Source of the DNA: Azolla caroliniana
Taxonomy: Eukaryota; Plantae; Polypodiophyta
NCBI GenBank assembly: GCA_043228905.1
Contig: JBHGNT010000003.1
Coordinates: 6,448,001 to 6,512,000, forward strand
Length of the DNA stretch: 64,000 nucleotides
Direction of reading: 5' to 3'
Below, piece after piece: positions 1 to 64,000 of the stretch (within the stretch, counting starts at the first letter, position 1; every line of letters begins with the position of its first letter). The position numbers and the translations under genes were made by a program. The notes below the pieces were generated by a model. It was not told where the DNA came from. It was given only the letters and a program-made list of their open reading frames with translations, and ran no database searches.

Positions 1-2436
1 GTCACATGTTTTATATGTAACAAGTACTCATTTCACCATTTCTTTCGTCACTTCATATAGGACCCTCATATCTTGACCAAATGTGCCATTTCCTTCATGA
101 GTATCATAGGTCAAGCATAAACTATCTTGGGAATTGTGATACATATAAGTTATAAGTTATAACATACGCCCATTTGCACAAAAGGTTTTAATGGGCCACA
201 CTTGTACAAAGATATACCTAGATGACTTATTTGTAAAGGTAATATTGAAGTTTACCACTTACTGCTTTGACAGTTGTTAGTTGTCCTAATGCCAAGTAAA
301 AAACATTCAATAGATCATTCCATTATTGGTTTATTATGTTCGTAACTTGCATTTGGAATAACCTTGTTGACATACAATGGATAAAGTTATTGAAACGACT
401 ATAGTTACTATCTCAAAAGTACAACCACAACTTGTAGTTAGCATTGTAAATAGGACACACTTGGGAGAAAAGGTGATTGGATAAACTAGTATGAACCCTT
501 CAACCTTAACCATATAAGGAGACAATCTAGGGGTTGATGAGATAACTCTTGCATTGTTGTATCATAGATTTGTTGCCATTCTCAATGTTTGTTCTCTCTC
601 TCTCTCTCTCTCCCCTTAATATGGGTGAACAATCCAAGACAACAAAGAGGACAAGGAGGGGTGACATGTTTGATTAAGGGGGAACTAGAGAAAGATGTGT
701 TGATCATAAAAAATAATGAACATATTTATGGCTTAAAATAGAGACATTGTTGTCTCTGTTGACTGACACAAACGGTCGAACAACTTAATCACTAAGTTGT
801 CCTATCAAAATATTGTGGTTGGAGATGGAATGCTTGTTGACTATGATAATCACTTAATCATTACACATATATTAATTACTCAAACTTCATTAATGCAAGT
901 ATGAATTATGAACTTGATCGACTGATAACGATAGATATATAATCTGCGTAAAAGAGAAACAAAACATCCGACACAACATATACTCTAACGACCAAAATTA
1001 TTACTAATCAAATCATACTGATAATGATACAACCCTCTCGACCCATTTTTATAGGCTACCAAAGAGACTTTTCCAAGATAGTACACTTCCAAGATAGTAC
1101 ACTTGCCTATTCGGTAAGAACCTATGGTTACCTTAACTATTCTATTTCCTTGGCCAAAAATACAATTCGACTACTATCCTTCCACACTCGTCCGACTCTG
1201 ACTCCGACTCCGACTCCCCTTGTCGACCTTTACAGTTCAGGTAGCCAACCAGCCAATGAGGCTTGTAGGTTAGTTACATAACCTTCTAACAACCTACACC
1301 CACTTTACCGTATTTGCGCACACACAAACAAATGTGCATGTGTTTACACATATCAATATACTCACACTTACTCATGTGCACATTTGCACATACCCTTACA
1401 ACATGACTTTTAACACAAAGACTTTACACTTATCTATCCACGTACCACCACTTCTCCACTCATACACTTACAATCCCATGGATAACAGACCCGAGACATC
1501 AAATGATATGATCACTTTTGGTTAGATGTTACATTCCTCACCAAGATTCTAATTCTTAATATGCACGTTTGGATAATAGCAGCTCTTTGACGATCTAGAA
1601 GATAATATGCTTATTTCAAAGCCAACGGGGAAGTTAATATCTTTGGTGACATGAATGCTTGTATAAGAAGTTTGTCACTTTATGCACAACAATATTTCAT
1701 ACCACATATCTCAAGGATGCGAGAGGATATATACAAATGTATAATCGCTCTTCTATTTATGAAAAAGATCTGGGGCAATTTGGGAAGTTATTCCGACAAA
1801 TATGCAACAGTACTAGAATGTCTATTGCAAAGTGTCTTATGGCCCAACTCTAATGGTTATACATGTAGGAAATCCAACGAAAATAATGCGATTGACTATG
1901 AGATACTTTTGGATTGCATACACAAATTCTCACATGGTGAATGGACACAAGAACCTGGTCATAGGACGTTATGTATTGACCTCAAATGTATGAAAAGGTT
2001 GGAGTGTGACAAGGTCATTGAAGATTATAAACAACTCTATTTTAGCATAAATATTAAACAATGACAAAGATATAACATGGTGCTCATTAGAATGCAAATG
2101 GAAAGTTTTCAAGGAAATTATTTTCTCATGCAACAACAAATGTTTTTTGACCAAGCACATAGCTTGCAAAGGCATCTAGAAATGTAAGTTAAAAAAATGG
2201 TTTGATAACAAATGTCTTGAAGCTCAAAAGTGTCGTCGAAGTTCGGATATAATTAAGGACAAGGAAAATTATCAAAAGTGGTTGCATGAATACAAAAGAA
2301 TTAATCAAGGGAAGAGAAGAATATAAATGTTGCTTGACAATTTCTTCAAACATGAGAAAACACATGCATGTGTTAAATTTTGGGGAAATCTAAAGGGAAA
2401 ACGTGTTGAGAATTATGATGACTTAACTCTTGTAGA

Positions 2437-2708
2437 CATAGTATGAAGCATACGCACCATTCGTGCATTCTCATTCGAGAACATTCTTATCATTCGTGTT
2501 AAGAAAAACACCCTCGAAGTATGGTAAATACCATACTTTTGCGCTCATTATTTATTATAAGGTAATTCTTTTAGGGTAAGAAAATTAAGTAAGTTGAGGT
2601 AAAAAGTGTAAAAAAAAAACACAATATTGTTTTAATAACATACACATTCGTTTGCAGACGTATGAAAACGAATGTTTGGGCTAACGAACACAAATATTAC
2701 GTACTATG
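2437..2708. mobile_element. hAT-type MITE (272 bp) inserted in the LINE
   Basis: Termini CATAGTA...TACTATG; 8-bp direct repeat CTTGTAGA at 2429-2436 and 2709-2716. Confidence 0.85.
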
Positions 2709-3155
2709 CTTGTAGACTTATCTACACATTGTAATAAATTATTTGAGTTATCAAAATCCAGAAACATAATGTATTTTGGTTCTCTTTCCAATAGGTTTCC
2801 CGTCTACAACTGAAGATGTATGCATATGTCTTAAGAAATTGGTCTCTCGAAAGGCACATTATCTTCTATGTATAAAGGAAATGCTCAAACAAAGGGTAAA
2901 GGAAGCAAAAGTGTGGATAAGTAATATGTTTAATCATGCATTACAACATAACATGCCCATGGATTCGACTACGAATTGGATTAAACCGCTATACAAATGT
3001 GGAAAATAAATAATATAAAAAATTATTGAATCATAATGGTTGGCTTAGTAATGAGAAAACTATGTTGATGTGTAATGGTATCAAAGGCAAGTGCATGGGC
3101 TAAAAAATATAACAAGAGAGCTTATGAGCAAGTTGGCTTTTGGAACACCATGACA

Positions 3156-3353
3156 CCATTGATTACTTTGTCACCCTTTGAGTATAAATGGAAGAAAGTC
3201 ACTTCAGAGATAAGGGTCAATTTGTTTTGTAGACTTCGAAAACAATTTTTATATACCATTGATTACTTTGTCACCCTTTGAGTATAAATGAAAGAAAGTC
3301 ACTTCAGAGATAAGGGTCAATTTGTTTTGTAGACTTTGAAAACGTTTTTTATA
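3156..3353. repeat. Tandem duplication, 100-bp period
   Basis: CCATTGATTACTTTGTCACCC... starts at 3156 and again at 3256, with a few substitutions. Confidence 0.9.
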
Positions 3354-4914
3354 TGGTACCTCGTGATTATATTTGAAGGTGCATGGACGAACTCGGGGTG
3401 CCAAGTGATTATGTATATTCTTGTAATTGTTTGAATCTATGAGATGGTTATATCATGTTGTGTGCATATGGGAGATAAAATTTCGGTTTTTTTCTATGGC
3501 ATTTTTGGTGTTAAGCAATGATGTTTACTCTCACCTATTCTATTTGGTTTCTACATTGATGGATTAGAACAAATGATTGCCAATTTTGTAAATAAGGAAG
3601 ACATTAAAGTTATCATTAAAAATGTTGTCATCATGCTTTTGATGTATGAAGATGATATGATACTTTTTGCAAATACTTTAGGAGATGCACAAAAGCTTAT
3701 GTGGGCATTGGTAGCATTTTGTATGCATATAAAGTTGTGTTTCAATAGCTCAAAAAGAGAGATTGTTCTTGTGAAAAGGCAAAATAAGGATAAATCATGC
3801 ATTACGTACAATAATGACCCACTTGAAACTATTTATAGGTTTAAATACCTTTGCCTTGAAGTTTCCTCAAATTATAATTGGAACAAATGTGCTACCCTTT
3901 GCTTAGAGACGGGAAAGACAACATATTATGCATTTGAGAGCACATGCAATCATTGAGAAAGTAAGTGTTGGGTTCTCAAGAAATACATTTTCGACACTTT
4001 GTTGATTTTGTTGCTTCTCTATGGGTTGAACTATAGGGCAATAACATCCTTATATTCAGTTGGAAGAGTTTGCAAATGTTTAAAAGGATTTTCTATATAA
4101 AGTTTTTCCAAGTCAAGAAACAAATGGCATACATCCTTATGACCATTTAGCTTATGACCATGGAAAGTGTTGTCAAATACATGCTTAAGGTTCAAAAAAA
4201 ACCCTCACATTGCCTTCTACGACTTGCATGAGATCAGGAAAAAAGATCCAAATGATTACATAAAAGAAACATTTTGTATTCCAATTATATATAAGATATG
4301 GGGAAACGGTTTGGAAGATGGGGACACAATACACTTGCTTCACAATGCATCAATAGATTCCTTTCTAAAGGAGTCATTTTTCAAAGACAATGTATCATGA
4401 TATGAGAAAAAATGTGGAGGCTCATTCTTTACATATTAGACTACATATGTTGCACGAGCATCCCCGAGTCGCCAAATGTCATCCTCAACCAAGAAGGAAG
4501 CACATTGTATACGAAGCTCAAGTATGACAAGGAACAAACAACCCCATTCACCAAATCTTGGAGAATAGGAAAAGTTACCACAAAAGCTCAAACACTCGTA
4601 TTATGATTTTGAATGTCGTAGGAAGATTTTCCTTCCTAAAACGCAAATCATAGTACAACGGTTGGAGACCCTGTATTTTCCTTGATGATGACCTCATGAA
4701 GATGCAAATTTGACCATAGAAAACTATGTATGCCATAGATCCTACCTCTTGGCTTGACATAATCCATTTTCACAAATCTTGTCCCATTCACTTGGCTGCA
4801 TGACCAATTGTCCCTACCAGCTTTAATATCTTATTCATTGAGCTGCTTGACCAAAAATTGCTATTAATAGTAAAACTGTACCACCTAATTAAGCATATCT
4901 GCATTTATTTTACC

Positions 4915-5179
4915 ATGTAAAATTATGGACTTCCAATCATTTCACACGTGCCGGTTGGCCAATGAATAAAATGTTTAGAAATGGCATATTTCCAAGGCAA
5001 AATGGGAGGATCCCCACAATAGCAAAAACAGTGTACATATTCAGCTTCCAAATGTAAAATTATGAACTTCCAATCATTTCACACTTGCCAGTTGGCTAAT
5101 AGAAATGGCATGTTTCCAAGGCAAAATGGGAGGATCCCCACAATAGCAAAAAAAGTGTACATACTCAGTTTCCAAATGT
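4915..5179. repeat. Tandem duplication, ~137-bp period, second copy with a small deletion
   Basis: ATGTAAAATTATG(G/A)ACTTCCAATCATTTCACAC...GGGAGGATCCCCACAATAGC occurs twice. Confidence 0.85.
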
Positions 5180-5811
5180 CATTAGATAATGTAAAAGTGT
5201 TTTAAGATCCTAACGATCAAAAACAGCAAATCTTAATGTACTCACCACATTATACATTGCCACATTCCACGAGCAATTCCATTGGTTTACCCCTGCTCAA
5301 TCTCATCTCCCACTCAAATTCATAAACTTTGATCACTGTTCACATGTCTCTTATGCATAAAGACATTGATGCTTGAGATGATCATCCTAGCAACACACTT
5401 TATAGTTGTGCACATAGTGTAAAAGTGCATTTCATAAGAATTGTATCCACTTCAATTGTTTTGCAGTAATATACATTAGCTACACCCATGCATCTTGCAC
5501 ATATAAAAATAGTATAGTATATTGCCACCTTCGGAATATGTTTCCACTTTATGTGGCTTTAAAATAACTTGTAACCTATATCTAGGTGTAACATTCCTCG
5601 ATTATGGGTACAAAGGAGTGGTTATAGCTTAAATGCAACCACTGAAAATGTATAGCTCTGAATCTTGAGTTCAATATTTTTGAAATTCAGGCAGGGAAAA
5701 CAAAGTGTGCTTTCTCTGTAAGGTTTGATAGAGATTTTTCGGCATTATTTAGCATGCATTATGCATTCACCATCTTCACTAAATCGCCATAGACCCATAA
5801 GTAAAGAGTTA

Positions 5812-7486
5812 TCATGCCGAATCTTGGTTCGCATTCAATTGAGCTGCAATCATCCTCTCCTTTAGATGGGTTACATCTCCCCATTGGCATAAACTCCACA
5901 CCTTTTTATTCGTTATCCTGAAAACGTTAATCGATGTATTCAATACTTTCCTCGGAGAAGAAGATCCAGTGGCATGCTGGTAGATTGCCCTTAAAACACC
6001 TCCATGAGTAACAACTACCACACGTTCTCCTGTATAGAAAATAAAATGCCAAACGAGAAACAAAAAACTTACTCAAAACATTAGGGAATATTAATATATG
6101 CTTCATCAGGAAAAAGTGAATCTTTTTTCCTTAAAATAGAACCATCCAACTTTTAACAAATGGGAAAAAAGACACGACTGATGTTTGGAACAAACCATAA
6201 TGCTTCTCCGCAATGGTCTCTAAGGCTATCGTTGAGCGCTCTAGCAAATCATTGAGACTCTCCCCGCCACCCTGCCAATTTTTATGCGTCCAAATGAGCT
6301 TTCTAAAAACCATGTTAAAAAGGTAACAGAAAAATAATTCACTGAGACTAACCAGACCCTCGGGCCAGGAGCCATGAGAAAAAACTTATAAAGAACTAAA
6401 TGCATATATGAACACAATAGAGTAGTTCTTATATAAGAGTGATGGTTTATAGATTCATACAGGGATTTGAGTATCCATAAGTCCAGAGGTGAACGCTTTG
6501 TATGCCTCTGGTTGAATGAGAGGAGCTTCTTCTCGAAAAAGACCTTGAAGATTGCCGAGGTGCCGCTCACGCAACCCCTCCATCGTGAAAATCTAGAGCA
6601 AGAGAAAGATTCTCAAAATTCCAAAAGATTCTTTTTTTGTCCATTCAAGCCCATCAAATGATTTTCTCGAACAGTCGTTTTTATCATTTAGTCCTAGAAT
6701 TATCATTTAGTTCTAGAACTGTGTGCACTTTCTTTTCTACATGTGAAGAAAAATAACGATAAGATGGTCGAAACTCTTCCATTTTAAAATAGATAAAGAT
6801 TTCTTGGTTGGAATCAATCAATACAACCCCTCCTCTGTGAATTTTCTGTAACATAATAAGCAAAACTTGGCAGTAAAAAAGCAAAAACAAAAAGGAAACC
6901 TCTGAAATGTTGCATTTGCCAGCAATGATGCTTGCCGTGTCCAATGCTCGCTCGAGGTCTGACGAATAAAGAACTGGTGCGAGAGGAAATTGCTTCTGGG
7001 ACAAATGTTCAGCCACCTAAAGAAGAAACTTCTTCGTCTTTGATAGAGATTTCACAATCCAATAGAAACCCAGTGGCAATAAAAGATAGAAGAAGAAGAA
7101 GAAGAAATATATATATATATATATATCAACGATACAAGCGAAAACTCATACCGCATGCGCCTGAAGCTTTCCAGTTTCATTCAAACTTGCGGGACCTTGG
7201 CCCTACACAAACCCCAGACAAGCAAAGTTCAGATGCACTTCCTTCTTTCTTTTTCTCTTCCATCCTCCCTCTTTTCTTCTTTTCAGCTTCCTTTCTTCAC
7301 TCTTTTCTTCTATCTTCTTCTTTCCATTTTTTTCTTTTTTTTTACCCTTCCTTCCTTCTTTCATCAATCATCTTTTCTTTTGAAGGCTGGCTAATCAATG
7401 CCTAGGAAGTCTTCATGATCGGCAATTAGCTTCACCAATCACTTTCTTCCTCTTCTTTTTTCTTTTCAGACTCTGTTATTTATTCT

Positions 7487-7580
<94 letters not shown>

Positions 7581-7687
7581 CCAATATCTTTTTTTTCTCA
7601 CAAAACATGAACATAGAGACAATCACTCATAGACATAATGAGCACAAGCAGAGACAAACATGATGAACGTAACACACACACACATAT

Positions 7688-7742
<55 letters not shown>

Positions 7743-7840
7743 AAAAAAGAAAGGACCTGCATGATGCCTGCAGCGTTGCAAGTGGTCTCGCCATGGCGAA
7801 CAGCAATGAGCTCGCACACGTTCTTTTGCAACACTGCCAT
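5812..7840 (-). CDS. Phosphoglycerate mutase-like histidine phosphatase, 6 exons (approx. 7840-7757, 7202-7152, 7016-6900, 6592-6460, 6271-6196, 6029-5812)
   Basis: Spliced product has VRHGET, LNETGKLQA, YSSDLERALDTA, LRERHLGNLQG, GGGESL and VVVVTHGGVLR, the histidine phosphatase branch-1 motifs; GT-AG introns. Confidence 0.92.
7488..7579. repeat. (CAT)n microsatellite in intron 1
   Basis: About 30 perfect CAT units. Confidence 0.97.
7690..7740. repeat. (GA)n microsatellite
   Basis: Direct reading. Confidence 0.97.
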
Positions 7841-8279
7841 CTCTCTCCACAAAAAAACACACACAACACTACTACTACTCTGTTTCTCCAAATCGCCCAA
7901 CAAAATTAGAAGAAGAAGAAGAACTAAAAGATAAAACTCTGTTTTTTTGTTTTTGCTTCCTTCCTTCTTGGATTTCCTCTGTTTTTAGGGACCCCCAAAT
8001 AATAATAATAATAATAATAATAAAAGAACTATAAGTGGCATATACTTTGAGATGATGCCATATAGCCCTTATTTCCTTCCACTTTTGATAGCCCAACCAA
8101 CAACATCTTTTGGTTCGTTCGGGTTCACTCGCACATGGCTTACATTTTCAAGTTGCATCTATAGACCGCTTCATTGCGGACACATGACAAAAAACTGACA
8201 AGCAATCGAAGAGAGTAATTAACCACTCTAAGCAATCCATGCAACACAATCTCCGTCGATATATATATATATATATATA

Positions 8280-8650
8280 AGATTGATTGACAGATGGATA
8301 GATAGGTATTGCATCGATTGATTGACAAATAGATACTGCATCGGTTGATTGACATATGGATAGATAGAGATTGCGTCGATTGGTTGACATATGGATAGAT
8401 AGATATGACATCGATTGATTGACATATAGATACTGCATCGGTTGATTGACATATGGATAGGTAGATATTGCGTCAATTGGTTAACATATGGATAGATAGA
8501 TATGGCATTGAAGCTTGATCCTCGTTATTGTCTCTGTCCTATCCCATAAATCACAATTGTCCTCCATTGAGCAAATGAAGCAACAATCTCCATATATATA
8601 TGTATATATATAAGATTGATTGATAGATGGGTAGTTAGATAGATATTGCA
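8280..8650. repeat. Degenerate GATA/GATT-rich minisatellite upstream of the phosphatase gene
   Basis: Repeated units like GATTGATTGACATATGGATAGATAGATATTGCATC. Confidence 0.8.
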
Positions 8651-8842
8651 TTGAAGCTGTAAATTTGAGAGAACAACGAGTTCGACCCTCATTGTGGTCT
8701 TCATCCCATCGCAATCGTCGTCCATTGAACATAAAAATGATGTTTACCTTGGTGTGGCCTATCTATCCCATTAAATTGCCATTAATTGATTGTCCTCCCA
8801 TGTTCATCCATCCACCCTTTGTGTGCTTGTGTGCTTGTGTGC

Positions 8843-8892
<50 letters not shown>

Positions 8893-10563
8893 ACACACAC
8901 ACACACACATGTAGCTAAAGGAGTTCTCTCATCACTCTTGTTCTTTTCAATCCACTCTTTTCTCTCAATTTTCTCCTCTGGTGTTTGATCTTTGAGTTCT
9001 CCTCTAGTCTCCGATAATTGAGATTGTCAAAGGCTAACTATGTGGTTTAGCTTTGTTCATAGCTAAACCACATACGTGGCTATTTACGTTTGAGGTAACA
9101 TTTTTTCTCAAGGTTTGTTTGGAAGACCATTTTGATTGCATATATGCTACTCATGGATTCTCCGCCATGGGAGACAAATCTTAACTCGGTAGTTCGCTTT
9201 GCATGAGGAGCACCAACATCATTATTACTTGTGCACTTCGAAGATAACATTCACCTCAAACGTCGTTCTTTCTTTGGATTTTGGATTTTGGTATAGGGCT
9301 ACTCAGTTCAACCAAACAAGAGCAAGAGGCAACATTTGAGAGCTCGGGAAGGGAGCAAGAAAAAGGTGTAGGGATCCTATATTAGCAAGAGATAATGTAG
9401 TTGTTGAATGTAAGTGGGCCTCGCCTAAATGGTGTCCTTTCATTAGCATAATTGGATCCCTAATATTGTCCCTCGCATACACTATGTTAAAAGGGTTTTC
9501 TTGTTATAACTGAACTTGCATTGATCGCAATCTAATTTTTGTCAAGTCATTGGAAACAACCAAGAAGAGGTTGAATCCACTATCAAGTGCCCATTCCACA
9601 AGTCTTCATCAACCATGAGCGTCCATCCAATCCACAAATGTCATTCATTGCATGAAGGCAATCCACAAATGGGTTACATGAGGTGACTGCACAAAGGGAG
9701 CCCACAAAAGAATTGCATTGAGTCAATCCATGAAATGGTTACACGAAAGGGGATTGCACAAAGGCAATCCACAAAATAATTGTGTGAAGGCAATCCACGA
9801 AAGGATTACATGAAGTGGGATTACACAAAGCAGGGACATTCCTTGAAAGGGGTCCCGAGCCCACAAAAGCTTTTCAAGTGTCACATTGTGAGAATCTCTC
9901 CAACAACATCACATCTTCCCTAGTTCATATTCCTTGCAATCCTACTCAAGTATCGCACACAAGCACGTTTATGTGACAATCAGGGCAAGAATTTGACAGG
10001 TGTCATTCTCGTCAAAGGTCATTTTGCTCGTCAAAAACATACACATACTAAAAATGCCCGTTAAGTGACATATAAAGTTTAAATTTCTATTTTTCATGTG
10101 TAAGGCCCTTACAAATTATGCTTGTCAAATGACCTGCTAAAATTATATTTTCCATGTCATATATATGTCATTTATTATAGATACTATGAGTGTATATAAT
10201 AATATATTTATACTATATGTTTTTTTTCCAAAAAATTATATGTTTTTTATAACACACTTTAAATAATATCATCATCATCGTGTAATAATGATATACATAT
10301 ATTCTCAAATATTTATTCTTTACTAATAATATTAGTTGAAATTGTAAATAATAACCTTTATTAAATACTTTAAAAGCGTAAACTCTAGGTTTGATTTTAA
10401 TGTTTTAAGTTTTATGTTAAATCTAAATTTTTTAATTACCTAAACTTTTATGTTAAAACAAAATATTGTTTTCCAAAAAATAACCTTTTTTTCATATTTA
10501 TAAGTTAAAACATTAACACAATATTTATTTTATGTATTTCATTATCTTTGTGAGGTAGTTATG

Positions 10564-13500
10564 GGAATGGGCTATTTGCCCCCCCATTTTGGCTATTTGC
10601 CCCCCCCCCCCCACCCCAAAAAAAAAGAAAAAAAAAACATTTTGGCCCCCTAACAAAGAGAAAAACTTTTTGGCCCCCCTATTTTTGAACGCGGAACTAG
10701 ATGACGATGATGGGGAAGGAAGGAATTCCTCATCGTGATTCTTATAATTATTGGTCTTATTGATCACTATATGGGTTTCTGCCATGGATCCACCAAAACT
10801 ACAGGCAACAAATGAGGGAAGAGGAAGAAGAAGAACACGTTGAAGATGGAGATGGAGATGTGAGTGAGTGACCAAGTGAGCGTTTATTTATATATATATA
10901 TATGCATCCACCAGAGAGATTCTCTTCTTTCACAAAAGTGAGTTCTCAAGATCAAAGGAGAGTCTTAGAGATGTCTTAGAGAAGATGATAGATAGATCTT
11001 AAACCAGTGGTTAAGTTTTGATGTGAAGCATGTTTTTAGAAATCAGGGAAAAGAGGGCCTCTCAGCCCCATAGAACCTCAATTGGTTACATGATGTTTTG
11101 ATCGATCTTGAATATCTCATTTTGTGGCCATCTTAAGGTCTCCATTGGTTAAATGAATTTCTAGGAATCTGTAATATCTCAAACACGATGGCTTGTGTTT
11201 CGCATGAATCTCTTATTGTAAACCATATTCTAATTTTCCCCTTACAATAATGTGATGTTAATAGTATGCCAATGCAAATTCATTGTCTTCTATATCATTT
11301 AATAACATGTTCATCATTCACCATCTTTTGTCACTTATATTTCAGTTTTGTTTAGCAATATTCACTGTTTGTTAGTTGTCTCTTATGTCTGGTGGTGGAA
11401 ACAAGAAACACGCAACTGAAATAGGTCTAGCTATGTCCATGGATCAAACAAAGCATTGTAACCCGAAACTTCTCTAAAGATACAACTTATGAGTCACGTA
11501 GGCAATAAAGTGGAGAATGTTTATATCTTCTTTCCCAATAACACTTACAACAATACCTTGTTGGAACAAATCTGCTTGTCTAAGACAAAGGCAGTCGTAG
11601 ACTAGAATTTCCAACAAGCTTATTCCCCAATGAATGATAGGGCATAGTTAAGTACGAGGTCCTTTGTTAAAACCGTGTTCCTCTTCCAGCGAGAGGATGC
11701 AAAAGAGATTAAACCAGTGACTTGTCAAGTGATTTGGTTGTTGTTGTGAAGTACCAAATAGCTAAAATGAGTTATATTAATGGAAGTCAAATACAACCTT
11801 CTTGGTATTACAAAAATAAAAATAAAAATTTGATAGTTCTCACCTCAACCAAAATGTTTTTGTGATATATATCAACTATTACACTTTACAACCTCATAAA
11901 AAGGTTTATCAACTATTACATAAAAAGGAATCGTTCTCAATAACATTCTTAGTACTGCAGGGGCAAATAGCCAAAATGGGGGGGCACATGCATATTGCAA
12001 GTGCGTGCATTGTGACCAGCTTGATCACATTTGGAACATTTGCGACCGGTAGAGTACTCAAATAGTGACTTCTCCCTTTGGTTGGCCTTTTTGTTCTTCG
12101 ACCCTGCAAGGCGACCTCGCTTCCTAGTTACCACCACTGGATTGGAGAGAGATTGCAGTGGTGCCTGACTTGCTTCATCCAATCGTGTCATGAGAACAAC
12201 AACCTGGTCATCGTCAGTTTCATACAATCTTTGCTTGATTTTCCTCATCAAACGCTTTATGGGAGACAAACATGGCTCAACTATAGAGGTGTGTTGAACC
12301 ATTGAACACGCAATCAAGTTCCATTGACAGTGAATATCTTCAAGATGGAATCTTTCATTTCTTTGGATGCATCTCAAAATGTCATGACAACATGGGACAC
12401 CAAAACTTGATCGAAACAACCCCGTATATTCATCACCATAATTGTTGTCAATAACTTTCTTGTACTACTCCAATAACTTGTCTAATGCGTGTTTGGATAT
12501 CTTCTTTACTAGCGGCAACATGAACTCGAGTGCATGTCGATGTGCCTGTGTAGACTTGTCATACTCCATTTTGGTGTTCAATTCCGTCAACTGTGTCCAA
12601 TAGTAAACGGATTTTCTTGAATACAGTGAGTAGATCATTATTTACAATGCCTAAAACCCTCTTGACAACATAATGGTTGCCTTCAATGCGAGAGGTGTAG
12701 GTCATTCCAAAGTGAGGGAAGCGACCAATCCAATAACGTACAATCTTGTCTTTGTGAATCAGCCAAGTCTCGTATACATACTGCACCAACGCATCGTGAC
12801 TTGGTCGCCATTTCATTTGAAACGTGGCCCAGTTAGCCTCAAAATCTAGCTCGCTGGAAGAGTATAGAAGCTGGTTCCAGTCGTCCATATAGGCGTTTGT
12901 GTTGTCGGTGCTTGCAAACTTCGTCGTTGCATAGGCCAGAATGTTTTTGTTGACATGCCAGATGCAAAGCAAATTCTTTGTAGAAGGGAACACGATAGCA
13001 ATTGCAGTCATCAATGCAAGTTCTCGATCAGTTACAATTACTAATGGCTTTGTCACAAATTCAAATGACTGCAATGCCCAAACATACATGGCTTCTGTCT
13101 CATTGCATATGAACGCAAATCCAACATTGAACGTACTATTTGTAGCCGTAATTCCAACGATGTTGAGCAACGGCATGCCAAATCTATTCGTTTTGAAGGT
13201 GCAATCCATGACAAATACCACATTGAACCGTCTGGCAAGATCTGCTGACTTTTGATGACAAAAGAAAAGGCTACTGATTGAGCCGTTCGAGTTCACCTTG
13301 GAATTGAAGATAAAGTCGCCAGTGGAGATCTCATCGTATAACACTTGAATTGGCGAGCGCCCTTCAAGAAACTCAACTCTTGCAACCACTTTTTTGTTGT
13401 GGATTTCTTTCCTGGTGGTCCATTGATTTCTGGTTTTTTCTCTCAAGTAGGCCAAAGTTGAAGCCGCACCAACTCCAGCATTTGCCATGTCGCGAACAAT

Positions 13501-13731
13501 GGTTTTTTCTGTATCAGTTAGTCTACGAGCCATTGATATACCACCAAGATTGTCAGAAATAGGATGATTGTGTACAATAGTTGCCTTTTTAATAGACCAC
13601 TGTCCCGTTTTCTTCGAGAAGTTTGCTCTAATGAAGAATGGGTGGTTTAGCCAAAATAGCCAAAATAGGGGGGCCAAAAAGTTTTTTTTTCTTTTATTTT
13701 TTTTGGGGGGGAGGGGCAAATAGCCCATTCC
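10564..13731 (-). mobile_element. Mutator-like element (MULE)
   Basis: TIRs GGAATGGGCTATTTGCCCC... / ...GGGGCAAATAGCCCATTCC; 9-bp TSD GTAGTTATG at 10555-10563 and 13732-13740; contains transposase. Confidence 0.95.
11949..13645 (-). pseudogene. MULE/FAR1-type DDE transposase, 5'-truncated, with a frameshift near 12570 and an in-frame stop near 12468
   Basis: HNHP, MDCTFKTN (D), IVTDRELAL (D), CIWH, TSRIEGNH (E), GVPCCH, RKRGR and the zinc knuckle CSKCDQAGHNARTC, split over two frames. Confidence 0.9.
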
Positions 13732-14969
13732 GTAGTTATGTTTATTTGTGCATCTTTGTGCACTTTCTATAGTAATGAAATGTATAACAATGAAGCATCA
13801 TATAGAGCTTTTCATTATTAAAATTTGTATGTCAAATGACATCTTTAAAAAATGCATGTCAAAAAACTTTAATACTAACCCGTCAAATTTAGACCCTGGT
13901 GACAATGTTTATACTTGTTAAATGTGTCGAACGTGTCAAACATTATTAAGTGGCAGTTCTGAATTATACATTACATGTAGAATACTCAAGTCAATTCTAA
14001 AACATATTCGAGACATAAAGTACACATTTTTTAACAACTATGAGTTAAACCAACATTAACACACTTAATCTACTACACCAATTAATAATAGATATATTCA
14101 TCCTATGATAATTGCTAGATAATAAATAGCATGCAATAAAGCAATTTAGCAATGCATGCTTAGCGATGAGTGATCTAGATATGGAAAATGTGCATGCTCC
14201 AAAAAACCTCCTTACTTCTTGTTGGTGTTGTTTCATTATATTTCCTACTTGTTCATTGCATTCATCGTGTAAGCAATGGAGTTTGTCATCCTTCCAGGTT
14301 GAGTGCACCTCCAGACCAACCCAATGAGAATCTATATCATCGTAATGTCGCAACTCTCAATAGGTGGTTGAAATTCATCATAAAGAGGAGTATGGGTCAT
14401 CAATCTACATAAGTTGTGGATAACCGTGACCTTGTTCACTAGCTCCATAGTATTTGATAAAACAAAGCAAACTAGTTTTGTTGAATATAGTTTGTTGGAG
14501 TAAGGTCTGGTTGAGGGCTCGAGTACGTATCGTAGTGACTTATGTGTGTTTAAAAGAAAGAGTGTCTAGGTTTCTACAATCTCGCAAAATGTAACTTTCT
14601 ACATATATCCTATGAGCCCTACAAATCATGGGACACCACATATGTATTCTTTCATGAAAGAATATGCTCCATTGCTATTAAAATTAAAGTGGCGAAAGGC
14701 AATATACAAAATAGTCCAATATTACAATGAATATTGCATAGTCGTGTTGAACGACCCTAGCCAACCTTTCATCACCATAACTTATTAGTTCAATGGACTA
14801 TTTGTCACAAGATGAGATGACGAAGCATCTCAGATATACAAAGTTATGGATCGATTGAGCAGGTTGTCTTAGCATTGCTTAGTCCAATTTACATCTTTAG
14901 TATTATTGGGCTTGGCTTCTTAAAATGGGTACTTACCATTACACCATGGTCTTTTGGAATAAATTCCCT

Positions 14970-15159
14970 ATAGACATTGGAATAGAAGATAAATTTACAA
15001 AGAATTCTTAATGAAATAGGCTTTTTGGGATTACTATGTAGATCAATTGGGGTAGGAATATTGTTCCACCATAGACATTGGAATAGAAGACAAATTTACA
15101 AAAAAATCATTATGAAATAGGTTTTTATTGATTAGTATGTAGATCAATTGGGGTAGGAA
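14970..15159. repeat. Tandem duplication, 101-bp period, overlapping the carboxylesterase stop codon
   Basis: ATAGACATTGGAATAGAAGA...GATCAATTGGGGTAGGAAT at 14970 and 15071. Confidence 0.85.
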
Positions 15160-16268
15160 TGTTTAGAGATGAAGCTAGCAAGGGCTCCTCGGAGTGCCGA
15201 GGATTCGTCCGGGGCATTCTCGGGGAACATGTGGAAGCAGTGCCCGACTCCCTTGGACTCGAAGTACTCCACGGAAGCGGCCAACGATCCGGAGGCCTCG
15301 GGCAGGCCAGTGTCCCGGAAAAGCCGGAGTGTCTCCACATATTCGGCCGCGCCAGCGAGTAAAGGGTCGCTGTCGGCCGCGGCCACGAGCACGGGTACGT
15401 CCGGGAGGTCGTGGATCGCTATCGAAGACTCAGGATGCATCGGGTTCATGAGTGGGTGCCCGAACTGCGCACCCTCCGGTAGGGCCGAGGTGTGGTAGAA
15501 TTGCACCCTAGCATTGCTAAGGTTGGCCGAGGCCGGGTCATAGGCGGGCCTCTCTTGAGGGAATGCCGGGTGCACGAGGAGTAGCCCCGCAATGGCCTTG
15601 CTGCCAATCTCTCCCGCCACGTAATGGACCATTGTCCCGCCCGCACTCTCACCGGCCACGAAAACCCTCCCGAGGTCTCCAATGCTTGACACCCACGGGT
15701 CATCGGTCTCCGAGAGCCACCGGAACGCGGACACCCCGTCGTCGTATGCGGCCGGGAGCTTATGTTCGGGTGCGAGGCGGTATGAGACCGACACCCACAA
15801 GCACCGCGTGGCCAAGCACATGGCGCGGCAAAAGCCGTGGGTGTGCGGGGCGGCTGGGCTGCCCACGCAAAAGCCGCCCCCATGGAAGTGTAGGACAATG
15901 GGCACTTTCTCGGGGGGTTCCATGCCAGAGAAGGTGGATTTGGGCCGGAATATGCGGGCCCACACGCCCGTGTCTGGGTCAACGACCACGTCTCGAGTCG
16001 CAACCCCGCTCTCGAGAGTGCCATAGGAGGATGGGACATAATGATCTATGCACCTCTCAAAGCTACCATCACTATACAAGGTTAGTACGCCTTCTTGGTG
16101 CTCCACCACCTCTCTCTCCGGAATACCCTTGGTCTATTATACATACCAACAAACAAGCAAACAAACAAATAGAGTCATTTTCCTTTCATAGAAGCACCAA
16201 TACATACATATTTAGTTAGCTACACAACCAAATACATAATGAATCGAGGGGTATTAGTCATATACCAT
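15144..16268 (-). CDS. Plant carboxylesterase (CXE; HSL-family alpha/beta hydrolase); main exon 16133-15144, predicted ATG-only first coding exon 16268-16266
   Basis: HFHGGGF, YRLAPEHKLPAAYDD, GESAGG nucleophile elbow, DSDPL Asp and GHCFH His; the start codon is inferred. Confidence 0.92.
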
Positions 16269-18660
16269 TATATATTTGTCTCCTTGCCTCATCTGTTCGC
16301 CCGCCTTAAAGTTGTCGCCGTATCGAATCATGTGTTTCTTTTTTGTGCGGTTTGTAATCGCTACAAATTACGGGGTTTTGCCTTGTCCTTTGTTTTGATT
16401 CCTTTTTCCGATGTTCCCCGTTCTTTGTCTCTACACCGTGCCCGTGTGGTCTAGTTTTTGACCCTTATCACCCGTCTCAAACCTCAGACAAGGAGCAATT
16501 GGTACACTTATTCAAGCCTCTGCAAAAAACAATAAAACTATGTGGGTATTATACACCTCTATTATGCCACAATGTTGTATCTCAAACTAATGGCGTAAAG
16601 GTTTTAAGTGATTGGTTTTTGTGCAAACTAATAATGATCATGGAATTATCTATACACTAATGGACATGTCTAGATAGGGCTCATATCTCTAAATTGTCTC
16701 TTGTTTATCCTACATATAATCATGATCCTCTCCTTATATAGAAGTCCTATGTCTTATTATACTCATGCCTATTATTAATTCGTTTATTGACCCTTCAACT
16801 ATGTTTTGATGTTGCAACAATACGGGTCTCTCTTCTGGATATTTTGAGTAGTCAAATCATTCTTGAGGATTATCGATTCATTTTTTTTAGAAGTTCAAAC
16901 ATTATCTGCGGCTATAAAATTGCATGCAGACTTTTCCTTCACAACATTGAAAGATGAAGTTTCTTTTGTTGTTCCAAGTTGCAATGTTTGGGATTGTTCG
17001 TAAGTAAATTGCCTTGACTATCGAGATCTTGTTACCAATACAATTGGCTTTGATCAAGTTGGTCAATCATAATTAAAAGAGACTTTCAATTGGAAAATAG
17101 TGAGTATAAAAGCTACGTTTAACCAAATATAAGAAGAATGGCAATATATTGGGATAGTCAAAAGCATTCTTTTCTTTTACAACTCTTTCTTAAAGGATGC
17201 TCAATTTAAGTTTGATCGATGATCTCTTTAGACTTGGCAAACATATTCCATAACAATATTAAAATTTAAGACCAATAGGAATGAAATCCCATTACTACTA
17301 TTCACTTGCTTACAAGTGACAACACAATCGAAAGAAAATGATGTTACACCATTTTGAACGTTCGAATACATTTGTTTTTCAAGGATTACGTGAGAAAGTT
17401 TCCTAGAGATATGAATAAAGTTCATGGATTCAAGATAAATGCTTCAATATGCCGACACGAGAAACGTCTCATAAATAAATTATAAATGCTTTAAAAAGCT
17501 CATGAAAAATGCATGCCTTATGCATCAAGAGGACCCAAGTGTATATCCACTCCAAAGATACATACAAATTTATTTAATGATCTGAGAAAAATGTATGATA
17601 ACATCAATGTGTCTTTTTTAATGTACACATGTGTATATACCCAATCCAATCATTTGACGACACGAAATGAGATAAGTAAATGTCGTTACTATTTCCAAAT
17701 ATGTACAAGGACATAGGAAAGGATTTGTAGAAAAAGCATTCGAGTGTATGAAAAGTACACTAAAAATAATTGCCATTGTCGTCTATTTCTCACCCCCGCC
17801 CCCTCTCTACAATAGAAAAGCTTCATCGCCATTGCAATCTTGAGATTTAGAACGTGGGCAAATTACATGTATAGCCTATTGTAACCTAAACAAATGGGCT
17901 AGCTTACATCGATGGGGAACTATGATAAATGACTTGCAAATGATCAAGGGACACGGAATAATTTATCCCATAAGATATCTATACTATAAAGACATCTTGC
18001 ATAAACATTGGATGTCTATTCATTCTTGAATTGACCATGACTTCTCATACGTAAGAACACATTTTGATTTTCTCTTTAATCTTCAACATCAAAGTGCTTC
18101 AAATTTGTGAAATAACTTTACATTGATTCCACATCAAGTGGACCATATTGTAGAACAATAATTGGTTACGATAAATTTCTACATGAAATTTGAATGTAAA
18201 TGTGTTTTCATATTTTTCCTAATAACATCTTCAACATGTACTTGATAAGTTTCATTGTTTTTGAGCTAAATGTATTATCATATATATATTAAACACCATG
18301 TTATTTGCAAAGCAACTCTATAATCTATTAAATAGCTATAAGGATGTCTGGCTCTTTGACTTGTTCCTCCTTTAAATATGGGATATGCAAAAAAGAAGGT
18401 AATCATGTCGTGAAGTCCTTTTCCCAATTCTAGGTAGTTTAATGTAATCAAACTTTTCGATGCCTCAACCCAAGAGTATTGAACAGATTCATCATTAGAA
18501 ATCAACTTCACACAAAGGTTTGAATGTTTCATTAACTTCTAAACTCTAAAAATATGGCTAGATACGGGTTGCTCCATGTTTGATTAACTCTAAAGTTATG
18601 AGAAATTAGAGCACTATAAAATCCTTGAATGTCAATTGACTTCAAGAACATCAATAATGC

Positions 18661-18860
18661 AATCCTTATAAGGCTTCGTTACATAAATCATTAACGATAC
18701 AGAGTGTGATCATTTAGCCCACACAAAACTTGGATGGTTGATTAAGCAACTCAACTGTATAATCCTTATAAGGCTTCGTTACATAAATCATTGACGATAC
18801 AAAGTGTGATCATTTAGCCCACGCAAAACTTGGATGGTTGATTAAGCAACTAAACTGTAT
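18661..18860. repeat. Tandem duplication, 100-bp period
   Basis: AATCCTTATAAGGCTTCGTTAC... at 18661 and 18761, about 4 substitutions. Confidence 0.95.
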
Positions 18861-19347
18861 TTAATCTGACCATCAAGGCTTAAAGTTCCTAGTCATATGA
18901 AAATAATTTTCAACCCATTCATCAACCATCTCAATTCATATGAGGTCAAGGAAGAACAGTCTAATGTGGGCAAACCACAAGTGCAACCTTTTTATGCAAA
19001 GTGTGATCTTGCTTGCTGTCAATCTACAACTTTCCACGATGACATGTTGATAGAACTACTCTCACATACCCCACATGAGCCATTAGAAAATCGCTTCTTA
19101 TATTAGTAAGTGATGAAACACAAATTTCAAACATATACACAAAAAACTACACAATATCTATGCTACCAAAATCGTATCATTTAATTAAACTCATGAAGGA
19201 TTTTTGCCCAAAACATGCATGGTAAAACACCAGATGCTTTCAAGGAACACACTACAATGGTCATGATCCTAACGAGACCCCTAGTGGATACAACCATCCA
19301 AAGAACACATGGTGGCCAAATATATATACCGATTTTTAAATTTTTTT

Positions 19348-20270
19348 TTAATGAAGATTCACCTTGGTATTAATGGAAATATGCCGAAATTCTACAACGA
19401 ATTCATACAATATATTATAACCCTCATATCCACATGTATCAAAAGCCCTCACGTAGAGTTGTTCCAAGACGCGGGTCGGAAAAAGCCATCTTGGTGGAGC
19501 ATATCTCAACTTTATTCTCTCTCCAAAAGAGGTGAAGACCTCTGCCTTTTTCCAAATTTCTCGAAATTGTTGTTGTTTACAAATCACAACCTCAAGCTCA
19601 TTAGTTATTGCTTCATATTGACCTCTTAGACTATGTAAGAGCATTAACCATATCTCCTTGACTAACTCAACCGCATCCTGTTTATCTTTTTGAAATACAC
19701 ATTTACATTTAGCCTTCCACAATACCCAAACTACTAAAGAAGATATCGTAGACCAGACCTTGTCCTCTTCCAAACAACGGATTGTTCTAGTATAAGAGAC
19801 CTCCAATACATGTCTTCCGTCGGAGAGGAGAAGAAAATCAACATACTCCTTTTCATAGTTCTGAATTTCTTTAGCCACTCTTCCCCATCTCATAAAACCC
19901 CATGTGTACACCTGCTTACCATAAATAGGATACAACATTCTCAACATTTTTTTCCAAACTGCTCTAGCAATAGGACATATCCATAAAACATGGTAAACCG
20001 ATTCAATGGGAGAACCACAACTATCACATTTTTAATCATGGCAATGCCCCCACATCCATGACTTCACATTTATGCCATCTAAATAACACAACTTTTTTAG
20101 GAATTTGCATGGCCCATAACCATTTCCAATAAGCATTCAACCAAAAGTTTGTTACATTACCAGATTTCCAAATATTACACGCTGCTGGCATAACAACCAC
20201 ACCCCTCCTTAGCAATTCTCTACCCATTTTTACCGAATACTAAAAAAATGGGATTTGCTTACCTAGCATT
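19348..20270 (-). mobile_element. 3' fragment of a LINE ORF2 (zf-RVT-type C-terminus)
   Basis: WKWLWAMQIPKKVVLFRW, CDSCGSPIESVYHVLWICPIARAVW and VVWVLWKAKCKCVF across broken frames. Confidence 0.8.
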
Positions 20271-20978
20271 CCTTGCGATATGGTTTGCCATTTCCACTCA
20301 CCAGGATCCCACAAAAGGCGATTAATGGGCTTATTCCCATAGACCCACATTTCAGAGAGATTGTTTATATCATTTGGATGTGGATTCAGCGTGATCCACT
20401 TTTTATATATTGGATACAACCATCAAACAAAACAAGGTGGCCAATATATGTACCGAATTTTAAAACGAGACCCATATCGGATACAACCATGAAACAACAC
20501 AAGGTGTATATACACTGAATTTTAAAACGAGAACCACATTGGTACAACCATAAGAGAGACACAAGGTGTCCAATATATATACAAAATTTCAATTACAGAA
20601 AATTTGGACTCGAAATCAGGCATCAGAAGAAATGTCTCAGGGGATAAATATAAACTTTTGCATTGGGATTGGCTAAGAGGGTGATTGATCGAAACCCTAG
20701 AGTGTATGATGGATGATGACTGATAGACCCACCCGGTAAGATGAAGAGAAACACAGGGTATTGATTGATTGCTGAGTCTCTTCTGCTCGTAATTTGAGGC
20801 CACCCTTCAAGGGCATCCCAAAGAATTAAGCAAAACCCAAAAGGTTTAGTGTGGAGACCTAAAGAAGACAAAAGCAGAGAGAGAGAGAGATTTGCATTCT
20901 GTCCCATCCACCCTTCAGGGGCATCTGAAAGAATTAAGCAAAACGCAAAGGTTTAGTGTAGAGACCTCAAGAAGACAG

Positions 20979-21027
<49 letters not shown>

Positions 21028-21090
21028 CACTGTGTGAGTGTTTTTTTAGAAGAACCCATTGCTGCTGCTGCAGCCTGCCACTGTCATGTC

Positions 21091-24000
21091 ATGATCGTGT
21101 TTTGTCGTCTCGTGGCGGGGGGGAGGAAGAGGAGGAGATTTTACTCCCCTGCTGCAGCTTCATACCTCCACACATCCGCATCCACATCCACAACCACATC
21201 TTCATTCCAAGTCCCAGAACACTCTCCCATCCTGGTAAAAAATATCACTTCATTTTTTGTGAGTTTTCATTATATAAATGCATATTTTACATATATGTAT
21301 TTTATGTATATGTATATGGATACGGTTATGTGCATGTATGCATATGTTTATATATGTGTAATTATATATAATGTATGTTATGGATATGGATATGGACATG
21401 TATGTGTATGTGTATGTGCATGCTTATGTATTTTTGTATGGTATGTGTGTTTATGTATGCATATATATTTGAAGAATCATCATGTGACCTTTTTCAGGTC
21501 AGAGATTTCATCCACCAAGCTCTATATGATCCTCAGCATGGTTACTTCTCGGCTAAACCTGAAGCAGTGGGTATCATGTCAGAACCCATCTCATTTAATG
21601 CCATAAAAGGTACTGAGAAACTAGATTCCACCTTAGCAGTCTCTAGTAGAGTTTCTAATGTATAAGGATTAATGATCAGGGTGACATATCATTGACGTGG
21701 ATCAAATTTGATGCATTCTTTTGGGATATTTGTTACTAATCTATAAACAAGTAATATGAGTGAGTTTAATTTATGTTATTCTGTTTTAAGGTACCATGAG
21801 CATTACGAACTTGAGCCTACCAGTAAGTGTAGTAATTTTGTGATGAAAAGTAAGCATGCTTCAGAACTTCTGGGGGATGTTGTGCACATAAAACGAAGTT
21901 TTTGAAGGAATGTTTCTTATCGTGCATACTTTCAAATTTTATTGTTGAATTATCTCATATTATATTGTGACATTGTGCATATCGAGCAGAGGCTTTAAAT
22001 CAAGAGAAAATTAGTAGCATGTTCCTTGAACAATGATTACTTAGTATCATTTTATGTGGATACTGTCCAAATCTTGATCAATCGGTTGTGCATTAAATTG
22101 GATTAACTCTTTTATTTCTTCATGCTTTCAGATTAGTTAAGCAATAAAGGGTGGCCTTCCAGCCAAAAGGCCAGCCGTAATCACTTAACAATCTGAATGA
22201 ATGTCATTTTGGAATGTTTCCCTTAAGATTATATTTTCTCTTTGTGTACAGTATGGTTGCTTGAAATTTCGTTGTTGGATAATCTCATTGTATGTTGTGA
22301 CATTTTGCGTATCAATCATATTGCAAACAAATAGAGTGTCATTTCATAAAAAAATTCTTAATTCAATGTTTTTGTGCTTGCTTTGGTTTTTTTTTGTGGG
22401 ATGATCTCATTGTCTGTTGTAACGTGTGCAATAGAGACTTTGTATTGATATTTTCTGTTTGCACACATTGCACAAACTTTAGAGTTTTGTTGTTAAAGTT
22501 ATCTGTTTGTATGTTGTATGAAATCATAGATTTTGTGGCTTGATCTCCAGGAAGAAGACATTACATGCAATATCTTCACGATTTATACAAGCAGAGTGAT
22601 GTTTCTTGGTTCACACCTGTGGAACTTTTCAAGGTTTGATTAGTTATGCCTTAGCCTATTGTTTCTGCTATTTATGTGCACTGTCCCTCTCTCTATCCAT
22701 GGAAGAGTTAGCATACTACTTATGGTATTTATGTTATTTATGTGTACTGTCCTCACTGTACCTGTGAATGTGAATGAAGAGGGAAGCAAAACTGTCAAAT
22801 TTTAAATCTTTTTCAAAACAATGTATACAGTTTATAGGTGTTGAATGCCCCAAGGGATGTTTTGTTTTTCCGTTCAACCCATCAAACGCTCTTTGAAGTT
22901 CATGATACTTCAGTCTTGTTTTGCAAGTCCTATTTGGCTCCGATTGAGGAGTCCTTTTCTCAACGTTTACATGATCACATCTAGCTGAAGTATGGTAGGT
23001 TCCAAGCTCAATTTGTGATGGCTACTTAGTATCAAACTTCGAAGAAACAATATTCCCAGATCAATGAATTGGCGTCCATGATATCAACAGTTCCTTCATA
23101 CAGAAAAACAGTGTGAGGATGGAGCAATCCATTAGGCACTACTTGACAAGTTGTTATAAATATTGATGATGAAAAGTTGTTAGAGATACTTTCTAATGTA
23201 GGCATGATAATAAGGAAACAGATAAGATAATAAATAGACAGAGAGAGCAAGAAGGGTGCCGATCCACCCAACCACCCCCAAGCGAAGGGAGGTCCAAAGA
23301 AGATATTTATCGATCACATTCAATGGAATGAAGCTAGTGAGTCCATGTAAAGCACTCTTTAAACCTGAATGGTTTAAGGCTTAATTATTGAAGTCTCCTA
23401 GGCTATGCTATTGACATGACTATTACTTCTGAGAACAGCTGGAATGATGTGTGATAAAAAGCATATCATGCAATGTATTTGAGATTACTTTTTTCTCATG
23501 TTAATGGTTTCTTCCTTTAAATAGTAAAGCGCTACTATCCAGCTACAACTCTACAGTGGCATGAAAGATTTCTGGTCTGCTATCCAAATATTAGGAGTAA
23601 AACTTGACAGTTTTAATTAATATTAAATTTTGAGCAAAGATAACTATATGTCTTTCCATTGTGTAGTCACTCCAGTGTGCGGATTTTTGTTCCAGACATG
23701 ATCTAATTGTATTATGTTCTTCTGCGTTTCCAGCCATGGTATGGCTATGCACTTTCAAGATACATGCTTGCAAATCATGATCGTAGATTCCCATTACAGG
23801 TGATTTAATTGATACTGATATTTTCTGGCATAAAATTGTGAATTAGAATTTGATGGTATTTGCAATAGAGAAACTATGGTACCAATTCAATGGGTCAAAT
23901 AACTCAATAAAGCACTAATTTAATGAATCAAAATTTCCTTAAGTTACATGTGGAACCAGAGTACTTTGAAGTGTAACTTTTCTTATCTTTTCTGCCAAGC

Positions 24001-27000
24001 ATACTGTGTAACATCTTCATGAAGAAAATAAAAGAATGTAGAGATATATAAAAAACGATGCATATACGATCAAATGCATGTAGGCAACATCTTCACCAGC
24101 ACTATCAAATCCCTAGGCAACTCCATAAATGACAGGTTTATCGCTTGTAAATGCTGCTCCTAAACAAATGTTTTGGGTCTTTATATGAAATCTTTCTGTT
24201 TCTCAAAGAATCTTCATATTGAATGCTTATTTATTGAAATTTTAGTTAGTACTCGAGTTCAGTATATCAACCATGGCCCAATATGCAGCTTATTCAAGGT
24301 GGAGAGACTCGGAAACCAAAGCAATCACTTTTAATGAGTAAAAGTGGTTGCAATCTAGTATTGATAGTATTTCTAGTGAGGATTTGAGACAATTGTTTTC
24401 ACCACAGGTGGGTTCTTGGTTGGTGTTACAAATGAGCTAGTGCACATAGTGCTTGTCCTAGAATTGATTCAAAGGTGCCACAGTATGGAGTACTAGATTT
24501 GCAGACTACTTTCCCCCCCAGAAACTCACGCACAAAATCCACTCTTTTTTGGGGACCTTTGTAGCTTTGCCTTATAGTTGTTCAAAGGTGTCTCACTGTT
24601 TTTACAGCATTGCTTTATAGTGGATAGACAAGTAGAGCAAAAAAACATGCTCTAAATTGTAGTACATTGTCGGGTTACCCTCAATGAAACTGTAAAATTG
24701 AACATGTATATATTATCTAATTGCATATATTACTTTATAGTTTTATAGTAGTACATTGTCAGGATACCCTGAATGAAACTGTAAATTGAACCTGCGTATA
24801 TTACCTAATTGTTCAGTCTGGATATCCTGAATAAAACTCTAAATTAAACATGCATATATTGTCTACTTGTAAATTGTCAGCACACCCTGAATGAAACTTT
24901 AAATTGAACATGTATATATGACCTAATTGTAAATTATCAGGATACCCTTAATGAATCTGTAAATTGACATGCATATATTACCTAATTGTAATGTGAACAT
25001 GCATACAGTGCCATTGAAACAATTTCTGGCATGTAATGATGAATATCAACATTTTAGCTAACAATTTTTATATGTAGGTTTTACTTCAGATGATAGTAAT
25101 AGTCTAGTGGGAACTCCATGACATTCTTCGTAGCTGCAGTATGATACAATAATAGGGGTGGAATTTAAAACATATTCATTTCATATTTAAAAATATATAA
25201 ACGGTGAATGTTGCATTAATAACTTTGAATAAGGACATGCTTTCCATGAGTAGATATTTGAGATTGGTGGGGGCACTGGCACTTGTGCGAAAAATATATT
25301 GGACTATATAAAGCTTGAAGCACCAGGGGTTTATGACAACATGCGATACATGTACGGTTGATCACTCCACTTACATTAAGTACAGAATTATCGTTTATGA
25401 ATATTGCATTAGTTTATTTTTCAGAACTTGAAAAATGTTCCTCAAAGGCTTATTTGACGAATCAAGCTAAGCTGAATACCATTGATGTTCACTATGCCAA
25501 GAATCCATGAAGACTTATCTAATGAATTCAAACACAAGCGAAGCATCAATATTCTTTGAATGCTTGTATAGATTATGTATTGCTTTTTAAGTATTATATA
25601 TTAAGTCATGATCGTGATTTCCCTTTCTACTGACCACTCATATGATCACCGTCTGGACTCTGGCATCCATAAATTTATCGCCACCTAGAATTCTTGAATT
25701 TGATTGGAAAATCTTTTGCATTTTCTTCATCGTCATCTAGATGAGGTGTTTTTTGGTCATCTTGGTTATAATGTATGTGCCTGTTTTTTATGTTTTATGT
25801 TTCTGGCGGAGTATCTTTTACAGAGCAGTAGATTATATTGTAACTAGCTTGAACATGTAGATTTCTGGAATATGAATTACTTTTTAAAAACATGTGTAAT
25901 TTTCACATGTGAATGTGCAATCATTAAATGTATGGTACAAACATGTTCTATATGCCAATTTTCAACTTCATGTAACACCTAGTGCACTATCATATATTAA
26001 TTTGCTATTATACATTGGGTTTTCTGCTATAATGTGGCAATGTGTTTGAAATAGTACTAGTAAGTTCCAACATCCTGTGCTAGTGTGTAAACCTGTTCAA
26101 CAATTTTGAAGTTAATATTCTATTATGAAATGCACTTCAAGTCCATGATATGCATATGATGCTAAAAGTGCTTTAGCCTGACCTAATTTGGAGTGTTTGA
26201 AATAGTACTAGTAAATTCAAACAACATCCTGTGCTAGCGTGTAAACCTGTTTAACAATTTTGAAGTTAATATTCTAACTACCTAAATGATAGTTGTTTTG
26301 CAATTCTTTTGAGATAAGCAGAGCATTGGCTAGAATACAACTCACTGCTGTTCATACATTGGGTTTTCTGATATATTAATTTGCTATTATACATAGGATT
26401 TTCTGCTATACTGTGGCAATGTATTTGAATAGAGTAAATTCAACATCCTGTGCTAGTGTGTAAACCTGTTTGACAAATTTCAAGTTAATATTCCATTATG
26501 AAATGCAATTCAAGTCCATGATATATATATGATGCTAAAGTGCTTTTGCCTGACCTAATTTGGATCTCCAACTACCTAAGTGATAGTTGTTTTGCAGTTC
26601 TGTTGAGATAAGCAGAGCATTGGCTAGAATACAACTCGCTGCTGTTCATACAGATGATACTCACAGATCACGCTTTTCTGTGGAGTGTAGAGATGCATGT
26701 GACAAGAGAGGATGGGGTAATGTGATCATGTCAACTTAATCAATTTTCATTCACTCTGTATCCTATAATTAAATATTAACACTGAGAAAAGTGGAATTAA
26801 TTCTATGATGCAGGGAAGGTTAACGGACATCCATGCTTTGTCATCATGCTCGAGGTAAATTAATTATAGTTGCCTTGAAATTTGAAACTTCAGTATCTAC
26901 CATAGAGGGTGAAATTGTGATATACTTCTATATCCTAGTGAAACTGTTTTTACCAAGACATATGCTTCAACTTCTCAATATTCAATCATTAATTATAAGA

Positions 27001-28725
27001 ATGTGGCATACTATAATACGTTATGGTGTTATTTAGCTAATTACTTTAATCCTATAAATCTCCAATATCTCCACACCACTCCCTTAGATGCATTTTTTTG
27101 TGTATCCAACGTGCAGCTCTGGATGGCTATAAATAGCTTGTAGATATGCGTTAACCCATATCATGTAGCCCTAGTTAGCGATCTTTTTTAAGCAAGTTAG
27201 CAACCTTTCTATGGATATCTTGAGGGTAAGCCATTTTTTATCCAGTAATAAAGGTGTCTTGATCATATGTCATTCACTCTTCACTTCGACTATTATGATT
27301 ATCATTTTTATGAAGATATCTGTTCATGGTGGTGGATGTATAATCAATGTATTATACTTTTCATTTGTTGGTCTAGTTTCAACATGCTACTTGTCAGGTT
27401 TCTTTTTTCAGTTGCAGTGGAAGTTATTGTTTTTTTTCATTCTAGTTATATTCTCAAATGTTCTATATTCCCATGCTTCCAGGTGCTAGATAATCAACCA
27501 CATGATCTTATTTACAAGGAGAATCCTGCCTCTGCCTGGATGGAAACTCGCCTATCAAAAGGGTATCATATCAATCGGACAAGATTTTATGCGTTGAAAA
27601 TATGTCATTTATAGGTTTTCAGCTCATTTACAGGCCAACATATGGCAAGCTGGTCGAAATGTATCAGCCAGTGAAAGATCCTCTCGTGCAGCGTTGCATC
27701 AACATCTTGGATTATGGATCAAAGCCAACACCGCCATGGTTGGTGACACTTAGGAGTATGGTATCAAACGTCATCCCTCTAAAGAAGAAAATTTGGATTC
27801 CTACTGCAACCTTAGTAAGTTGAAAAAGAAAACAAAACTATACCCAACAAAATAGTATCCTTCAAAGCCTGTAAAACCAAATGATGTTTTCTGGCAGCAA
27901 TTGCTAGAAACTCTGTATACATGTCGTCCGAACATGTCGTTGATTGTATCAGACTTTGATGCTCTTCCAGATGTCAAAGTTGATGGCGTTTGCGCTCCTC
28001 TAGTCTCTAGGAAGGTATTACATGTGTTTAATTATCCTTGCACAAAAACCTTTTACTATCATCACAAAATAGTTCATTATATAAGTTTATATTTGCTGGT
28101 GTGAAACCTTAATCCTGTCCCCTCTGCGTTTCTGAAATAATTAGAAAGAAACCTTCAAAGAAAGTGGGTATGGAGTATATATTATTCTCCTTCCATTAAT
28201 ATTCAAAAGCTAGTGTTTTCTTATGCGAAAATGATGCTTGAGCAGAAGGATGGTAGCACTGAAGACTTGAATTCATATCTTGATGTAAAGGCATGTCCCC
28301 TCTTTCACAACACAACATCCTTCTTCTTTCAGTTTAATTTTAGGAGGAAGATTATACTGACTTATCCTTTTTAATGTGTGTGGTGTCAGGGAGATGCAGA
28401 CATATTTTTCCCTACTGATTTTCACTTTCTAAGAAAGATGGATATTCATTGCTCCACTATATTAAACCAGGGCAGAGCAGACACTAAGAAAGGCTTCCAC
28501 CAGAATATAGTATTGAAAAAGAAAACTCTTTATTCATGTTTGATTTCTATGTTCTCTGTCTTTTTCCATTATTTATTTCATCTCTGAATTCATGTTTCAA
28601 AGGTTTCTACATCAAGTTTTATGAAGCGATATGCGGATATATCAAGGACGCAGACACAGAGTAGTTTTAACCCTCTCATTGACGACTATAGCAATATGAA
28701 GTTTTATCTTAGCCGACCGATATGA
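21091..28725 (+). CDS. NDUFAF7: Mitochondrial protein arginine methyltransferase, NDUFAF7/MidA family, 13 exons
   Basis: Exons read by eye: VRDFIHQALYDPQHGYFS (21498), SWFTPVELFK (22551-22633), PWYGYAL (23734), IFEIGGGTGTCAKNILDY (25254; SAM motif), SVEISRALA (26598), CFVIMLE/VLDNQPHD, LIVSDFDALPD, GDADIFFPTDF, FNPLIDDYSNMKFYLS; the Arg/Ser-rich N-terminus fits a transit peptide. Confidence 0.92.
24650..25005. repeat. Intronic minisatellite, ~58-60-bp unit, 5-6 copies
   Basis: Unit consensus approx. ATTGTCAGGATACCCTGAATGAAACTGTAAATTGAACATGTATATATTACCTAATTGTAA. Confidence 0.85.
25992..26652. repeat. Complex intronic tandem duplication including a partial copy of NDUFAF7 exon 6
   Basis: GAGATAAGCAGAGCATTGGCTAGAATACAACTC at ~26311 and ~26605; CAACATCCTGTGCTAG occurs three times. 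Confidence 0.9.
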
Positions 28726-29759
28726 AACATCAATAATTTGGAGAAAAACATCTCATGCAGAGTTTTCATCTATCTGTAGAGGTTTTGTTGCTTATTGTGA
28801 CGAAATAACTTGTAATTCCACTTTTCCAGGCAAAAACTTCTTGAGAATGCCTCCTGAAGTTTCTATGAAAAAGCTTGTATTGACAAAAATGGCTAAGAAT
28901 TTGGGATAGTTCAATTTTTTTGAGGAAACAACTAAATATTTTAGCATTTGGAAAAACAGAAACGTGAGGCCTTTGGAGTTTTTTTCTTCCTAAAAAAGCC
29001 TTTGGAGGTTTTTAAATCCCAAAATATATTTCAATCAATCAATCTCAAATGAGTGATAACAATTGTTTCATGGTTTTTTTGGCATTTTCATTTATCAAGA
29101 TTGCAAATATATTGTTTTCAATATTTTAGGGTCATTAAGCAGTCAGTTTTTGAGAAGTCAATTATTTTTAGGTGAATTACACTGACTTGGCATATTGCAC
29201 TCTGACCCGTGAATAATGTGAAGTTGTGCAGATGTATGAAATGTTACCTATCAAATAAAAGGACTTAGTGGGAGTTGAACATGTAGTCTCAAAGTAGTTG
29301 TTTGAGCTGAATAATTTCAGTTAGAAAAATATCCACTGTTTGGATAGGCATATACATTCTTATTTTTGTACTGCATGTTACAATCAACATAACCACACAT
29401 TAAATAGATGTGCATTGAAGGGCAATGCTTTTACATTATGCCTATACGATGTCAACCCTTTGTGTAAAGACAATTTTAGCATACAAAAAAATTGTTCTCG
29501 TGGGGGTAGAAAGAAATATATAGGTGGTCAAATTTGACCTATTGGACCAAATTAGTGTATCCGCTTTGACATCACTCTTTCCTAAGATGGGGGGTTAAAA
29601 CTCTTTTGTGAAAACTTGAACAGGATCTGTTCTATAGTATATGTACCTCTTGTGTTAGCAATTCCTTGCTTAGACAATGCCTGCACTACTTGGGAAGATG
29701 AAGTATGTGTTCATCTACCAGAGTGCGAATACACCCCAGGTCCCCTTCTCGCGCGCGCG

Positions 29760-29760
29760 C

Positions 29761-29828
<68 letters not shown>
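29760..29828. repeat. Compound (GT)n(GA)n microsatellite
   Basis: Direct reading. Confidence 0.95.
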
Positions 29829-29831
<3 letters not shown>

Positions 29832-30041
29832 CTGTTCATGACCATCCTGCAGCGTGCAGTATAATTCCAACCTTCAATGAAGGCCGACGAGCGATCTGAC
29901 AAGTTCCCTATAAGACGTTCATATATCTTTCTTCCTGCAGGGATATATGTGCTCACCCTTCTTGGTGGATATTTGAGTATGACACTTGAATTTTCATCCA
30001 TGTGTATCATATACTTCAGGGATGAAATATGGTTGGTGTGT

Positions 30042-32453
30042 TTATAAATCTAACTTCACTTCCTCTCTAGCATATATGTTTGACATCAATACATATGCAG
30101 GAACTTCCCTTGCATCATGATTGACTGCATGGTTAAAGACGTACTCGGCTAAAGATCTATTATTGTGTGTTTGACAAGCACCCAACAAAGATGACCAAAG
30201 TGTCGCATCCGGCTGCATTGGCATCTTCAGTAACATGCTTTCCAAACTCCTAAAATCTCCAGCTCGAGCAAAAATATCCATTATACCACCAAAATGCTTA
30301 ATCTCTAGAGTTATGCCATATTTGCTCATTGATGCAAAGAACTCCATGCCCTTGTCTATAAAGCCAGAATGGCTGAAAGCAAAAAACATAGAGAGAAAAG
30401 TGATCCCATCTGGCGCAACACCCAAAGCACCTTGCATTCTTTCGAAGTTCTCTAGGCATGCATTTAAGTTAGCATCTTGTGCATAACCAGCAATTAGGGA
30501 ATTCCAAGAAGTCACATCTTTTTTTGTCAATCGATCGAACACTGCTTGGGCATCAGGCATCCTTGAACAGCATCCATAGGCATGAAGTAACGTGTTTGCA
30601 AGAAGAGGTCTCTTGTCGTCACACCCGATGCACAAAACAATAACATGGATTAACCTACATAAACGTGAACTTCCTGAGGTTCCACTGCAAGCTCGCAACA
30701 TATAAACCAATGTAATATCATCTGGCCAAGGCCCTGCTTTAAGCATCTTTTCAAATAGTGCAAAAGCCTTCTCTTGTTGACCAGATTTTTCGACATATGC
30801 TGAAAGCATCGCATTCCATGACACTACATCTCGATGCGTAAGCTGTTCAAATACATTTTCTGCTTCTATAGTTGACCCACATTTCCCATACATCTTCACA
30901 AGGCTATTTCCAACAAATAAATGACAAGCCAAATGCATCCTTTTCGCATCATCGTGTAGGGCTCGGCCAATCAAAAGGGATATCAATCGGATGTGCGATT
31001 CATCCATCAATTGGCCTTTGTCCTTATCTTCAAGCAAGCAGCATGCTTGAAGGAATATTACAAAGCTCCATTGATCTGGAGTCGTGTATACTTGTTGCAT
31101 TACCTTATATAATTGTAAGGCCTTTACTATGCACCCTTGCTCAACATATGCCAATACCAATTCGTTCCATGAAATGCTATTTCGGTATTCATCCATGCCA
31201 CAAAACACATTCTCAGCTTCGGCAATGCTACCACATTTTGCATACATGCTCACAAGCACATTGTTCATATAGACATCGAACGCTGGGTCTTTTTTCTTTA
31301 AATCAGCATGCAAACCTCGTCCTATTTCCAAAGCAATTATTACTCTACTAAATGACTGGATATCCAACGTATCCGAATCTTCATTCCTTGCAAGAATACA
31401 GCATGCTTGTAAGGAAATAACAAAAGTACGTGCATCACAATATATACATTCAGCTTGCATTTGGTGAAACAGCTGAAAAGCCTTCATCACTAGGCCATGT
31501 TCTACATATGCTGAAAGCATAGCATTCCAAGACACAATGTTCCGGCAAGAAATCTCAATAAAAGCAAGCTCTGCTTCTTTGATGCTGCCACATTTACTAT
31601 ACATACCAATAAGAGCACTACCCACAAAGACATCTGTAATGAAACCACTCCTCCGAGCATCACCATGAATTTTTCTTCCTTGTTCCAAATTTGATGTACT
31701 GGCACAAGTTTTAGCCAAGGTAGCAAATGTGAATTTGTCCAGTTTCACGTCTTGCTTGACCATGTCTGCATACATTTTCAATGCTTCCTGACCCTTCTTA
31801 TGATCTGTAAATGATGAAATCATGGCTGTCCATGAGAACACAGTACGATGAGGAAGCCGATTGAATAAGGTGAATGCATCATCAAGGTTACCACATTTAG
31901 CTAATGTGACCACTAAATAATCACCAACAAAACTAGTCAAATCTAAACCATGTCGAGCAAGATGGGCATGTAAGATACCCAGATAATATGATCTCTTATA
32001 AATGTTGCATAACTTGAGTAAAGCCAGATACACATATTCCGATGGGAAAACACCATCATTTTCTATGTTACAAAAGTGATTGAACGAGGATTCAAGATTC
32101 CCTTGTTCACAAAGAGATTGAATTTGTCGGCCAATAGTTGCGAATTTGGTCCTCTTTGCCGAGTCGAGTTGCGGGAGGCTACGTTCAACCCACAATGGTT
32201 TTTGCTTATTATTAAGCCAAAGGGGCTGTCTTGAGGTCTTGTGTGTGAAATCTGGCTGCCCATGTCTGGTCTTGTTGAGCCTGTTGTCCCACCATTGAGA
32301 TGGGTCGGAGAAGAGAGATTCCCAGAGCTCTTCTGGAGGATGATGGTGATGGTGATGATGACGATGTATGTTGATGTGGGTGACTCTATGGTGGCTTGAT
32401 ATGCCTCTTGAGAACCCACTGTAGAGCTTCATACCTGATGATATGATGATCAT
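30042..32453 (-). CDS. Intronless PLS-class pentatricopeptide repeat protein with an N-terminal OSB-type PDF motif and a short E-type tail, no DYW domain
   Basis: Repeated MYAKCGS...A..VF, VSWNAMLSAY and PD..TF motifs; tail MPMQPDATLWSSLLGAC...AYVLMSNIYA; first in-frame ATG at 32453. Confidence 0.95.
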   Translation of the reverse strand: MIIISSGMKLYSGFSRGISSHHRVTHINIHRHHHHHHHPPEELWESLFSDPSQWWDNRLNKTRHGQPDFTHKTSRQPLWLNNKQKPLWVERSLPQLDSAKRTKFATIGRQIQSLCEQGNLESSFNHFCNIENDGVFPSEYVYLALLKLCNIYKRSYYLGILHAHLARHGLDLTSFVGDYLVVTLAKCGNLDDAFTLFNRLPHRTVFSWTAMISSFTDHKKGQEALKMYADMVKQDVKLDKFTFATLAKTCASTSNLEQGRKIHGDARRSGFITDVFVGSALIGMYSKCGSIKEAELAFIEISCRNIVSWNAMLSAYVEHGLVMKAFQLFHQMQAECIYCDARTFVISLQACCILARNEDSDTLDIQSFSRVIIALEIGRGLHADLKKKDPAFDVYMNNVLVSMYAKCGSIAEAENVFCGMDEYRNSISWNELVLAYVEQGCIVKALQLYKVMQQVYTTPDQWSFVIFLQACCLLEDKDKGQLMDESHIRLISLLIGRALHDDAKRMHLACHLFVGNSLVKMYGKCGSTIEAENVFEQLTHRDVVSWNAMLSAYVEKSGQQEKAFALFEKMLKAGPWPDDITLVYMLRACSGTSGSSRLCRLIHVIVLCIGCDDKRPLLANTLLHAYGCCSRMPDAQAVFDRLTKKDVTSWNSLIAGYAQDANLNACLENFERMQGALGVAPDGITFLSMFFAFSHSGFIDKGMEFFASMSKYGITLEIKHFGGIMDIFARAGDFRSLESMLLKMPMQPDATLWSSLLGACQTHNNRSLAEYVFNHAVNHDAREVPAYVLMSNIYAREEVKLDL

Positions 32454-32558
32454 GGTGGAGAGGAGAAGGCACCATGGTGTTAAGGCTGAGGAATGGCGGA
32501 GGAACTCTCTCTTTATAAAGCATTCTTCTCTGAGTATGCAACACACACAAACGCATAA

Positions 32559-32999
32559 CAATCGGGAACGGTTTGGTTCGGTTCGAGAGTGTCAAACTCG
32601 AACCGTTTAAAACCGAACCCTTTATAAAATCGAAACTTAAACCGAACCACAAAACCGCTTAAAACGAAACTGTTTAAACCGAACCGTTTCAAAAAATCCA
32701 AGCTCAAACCAAACGGTTTTAGATGCTTTCGAACCTTTAGTCCGTTAGACCGTTAAAGCCCCAATCTTGTGGTTCGGTTTTGGTTTTTAAGTTTAGTCAA
32801 AATTCAACATTTTACATTTAAAATTTTAAAATTTTGAATATTAATTTTTAAAATTGTTTAAACCGTTTGAGTCGCGGTTTCAAAACGTTTAAACTGAAAA
32901 ATGTTAAAATGTTAAACTGTTAAACTGATAAAGGCTTGAACCAAATCGAACCGTTTAAACCATTAAGCTACATTTCACGGTTCGGTTCATTGCTGATTG
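32559..32999. mobile_element. Probable non-autonomous DNA transposon rich in AACCG/CGGTT motifs
   Basis: Dense AAACCG/GAACCG/CGGTTC motifs at both ends, AT-rich core, weak terminal inversion CAATCGGGAA / TTGCTGATTG; no TSD found. Confidence 0.55.
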
Positions 33000-34129
33000 C
33001 TACAAATACGCTCACTCAAGCGCGCTTGTATATGCACATTCATCTTAAAACTTAGGGAAAACCTGCCTATGAGTTTTCACCATTTCTGTCAGATGCCCGC
33101 TTTGTGTGTTGTTGTTATTCCCCCCATGATACCCTCCTTGGTGCAACCCTCGAAACCTTTGCCTCATCTTAGAGCTTCGCTTCTACTCACTCCCTTTTTG
33201 CTTCCAATGTGTTTGTGCTTCGTTGTTCTAAGGGTTGTCACCATAACTAACTAGTTTTGTAAAATTGCTCGAGAAGTGGCACATTGATTATTGATATCGG
33301 TGAAATCCGAGTTCATCTCTTCATCCACTTTGAGATGGTTAAAGCTCAATGGCCACTTTCATGCAAAGAAGTCATTAGTGATCATGTCAACTTCAAAGTC
33401 CAGTATATGAGGGGGCCATATAAATCTTTGGAGTTTGCATCATGTGAAGTATTGTACCTTATACAACCATACAATATTAATGAATATTCCATGTAGACAA
33501 TGTTATGGTTGGAACCAAGTATCTACGAGTAATCATAGAATAAGTTTTTGAATAATAGACGCACCTCTAAGCGTGAGATACATCATGAAATGCACTAAAG
33601 AAGTATTATATAACAGTAATGGAATTTTCGAAAGCTTTAAATTTTATATTAACATGTTGGGGGATAGTGGTAAAAGTTAAATGCCACTTTTGAGCCTCGA
33701 GCAATGATCAAACCCATATATAATACATACATATATATGATTAAGCATGCATTGATTAACTCACACTCTTCGATGAGAGATTAAGCATCGGCACACAAGC
33801 AAGGAGACTAGTTTATTATGCATAAATCTTCCTCGAACAAGTTTAGTTGTCCAAGTATCAAAATTTCAACACGATGCCATTCGAGACTGCTTGCCACAGC
33901 TTACAGATATGGTCCACTCCCTACGTGCATTCCTCTTGTTCGTCACAGTGTGCACTCTCCATTTGCACTGTTTGTCTGGTGAAAATCTCGAGCGTAGAGA
34001 CTTATGAGTCAATTCCATGCATGCTCTGCGCGAAAAACACATGTTTCACTTTCGGTGCGGATGCGGGGTCATGCATGGCCTTCAGAGGGCAATATATAAA
34101 ACCTATGTGTATGTGTATGTGTATGTGTA

Positions 34130-34610
34130 TCTAGCTATCTATATGTTAGTCTATCTGTCTGTTTGGACATATGTCAGTCAATTTATTATATAAAACATTT
34201 ATGTATGTATGTTATCGTTCGATCTATATGTTTATCTACACATGTGTCTGTACATACGTCTATCTATCTATTATATAAAACCTATATGTATTTGTGTTAC
34301 CGATGATCGATCTATATTTTTGTCTATCGATCTGTTAGGAGGACATATGTCTATGTCTATTTCTATCTATCTATTATGTATATAAAAACTTATATGTATC
34401 TGTGTTACCGATCGATCTATATCTTTATCTATCTATCTATCTATCTATCGATATATCATTATATGTATGCGTGTTACCGATCGATCTATATATTTATCTA
34501 TCGATCTATCATTATAATTTATATGTATGTGTGTTACCGATTGATCTATATATTTATCTATCTATCTATCTATCTATCTAATGATCTATCATTATAATTT
34601 ATATGTATGT
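34130..34610. repeat. TATC-rich degenerate minisatellite
   Basis: Units like TATGTATGTGTGTTACCGATCGATCTATATATTTATCTATCTATC. Confidence 0.8.
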
Positions 34611-34689
34611 ATGGATATTTTGTCTTCTTCTTCTTCTTGTGTGGGGACACAGAAGGGTGGTCACACCTTCCATGTGTCTCTTCCACCAA

Positions 34690-35215
34690 ACAAGCCAAAA
34701 AGCAGAAAGCCAGAAAGCCAGAAAGCTAGAAAGCAAGAAGCAAGAAGCAAGCATTCTTCCTTTCCTTTCCATTCCTTTCTTGCTTTGCTTTGCTTTGCTT
34801 TCTTTCTCCTTCCTCTCTTCTGAGGAGAACCCACATAGACACACACAGAGAACCCACACCCAAAAAAAGCCAAAAAAGCAAAAGCCCAAAAAGCAAAAAA
34901 GCAAAAAAGCAAGCATTCTTCCTTTCCTTTCCTTTCCATTCCTCTCTTGCTTTCCTTTCTTTCTCCTTCCTCTCTTCTGAAAGAGAGAGAGCCCACAGAC
35001 ACACAGAGAGAACCCACACCCAAAAAAAGCCAAAAAGCCAAAGCCCAAAAAGCCAAAAAGCAAAAAGCAGAAAGCAGAAAGCAAAAAAGCAGAAAAGCAG
35101 AAAAGCAAAAAAGCAAGCATTCTTCCTTTTATCTTTCCCTTCCCATTCCTTTCTTTTGCTTTGCTTTCTTTTTCTCCTTCCTCTCTTCTGAGGAGAACCC
35201 ACAGAGACACACATA
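34690..35215. repeat. Low-complexity tandem repeat (about 3 units of alternating AAAAGC-rich and CTTT-rich blocks)
   Basis: GCAAGCATTCTTCCTTT...CTCCTTCCTCTCTTCTGA...CCCACAGACACACA recurs three times. Confidence 0.85.
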
Positions 35216-35270
35216 CACAGTGTGCAGAGAGAGATTCCTTCCTTCCTTTTTCTCTCTCTTTGCAATAATC

Positions 35271-35942
35271 ATGGTCTCCTTTCCTCCTCCTCCTCCCCAT
35301 CTTAATCGCAGCAGTAGCAGTTATAGCAGCAGTAGCAGTAGCAGTAATGGTAGCAGTAGCAGTAGCAGTAGCAGTAATGGTAGCAGTTGCAGTAATGGTA
35401 GCAATGGCGTTCCTTTTGGACGGAGCAGGAGATGGAGTTCCTTCTCCATCGTTTTCTGTTTAGTCTGCTCCCTCTCCCTTCTCTCCCACTTCTTCGTCTT
35501 CGTCTTGGGCGCCCACAGCCATGGTAACCTTCGCAAAACTCGCATAACCCCCAAATTTCCCCCCTTTTGATTCTTCTCCTCGCTTTCTTTCATCTTCATC
35601 ATGTTCTTCTGCTTCTTCAAAATCTTCGCGTTTTGATTCCTGCATCCTGCTTTCTGCGTCATCATCATCATCACATTCATCATCACATTCATCATCACAT
35701 TCATCATCACATTCATCATCATCATCATCATCATCATCTTCATCATCACATTCATCATCACATTCATCATCATCATCATCATCATCTTCTTCATCATCAC
35801 ATTCATCATCATCATCATGTTCTTCTTCTTCTTTGAAATCGAGGCACTTCTCCTGGTTTGTACTAATTCGTGCGTTTCTTCCCCCCTTTTTGGCTTCTCA
35901 GGTCATCATCATCTGGCGAATGTTGGCCGAACATCTGCTCCG
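35271..35942 (+). CDS. Probable 5' exons (cytosolic tail and signal-anchor) of the GAUT-like gene
   Basis: ATG 35271: MVSFPPPPP...GRSRRWSSFSIVFCLVCSLSLLSHFFVFVLGAHSH, then donor GTAACC; candidate small exon ~35902-35942. Type II membrane topology fits GAUT; linkage to the downstream exons is inferred. Confidence 0.55.
35660..35818. repeat. (CAT)n microsatellite with CACATT interruptions
   Basis: Direct reading. Confidence 0.95.
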
Positions 35943-38484
35943 GTAAAACCTTTTCTTTGTCTCGAAGATATCTTGGCATTCAATTCTTGTCTCCTTCTTT
36001 TCTGCCATTCGTTTCCTGCGTTTTCTCTCTCGAATCGAAAAAATTACTAGATTTATCTATTCAGAGAACTTCATACCTAGAAACGGATGGTTCTATTGCT
36101 GCATTTAATTCCATATTTGATGGTCCTTTGTTTACATCTGGTGTATTAGCTTTACATTTTGGTGCTCATCATCTGCACATGAAGACATCAGTTATCCAGA
36201 TATTTGTACTATGTAGGAAGTGATGGCTGTAGATTCCACTTGTGTGTGTTAGCTTTACATCCTATATCCACATAGCTGCTAATCAAAACCTGATGTCAAA
36301 TTCTTGAGCTATGGTTGGGACATCACAGAGGTATTTGTGGGATGAATTGAGAGACACCCGATTGTTGGGAATGCCTAAGATCATCCTTATTGGAGGTTGA
36401 AAGACATAGAGCGAGCTTATTGAGGGGCTTGACTAATGGATTCTGAGAAATAAATTTGATGAACACCGGAAACAATCTATCTAATACTGAGAGAGATAAT
36501 GTGTGTCTTTCCTGTTTCAATGTCCTCTCTATCCCTTGATTGTAATTCTAGTTCATAGTGCAAGAATTCTAGTGATTCATTGACCTCGTTTTCATTGGTG
36601 GGAACAAGAAATGGTTCGCTGCAACTCTCACTATTTGTATATATTGATGGTTGGCATTTATGAAGAAAGTTGTAAAATTTGTGAAGAAAGTCCATTGATT
36701 CTCATTTTAGACTGAGGATTTAGTTCCTGAAACTGTCTGAAAAGTGCTTCAAGGCCGGTGATTATCGTCTCTACCCCTAATTCACAGACATAAGATTTAA
36801 CATATGCTTGAGAAGAGAGAAATACAAGATTTAAAAGAGCAGAGTAATTGTCCCCAAAGCTGAGCAACCCCAACTAGTATCAGGGGTCACGAGAAGTAGA
36901 TTTCAGCCAGCATAACACAATCCCAGGAAGCATGAACTTGCAGGAGCGTTGTTCTCAACTTTCCCTAATACCAAAAATCATGAAGATTTGCAGGATATTT
37001 TGAGGCACTCTAATTTCCATAATATATCAACAACATATTAGGGAAGTTCTAATTCTCGTGTTCAGCAAGTTGCAGATCAGAAACCCTAAATTTTAATAAT
37101 AATATAAACTGTGATTTGAGACCCTGATTTTGGGAATCTGTAAACTGCAGACTAAAGAAACCATCATTTATACTAATAATAAAAACATTTCAGAAACCAC
37201 TAAGTTTTGGTCTACCAAAATCACCAGAAACCCTAATTTCGGTGCTCTAGAAAAGTGTGGAAGAGGTTAACGCACTCTTGATGACTACATTTCCTCCAAA
37301 ACTGTTTTTGTTCTCGATATGTAAAGTATATCCTACCTATCACACACCTGATGATCATTAACAATCTTAATGCCTGCATTAACAATTATCATTAGGGGTC
37401 ACATGTGTACCAATCATGTACCCCATGATAACACATCTCATTTCTCCAGCTATTTATGCCAGTAAATATACCTGTTTGACCTGGAGCCTTCACACATGAA
37501 AATCTGAACGCATTTAATTACATTAATCCTAGGGCTAAGCACATTAATATATCTCTCTGAAGAAATAGTAGTCATTTCACTTCTTTAATGATAACCTTGC
37601 TCTTACACATTATGTTTTCAGTGCTGAACTAAAACTTGATGTAGATGCTTTTTGGCTGCTTGATGATTTATGTCATTGTTTGGATTAATTCATTTCGTTT
37701 GTTTTGACAATTTCCAAAGGACACCTACGTAGGAGCACTAATATAAACTGAAGAGTTCATTAATTGAGTGGAAGAGTGAACTTGCCTGAGTTGGCTGGAT
37801 GGAAAGACATCTTCTCCCACCATGTGAGAGGAGGTTGGGGTCAGATTAACTCTTTCACTATGCTTAAAGAGTTACATTATGAACTGGTGATTAGTTTTTT
37901 GGAAGATGAATCAAATCCCACTGTCCTCTCTACACATATCCTATTACATTTTCTCAGGTCATGTTATTTGGTGGTTCAGAACCCCAGCATGACATAACTT
38001 ATTGAAGAATCACATTGAAAAATGACAATTGTGATAAATGATATTTGATTTGATAAGGAAAGAACTGTCCCAATCTATCAAATTCTATTTCTCATGTATA
38101 TGAAAGAGACAGGACTTTATAGTCTCATCTACACATGAATACAAACAAGTTGTAGCTGGTTGGAAACTGTCGCATCACCATAACCATTTTGTATCCAGTG
38201 TTTATCCTATTTGGTGGATCTTATTCCTAGGTGTTTTTCTTCAGATTTAGGGCCTCCCCTCATGTGAATATTACCAAGTCCTTCAGGTTACTCAAATTTT
38301 CATTTTCATTTACTTGGATCGATGTCTACAAAAACAAACTAGAGACTAATAGGATTTACATTTGTATTTTACATGTTTATTGATTATTAGATTATTCCAT
38401 GGTTTTCCCTTGTGTTTAGGTTATGATGAAAATGCCAGAGAATTCGTTATTGAATTTACTGTCTGTTTTGTGTGCATGATGCAG

Positions 38485-40015
38485 AAACGAAGACTTTATC
38501 CAAAGAAATCACTATCATCAGAACCTAGTAAATGTGATGCCTCAGTGAAAAGGCTAAGATCTGCAATTTTAGTGAAAGAGGAGGAAGTTCTTGAATTAAG
38601 AGAAGAGGGTACATATCTAAGTAGACTTGCTGCAAGGACGATTCGGAAAGGTTTGCATTGTTTATCTTTGCAATTAACTATCCAATACTACAATCATCTC
38701 CGAAAAGAGACACATTCTACAAATAGAACCATATTGGAAGATGATAGGCTTTACCACTACATAATTTATTCAGAGAATGTTCTTGCTGCAGCAGTAGTAG
38801 TTAATTCTACCACTACCAATGCGAAGGTCACACCTATTCTTATTGCTTTTGCAATGGTTAATATTTCCAGGAGAAAACTCTGAATTACCCTGGTTTTTCT
38901 TTATTTCCCTGAATGCCCCTGAAGTTTCTATTAGTTCCCAATATACACTAGGTCAAACCCCTGTCTACAATTATGTAGTCAATTCACTCCATTTTCTCTC
39001 TTTTGGAGTTTGACCAGGAGTATGTGGGGAAAAATGGAAACTTACAAATAATTCAGATTGTTTTCCATATTTTTATTAACATTGATTGTTGGGTTAACCT
39101 AATATTCGTGCATTTTCATGGTTCCACATTGTTTTTCTATGCTACAGGAACCTCGCAGACTTGTTTTCCATATACTAACAGATAGCCTCAACTATGCTGC
39201 GATGCAAATGTGGTTCTGGGCCTATTCACCCGACAAAGCCACCGTGGAAGTAAAAAATTTGGACAATATTAGTGTGTCACACATTTTTGAGAAACCAAAT
39301 GAGCAAGCTAGGAGGAAGCAATTGCAACTTGATCCATTGCAGACTTCTGTTATGAAAATGGAAAAAGAAAACTTGGAAAAGCCACGAATACTAGACTACT
39401 TGCCTCGGGTCTTTCCCAAATTGGATAGAGTATTTCTTCTAGATGATGACATAGTTATTTTGAAAGACTTGTCCCCACTTTGGCAGCTGAAAATTGGTAA
39501 CAACATGATTATTGCTAGTAATTCATGTAAAGCAAGCCAAGATGATGGAGTTTGGTGGTCATGTGTAAACTTGGTCAATTTACGGAAATGGAGAACTCAA
39601 AGTCTCACAAAGATCAACCAATTTCCAGTGAGTCCATTCTCTGTCTGAGTTTGTATGTGCTTTAATTTTGCATGTGCATCTTTCTTTTTGAGTATATTGG
39701 AACTGTTGTTCTGCTTTGTATGATAACTAAGGTGGGAATTCCGTTATTTGGTTGTAGATTGATAGTAGCAATTTGAATCATCTCGAACGAGAGAAGAGTA
39801 ACATTGACTATGTGCTTCTTGATAATACGATCCATATATTCAATGTTGATGGAATGGAGGAGGTTCAAAATGATGTCAGGGATGCTGAAGTGGTTCATTA
39901 TGGAGGGTATGCAAAACCATGGCTAGAGCTCGGTATGGGGAGGTATAAATCATTCTGGACACGTTTCGTCAATTTCGACAATCCAATCTTACAAGAATGC
40001 AATGTTCACAAGTGA
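38485..40015 (+). CDS. Galacturonosyltransferase-like (GAUT, GT8), 3' exons 38485-38826, 39148-39627, 39758-40015
   Basis: LAARTIRKGLHCLSLQLTIQYY, NVLAAAVVVNST, LVFHILTD, YLPRVFPKLDRVFLLDDDIVI.KDLSPLW, VVHYGGYAKPWLELG; in-frame GT-AG joins. Confidence 0.88.
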
Positions 40016-41130
40016 AGAGATACATCGATGAATCTAATACCAACAATTTTTTTCCAAGGATATAAGCTAAATGAGGTTCTCATGCAGATGAAGGTATATG
40101 CTTGTTTTAGCACCATGAATGAAAGATAGTTCCATTCTGGATTAGTTCTCATTATAGGAACACAGGTGGGATGATCTCAAACTTATGAAACAGGCATCGG
40201 ATGCTGTAAATTATTTAATGATGTAAACAAGAGCAAATGAACAGTCTTAATGGCCAACACAACACTTCATGATTAACTTTGGTGTAGCTGATATACCACA
40301 TTTATTGTAGCTTTGAGATAAATTGTACTAGTAGCAAAAATAAATAAATTTGTTATTATTTATTTTCGTGGTTGTGCCTAAAGGATACTAATTACCCAAA
40401 ATGGATTCACATTGATTTGGTTGTGTCGATTGAATGGCTTCCAATGCATTCTATCAAAAGAGAGATTTGTCCCCCGCCCAGTCTTGTAATTTTTTTTCTT
40501 TGTTTGCATGGGTCATTTTGGCCTTTCAAAGACGTTAGTATATCATTTTATCTTGTCGTAAATTCATTTAATTTTTCTTGCTGCATTATTAGGGGTTTGT
40601 TTTTGCTACGATTTTAAGGGTTCATGTTTGTTGTGTTTTTTGGGTTTCATTCTTGTGACGCAATGAAGTTTTGCTCTTGCAACATATTTAGGGTGTCTTT
40701 ATTGTTTTGTTTTAGGATTTGTATGTCCTACATTTTGGGTTTTCTTCCAATGCATTTTAGGGTTTGGTATCTCCCTCTAACTACTACTCATCCAATTGGA
40801 TCTCACTAAGAAACACTTAATGAACACATGACAATCCTCAAGACGATGGATGAAACCTCAAAAAAACATAGTTTTGATTTAGGATCATAGAAGAAGAATG
40901 TAGATGCACACCTATTAACACCTTACAACTTTGAAACTTTGTCATAAGAAAAGACAATAAAAACCTTTGACTTCAATGCGAAACCATGAAAGCCAACTTA
41001 ACTCTAAACTTAAGAACATAAAAGTTGAGTTGAAAAAAGAGTGGGCCAAAGTCTGTCGTAGACGAGGAGCCTAGCTAAGTAAGGTGAATCAATGTTGAAC
41101 TAAAAGAAAGATTGGGTCAAAATAGTCAGT

Positions 41131-41241
41131 AGTGTCTCGCTATCACAAGTTCCAAGAATCGAGCAAAATAATATGGAGAATTTCCAGTGTCTCGCTATCA
41201 CAAGTTCCAAGAATCAAGCAAAATAATATGGAGAATTTCCA
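41131..41241. repeat. Tandem duplication, 55-bp period
   Basis: AGTGTCTCGCTATCACAAGTTCCAAGAATC...GGAGAATTTCCA occurs twice. Confidence 0.9.
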
Positions 41242-42366
41242 CCTCTCGCTCTCTTATATGTATATATGTATGTATGTATGTATTATATGATTTCTTCTTA
41301 AGTGCTATTTAATGGCTTATCTATTTCAATGCATTGATCACACATATTATTGTATAACTACAATATAACGTTCTCAAAACTTGGAAAATCACATGATGAC
41401 AAATCAAACACACCTTATAAACACTTTTTTTATATGCATTTCTTTAGATATGCCACATGGTTAAAATTTGCATAGAAGGAAGAAATTAAAGCAAAAGAAT
41501 TTTGATGGGTCGAAATAGAGAAAATCAAACACACCTTATGCATTAGTACAATCAAAGAAGATCGGATGAGTATTGAGAAACAATTCAATGTGTGAGTCAT
41601 GAAGGCGTTTCTGAGTCACTAGATGCCAACTCCAAGCTAGGACACTCTATACTAAGCTTGGATATGAGCAAGAAAGAAACAACTCCATATCGCCAAATCC
41701 TTGAGAGCGGAAAACCCCGCCATCAAACCTCTAAGCACTAACGATGTCCAAATGAAGTAGAAAGAATTGCCTTCTATAGAAAGTGAGGCATGTTGTCAAG
41801 TTTGGATGGGCCCCTATCTTCATTGATGAAGACTTAACAAAGATGCAAATCAAACACATAAAACAGTATATGCCACAAATCATACGATCACACAAAGCAA
41901 TAAGGCTATTTACCATGATTTTGCATTAGTATCGATGTCTAGGCCATCAAGTAGGATTTCATTGACATGGACATCAAGTACAGAATACAATGTAGACAAA
42001 AGACAACAAATGGAGTCAAGATTACAAACAAGAGGAGTTAGGCTGGCAACTTCATGCATGCTTGTATAAACATTATTATAGAGGTAACCCATTGTTGGTG
42101 TTGATATTATTGAGAATTTATATGTTCAAACCTAAATATTTAATGGTACTATTGGCATGAAATGCATATATCCTAAAGGGACTTGAAAGTAATATATAAT
42201 TATCTATTGTCTAAATTGTAAATTTATTGTAATTGCACAATTTTAGATTATAATTTTATTTTTACAAATGACACAAAGTATGCAATTTATCTATGTTTGA
42301 AGTATTTAACAAATGCAAAAAAGCATATGTAAAATATTGTTCATTTGGGAGGTACTTGACCCGTAT

Positions 42367-43040
42367 TGTTGAAAAAACAGTGCTCGGCCACAACCGAGGA
42401 ACAGGATCGATTCACAGACAACGGGAAATACAAGAATGCACGAAAAACAATAGAGAGAAGGGTACACTGGATGTTTTACGTGGAAAACCCTAAATGGGAA
42501 AAACCACGGGAGTGCAAGACTCCAACTATCACTATACGCGGGGAATGTACAATGGCGAGCTGCAAGGCGACGACCTTGAGCTCGCTGTCCTCGCCACAGG
42601 CGGCGGTATTACACAGAGGCGTCGACCTCTTCCTTCCTCTTCCGCTCTCACTCTCTCTCGGCTGCTCTCACTTCGCTTCCTCTCAGTGGAAACAAGAAAA
42701 TAAGCAGCAACAACCAAAACTGTTTGCCCTAAGTCATATTTATACACATATGACTTTCGGGCTATTTACAAATATAGCCTCAAGGGCCCTTGGCAAACAT
42801 ATTCACAGATATGTCCCCACATCCGGATCTCTCTCCGGGTACATACGTCATCCGGCTCCGTAACCGGGGTCTTCATCATCCGGCTCCGTAACCGGGGTCT
42901 ACAGCATCCGGCTCCGTAACCGGGTACTCTTCATCCGGCTTCATGCCGGGTACTCTTCATCCTACGGTTCCGTAACAGCCTCCGGGCTTGCCGTCATTCA
43001 TCTCCGGACATCCCATCCGGAGGGACCGAAAATCCCAACA
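42367..43040 (-). repeat. 3' LTR of the copia element
   Basis: Matches 47112-47785; adjacent to the PPT GTGAAGGGGGAGTT (minus strand, 43054-43041). Confidence 0.98.
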
Positions 43041-43050
43041 AACTCCCCCT

Positions 43051-46000
43051 TCACTTCGGCATGGGATGTCTCTCCAATCCGATCCTCTTCCGGCATGCTT
43101 CCAGCTTGTCGGGTGTAAGTACCTTGGTCAGCATATCCGACCCGTTCTCGTCCGTGTGGATCTTCGTCAGCACGAACTCCTTGTCTTCTATCCATGTGAT
43201 AGGCCGCATTCTTCGCAAGGTGGATGGCACTCTGACTGTCGCAGTAGAGTCGGTACTCCTCCTGCCGGATACCGAGCTCTCTAGTGAAGTCCTTCATCCA
43301 TATTATTTCCTTGCCGGCTTCAACGGCCGCCATGTACTCCGCCTCCGTGGTTGACAACGCAACCGTCTTCTGCAGCCTCGACTGCCACGAAACAGCTCCC
43401 CCTGCACACGTCATCACATACCCTGATGTGGACCGGCTGGTATCTGCATCAGCCGACATATCCGAATCGGTAAAGCCGTCCAGTTCGGGCTTACCGGAGC
43501 CGAATCGGAGGCACACGTTTGCCGTGCCCTTCAGGTATCGGAGTATCCACTTGACCGCGTTCCAGTGCTCTTTGCCGAGATTACTCATATACCGGCTCAC
43601 CACTCCGACTGCGTATCCAATGTCCGGTCTTGTACACACCATTGCGTACATCAAGCTTCCGACGGCAGAGGCATATGGTACTTTCATCATGTCCTCCTTC
43701 TCAGCCTTTGTCTTGGGGCTTTGCTTGCTGGACAACTTGCAGTTTGCCGGGAGGGTTGACCCGACCGGTCTTGCTTCCGACATGTTGAACCGATGAAGCA
43801 CCTTTGTCACGTACTTCTCCTGTGACAGCCACAACTGCTTCTTCTTCCGGTCCCGAATGATGTGCATCCCTAGTATTTGCCTCGCCGGACCCAGGTCCTT
43901 CATTGAGAAGGTTCGGTGAAGCGCTTTCTTCAGTGTCCGTATCTTGACCTGGTCCCGTCCGACGATCAACATGTCGTCCACGTACAGGAGGAGTATTAGG
44001 GAGTCTCCTCCTTCGAACTTCTTCACAAACACGCAGTGATCAGACTGCGTTTTGTGGTACCCTTCGTCGGTCATGAAGGAGTCGAACTTGCGGTACCATT
44101 GCCGGGGAGCCTGCTTCAGTCCGTAAAGGCTCTTCTTCAACCAGCATACCAGGTGCTCCTTCCCTTTCTTCTCGAATCCTTCCGGTTGCTGCATGTAGAT
44201 CTCTTCTTCGAGGTCACCGTGAAGGAATGCCGTCTTCACGTCCATCTGTTCTACCTCGAGGTCCATGCTTGCCGCTATGCTCAGCACCGTCCGGATGGAG
44301 GTCATCTTCACTACCGGGGCAAATATCTCGTCGAAGTCGACGCCCTTCTTCTGCTGAAACCCCTTCACCACGATCCTGGCTTTGTATCTCGGGGGGTTTC
44401 CGGCATCTCCCGGTTTCAGCTTGAACACCCACTTGTTTCGAAGTGCCCGCATTCCTTTCGGCAACTCCACCAGTTCATATGTGTGGTTCTCATGCAGGGA
44501 ATCCATCTCCTCCTGCATGGCACTTAACCACCTGCGGCTATGGGTGTCAAGCTTTGCTTCTTCAAAACTCTCCGGCTCCCCTTCGTCGGTTAGCAGCACG
44601 TGCTCTGGTTCCGGAAATCTCCGGGGGGCCCTTCTCTCTCTTAGAGGATATCTCCGTTCCGGAGCTTCGGTAACCGGTTCTTCCGATTCTTCTCCATCCG
44701 AATCCATTTCGGGATCGGGGCCGGTTCCGGTATCATTTTCATCTTCTTCGGCCGGTTCTGTTTCTTCACCGTCTTCGGCCGGATCCTCGAGTGCTAACCG
44801 GTCCCTTGCCGGTCGGGACTGCTCCTCGTAGAGTTGATCCTCACCGGTCGACTTGGAGCTCTTCATCTTCTTCTCCGACTCCCAGTCGGCAAGTGTCTTG
44901 TTCTCCATGAAGATGATATCACGACTCCGGAATATCTTCTTGTCGACCGGGTCCCATACTCGGTAGCCAAACTCGTCGTCGCCGTAACCGAGGAATATGC
45001 ATGGCCGGGTCTTTGGATCTAGCTTTCCTCTCCGGTCCTTTGCCACATGCACGTATGCGAGACACCCGAACACCTTCAGATGCCGGTAGGATACTTCCCT
45101 ACCGGTCCACACTTTCTGCGGCGTGTCTCCGTCCAAAGGTACTGAGGGTGATCTGTTTATCACGTATGTCGCCGTTGACATTGCCTCAGCCCAAAACCCC
45201 TTGGGTAATTCCGCATGCGCCAGCATACTCCGGACCCTCTCCATTATGGTCCGGTTCATCCTCTCGGCCAGCCCGTTCAGTTCCGGCGTCTTCGGCACAG
45301 TAAACTCGAGCCGGATTCCCTTCGAGCGACAGTACTCCTGGAACTGCCCCCGGTATTCCCCTCCGTTATCCGCTCGTATCGCTTTCAGCTTCTTGCCGGA
45401 TTCCCTTTCCACTCTCGCGTGAAGTTCTTTGAAGACGCACAACACTTGGTCCTTTGTCTTCAACGGTGCCGTCCACAGCTTCCGGCTGTGGTCATCAATG
45501 AATGTCACGAAGTACTGGGCTCCGCCATGGGACTTCGTTTCTACTTGACACACGTCAGTGTGCACCAACTCCAATGGTGCGCTACGTCTCGTCGGTGGCC
45601 TTGAGTGGAAGGAGGTCCGGTTTTGCTTACCGGCCAGACAGTCGGTGCACTTCTCCAGGTGCACATGCTTCATTGGAATAAGGTTGTCTTCTGCAAGCCT
45701 CTTCATCCCCTTCTCACTCATGTGGCACAGTCTCTTGTGCCACAGCTCACCGACAGTGTCGGCTGCCACGTTCAACTCTTCCGGACACAACCAGGCATTC
45801 ATAAGGTACAGTGTGTTGACTTTCCGGGCCCGAGCCACTATCAGGCTCCCCTTGCTGAACTTCATTACGCCGTTCCGGATGCTACCTGTGTAGCCTTCAT
45901 CGTCTAGCCTCCCGGCCGAAATCAGGTTCAATCGAACCTCCGGAACGTGTCGGACATCCTTCAGCAGCATTTTGCATCCGGTCGGGGTTGTCAACCACAC

Positions 46001-47080
46001 GTCTCCTATGCCGGCAATCCGGCACGTACCTTCATTTCCCATCCGAACACAGCCAAGCTCACCGGCTGTGTAGGATGAGAAGTATCTTCTTTCCGGAGTC
46101 AGGTGGAACGACGCTCCGGAATCGACCACCCAGGTAGTCTCATCGCCGGCAATGTTTAGTTCACCTTCTTCGGTGATGAGCATGATCTCCTCTTCACTTG
46201 CCGCGAGTGCCGTCGTTCCTTTCCGGTCCTGCCCTCGCCGATCCGAACCTCTCCGGTCCGTGGCTCCCCGGTATGCACCGTTTCTCTCCGGTGACTTCTT
46301 CGAATCGGTGTCGCCGTCTCCGTTGTCCTTTCGGTAATGCCGACAATTCTTCCGGAAGTGCCCCGGCTTCCCACAGTGGAAGCATGTGGGCCTTCCTCTT
46401 GACTGCGACCGGGTCCCCGACTTCTCCCGTCTTTGCGGACTCCGGTTCCATTGTCTTCCCCGATCCGATTCGGTAAGCAGCATCTTCGGATCGGAGGCCG
46501 GTTCTTTATCTCTCCGACGCGCTTCTTCGTTCAAAATACTTGTCTTTACCGTTTGTAGGGACAAGTTTTCTTCGGTGCAGGAGGTGCTGAGAGTCACCAC
46601 CAAGTTCTCCCAGCTTTCCGGCAATGTACACATCAGGATGATGGCTTGCATTGCATCCTCCAACGGGAACTTGATCGCCGCAAGCTGGTTCACGAATCCC
46701 ATGAACGTGCTTACGTGTTCCACCATACTCTCGCCGTCCCGGTACTTGAGGTTCACTATCTTCCTCATCAGGGAGGTCCGGTTCAATGCATTCTTCCTCT
46801 CGTAGAGGCCCGACAGCTTCCGCCACATCTCATAGGCGTTCGTATCGTTCGCGACATGTTGCAGAACACTTACATCGACATATTGCTGAATCGTGGCTAC
46901 GGCTTTCCGGTTCAGGAGCTTCCACTCCGACTCTATTACCCCCTTGGGTATCTCAGCATTGTCGATCGGTTCGTACAGGTCTCGAACGATGAGAAGGTCT
47001 TCCATCTTTATCTTCCAGTCGGCGTAGTTCTGTGAGTTCAACACTATCATGCCCGGAGACCCACTACCGCCGCCTTCCAT
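43051..47080 (-). CDS. Copia gag-pol polyprotein with a frameshifting deletion in RNase H near 43195
   Basis: CFHCGKPGHFRKNC knuckle, WVVDSGAS protease, LWHKRLCH...CTDC, VHTDV / RADNGGEY / NGLAERMN integrase, YVDDML RT, EAEY RNase H; the terminal KIHTDENGSDMLTK is in another frame and ends at 43051. Confidence 0.95.
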
Positions 47081-47096
47081 CTTCTGTGTTAACCTG

Positions 47097-47108
47097 GCTC
47101 TGATACCA
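47097..47108 (-). other. Primer binding site complementary to the initiator Met tRNA 3' end
   Basis: TGGTATCAGAGC on the minus strand, 3 nt from the 5' LTR. Confidence 0.95.
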
Positions 47109-47111
47109 CTT

Positions 47112-47785
47112 TGTTGAAAAAACAGTGCTCGGCCACAACCGAGGAACAGGATCGATTCACAGACAACGGGAAATACAAGAATGCACGAAAAACAATAGAG
47201 AGAAGGGTACACTGGATGTTTTACGTGGAAAACCCTAAATGGGAAAAACCACGGGAGTGCAAGACTCCAACTATCACTATACGCGGGGAATGTACAATGG
47301 CGAGCTGCAAGGCGACGACCTTGAGCTCGCTGTCCTCGCCACAGGCGGCGGTATTACACAGAGGCGTCGACCTCTTCCTTCCTCTTCCGCTCTCACTCTC
47401 TCTCGGCTGCTCTCACTTCGCTTCCTCTCAGTGGAAACAAGAAAATAAGCAGCAACAACCAAAACTGTTTGCCCTAAGTCATATTTATACACATATGACT
47501 TTCGGGCTATTTACAAATATAGCCTCAAGGGCCCTTGGCAAACATATTCACAGATATGTCCCCGCATCCGGATCTCTCTCCGGGTACATACGTCATCCGG
47601 CTCCGTAACCGGGGTCTTCATCATCCGGCTCCGTAACCGGGGTCTACAGCATCCGGCTCCGTAACCGGGTACTCTTCATCCGGCTTCATGCCGGGTACTC
47701 TTCATCCTACGGTTCCGTAACAGCCTCCGGGCTTGCCGTCATTCATCTCCGGACATCCCATCCGGAGGGACCGAAAATCCCAACA
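47112..47785 (-). repeat. 5' LTR of the copia element
   Basis: One difference from the other LTR seen by eye (47564 G vs 42819 A). Confidence 0.98.
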
Positions 47786-49843
47786 CGTATTAGGACGTTA
47801 ATTATGCATTATACTTGTATTAAACTTAACATGACCCCAACCCACTAAGGGGCCCCTCACCCTCACCAATTAGTGGAGAAGGTTGACCCTTTTTGGCCAA
47901 GGCTTGCTCAAGGTTCAATAAGTATAACATATCAATGTATATATTAGTACAAGAGATGTAAAGGAATTGCATGTTGCAATGACTTCTTCTATAGGTTCCC
48001 AAGACAATTTGCATTGTGGTAAAATAGAAACTTTGTCATAGTTTCATTCCACCTCACCAACCATCACTGGATATGATGTCCAATTACCATTACTCAACCC
48101 ATACATATTAGTTATGCATATCATGCTTGTAATACCATAGAAGAAGTCACTACATGTGTCGAGATCACGATTGCTTTAGGAAACCTAGAGCTTTTACTTT
48201 TGTTTTAGAATGAATAAAATCTATTCATCCATGTGTAATTGTGATTTGTCTCATAGGCCAAATTTGGTCTTTAGTATATATATGTATATATATATATATC
48301 TCCATGGAACTCAAGTTTGAACCTCTGCATGGGCTCGACCCATCCCATAGATCACAATTGGTCCCCCATAAACATTAAAGAGATATTTATCAATCTCTTA
48401 ACATAACTTCTTTATTCTTCTTGTAATAAAAAATTGTATTACATCTTACTTCTTTGGTCTCCTGGGTAATTTTGACATTTTGAAGCTTAACACTAACTTT
48501 TTACTCTATCTCTCTCTTTCTCTCTTAAGAGCGTCATGCATATTGTAGAAGCCAAAACAACACATGAAACTAGGAATTGCCTATTGCATTACTTTGAACA
48601 TAGCCTTAATCAAGAAATATTGGAGCTCAAACGTGTTGAAGTTATTTGTGGATAACATAAATGGAAGTACTCCCCATCTATATTGAGCTATTCTTGGCCA
48701 TTCATTTTGATTTTAAATCATTTGAGGCAGCAAAGGGTAGTAATCATTTGACATGAACAAAGCGTAATATCCAAATAATATAAGGATGAAGAACTAGATG
48801 TCTTCATTGATATACATAAAAAAGGAGTTCTGTCTTGGTTGAGGTAGTTGAAAAGCTTGCACCTAGGACAATTCAATGTCATGAATGCATATATAATAAT
48901 AACTCCATTCGTAGACTTAAAGGTCCATCAAAGGAGAGTTCTCACTTTACAATAAGTGATCTTAAAAAACTCAAAACCCAAATCTTCTCAAAAGGATTTG
49001 TAAGACATTTCATTTATTGAAACATTTTATCTTTGGTAGAAAGATAATTTAAGTCATAGAAATATTTTGCTGATATATCACGTTATTAGCATCCTTGATT
49101 AAACACAAAGGAATAGTTCAAAGCTACAGCCTACAAGTATGCCAATGATTCTTATTCAAATGTGTTTATGGGCCCCTCAGTGGTCAAATGAACTTGTGAC
49201 AAACAAAAAGTTGTGCAAATTATTTTATTTATGAAATTTCCTACATGTAATAAGAACGGGCCCTTTGAGACTTACATGATATCCACAAAGATGTCTACAT
49301 ACAATCTCCCATATAATACAGAATGCTTAATCCACAAATGATGCATCTAAGATATACAAAGCATAAATACACTAAGTGTGCTACACAAAGTCACAAGCAT
49401 AAGTTCACATATACACATGAATTCACGATATATAAGTAAATTGTGGGCATAAGATAAGATTTTCATATTAATCTAGCCTTCAAATAGGCAATCTCATAAT
49501 GTCAATACGAAATCATTTTGATCTCTCCATAGGCTACAAATGCCTTGCAAATATTGGGGAAGGAAAGGTTCAAAGTGGGAAACTAGGCTTAGACTAGATC
49601 ACACTTGTTGATACCGTGTATAAGGCATTTGGAAATAACCATTCTTGCTATATAATTAAGTACATTAAAACAATTACTCACACATCCTGAAGGGTTCTCT
49701 TCCAGGAAACAGTTGTATTTGCACATGACTGCTGAACCAAGTCATGGCATGAATATGTTGTTAAACAGCTCAAGCTAGACTTCAGAATGCTAGGATAAAA
49801 AAAGCATGCATGTAAGCAACTGGCCAAGCGTTCACATTTTTGT

Positions 49844-52800
49844 TTAGAGGAAGAGAGGAGCCATAACAAGAGTTATTGTGGCCAACATCTTTATGAGGAC
49901 ATGCAATGATGGTCCTGCTGTATCTTTGAAGGGATCTCCCACACTGCAAAAAATAAACCGATGTTTTAGTCTAAGAACATGTTAAAAAGAAGATTCAGTG
50001 AATGTGACATGCATATAGGTGGTACAGTGAGCATCTTTGCCCTATAAGCTATATAGGTAGGAGGCTCAAATCGCCCCCACCCTGGGTAACACAAATGCTA
50101 AGTCAAGAACCAAAATGAACATGCACATAGGTGACACGGGAGATCATCCTATAAGCCAGAGATTTGAAGATCAACTCCCATCCCCACCCCGGCCTTGTCC
50201 CATAAACTGTTTTTTGAGATCACATTAAGAAAGGGAAGGGAAAAATATGCCTAGCTTTATGGATATTTACCAGAATACCACAAAATTGCAAAACTTGAAA
50301 CGAATTCCCACATAGCAGTCAAAATGTTTTACAGGTAACTTTCGAAACATGAGGAGTATTCTGGTAATGTCCAATAAATTGTAATTCATGTTTTTCCCAA
50401 ACAATATTGCAAAGAGAAGGATACACACGTGTCGCCTGTGATTGCCGCTTTATGAGCATCACTGCCCTTCCCTCCAAGCGCACCACTTTCAATATACTTC
50501 TTTGCATTGTCCCAAGCACCACCGGCTGTGTTGAGGAAGATGGCCATTAGAATGCCTGAGACTGTAGCCATCATAAGCATCGCAGCAACTGCCTTTGCTC
50601 CCAGCAGTGGTTGGTCTGTGTAGTACCCAATTATCTTGAAAATCATCCCTACAGAAACAAACACACTAATTATCTTAAGAATGGGTCAAATTTGTTATTA
50701 TTTAGTCATCACACACAAAATGCACAATTATCTTGAGAGAAAAAAACCCTGACGAAAAAAAAGTTTGTTTTAAGCATACTCATTATATTTGTTTCACGCA
50801 AAGTAGTCACACTCTAGAACTCGCTTCATTTCTCTTGATAATGAGCCCCTATGGGAAATCAAAATCTAATTATCTTAAGAATAAGCTTCATTTCTCTTGA
50901 TAATGAGCCCCTATGGGAAATCAAAATCTAATTATCTTAAGAATAACATTTGTTTCGAACAACATGAAATGGTGTCACCCTAAGGCTTTTTCCTGCATTA
51001 CATATATATTACTAATGGGAAACCTCAATATGAAGTGGGCACCCCCGAAAACATTACCAATCATTATAGGAGATATCACAGCCAAGGCTCCAGGTTTGAT
51101 CATCTCACGTAAGGCTGCAGATGCTACAATTGATACACACCGACCATAGTCGGGTTTCTCCTGGTAGGTCTGCAGTACAAAGAGAAGAAGCATGAGCAGC
51201 CACAGAAAATAACTCTTGTCCCTTTACTTCAAACCTTATTCTAGTGTCAAAACCCACCATGATACCAGGAAGCTCAATAAACTGTCTCCGAACTTCATTC
51301 ACAACCTCCTGTGCAGTTCGACCAACAGCAATACATGCCCAAGCACTAAAAAGGTATATTAACATTGAACCCAACAGACCTCCAACGAAAACTTCAGGAG
51401 TTGCAATATCAACCTGCACAACTTTGTAGTTATGAATTCACTCCAAGCTAATTCTGAAGTTAACTTTTTGATTTAAAACTAAGAACATAACCAAAACATA
51501 CTCAATGAAACAGAATATTTTCACCTGCATTCCAGAGAAAATGTTAACACAAAATGATCATGGTCCTCAGCATTGATGATTTAGAGTACCATACCACATC
51601 TCAATGGGAAAAAAATGAATCAGACAGACAGACAGACAAAGCATAGAGCAAGAAAGATTCTCTAAGTAATAAGAATTTAACTAAGGGTATATAATCATGA
51701 CTAATTTGGTGGAGGTGAATATATGATGTCTGGGTGCTGAGGGGAATCAAATTTCATCTAAAGACAGACAATTGAAGATAAAACAATGGAACTCGTCATC
51801 TGTTGGAAGAAAATTATACTCTGATGCCAAATTTTCTACTGAAGTGATTAATAGATGTTCCTTCACAAGTTAAGACTTTGACATTCCTACATTCCACCTT
51901 TAATGAAAGACAGGGAAATCATCCATGCAACTGCACAAACTGAATGAATATTTAGTCTTTTGAATGTGCATGATCAACTCTATGCTGCAAAAGAGATATA
52001 TAAATTATCTTACACTGCTAGCGAAATGTAAGCAAAACGGTAAAACCATGCTGTTAAGTACCTGACTGAACTCAATGCCAGAAAAGTGAGACACTTCGTC
52101 CATGTAAGCACTGAAAAGTAAAAATGATGCCAAAGCAGCAGAACCAATAGCAAAACCCTTAGTAGTAGCCTTGGTTGTATTACCCACAGCATCAAGAAGA
52201 TCAGTTATCTCCCTCACATTATCTGGCTGCAGTGGCATGAACAGGTCATACATTAATAAGAATACACAAAACAAGCTATATATCAATAACCATACATGAC
52301 ACATGGAAAGATCTTACATATGTATATTACCTGTAAGCTCATTTCAGCAATACCCCCTGCATTATCAGCTATGGGACCAAACATGTCCATAGTGAGAACA
52401 TATGCGGCAGTGCTCAGCATACCCATGGTAGCAACAGCGGTTCCAAAAAGACCGCCAGTTGCTGATCCATCAGAATCAACCAATCCTGAGGTTTTTCCCA
52501 ACCAATAAGCAGATATTATCGCAACACTGATCACTAACGTTGGCAGAGCTGTTGACTCAAGACCAAGTCCAATCCCTGCTATTACATTTGTTCCATGTCC
52601 AGTCAAACTTGCTAAGGCAACGGAGCGTACTGGTTCATATTTATAATCCGTGTAGTATTGGGAGATCCAAACAAAGACATAAGCTGTAATTATTCCCACT
52701 AGCCCACATAAAGCAAAGTGTAACCATGCTGCTGGTGCCTGATCTGTATATAGAAGCCACCTCGTTGACTGTCAAACACACATTAGTTCAACAATAACCC

Positions 52801-55800
52801 AAAATGCATCATTTTTATATCCTGGTGCATACTATTTTCTTCACATAAATTAGAAGACAAAATGAAATATCTTACTCCACAGAATGCAATTATTGCCAAC
52901 ACAATGGTCACAGAGTAGCCCTTCTGTAAAATTGCCATTGGATCTTCAACCAGAGATTTAGAACCTGGATCTCGAGTACCTCTAATTGACAATATTCCAA
53001 TTGCAGACACAATCAAATCAAAAGAATGTATAACCAAAGGAAAGAGGATGAACCCAGATGCATCTGCAAAATATATCCAAGGAATATCACCAACCCATCA
53101 CACCAAAATAGTTACATATCAGGAAATTATAGAATGGTTGGCTACCTTCAAGTCTGCAACGCTTTGCCATAGTGCCCCCTAATATCATTGCACTTATTAT
53201 TTCAGCAGCTATGCTCTCAAACAGGTCTGCCCCTCGTGCGGCACAATCACCAACATTATCACCAACCTAAATTACAACACATATGGGCATGAAAAAAAGT
53301 AAACAAGAACATCGCTGAACACAATGACTGTTTTCTGACAAATATAAGGACACTTGAAAATATATTTGAACATACCAGATCAGCAATGACAGCTGGATTC
53401 CTTGGATCATCCTCAGGAATTCCTTGCTCAACCTTACCAACAAGATCAGCACCAACATCTGCTGCTTTTGTGTAAATACCTCCACCAAGCTGAGCAAATA
53501 GAGCCACAAATGATGCACCAAAACCATAACCAACTAACAAAAGTGGCACTGTAATAGTTCAAAAAATGCTAAGTGTCAGGACTCCAAGAAAGAAAGATAT
53601 ATAGGGGTCTACTAGACCAAAATAAACCAATAAGACAAATCCTCGTCATAAATATGGTTAGCCTCCTGTTATCCATACTGAAAAAATAAAAGCTCTAGGT
53701 TTCCTAAAGATTCATGATAATGATTTTAACGGCATGATGCAGCTTTACAATTGGTAATGATTCTTCAGATGATTTTACAGGCATGATGTGCATGCCTACT
53801 TTGTAAGAGAAGTGCCAACAAGTGATAGTGGTTTTTAAAAGCATGAGGCAGGTTCACAATTAGTAATGATTCTTCAGATGGTTTTACAAGCATGAAGTGC
53901 ATACATACTTTGTATGTGAAAGGCCCAACAAGTCAGGCTCATAATGTAATGCTAGAAACTAAAGTTCAGCATTGTCAAACTTACATTCAGTAACATGCAT
54001 TGCATTGTCGTCATCTACCCTTAGATAAACATTGAATGAAGCATACAGCACAGCAACTCCCAGCACCGTCATGCCCACCACTACAAGAGCTGAAAGCCCA
54101 CCAGCCCGAACTGCAATCTAGATTATGTTTGGCACCATTTTAAGTCAATCAGTTTGATAAGTCTACAAATTAATGATTTCCTGTCCAAAATACAAAAGGA
54201 GAGCCATAAAACCTGCAATGCTTCACGTGCTGATCGCCTTGCTGCACTTGTCACACGAACATTTGCTCGGACAGAAACCCACATGCCTATATAACCAGCA
54301 ATACCCGAGCAGAGAGCTCCAAACAAAAAGGCGAGGACAGTTACAAAAGCAGAAGTAGATCTGCAATAAGCAAAGAATGTCAATTATGGATGTGATTTTG
54401 TATCTGAACCATTTATCTGTTAGAAATATAGCATAAAAGATCAACAGTGAATGTACTGTTTGAATCTGCATCCTTTATCTGTATTTAATACCTTGTTAAT
54501 CCGGAAGATTCTTGTTGAGGACTGGAGTTGCGGATGAGATAGATGCCAAGTATCGTAAAAGCGAGTAATACTGCCATTTTGGAGATCGTACCATATTGTG
54601 TACGGAAAAATCCTTCTGCACCATCTCGAATTGCATCTGAAATCTGAGTATAAACACAATAAATTCTCAAAATAACACCTTTGCCATTCTTTGATCTCCT
54701 ATATCTTGTCACAGATTATTGAACAGGTGATTAATATTGTCTAGAGACTAGAATCCTCTATAAGTCAACTGCTTTATTCTATGTTAATCAGTCATGAGTG
54801 GAAGGTTAGATGTATCAAAATATCATATTCCAGCTATCTTTCCTATTTAAAGATCATATTTCATCTTTTGATTATGTCGACACATGTAGTAAGTGTGTGC
54901 ACACTACCAAACAAGGACACCTTTCGGTTAATCGTCGGAAAAAAAAGTTTGTTAATTATATGCGGCTTCTGATATGTATTCTGAGCTCAGAAGTCATTAT
55001 AACTTCAATAACGTGGAAGAAGAACCATTTAGAATTCATTTACATAATGGACAAAATCACCAAAAAAGAATACGAGGAAACATTCACATTCTTATTTTTA
55101 AAGCTATCACGCTGGTGTCATAGGCAAAGCACCGTCTCAGCACTTTGCGAAAGTACCATCACTATGCAGCTTAAGACATGTAAATTCCAAACTCAAATTT
55201 GAGCTCAGTAGTCACTATAAATTCTATAATGAGGACAAGAACCATTTAGCATTTCATATAAATAATGGACTAAATTAGGTAGCCAATTTTTTTTTGATGA
55301 AACATTCACATTATAATCTTTGAAGCTAACCATTTCATACACAACATGGACCAGTCATAACGAATTCTAGCACCAAGGAAGAGACTACTCAAAACATAGG
55401 TGAAAATGCAAACACTACATCTACAATTGATTTATTATATATCCCTAGCACTTTGACTCAAAAAAGTACTCATTGACAAGTTGAGAAGTACCTGAGTCAT
55501 CTCTGGAGGGCCCTCATCCTTGGCAAGAACCCAACTTGTAAGGTATGCAGCAAACAGCATGCTGACAGTACTAACTAGGAGTACGAATATGATGATTGGA
55601 GAAGTGGATATACCAACATAGAAAATTGCTCCAAATGTTAAGAGAGTGAGCAAATAATATACCCTCTTGTTGAAACCACAAAATAATCTGATGACCTGTA
55701 AAATCAATCAATCTCTCTCTCTCTGGGTTCGAAACTCAATTTTACTCACCTCTCAATTATATACTCCATACATATCTCTTAATTCACTAGGTGCCACTGT

Positions 55801-56684
55801 GGAATGTAGGGGTTGAACCCATGACCACCTGGTCTCCATTGGGCAACCTTACCAACTGAGCTACATCAATCTGGGCTCTCTCTCTCTCTGATTTTAACTT
55901 GAAATTCATGCAAAACATCAGGTTTCACTTGAAATTTTAATTTTCTATGCAAATAATAATGGGCTCTAGAGAGTGTATGCAGACGGTGAGATCTTTTGCT
56001 CTATATCTCGTATATAGGTACATGCCACTAATATGCCAAACTTCCTCACTGCCATAGCGAGGAGACACACCTGGATTCATCCCCTTACTCACGTCATCCA
56101 AATGATGTTAAGCATAAGTTCTGAATGCGCATCTCAGTCAAGTAAATCTAATGCATCATCTTTTTTTACTCATGGCTCACTCCAGGGATTTGAATCTAAC
56201 ACCACTTTTCTTATCCACAGGCATTATATATATCACGTTTTCTTACATAATACATAGCTGCTTCCTTTTAAGGCATTGGGCACAATAGATCACTTCTTAT
56301 CGTGCCATGTTCTTACACAAGTCTTTTGAACCTAATATACATCATTAGTTTCTTACTAATGGCACTTGACATTAAGCTAATAGATAACTAATTTATTAGC
56401 TAGTAGAGATTAACCAATGCATCACTTCTTCTTAACCGAGGCATTTGAAATTAACCTAATACATAACTTCTTCACAGATTAACCTACGATATATAAATTT
56501 GTCTTACCCAAGGCATTTGAAATTAACCTAATACATAACTTCTTCACAGATTAACCTACGATATATAAATTTGTCTTACCCAAGGCATTTGAGACTTGCT
56601 CCGCAAAGCTGGGAATGTCCTCGGCTTTTCTTGGTACGGATTCCGGAGGGCTATCTCAATGTCGGCGCGGCCAGGATCCATCAT
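49844..56684 (-). CDS. AVP2: Type II (K+-independent) proton-translocating pyrophosphatase, multi-exon
   Basis: Exon 1 56684-56580 (MMDP...[11 protein letters not shown]), then [64 protein letters not shown] (Lys variant typical of K+-independent enzymes), [35 protein letters not shown]; stop at 49846-49844. Confidence 0.97.
50824..50946. repeat. Intronic tandem duplication, ~62-bp period
   Basis: GCTTCATTTCTCTTGATAATGAGCCCCTATGGGAAATCAAAATCTAATTATCTTAAGAATAA occurs twice. Confidence 0.9.
55726..55875 (-). mobile_element. tRNA-derived SINE in intron 1 of the H+-PPase gene
   Basis: Minus strand has A box TAGCTCAGTTGG and B box GGTTCAACCCC; flanked on both sides by CTCTCTCTCTCTG (probable TSD). 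Confidence 0.7.
56439..56592. repeat. 72-bp tandem duplication spanning the exon 1 splice donor of the H+-PPase gene
   Basis: AGGCATTTGA at 56439, 56511 and 56583; the two intervening units are identical by eye. Confidence 0.92.
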
Positions 56685-57349
56685 ATTGTCTCCAAGATCA
56701 GCCTCCGCGATTTTTCTTCCACAAAGATTCTACAAACTAACTTAGGATGTGTTTTAAATTTATGCCTGAGATTCTGGAGACATAGAAATGGCAAAAGAGA
56801 ATAGCAATGCAGCTAGATCAGATTAGTCTCCTCATCAAACTTCAAAGGAAAGGAAGGAGAAAGAAGTGCCAGCCTACTCTTTCTCGGTATAGGGGCTAGT
56901 GTTTGCAGGATTCTCTCCCTCGTTCTCTTTCTCGTTCTTTGTCAGTGAATTAGGGTTTTATTTTCTGTTCTATGTGTCAAGTTTTCGATGCTTGTATTCC
57001 TCTACCTGCTGGATTATGGTGTTCAGGATTCTCTTTATCGATGTATGGAGTTTACTGTTTTTGCTTTATATATCTATCCATGGAGTAGGGCAGGATGTGT
57101 GTGGGTTAGGGTTAGGGTTAGGAGGTTAGGCCTCTCTGCCTGTGGATTAGGGTTTCTATGGATCTAATCTGAATTGTGTCCCTTGGTAAAGGAGGAAATT
57201 TTCTTGTGGGCTCTCTCCCTCTCAGGGATCAAAAAGAAATCTTGGCCTAATAAAAATTAAAAATTGAAAAAAAAAAAAAGCAACTGAGAGAGATAGAGAG
57301 AGAAAGAGATTGAAAGAATTCCTAAATTGTGGGTCAAAAAGAAATATAT

Positions 57350-57925
57350 TTGACAAAGCAGCAGTAAATAAGTAAGTAGAGTGGTGGTAAAAAAAAAAAG
57401 CAAAAAAGCAAAAAACTACAGAGTAGAAGTGAAGAAGAGCCTATGTCGCGGTCAAGACTCAAGAGTATCATGTTCGATTTTTGTCCGGGGTCATGGCCAG
57501 GCGTTGTTTGTCTGGATCCATGCATAGCAAGCCACCCATATCGAGCGCACACCCCTATCTTCGGCTTTTTTTGGTTCGATAGAGCAGAGGAGCAGTAGTA
57601 AATAGAGTGGTGATACAAAAACAAAAAAGCAAAAAGGTTGCAGAGTAGACGCGAAGAGCCTTTGTTGCGGTCAAGACTCGAGAGTATCGTGTTCGATTTG
57701 TCCGGGGTCATGGCATGATCAGAGTACAATTGTCTGGATCCGTGCATAGCAAGTTGCCTATATCAAGTGTGTGTACTCGATCTCCAGCTTTCAGGCCCGT
57801 CCATATCGGCAAGTCTGTCATGGCATGATCAGAGTGCAGTTGTCTGGGTCCATGCATAGCAAGCCGCCCCTATCGAGGACGTGCTCCAATCTTCGACTTT
57901 CAAGCCCGTTTGTATCGGCAAGTCC
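57350..57925. repeat. Diverged ~230-bp tandem repeat with a partial third copy
   Basis: GCGGTCAAGACTC..., CCGGGGTCATGGC and TCC(A/G)TGCATAGCAAG recur 2-3 times. Confidence 0.75.
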
Positions 57926-58433
57926 CGTGTCGTTTCATGCTTTTATTGTCAAACCTGTCATCAACCAGACATTGTGTGTCGAATGTTGTGATCCTCTAGT
58001 TTTTGAACCTCTATTGAGATGATGATGATGATGTGTCCCCAGTAATGATTGTCCATGTCCAGAACATTTGACACACAAAACAACTCTATGCCCTTATATT
58101 GTAACCATATATATGTTTTGGAGACCCTCGATGCTTCGTGTTGCCTTATCTAAAATTTTCAATCACTATTTACTTCAAGGCATTACATATCCATGTGTAT
58201 GCTTCTTGTGCTCTTTGTCCTTATATTGCAACCATATATATACTTTAGAGACCCTCGATGCTTCCTGTCACCTCATCTATAGTTTTTAATGACAATTGAT
58301 TGTGATTTCCTTTGAGGCATTATATATCCGTGTTTATGCTTCTCATAGTCTTATCTTTAGTTTTCAATATTTTTTTTTATAGAAATGGATTGCAATTTCC
58401 TTGAAGCCATCATAATTTATGTTTTCTATTATG

Positions 58434-59940
58434 GTGTGATATGCATAGTTTGCTAGAGCAAGGATTGCCAAGTTGGTTTGATTAAGGTTTGTAGAGCTTA
58501 TGTCGAGTTTATAGAGACTCTCTCACGAGAAAATTTAAAATAAGAAAGCCATAATTTTATTGTCCTATAAGTTTGGGATTGAAACCCATTTATTTCACTA
58601 TTTCAATTTGTGACCTTAGTGTTGTATATTGGAATGCAATAGAGAGAAGGGTCATTGGGTCAAACTAGTGTGAACCCATCATGTCCAACTATAAGCATCT
58701 AAAACTTAGGACAAGAAGAGTTTAGTCATTTTTGGAGAGTGTGAGTAAAAGAGGTAAGTAGTATACATTGTAGAGTAATTATTGGCAATAGTACAACTAC
58801 CATCTCTAGAATTTTAGATTGATTCTTTGTTGTCTCTCTCTATTGTTGATTGGGGTGTCATTATTGTGACCTTAACATTCTATCTTTGTGGTGTTGTGGG
58901 ATCCATGTGATAGATTATGAATCAAGTAGAGACTAAATGTCACCTACATGAAATGGTATCAGAGCAAGATTCATCTATTGTATAGAATAATGAGAAATTT
59001 TCTTTTGAAGATCTAGCACTACTCACATAGAGGCAAAGCAGACAAGAGGAGAAATGGGATAATCGTAAATAATTCAACGAAGATGAGAGTTTATTTAAGG
59101 TGGGAGGCTAATTATTCTATCATCTTTGTCATGTCTTCATACACTTCACCATATATCATAACACAAATGGGAATATCTTGAGGTATGTCATGCCGAAGGA
59201 AGAGGAAGTTGAAATTTCAAGGAACCAAATTCACTCCATAGAAGAATCAAATCAGTAACATTCAGCTTTAGTGGCAACTAAGTAATCTTATTAACAAGAA
59301 GACATCCTCTAACATTGTTGAGGAGGATTTGGCTAAACTTGATTAGTTGGCAATGTTAATGACCACATGCATCTACCTAAGAATATCTATATATGTATAT
59401 TATTTATGTTTGGGTAGTAAAAGTGTTGAACAAGTGTCAGATAAGTTAATGAATACATACAAGAAGAAAACTACTTTGAATTTGATTTAACCATCGCCCA
59501 CGTAAATAAGTTGGATCACATAGGTCCGGTCCAGAACGAAATGGGCTTAATATAAGCTTGGAGCTAGAGACACAATGCTCACGTGCATATTCCCCAACTT
59601 ATGCACAAGCTTCAACATGAGTGTGATAGACAACACGATCTCATATAGAGAGGTATGTGAAGTGTTTCTTAACGAGGAGTTTTATTGGAAGACAATGGGG
59701 AGTGCACAAGGTGATGAATAGTATAAGGCGTGTTATTCACGTATTCACGTAGAAAGTACCTGGCACAAAGTCAAAGCAAAACCCAAGGACAAGAAGAACC
59801 ACAATTGTAGTAATGCCCGGTTTGAGGAGGTGGAGTGTTACAATTTCCATGAGAGAGGCCATTATTAGATGGACTGTCATGCTTCTAAGAATGTTGGTAG
59901 GAACCGTAGTGATGGTCCCGGTCCTCAAGGAGGATCGTGA
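58434..59940 (+). mobile_element. Old, degenerate LTR retrotransposon 5' portion (LTR, PBS, gag relic)
   Basis: PBS TGGTATCAGAGC at 58954-58965; decayed knuckle VECYNFHERGHY*MDC near 59830. Boundaries approximate. Confidence 0.65.
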
Positions 59941-60879
59941 AATTCAATGTCCTATTATAATGGGATGAGAACATAGTAAAGGAATTGGAGATTCTTTGGG
60001 CAATGGCATGGCATATTCCCTAGGAAGATGAGGTATTATACTCATGGGTACTAGATTCGGGCGCATCATATCATGTGAGACCACATAAAGACACCTTACA
60101 TAATCATGCACCCACACTATGAGAATCGTGCTCAAAACTTGGAATAAATGTAATGAGGCTAGAAGTACCAATATTACTTTATTAACACAAATAAAAACAA
60201 GAAAGAGATATAACATAGCAACAATGACGCTTAATAAGAATATGCGTATTTGCCTTTCTAGCTTTATAACATTAATTTTTATCAAAGAAAAAGGCATGCT
60301 AAACATGTGGATCTCCCATCATAAAGTTTTCCTTCCTTAATTCCAATTACAAAGTGGCCATTAAGGGGTTTACCCTAACTAATTATTCATTAATAGTGAT
60401 CGATGGATATATTCAAGGGAGAAACTTTCCAATCCCCAAAATGTCATTATACAATTATTATTATTTAAATTTCATAGCCTTCTCTTTAAATCCTTTACTT
60501 ACATGAATATATATTCTTGAATTAACTATCATATTTAACTAATTTGACATGTCTTCATTGGAATATTAACAATTGTAAGCATATGGCTGAACATCATGTT
60601 TGTGATGGGAGGGGTGAGAAGATTCATGACAAATCTCATCAAGAATCATAGGGGAAGAGGTGAAAGGAAGTATGCAACACCAAAGCAATAAAAGGAGCCA
60701 AGGCTTGAAACTTGGATTTGGTGAAACGATAATGATCATATTTTTTAATGTTGAGTATGTTGATTGCATGGACAATACAAAGTAGACAACAAGGTATGCT
60801 TTCCAATTTGATGGAAAATCAATATTATGGACATCAAGACTCTAGAAGTACAAATTCATGGTAGTATTTAACAAGCTTT

Positions 60880-61450
60880 CAGTCCAGGAATAGGTCTCTT
60901 GGAATTCTCTGATTGCAAGATATGATGAGAATGGGAAATTTCATTAAGTGCTCAATCAAATCTATTAAACGAAGGATTCATGGCAAGCCATTGTCTTACA
61001 CAATACATGCTTGGGAAGGATAGTCACTTCCTTTCCATCAATTTGTATTTTGTAGTTGATATGTTTTTTAAAACTAATGGAAGGATATATTTTTTTGGAA
61101 GAAAAAAAGACTCTAGAAATACAAACGTATGCCAAATGTGGCATGTTGAAAACTACACATCAAGTGTTGCATCATATTTGTATCTGTGTTGTGGCCTCTT
61201 GGAATGCATTGATTGGGGTGAGGCCGAAGAAGCAATGAGATGCTTCAACGAAATGAAATTCAAGGATATCCCTCGTAATGCTTTCACTTTCTCATGTATC
61301 TTGAAAGTGTGTCGCAATGTTTGGGCCCTTCATGAAGGAAAACATGTACATGATGAAATTATCCATAAGAAGTTGCTTGGAAAGATTTTGGTGCTTGGCA
61401 CGGCTTTACAATATTCATTATAATATTGGACTACTTTGTATATTGACTAT
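60880..61450 (+). pseudogene. PLS-class PPR gene relic
   Basis: SWNSLIARY, YAKCGML, VASWNALI, EAMRCFNEM...NAFTFSCILKVC...GKHVHDEI in broken frames. Confidence 0.75.
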
Positions 61451-62827
61451 GGCCACTTTACTCTTAGTACCAATGAAGGATATTTTTTCATGAGAAAAAT
61501 GAGTCCAAAAGTACAAAACGGTGCCAAACAAAGAAGAAATAAGTTGCAACCAATAAAGCATGAAAGGGAGCATTGTGGTTTTCTTTCCTAGAAGCGAACA
61601 CAAGAATGGTTTACCATAGCCAAACCCTCCATAGTGATAGTTAGACTCCATCTCATGATATTCCAAAACTCAATCTTTCATGCAAAGATGATGCACATCG
61701 AAGTGTGTGATCACTTGTTAAGCACCTATTATACAATAATATAACCCATAAAGAGATTGACATACACATTGGTACTAAACTAAGTTCAAGATCATGAAAA
61801 GAGGGATAGAACAAAATTGGCTCTAGAGGGTTAGGCCAAATGGTTGCCCCAATGTAGAAGGGGAACCTTTTTGCAAGTGTTATAAAAGTCACTTTTGTGA
61901 CTTTTTAGCTCTTATTCTTGAATCTTTAGTTTTCTCTCGACTTTTAAACTAAGCCAAAGCTCTCTCCACATTATCTATCATATACTTGTAGTGACTTGAG
62001 TGATTAGGGTTAAGTGTTACATAGAAAAATCCTAATCACTTCTCCTTTTGTACGTGTTGTGTTGACTTCTCTACTTAATTGAGGTGTGATTAGTACTACG
62101 AGTAATCTCTTGCTTTCATGTGTGTGTGTGTGTACTTACCACTTAAGGCATAAACTTAACTTCTTGATTATAGTTGACTTAGTGAGGCGAGAGTAAGAGT
62201 CTATGAGGCTAGTAGCTTGAGTGTGATTTGCTAGGAATATGTCCCTCCTGTGAGAGGAGCCGACTGTTCGAGCTGACAGTCGAAGACAAGGGAATAGACG
62301 AAGAATGCATTTACAAAGATCCCCTCTATTGCCTATTTTTGCCATTATTGTGGGTTTATGTTGATTGAGGAAGTGTCAAATCATGGGTCCTAGATCATAT
62401 GGTATAATAAAGGACATGTAATCTCTTGGCCATGTGTTAGCCTTTGGTGGGAGATTGCATATTACAACACAATATGCATGTATGAGAGAGGCATTATAAT
62501 ATGCAATCTCCCACCAAGGTTTGGTAAGGAGAACAACCCCTCACATATTTAGCTTGTGGGATACCCTTCAGGGATTGTTGTTGGGTATTGTGCGCATGAG
62601 AAACTAGCTCCAAGGTTATCTTATAGGTTCGTGGAATCGATCATGGGTTGGTAGAGGTGTCGAAAGACAACGGGCGTTGAGAGTGAGCAAGTACGTGTAA
62701 GTGCAATATTGGGGTGATGGCCTATGGGGGAGAGAGAAAGGAAGAAGGGAACATCATAGTAATGAAGAGAATGTTAGCAATAGAAAGAATGGAACAAAAA
62801 ATAAATGGTAGAGAAAAGAAGGGGCTA

Positions 62828-62984
62828 TATGTATGTATGTGTGTATGTGTGTATGTATGTATGTATGTATGTATGTATGTATGTGTGTGTGTGTATGTAT
62901 GTATGTATGTATGTATGTATGTATGTATGTATGTATGTATGTATGTATGTATGTATGTATGTATGTATGTATGTATGTATGTAT
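62828..62984. repeat. (TATG)n microsatellite
   Basis: Direct reading. Confidence 0.97.
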
Positions 62985-63203
62985 AGAAAGCAAATGCAAG
63001 CATGAGGTAGGCAGTGGATGTGATGAAAAGACAAACAAAAAAATCAAACGAGAAAGGTGCCCATTCATGTCAAATTTAAACAAGACAAAGGAAAATACAT
63101 AAACATTTCATTGTGAGTCAAACCAAAAAATTACAAGACTGGTAAAAATTACATATATACAACATTCTATGGGTCAATTAAATGAGATTTTGGCTAATCC
63201 CGT

Positions 63204-63746
63204 GTGTATAGCAACCAAGGGTTAGCTAGAGGATTATGCTATGCAACGCCAGAGACTACTAAGCATGCCCTCTGGTCTTGTCCCTTGGCTCAACAAGTAT
63301 GGAATAAAGTTCTTTCTTTATTCCTAACAATCAATGTTGGTTGCTTGTTCTCATGGGGAGCAGTGGTGTGGGGAGTATTACACTCCAACTTGATGTTGTA
63401 TGAGGCAGATGATATGCAAGAGGCCATCACGGCATATAACAGAAGATTGATATCAGTTAGTCCGTTTCAGCAACCTCGAAAGCAAATGCAATCTGTCGAG
63501 ATCTGGAAAACTGTGACTACGATAACATTATGGGTATTATGGAAATGTAGATGCAGTCGACTTTACGATGCCACAAAGCTTGGCATTCCAAAGGTATTGC
63601 TTGAGATATGGGAAACATTGTTGACAGTAGTTCGTGGGCAGTATGATAACATGGCTGGTTCTTCACTTATGGAGGAAGGTGCCTCTCTTTGTAATGACAA
63701 ACCAAAGCCTCAATGGAATTATCATCTTCCATGGACCTTTTCTTGA
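63204..63746 (+). mobile_element. 3' fragment of a LINE ORF2 (zf-RVT-type C-terminus)
   Basis: ETTKHALWSCPLAQQVW, TLWVLWKCRC, EIWETLLTVVRGQYD; resembles the 19348-20270 fragment. Confidence 0.78.
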
Positions 63747-64000
63747 TATAAAACCAACATGTTAATGTATCGTTTAAGGCTCAACAACCATATATAAGCT
63801 GTTTTTGTATGTACAAGTTTAGGTGTACATACATTACGTTGTAAACCTACGGGCAGATAACTTTCACTTGTACTTTCTCGATGTTTTAATACTGTTGAAG
63901 AAAATCTTTCAGGGAAAAGAAAAAAGAAAAAAAAGGGGTTAGCTAGAGGAACAATCTGAACTTGGTATCGTGAGAACACCATGAAGTCACATCCTAAACT

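Follow-up and report, generated by a model that had tools for sequence, protein, structure and literature searches.

What does a motif of DNA-binding proteins do at the head of an RNA-editing factor? The question is raised by a minus-strand gene in a 64,000-nucleotide stretch of Azolla caroliniana DNA, analysed here as a whole (the window), where a preliminary description had recognized the PDF motif of OSB proteins, which bind single-stranded DNA in plant organelles, ahead of a PPR array. We conclude with high confidence that the gene has this layout, a PDF motif before a PLS-type array, and that the layout is spread across seed-free plants. The domain combination is real, old and apparently undescribed; each of its parts is known, and its function is one that we infer below.

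One reading frame joins the PDF motif to the PPR array

The minus-strand stop-to-stop frame at 30042-32591 is open over 849 codons and holds both the motif and the PPR array, with no stop and no frame break in between. The preliminary description had called the fusion in frame and free of introns, which agrees with this result; its quoted peptide, LWES...PLWV, spans residues 89-135 of that frame (window 32187-32327) and lies inside the interval in which it had placed the motif. The only plausible start codons are Met47 (window 32453) and Met54, both N-terminal of the motif. A translation start C-terminal of the motif is ruled out: after Met54 the frame has no Met before residue 257, which lies within the fourth repeat. 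From the first Met, a single-exon coding sequence of 803 aa (30042..32453, minus strand) comprises a leader, the PDF motif, the PLS PPR array, an E1 motif and a truncated E2 motif.

The leader of 40 residues (32334..32453, minus strand) ends in a His7 tract (32340-32360) and is likely an organellar targeting peptide, with which its composition (6 Ser, 3 Arg, 1 Lys, 11 His and no acidic residues) and its amphipathicity (hydrophobic moment of up to 0.66 across KLYSGFSRGIS) are compatible. It is also predicted to be disordered, with pLDDT <50 at model residues 1-37. The His tract had been pointed out before, but the accompanying label of a Ser/Arg-rich leader fits less well than one of a His-rich leader. 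Upstream of Met47, at a distance of 22 bases, an out-of-frame ATG in strong context (ACCATGG) opens a 29-codon frame (32386..32475, minus strand) that overlaps both candidate starts and may damp translation of the PDF-PPR frame. Contigs of two related organisms (runs X2 and X3) span this ATG without any listed change.

The gene is continuous in related organisms. One contig of 2612 bases from a related organism (run X2) spans 30011-32484 whole, differing in 115 letters and gapped at 6, and the stretch 32040-32520, which includes the PDF-PPR junction, shows no joints in any of four runs. The comparison runs of related organisms are not on record as RNA, and taking X2 for RNA would be a guess. 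A gene-model chimera or an assembly join was considered and is ruled out by the single frame, the single contig of a relative, the jointless junction in 4/4 runs and more than 100 similar fusions. In all four runs a second contig carries a different PDF-coding stretch at window 32270-32305, so those plants have at least one further PDF gene, either an OSB or another fusion.

Across three related organisms, the three changes listed for residues 87-135 are all synonymous, and those listed for residues 136-184 comprise nine non-synonymous and five synonymous changes (Fisher p 0.0014 with a border chosen after the data had been seen; ~0.04 with the border at 87-142 and estimated site counts). The resulting signal of selection on the PDF stretch in the relatives rests on three changes, with 1-5 differences per contig missing from the change listing, and is suggestive only.

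A PLS array with a truncated end

The array (30207..32138, minus strand) consists of 18 PPR motifs arranged as P-L-S, P-L-S, P-LL-S, P-LL-S, P-L-S and P2-L2-S2, as obtained from Pfam matches (PPR_2, E 4.8e-65) and borders set by hand. The class names (P, L, S, P2, L2, S2, E1 and E2) follow PPR nomenclature. In the hand parse the first P motif is degenerate and two L motifs hold 16-18 extra residues. A Foldseek search with the full model, which is built of helical repeats, returned as its best match 9kfx, a synthetic PPR-DYW protein bound to RNA (E 2.3e-22). The window protein is a PLS-class PPR protein, with tandem P-L-S triplets closing in P2-L2-S2. Counted from motif 4 on, nine of the ten P and S motifs carry pairs that are canonical in the PPR code, and the array would presumably read a U-rich site, roughly G-n-A-U-n-Y-U-n-U-U-n-U-U.

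The array is followed by an E1 motif and an E2 motif that ends after ~20 residues (30045..30206, minus strand; Pfam and hand parse), with no E+ or DYW part. Pfam scores the E_motif at 18.5 bits, under its cut-off of 27.3, and E1 is recognizable in the hand parse. The stop follows the short E2 motif; Pfam gives no DYW match in the protein, and inspection by eye of the three minus-strand frames over ~1.5 kb beyond the stop revealed no DYW-like text. The window protein is thus outside the DYW subclass. Lacking a deaminase domain, it would provide no more than an editing factor's specificity half and is likely not self-sufficient. The preliminary description had not mentioned the missing DYW domain, and its reading of the protein as an editing factor needs amending accordingly.

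The PDF motif is of the OSB type

The motif occupies residues 87-143 (32163..32333, minus strand). An HMM built exclusively from OSBs (44 PDF segments from 23 proteins named OSB1-4 by their sources) scores it at 58.3 bits, with E 3.7e-17 against 1531 six-frame window segments, which is a test of family identity rather than an independent discovery, since the 23 OSBs had been retrieved using the window motif or its relatives. The next-best window segment reaches 5.5 bits and the best of 1000 motif shuffles 10.9 bits. The motif also keeps all 14 positions that are conserved in ≥90% of 116 OSB-type motifs; a motif of this type comprises ~50 residues with the Pro-Asp-Phe signature and conserved Trp, Asp, Arg and Lys positions. 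These results confirm the OSB-type motif that had been described at 32175..32330. Chance resemblance to PDF is ruled out by the score of 58.3 bits vs. the shuffle maximum.

A phmmer search with the 56-residue motif yielded 537 representatives at E ≤0.001 among 1.84 billion, including an OSB1-like protein of Populus nigra; another cluster has Lupinus OSB3-like members. Among the best 150 of these 537 matches, 27 have a Pfam SSB match, 12 a Pfam PPR match and none both (E ≤1e-4), and a local PPR profile lifts the number of PPR carriers to 14. AlphaFold2 predicts the PDF motif alone as a compact, small helix-sheet-helix domain (mean pLDDT 91), and in the full protein the domain follows the disordered leader at pLDDT 83-92, its last helix lying 4 residues from the first PPR helix.

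No Pfam family covers the motif and PHROGs holds no match to it, a PDB sequence search gave a single row (E 1.4), and an ESM Atlas search with the homologue P0116 gave no usable match. Fold searches with the PDF model produced nothing clear (Foldseek best E 1.3; VIA-align best Z 3.3), from which neither a new fold nor an absence follows, and a predicted PDF homodimer scored 0.00, which is no answer and counts as evidence for neither side. Prokaryotic genomes contributed just one partial match of 21 residues. In the dinoflagellate Effrenium voratum, proteins (P0022 and its cluster) contain as many as nine PDF-like stretches without matching Pfam SSB or PPR, in contrast to a 2014 review, which restricts PDF motifs to green plants (PMC4166229). 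Protein P0130 (ENA, 8 cluster members) has a SUV3 helicase C-terminal domain followed by a PDF motif, a second instance of this motif joined to what is likely an RNA-processing protein. Protein P0145 (ENA, 185 aa) carries a single C-terminal PDF motif and matches neither Pfam nor PHROGs.

The window protein resembles AtOSB1-4 in its ~50-residue PDF motif with every near-invariant position in place and in its likely organellar leader, and its relatives carry 1-3 PDF copies, as OSBs do. However, OSBs have a central OB-fold/SSB-like domain, whereas the window protein has no Pfam SSB match at E ≤1 and no OB-like sheet outside the PDF motif in the predicted full model. The PDF motifs of OSBs are also C-terminal, whereas that of the window protein is single and N-terminal (87-143 of 849), the remainder being the PPR array. 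The window protein is not an OSB.

PDF-PPR fusions form a family in seed-free plants

Both PDF and PPR are present in 107 of 300 PDF-bearing proteins pooled from the listed matches, a pool that left out 49 cluster-member isoforms and whose fusions include many close paralogues, so that the counts are not independent. The co-occurrence that the preliminary description had put forward as a check is thus real, and the fusion is no peculiarity of the window gene. All PDF motifs precede the array in 106/107 fusions; 75 fusions have one copy, 24 have two and 8 have three. The sole fusion with a PDF motif also inside the array (residues 680-734) is Diphasiastrum P0212, likely the product of a tandem duplication or of a merged gene model. 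A C-terminal deaminase signature occurs in 36 of the 107, so the family includes complete editing enzymes. Four full-length fern-type fusions with inspected ends (P0128, P0140, P0013 and P0211) resemble the window protein in having no terminal DYW domain. None of the 107 matches simple KP-type patterns that would link the family to U-to-C editing, and the window protein is without a catalytic end.

These fusions were recovered from mosses, liverworts, lycophytes and ferns. With a Sphagnum query, 54 of 60 candidates matched, and each of these 54 combines PDF with PPR; they belong to several species of Sphagnum, to the liverwort Calypogeia fissa, to Diphasiastrum and to rows without a name. A search with the region gave one match among 11 candidates, a Diphasiastrum protein with two PDF motifs before a PLS-E array. 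Fern fusions come from Adiantum capillus-veneris and Pteridium aquilinum, and four of those from Pteridium bear what we read, from their format, as transcript-assembly names. A profile of 20 PPR-linked motifs found 427 proteins, the best 120 of which include 44 with PPRs (41 from Diphasiastrum complanatum); among the same best 120, the 50 rows bearing seed-plant names include no combination of PDF with PPR. The top matches of each search thus suggest that the fusion is absent from seed plants.

A 210-motif tree places 91 of the 94 PPR-linked motifs in one group, weakly supported (support 89, below the 95 mark, from 57 columns), and the window motif stands beside those of Adiantum and Pteridium and one unnamed motif (support 93). 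The nearest PPR part is that of an Adiantum fusion, at 41% identity; both placements make a fern origin of the window likely. Taken together, the sequences point to a large, old family of seed-free plants that likely dates to early land plants. Alongside the core aromatics, the basic residues Arg22, Lys25 and Lys36 of the motif are kept in 93-98% of the 94 PPR-linked motifs. Counted from the PDF motif's last conserved Trp, a landmark in repeat 1 lies 27 residues away in 51 of the 93 fusions that could be measured, 36 residues away in another 26 and 26 residues away in the window protein; this near-fixed spacing may stem from shared descent.

One explanation for such a pattern would assign the motif no nucleic-acid role: it would have arrived once with an OSB-derived targeting exon, would cap or solubilize repeat 1, and would have spread by duplication. 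The single group in the tree fits one origin followed by amplification, the predicted last PDF helix lies within a few residues of the first PPR helix, and seed plants apparently manage without the fusion. However, retention of the three basic residues besides the core aromatics is not what a cap would call for, tandem copies cannot all cap one repeat, and the motif has been kept across mosses, liverworts, lycophytes and ferns. We therefore regard a structural cap or passenger as distinctly unlikely.

A possible role for the PDF motif in editing

The closest counterparts of the array are the E-type PLS factors that rely on a trans-acting DYW donor (CRR4 with DYW1, the partners of DYW2 and MEF8, and the DYW-less PLS proteins of Salviniales), which show the same P-L-S and P2-L2-S2 motifs, E1, truncated E2 and lack of DYW, and with which the window protein also shares canonical code residues. 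Some editing factors of Arabidopsis are split into an array and a trans-acting DYW donor (PMC10226603), and in Salviniales ferns PLS arrays far outnumber full-length DYW proteins, for which trans donors have been proposed (PMC12548569). In known editing PPR proteins, as described in one source, nothing but an unstructured targeting peptide precedes the array (PMC10226603), whereas the window protein has a folded extra domain there. PPR4 (RRM), PPR-SMR, OTP51 (LAGLIDADG) and the NYN and SAP types follow the same plan of a PPR array with an accessory nucleic-acid module, and the RRM of PPR4 is likewise N-terminal. These proteins, however, belong in the available accounts to the P class and act in splicing or processing, whereas the window protein is of the PLS class.

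We tentatively favour, with somewhat less than even confidence, the reading that the protein is an editing specificity factor with a DYW partner in trans, whose PDF motif would grip single-stranded nucleic acid, most likely RNA just upstream of the PPR site. Its frame runs from PDF through PPR to E1 and a short E2. The leader would import the protein into an organelle, with mitochondria somewhat likelier; the array would read a U-rich site ending four bases before the edited base, by the PPR code; and catalysis would be supplied in trans by a separate DYW or DYW:KP protein. The N-terminal PDF motif would face upstream RNA, where, gripping without sequence preference, it could add affinity or hold the site unfolded. 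In seed plants this job would fall to separate helpers (MORF, ORRM). The orientation follows from the reported placement of editing arrays 5' of the edited base, their last motif lying at -4 (PMC10226603), so that an N-terminal PDF motif would face the upstream RNA. Motif identity, full retention of conserved residues, the spread of the fusion, the position of the PDF motif, the near-fixed spacing, the canonical code pairs, the deaminase signatures within the family, the selection signal, the trans-acting DYW donors of other plants, the ssDNA binding by the PDF of AtOSB1 and the helpers reported missing from Physcomitrium all count for this reading. Against it stand the ssDNA preference of AtOSB1 and AtOSB2, a fused motif whose unaltered conserved positions give no sign of a switch to RNA, and the strong out-of-frame ATG upstream of the start.

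The preference for ssDNA leads to a close rival, which the preliminary description had already raised. The PDF motif of AtOSB1 alone is reported to be enough for ssDNA binding (PMC6963530), and whole AtOSB1 and AtOSB2 to favour ssDNA over dsDNA or RNA (PMC4166229). If the fused motif keeps this specificity, as its unchanged OSB-conserved positions would allow, it could hold the editing factor on single-stranded organelle DNA, in transcription bubbles or on the displaced strands of R-loops, and bring about an early meeting with nascent transcripts. The reported accumulation of R-loops at some repeats in osb1 mutants (PMC8330923) and the abundance of RNA-processing proteins in nucleoid proteomes, which fits co-transcriptional maturation (PMC3555230), are consistent with such a tether, as are the two or three PDF copies in 32/107 fusions, as in OSBs. 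However, the rice editing PPR protein OsPPR16 is reported to co-localize with nucleoids (PMC7689822) and the fusion is missing from all 50 rows with seed-plant names, so the PDF motif is probably dispensable for reaching the nucleoid. A short, near-fixed link to repeat 1 would also better suit a ligand continuous with the PPR-bound strand. We consider the ssDNA tether possible if somewhat unlikely.

In a third explanation, the PDF motif would be a protein-interaction module that couples the DYW-less protein to its catalytic partner or to OSB-coated DNA. The four fern-type fusions that end without DYW would indeed need a partner. However, a third of the family has its own deaminase signature, the PDF motif sits at the array end farthest from the edited base, and ssDNA binding is the only function that the available parts of two sources report for the motif (PMC6963530, PMC4166229). 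This makes an interaction module very improbable.

Gripping RNA, as in our preferred reading, would bear on how editing is assisted outside seed plants. Angiosperm editing is assisted by MORF and RRM proteins (PMC10226603), and Physcomitrium is reported to lack ORRM1 and the remaining non-PPR helpers (PMC9459714). A folded OSB-derived domain before the array would then be a component of editing that has gone unnoticed where seed-plant helpers are reported missing, as in Physcomitrium. Single PPR-DYW proteins are reported to carry out editing with no helper, both in bacteria and in vitro (PMC10226603), so an extra grip is not required generally. A broader scenario, which we consider rather doubtful, is that early land plants evolved editing factors whose own ssDNA-binding domain tied editing to the organelle chromosome at transcription bubbles or R-loops. 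Mosses, liverworts and clubmosses would then have multiplied this class into dozens of genes, and seed plants would have lost it when MORF and ORRM took over. The PDF-PPR combination, kept in mosses, liverworts, lycophytes and ferns, would tie organelle genome maintenance to RNA editing. The fusion makes it testable what aids PLS binding without MORF or ORRM and whether editing couples to transcription, and a 55-residue affinity module could serve synthetic PPR editors.

The preliminary description knew of no functional account of this fusion, and our literature search likewise found no description of the PDF-PPR combination; most subscription papers lay outside that search and may hold a prior mention. 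Domains added to PPR proteins of Physcomitrium, as given in one published list, are RRM, LAGLIDADG, SMR, NYN, CBS and SAP, with PDF not among them (PMC9459714). A 2026 survey of 182 OSB genes does not mention PPR in its main text and retained a protein only if PDF and an OB fold occurred together in it (PMC13393729).

Other content of the window

Elsewhere in the window, the minus strand carries a 1451-codon frame (42360-47608) that by eye we take to be a Ty1/copia-type retrotransposon polyprotein; near-identical LTR-like repeats flank it. Further minus-strand frames at 11949-13797 resemble, by eye, what we take for a MULE/FAR1-type transposase. By eye, we assign the remaining features to a presumed CXE-type carboxylesterase (15144-16133, minus strand), an exon of a presumably NDUFAF7-like methyltransferase (27856-28104, plus strand), exons of a presumably GAUT-like glycosyltransferase (38353-39648, plus strand), a presumed H+-pyrophosphatase exon (52283-52771, minus strand) and what appears to be a PPR fragment (60929-61423, plus strand).
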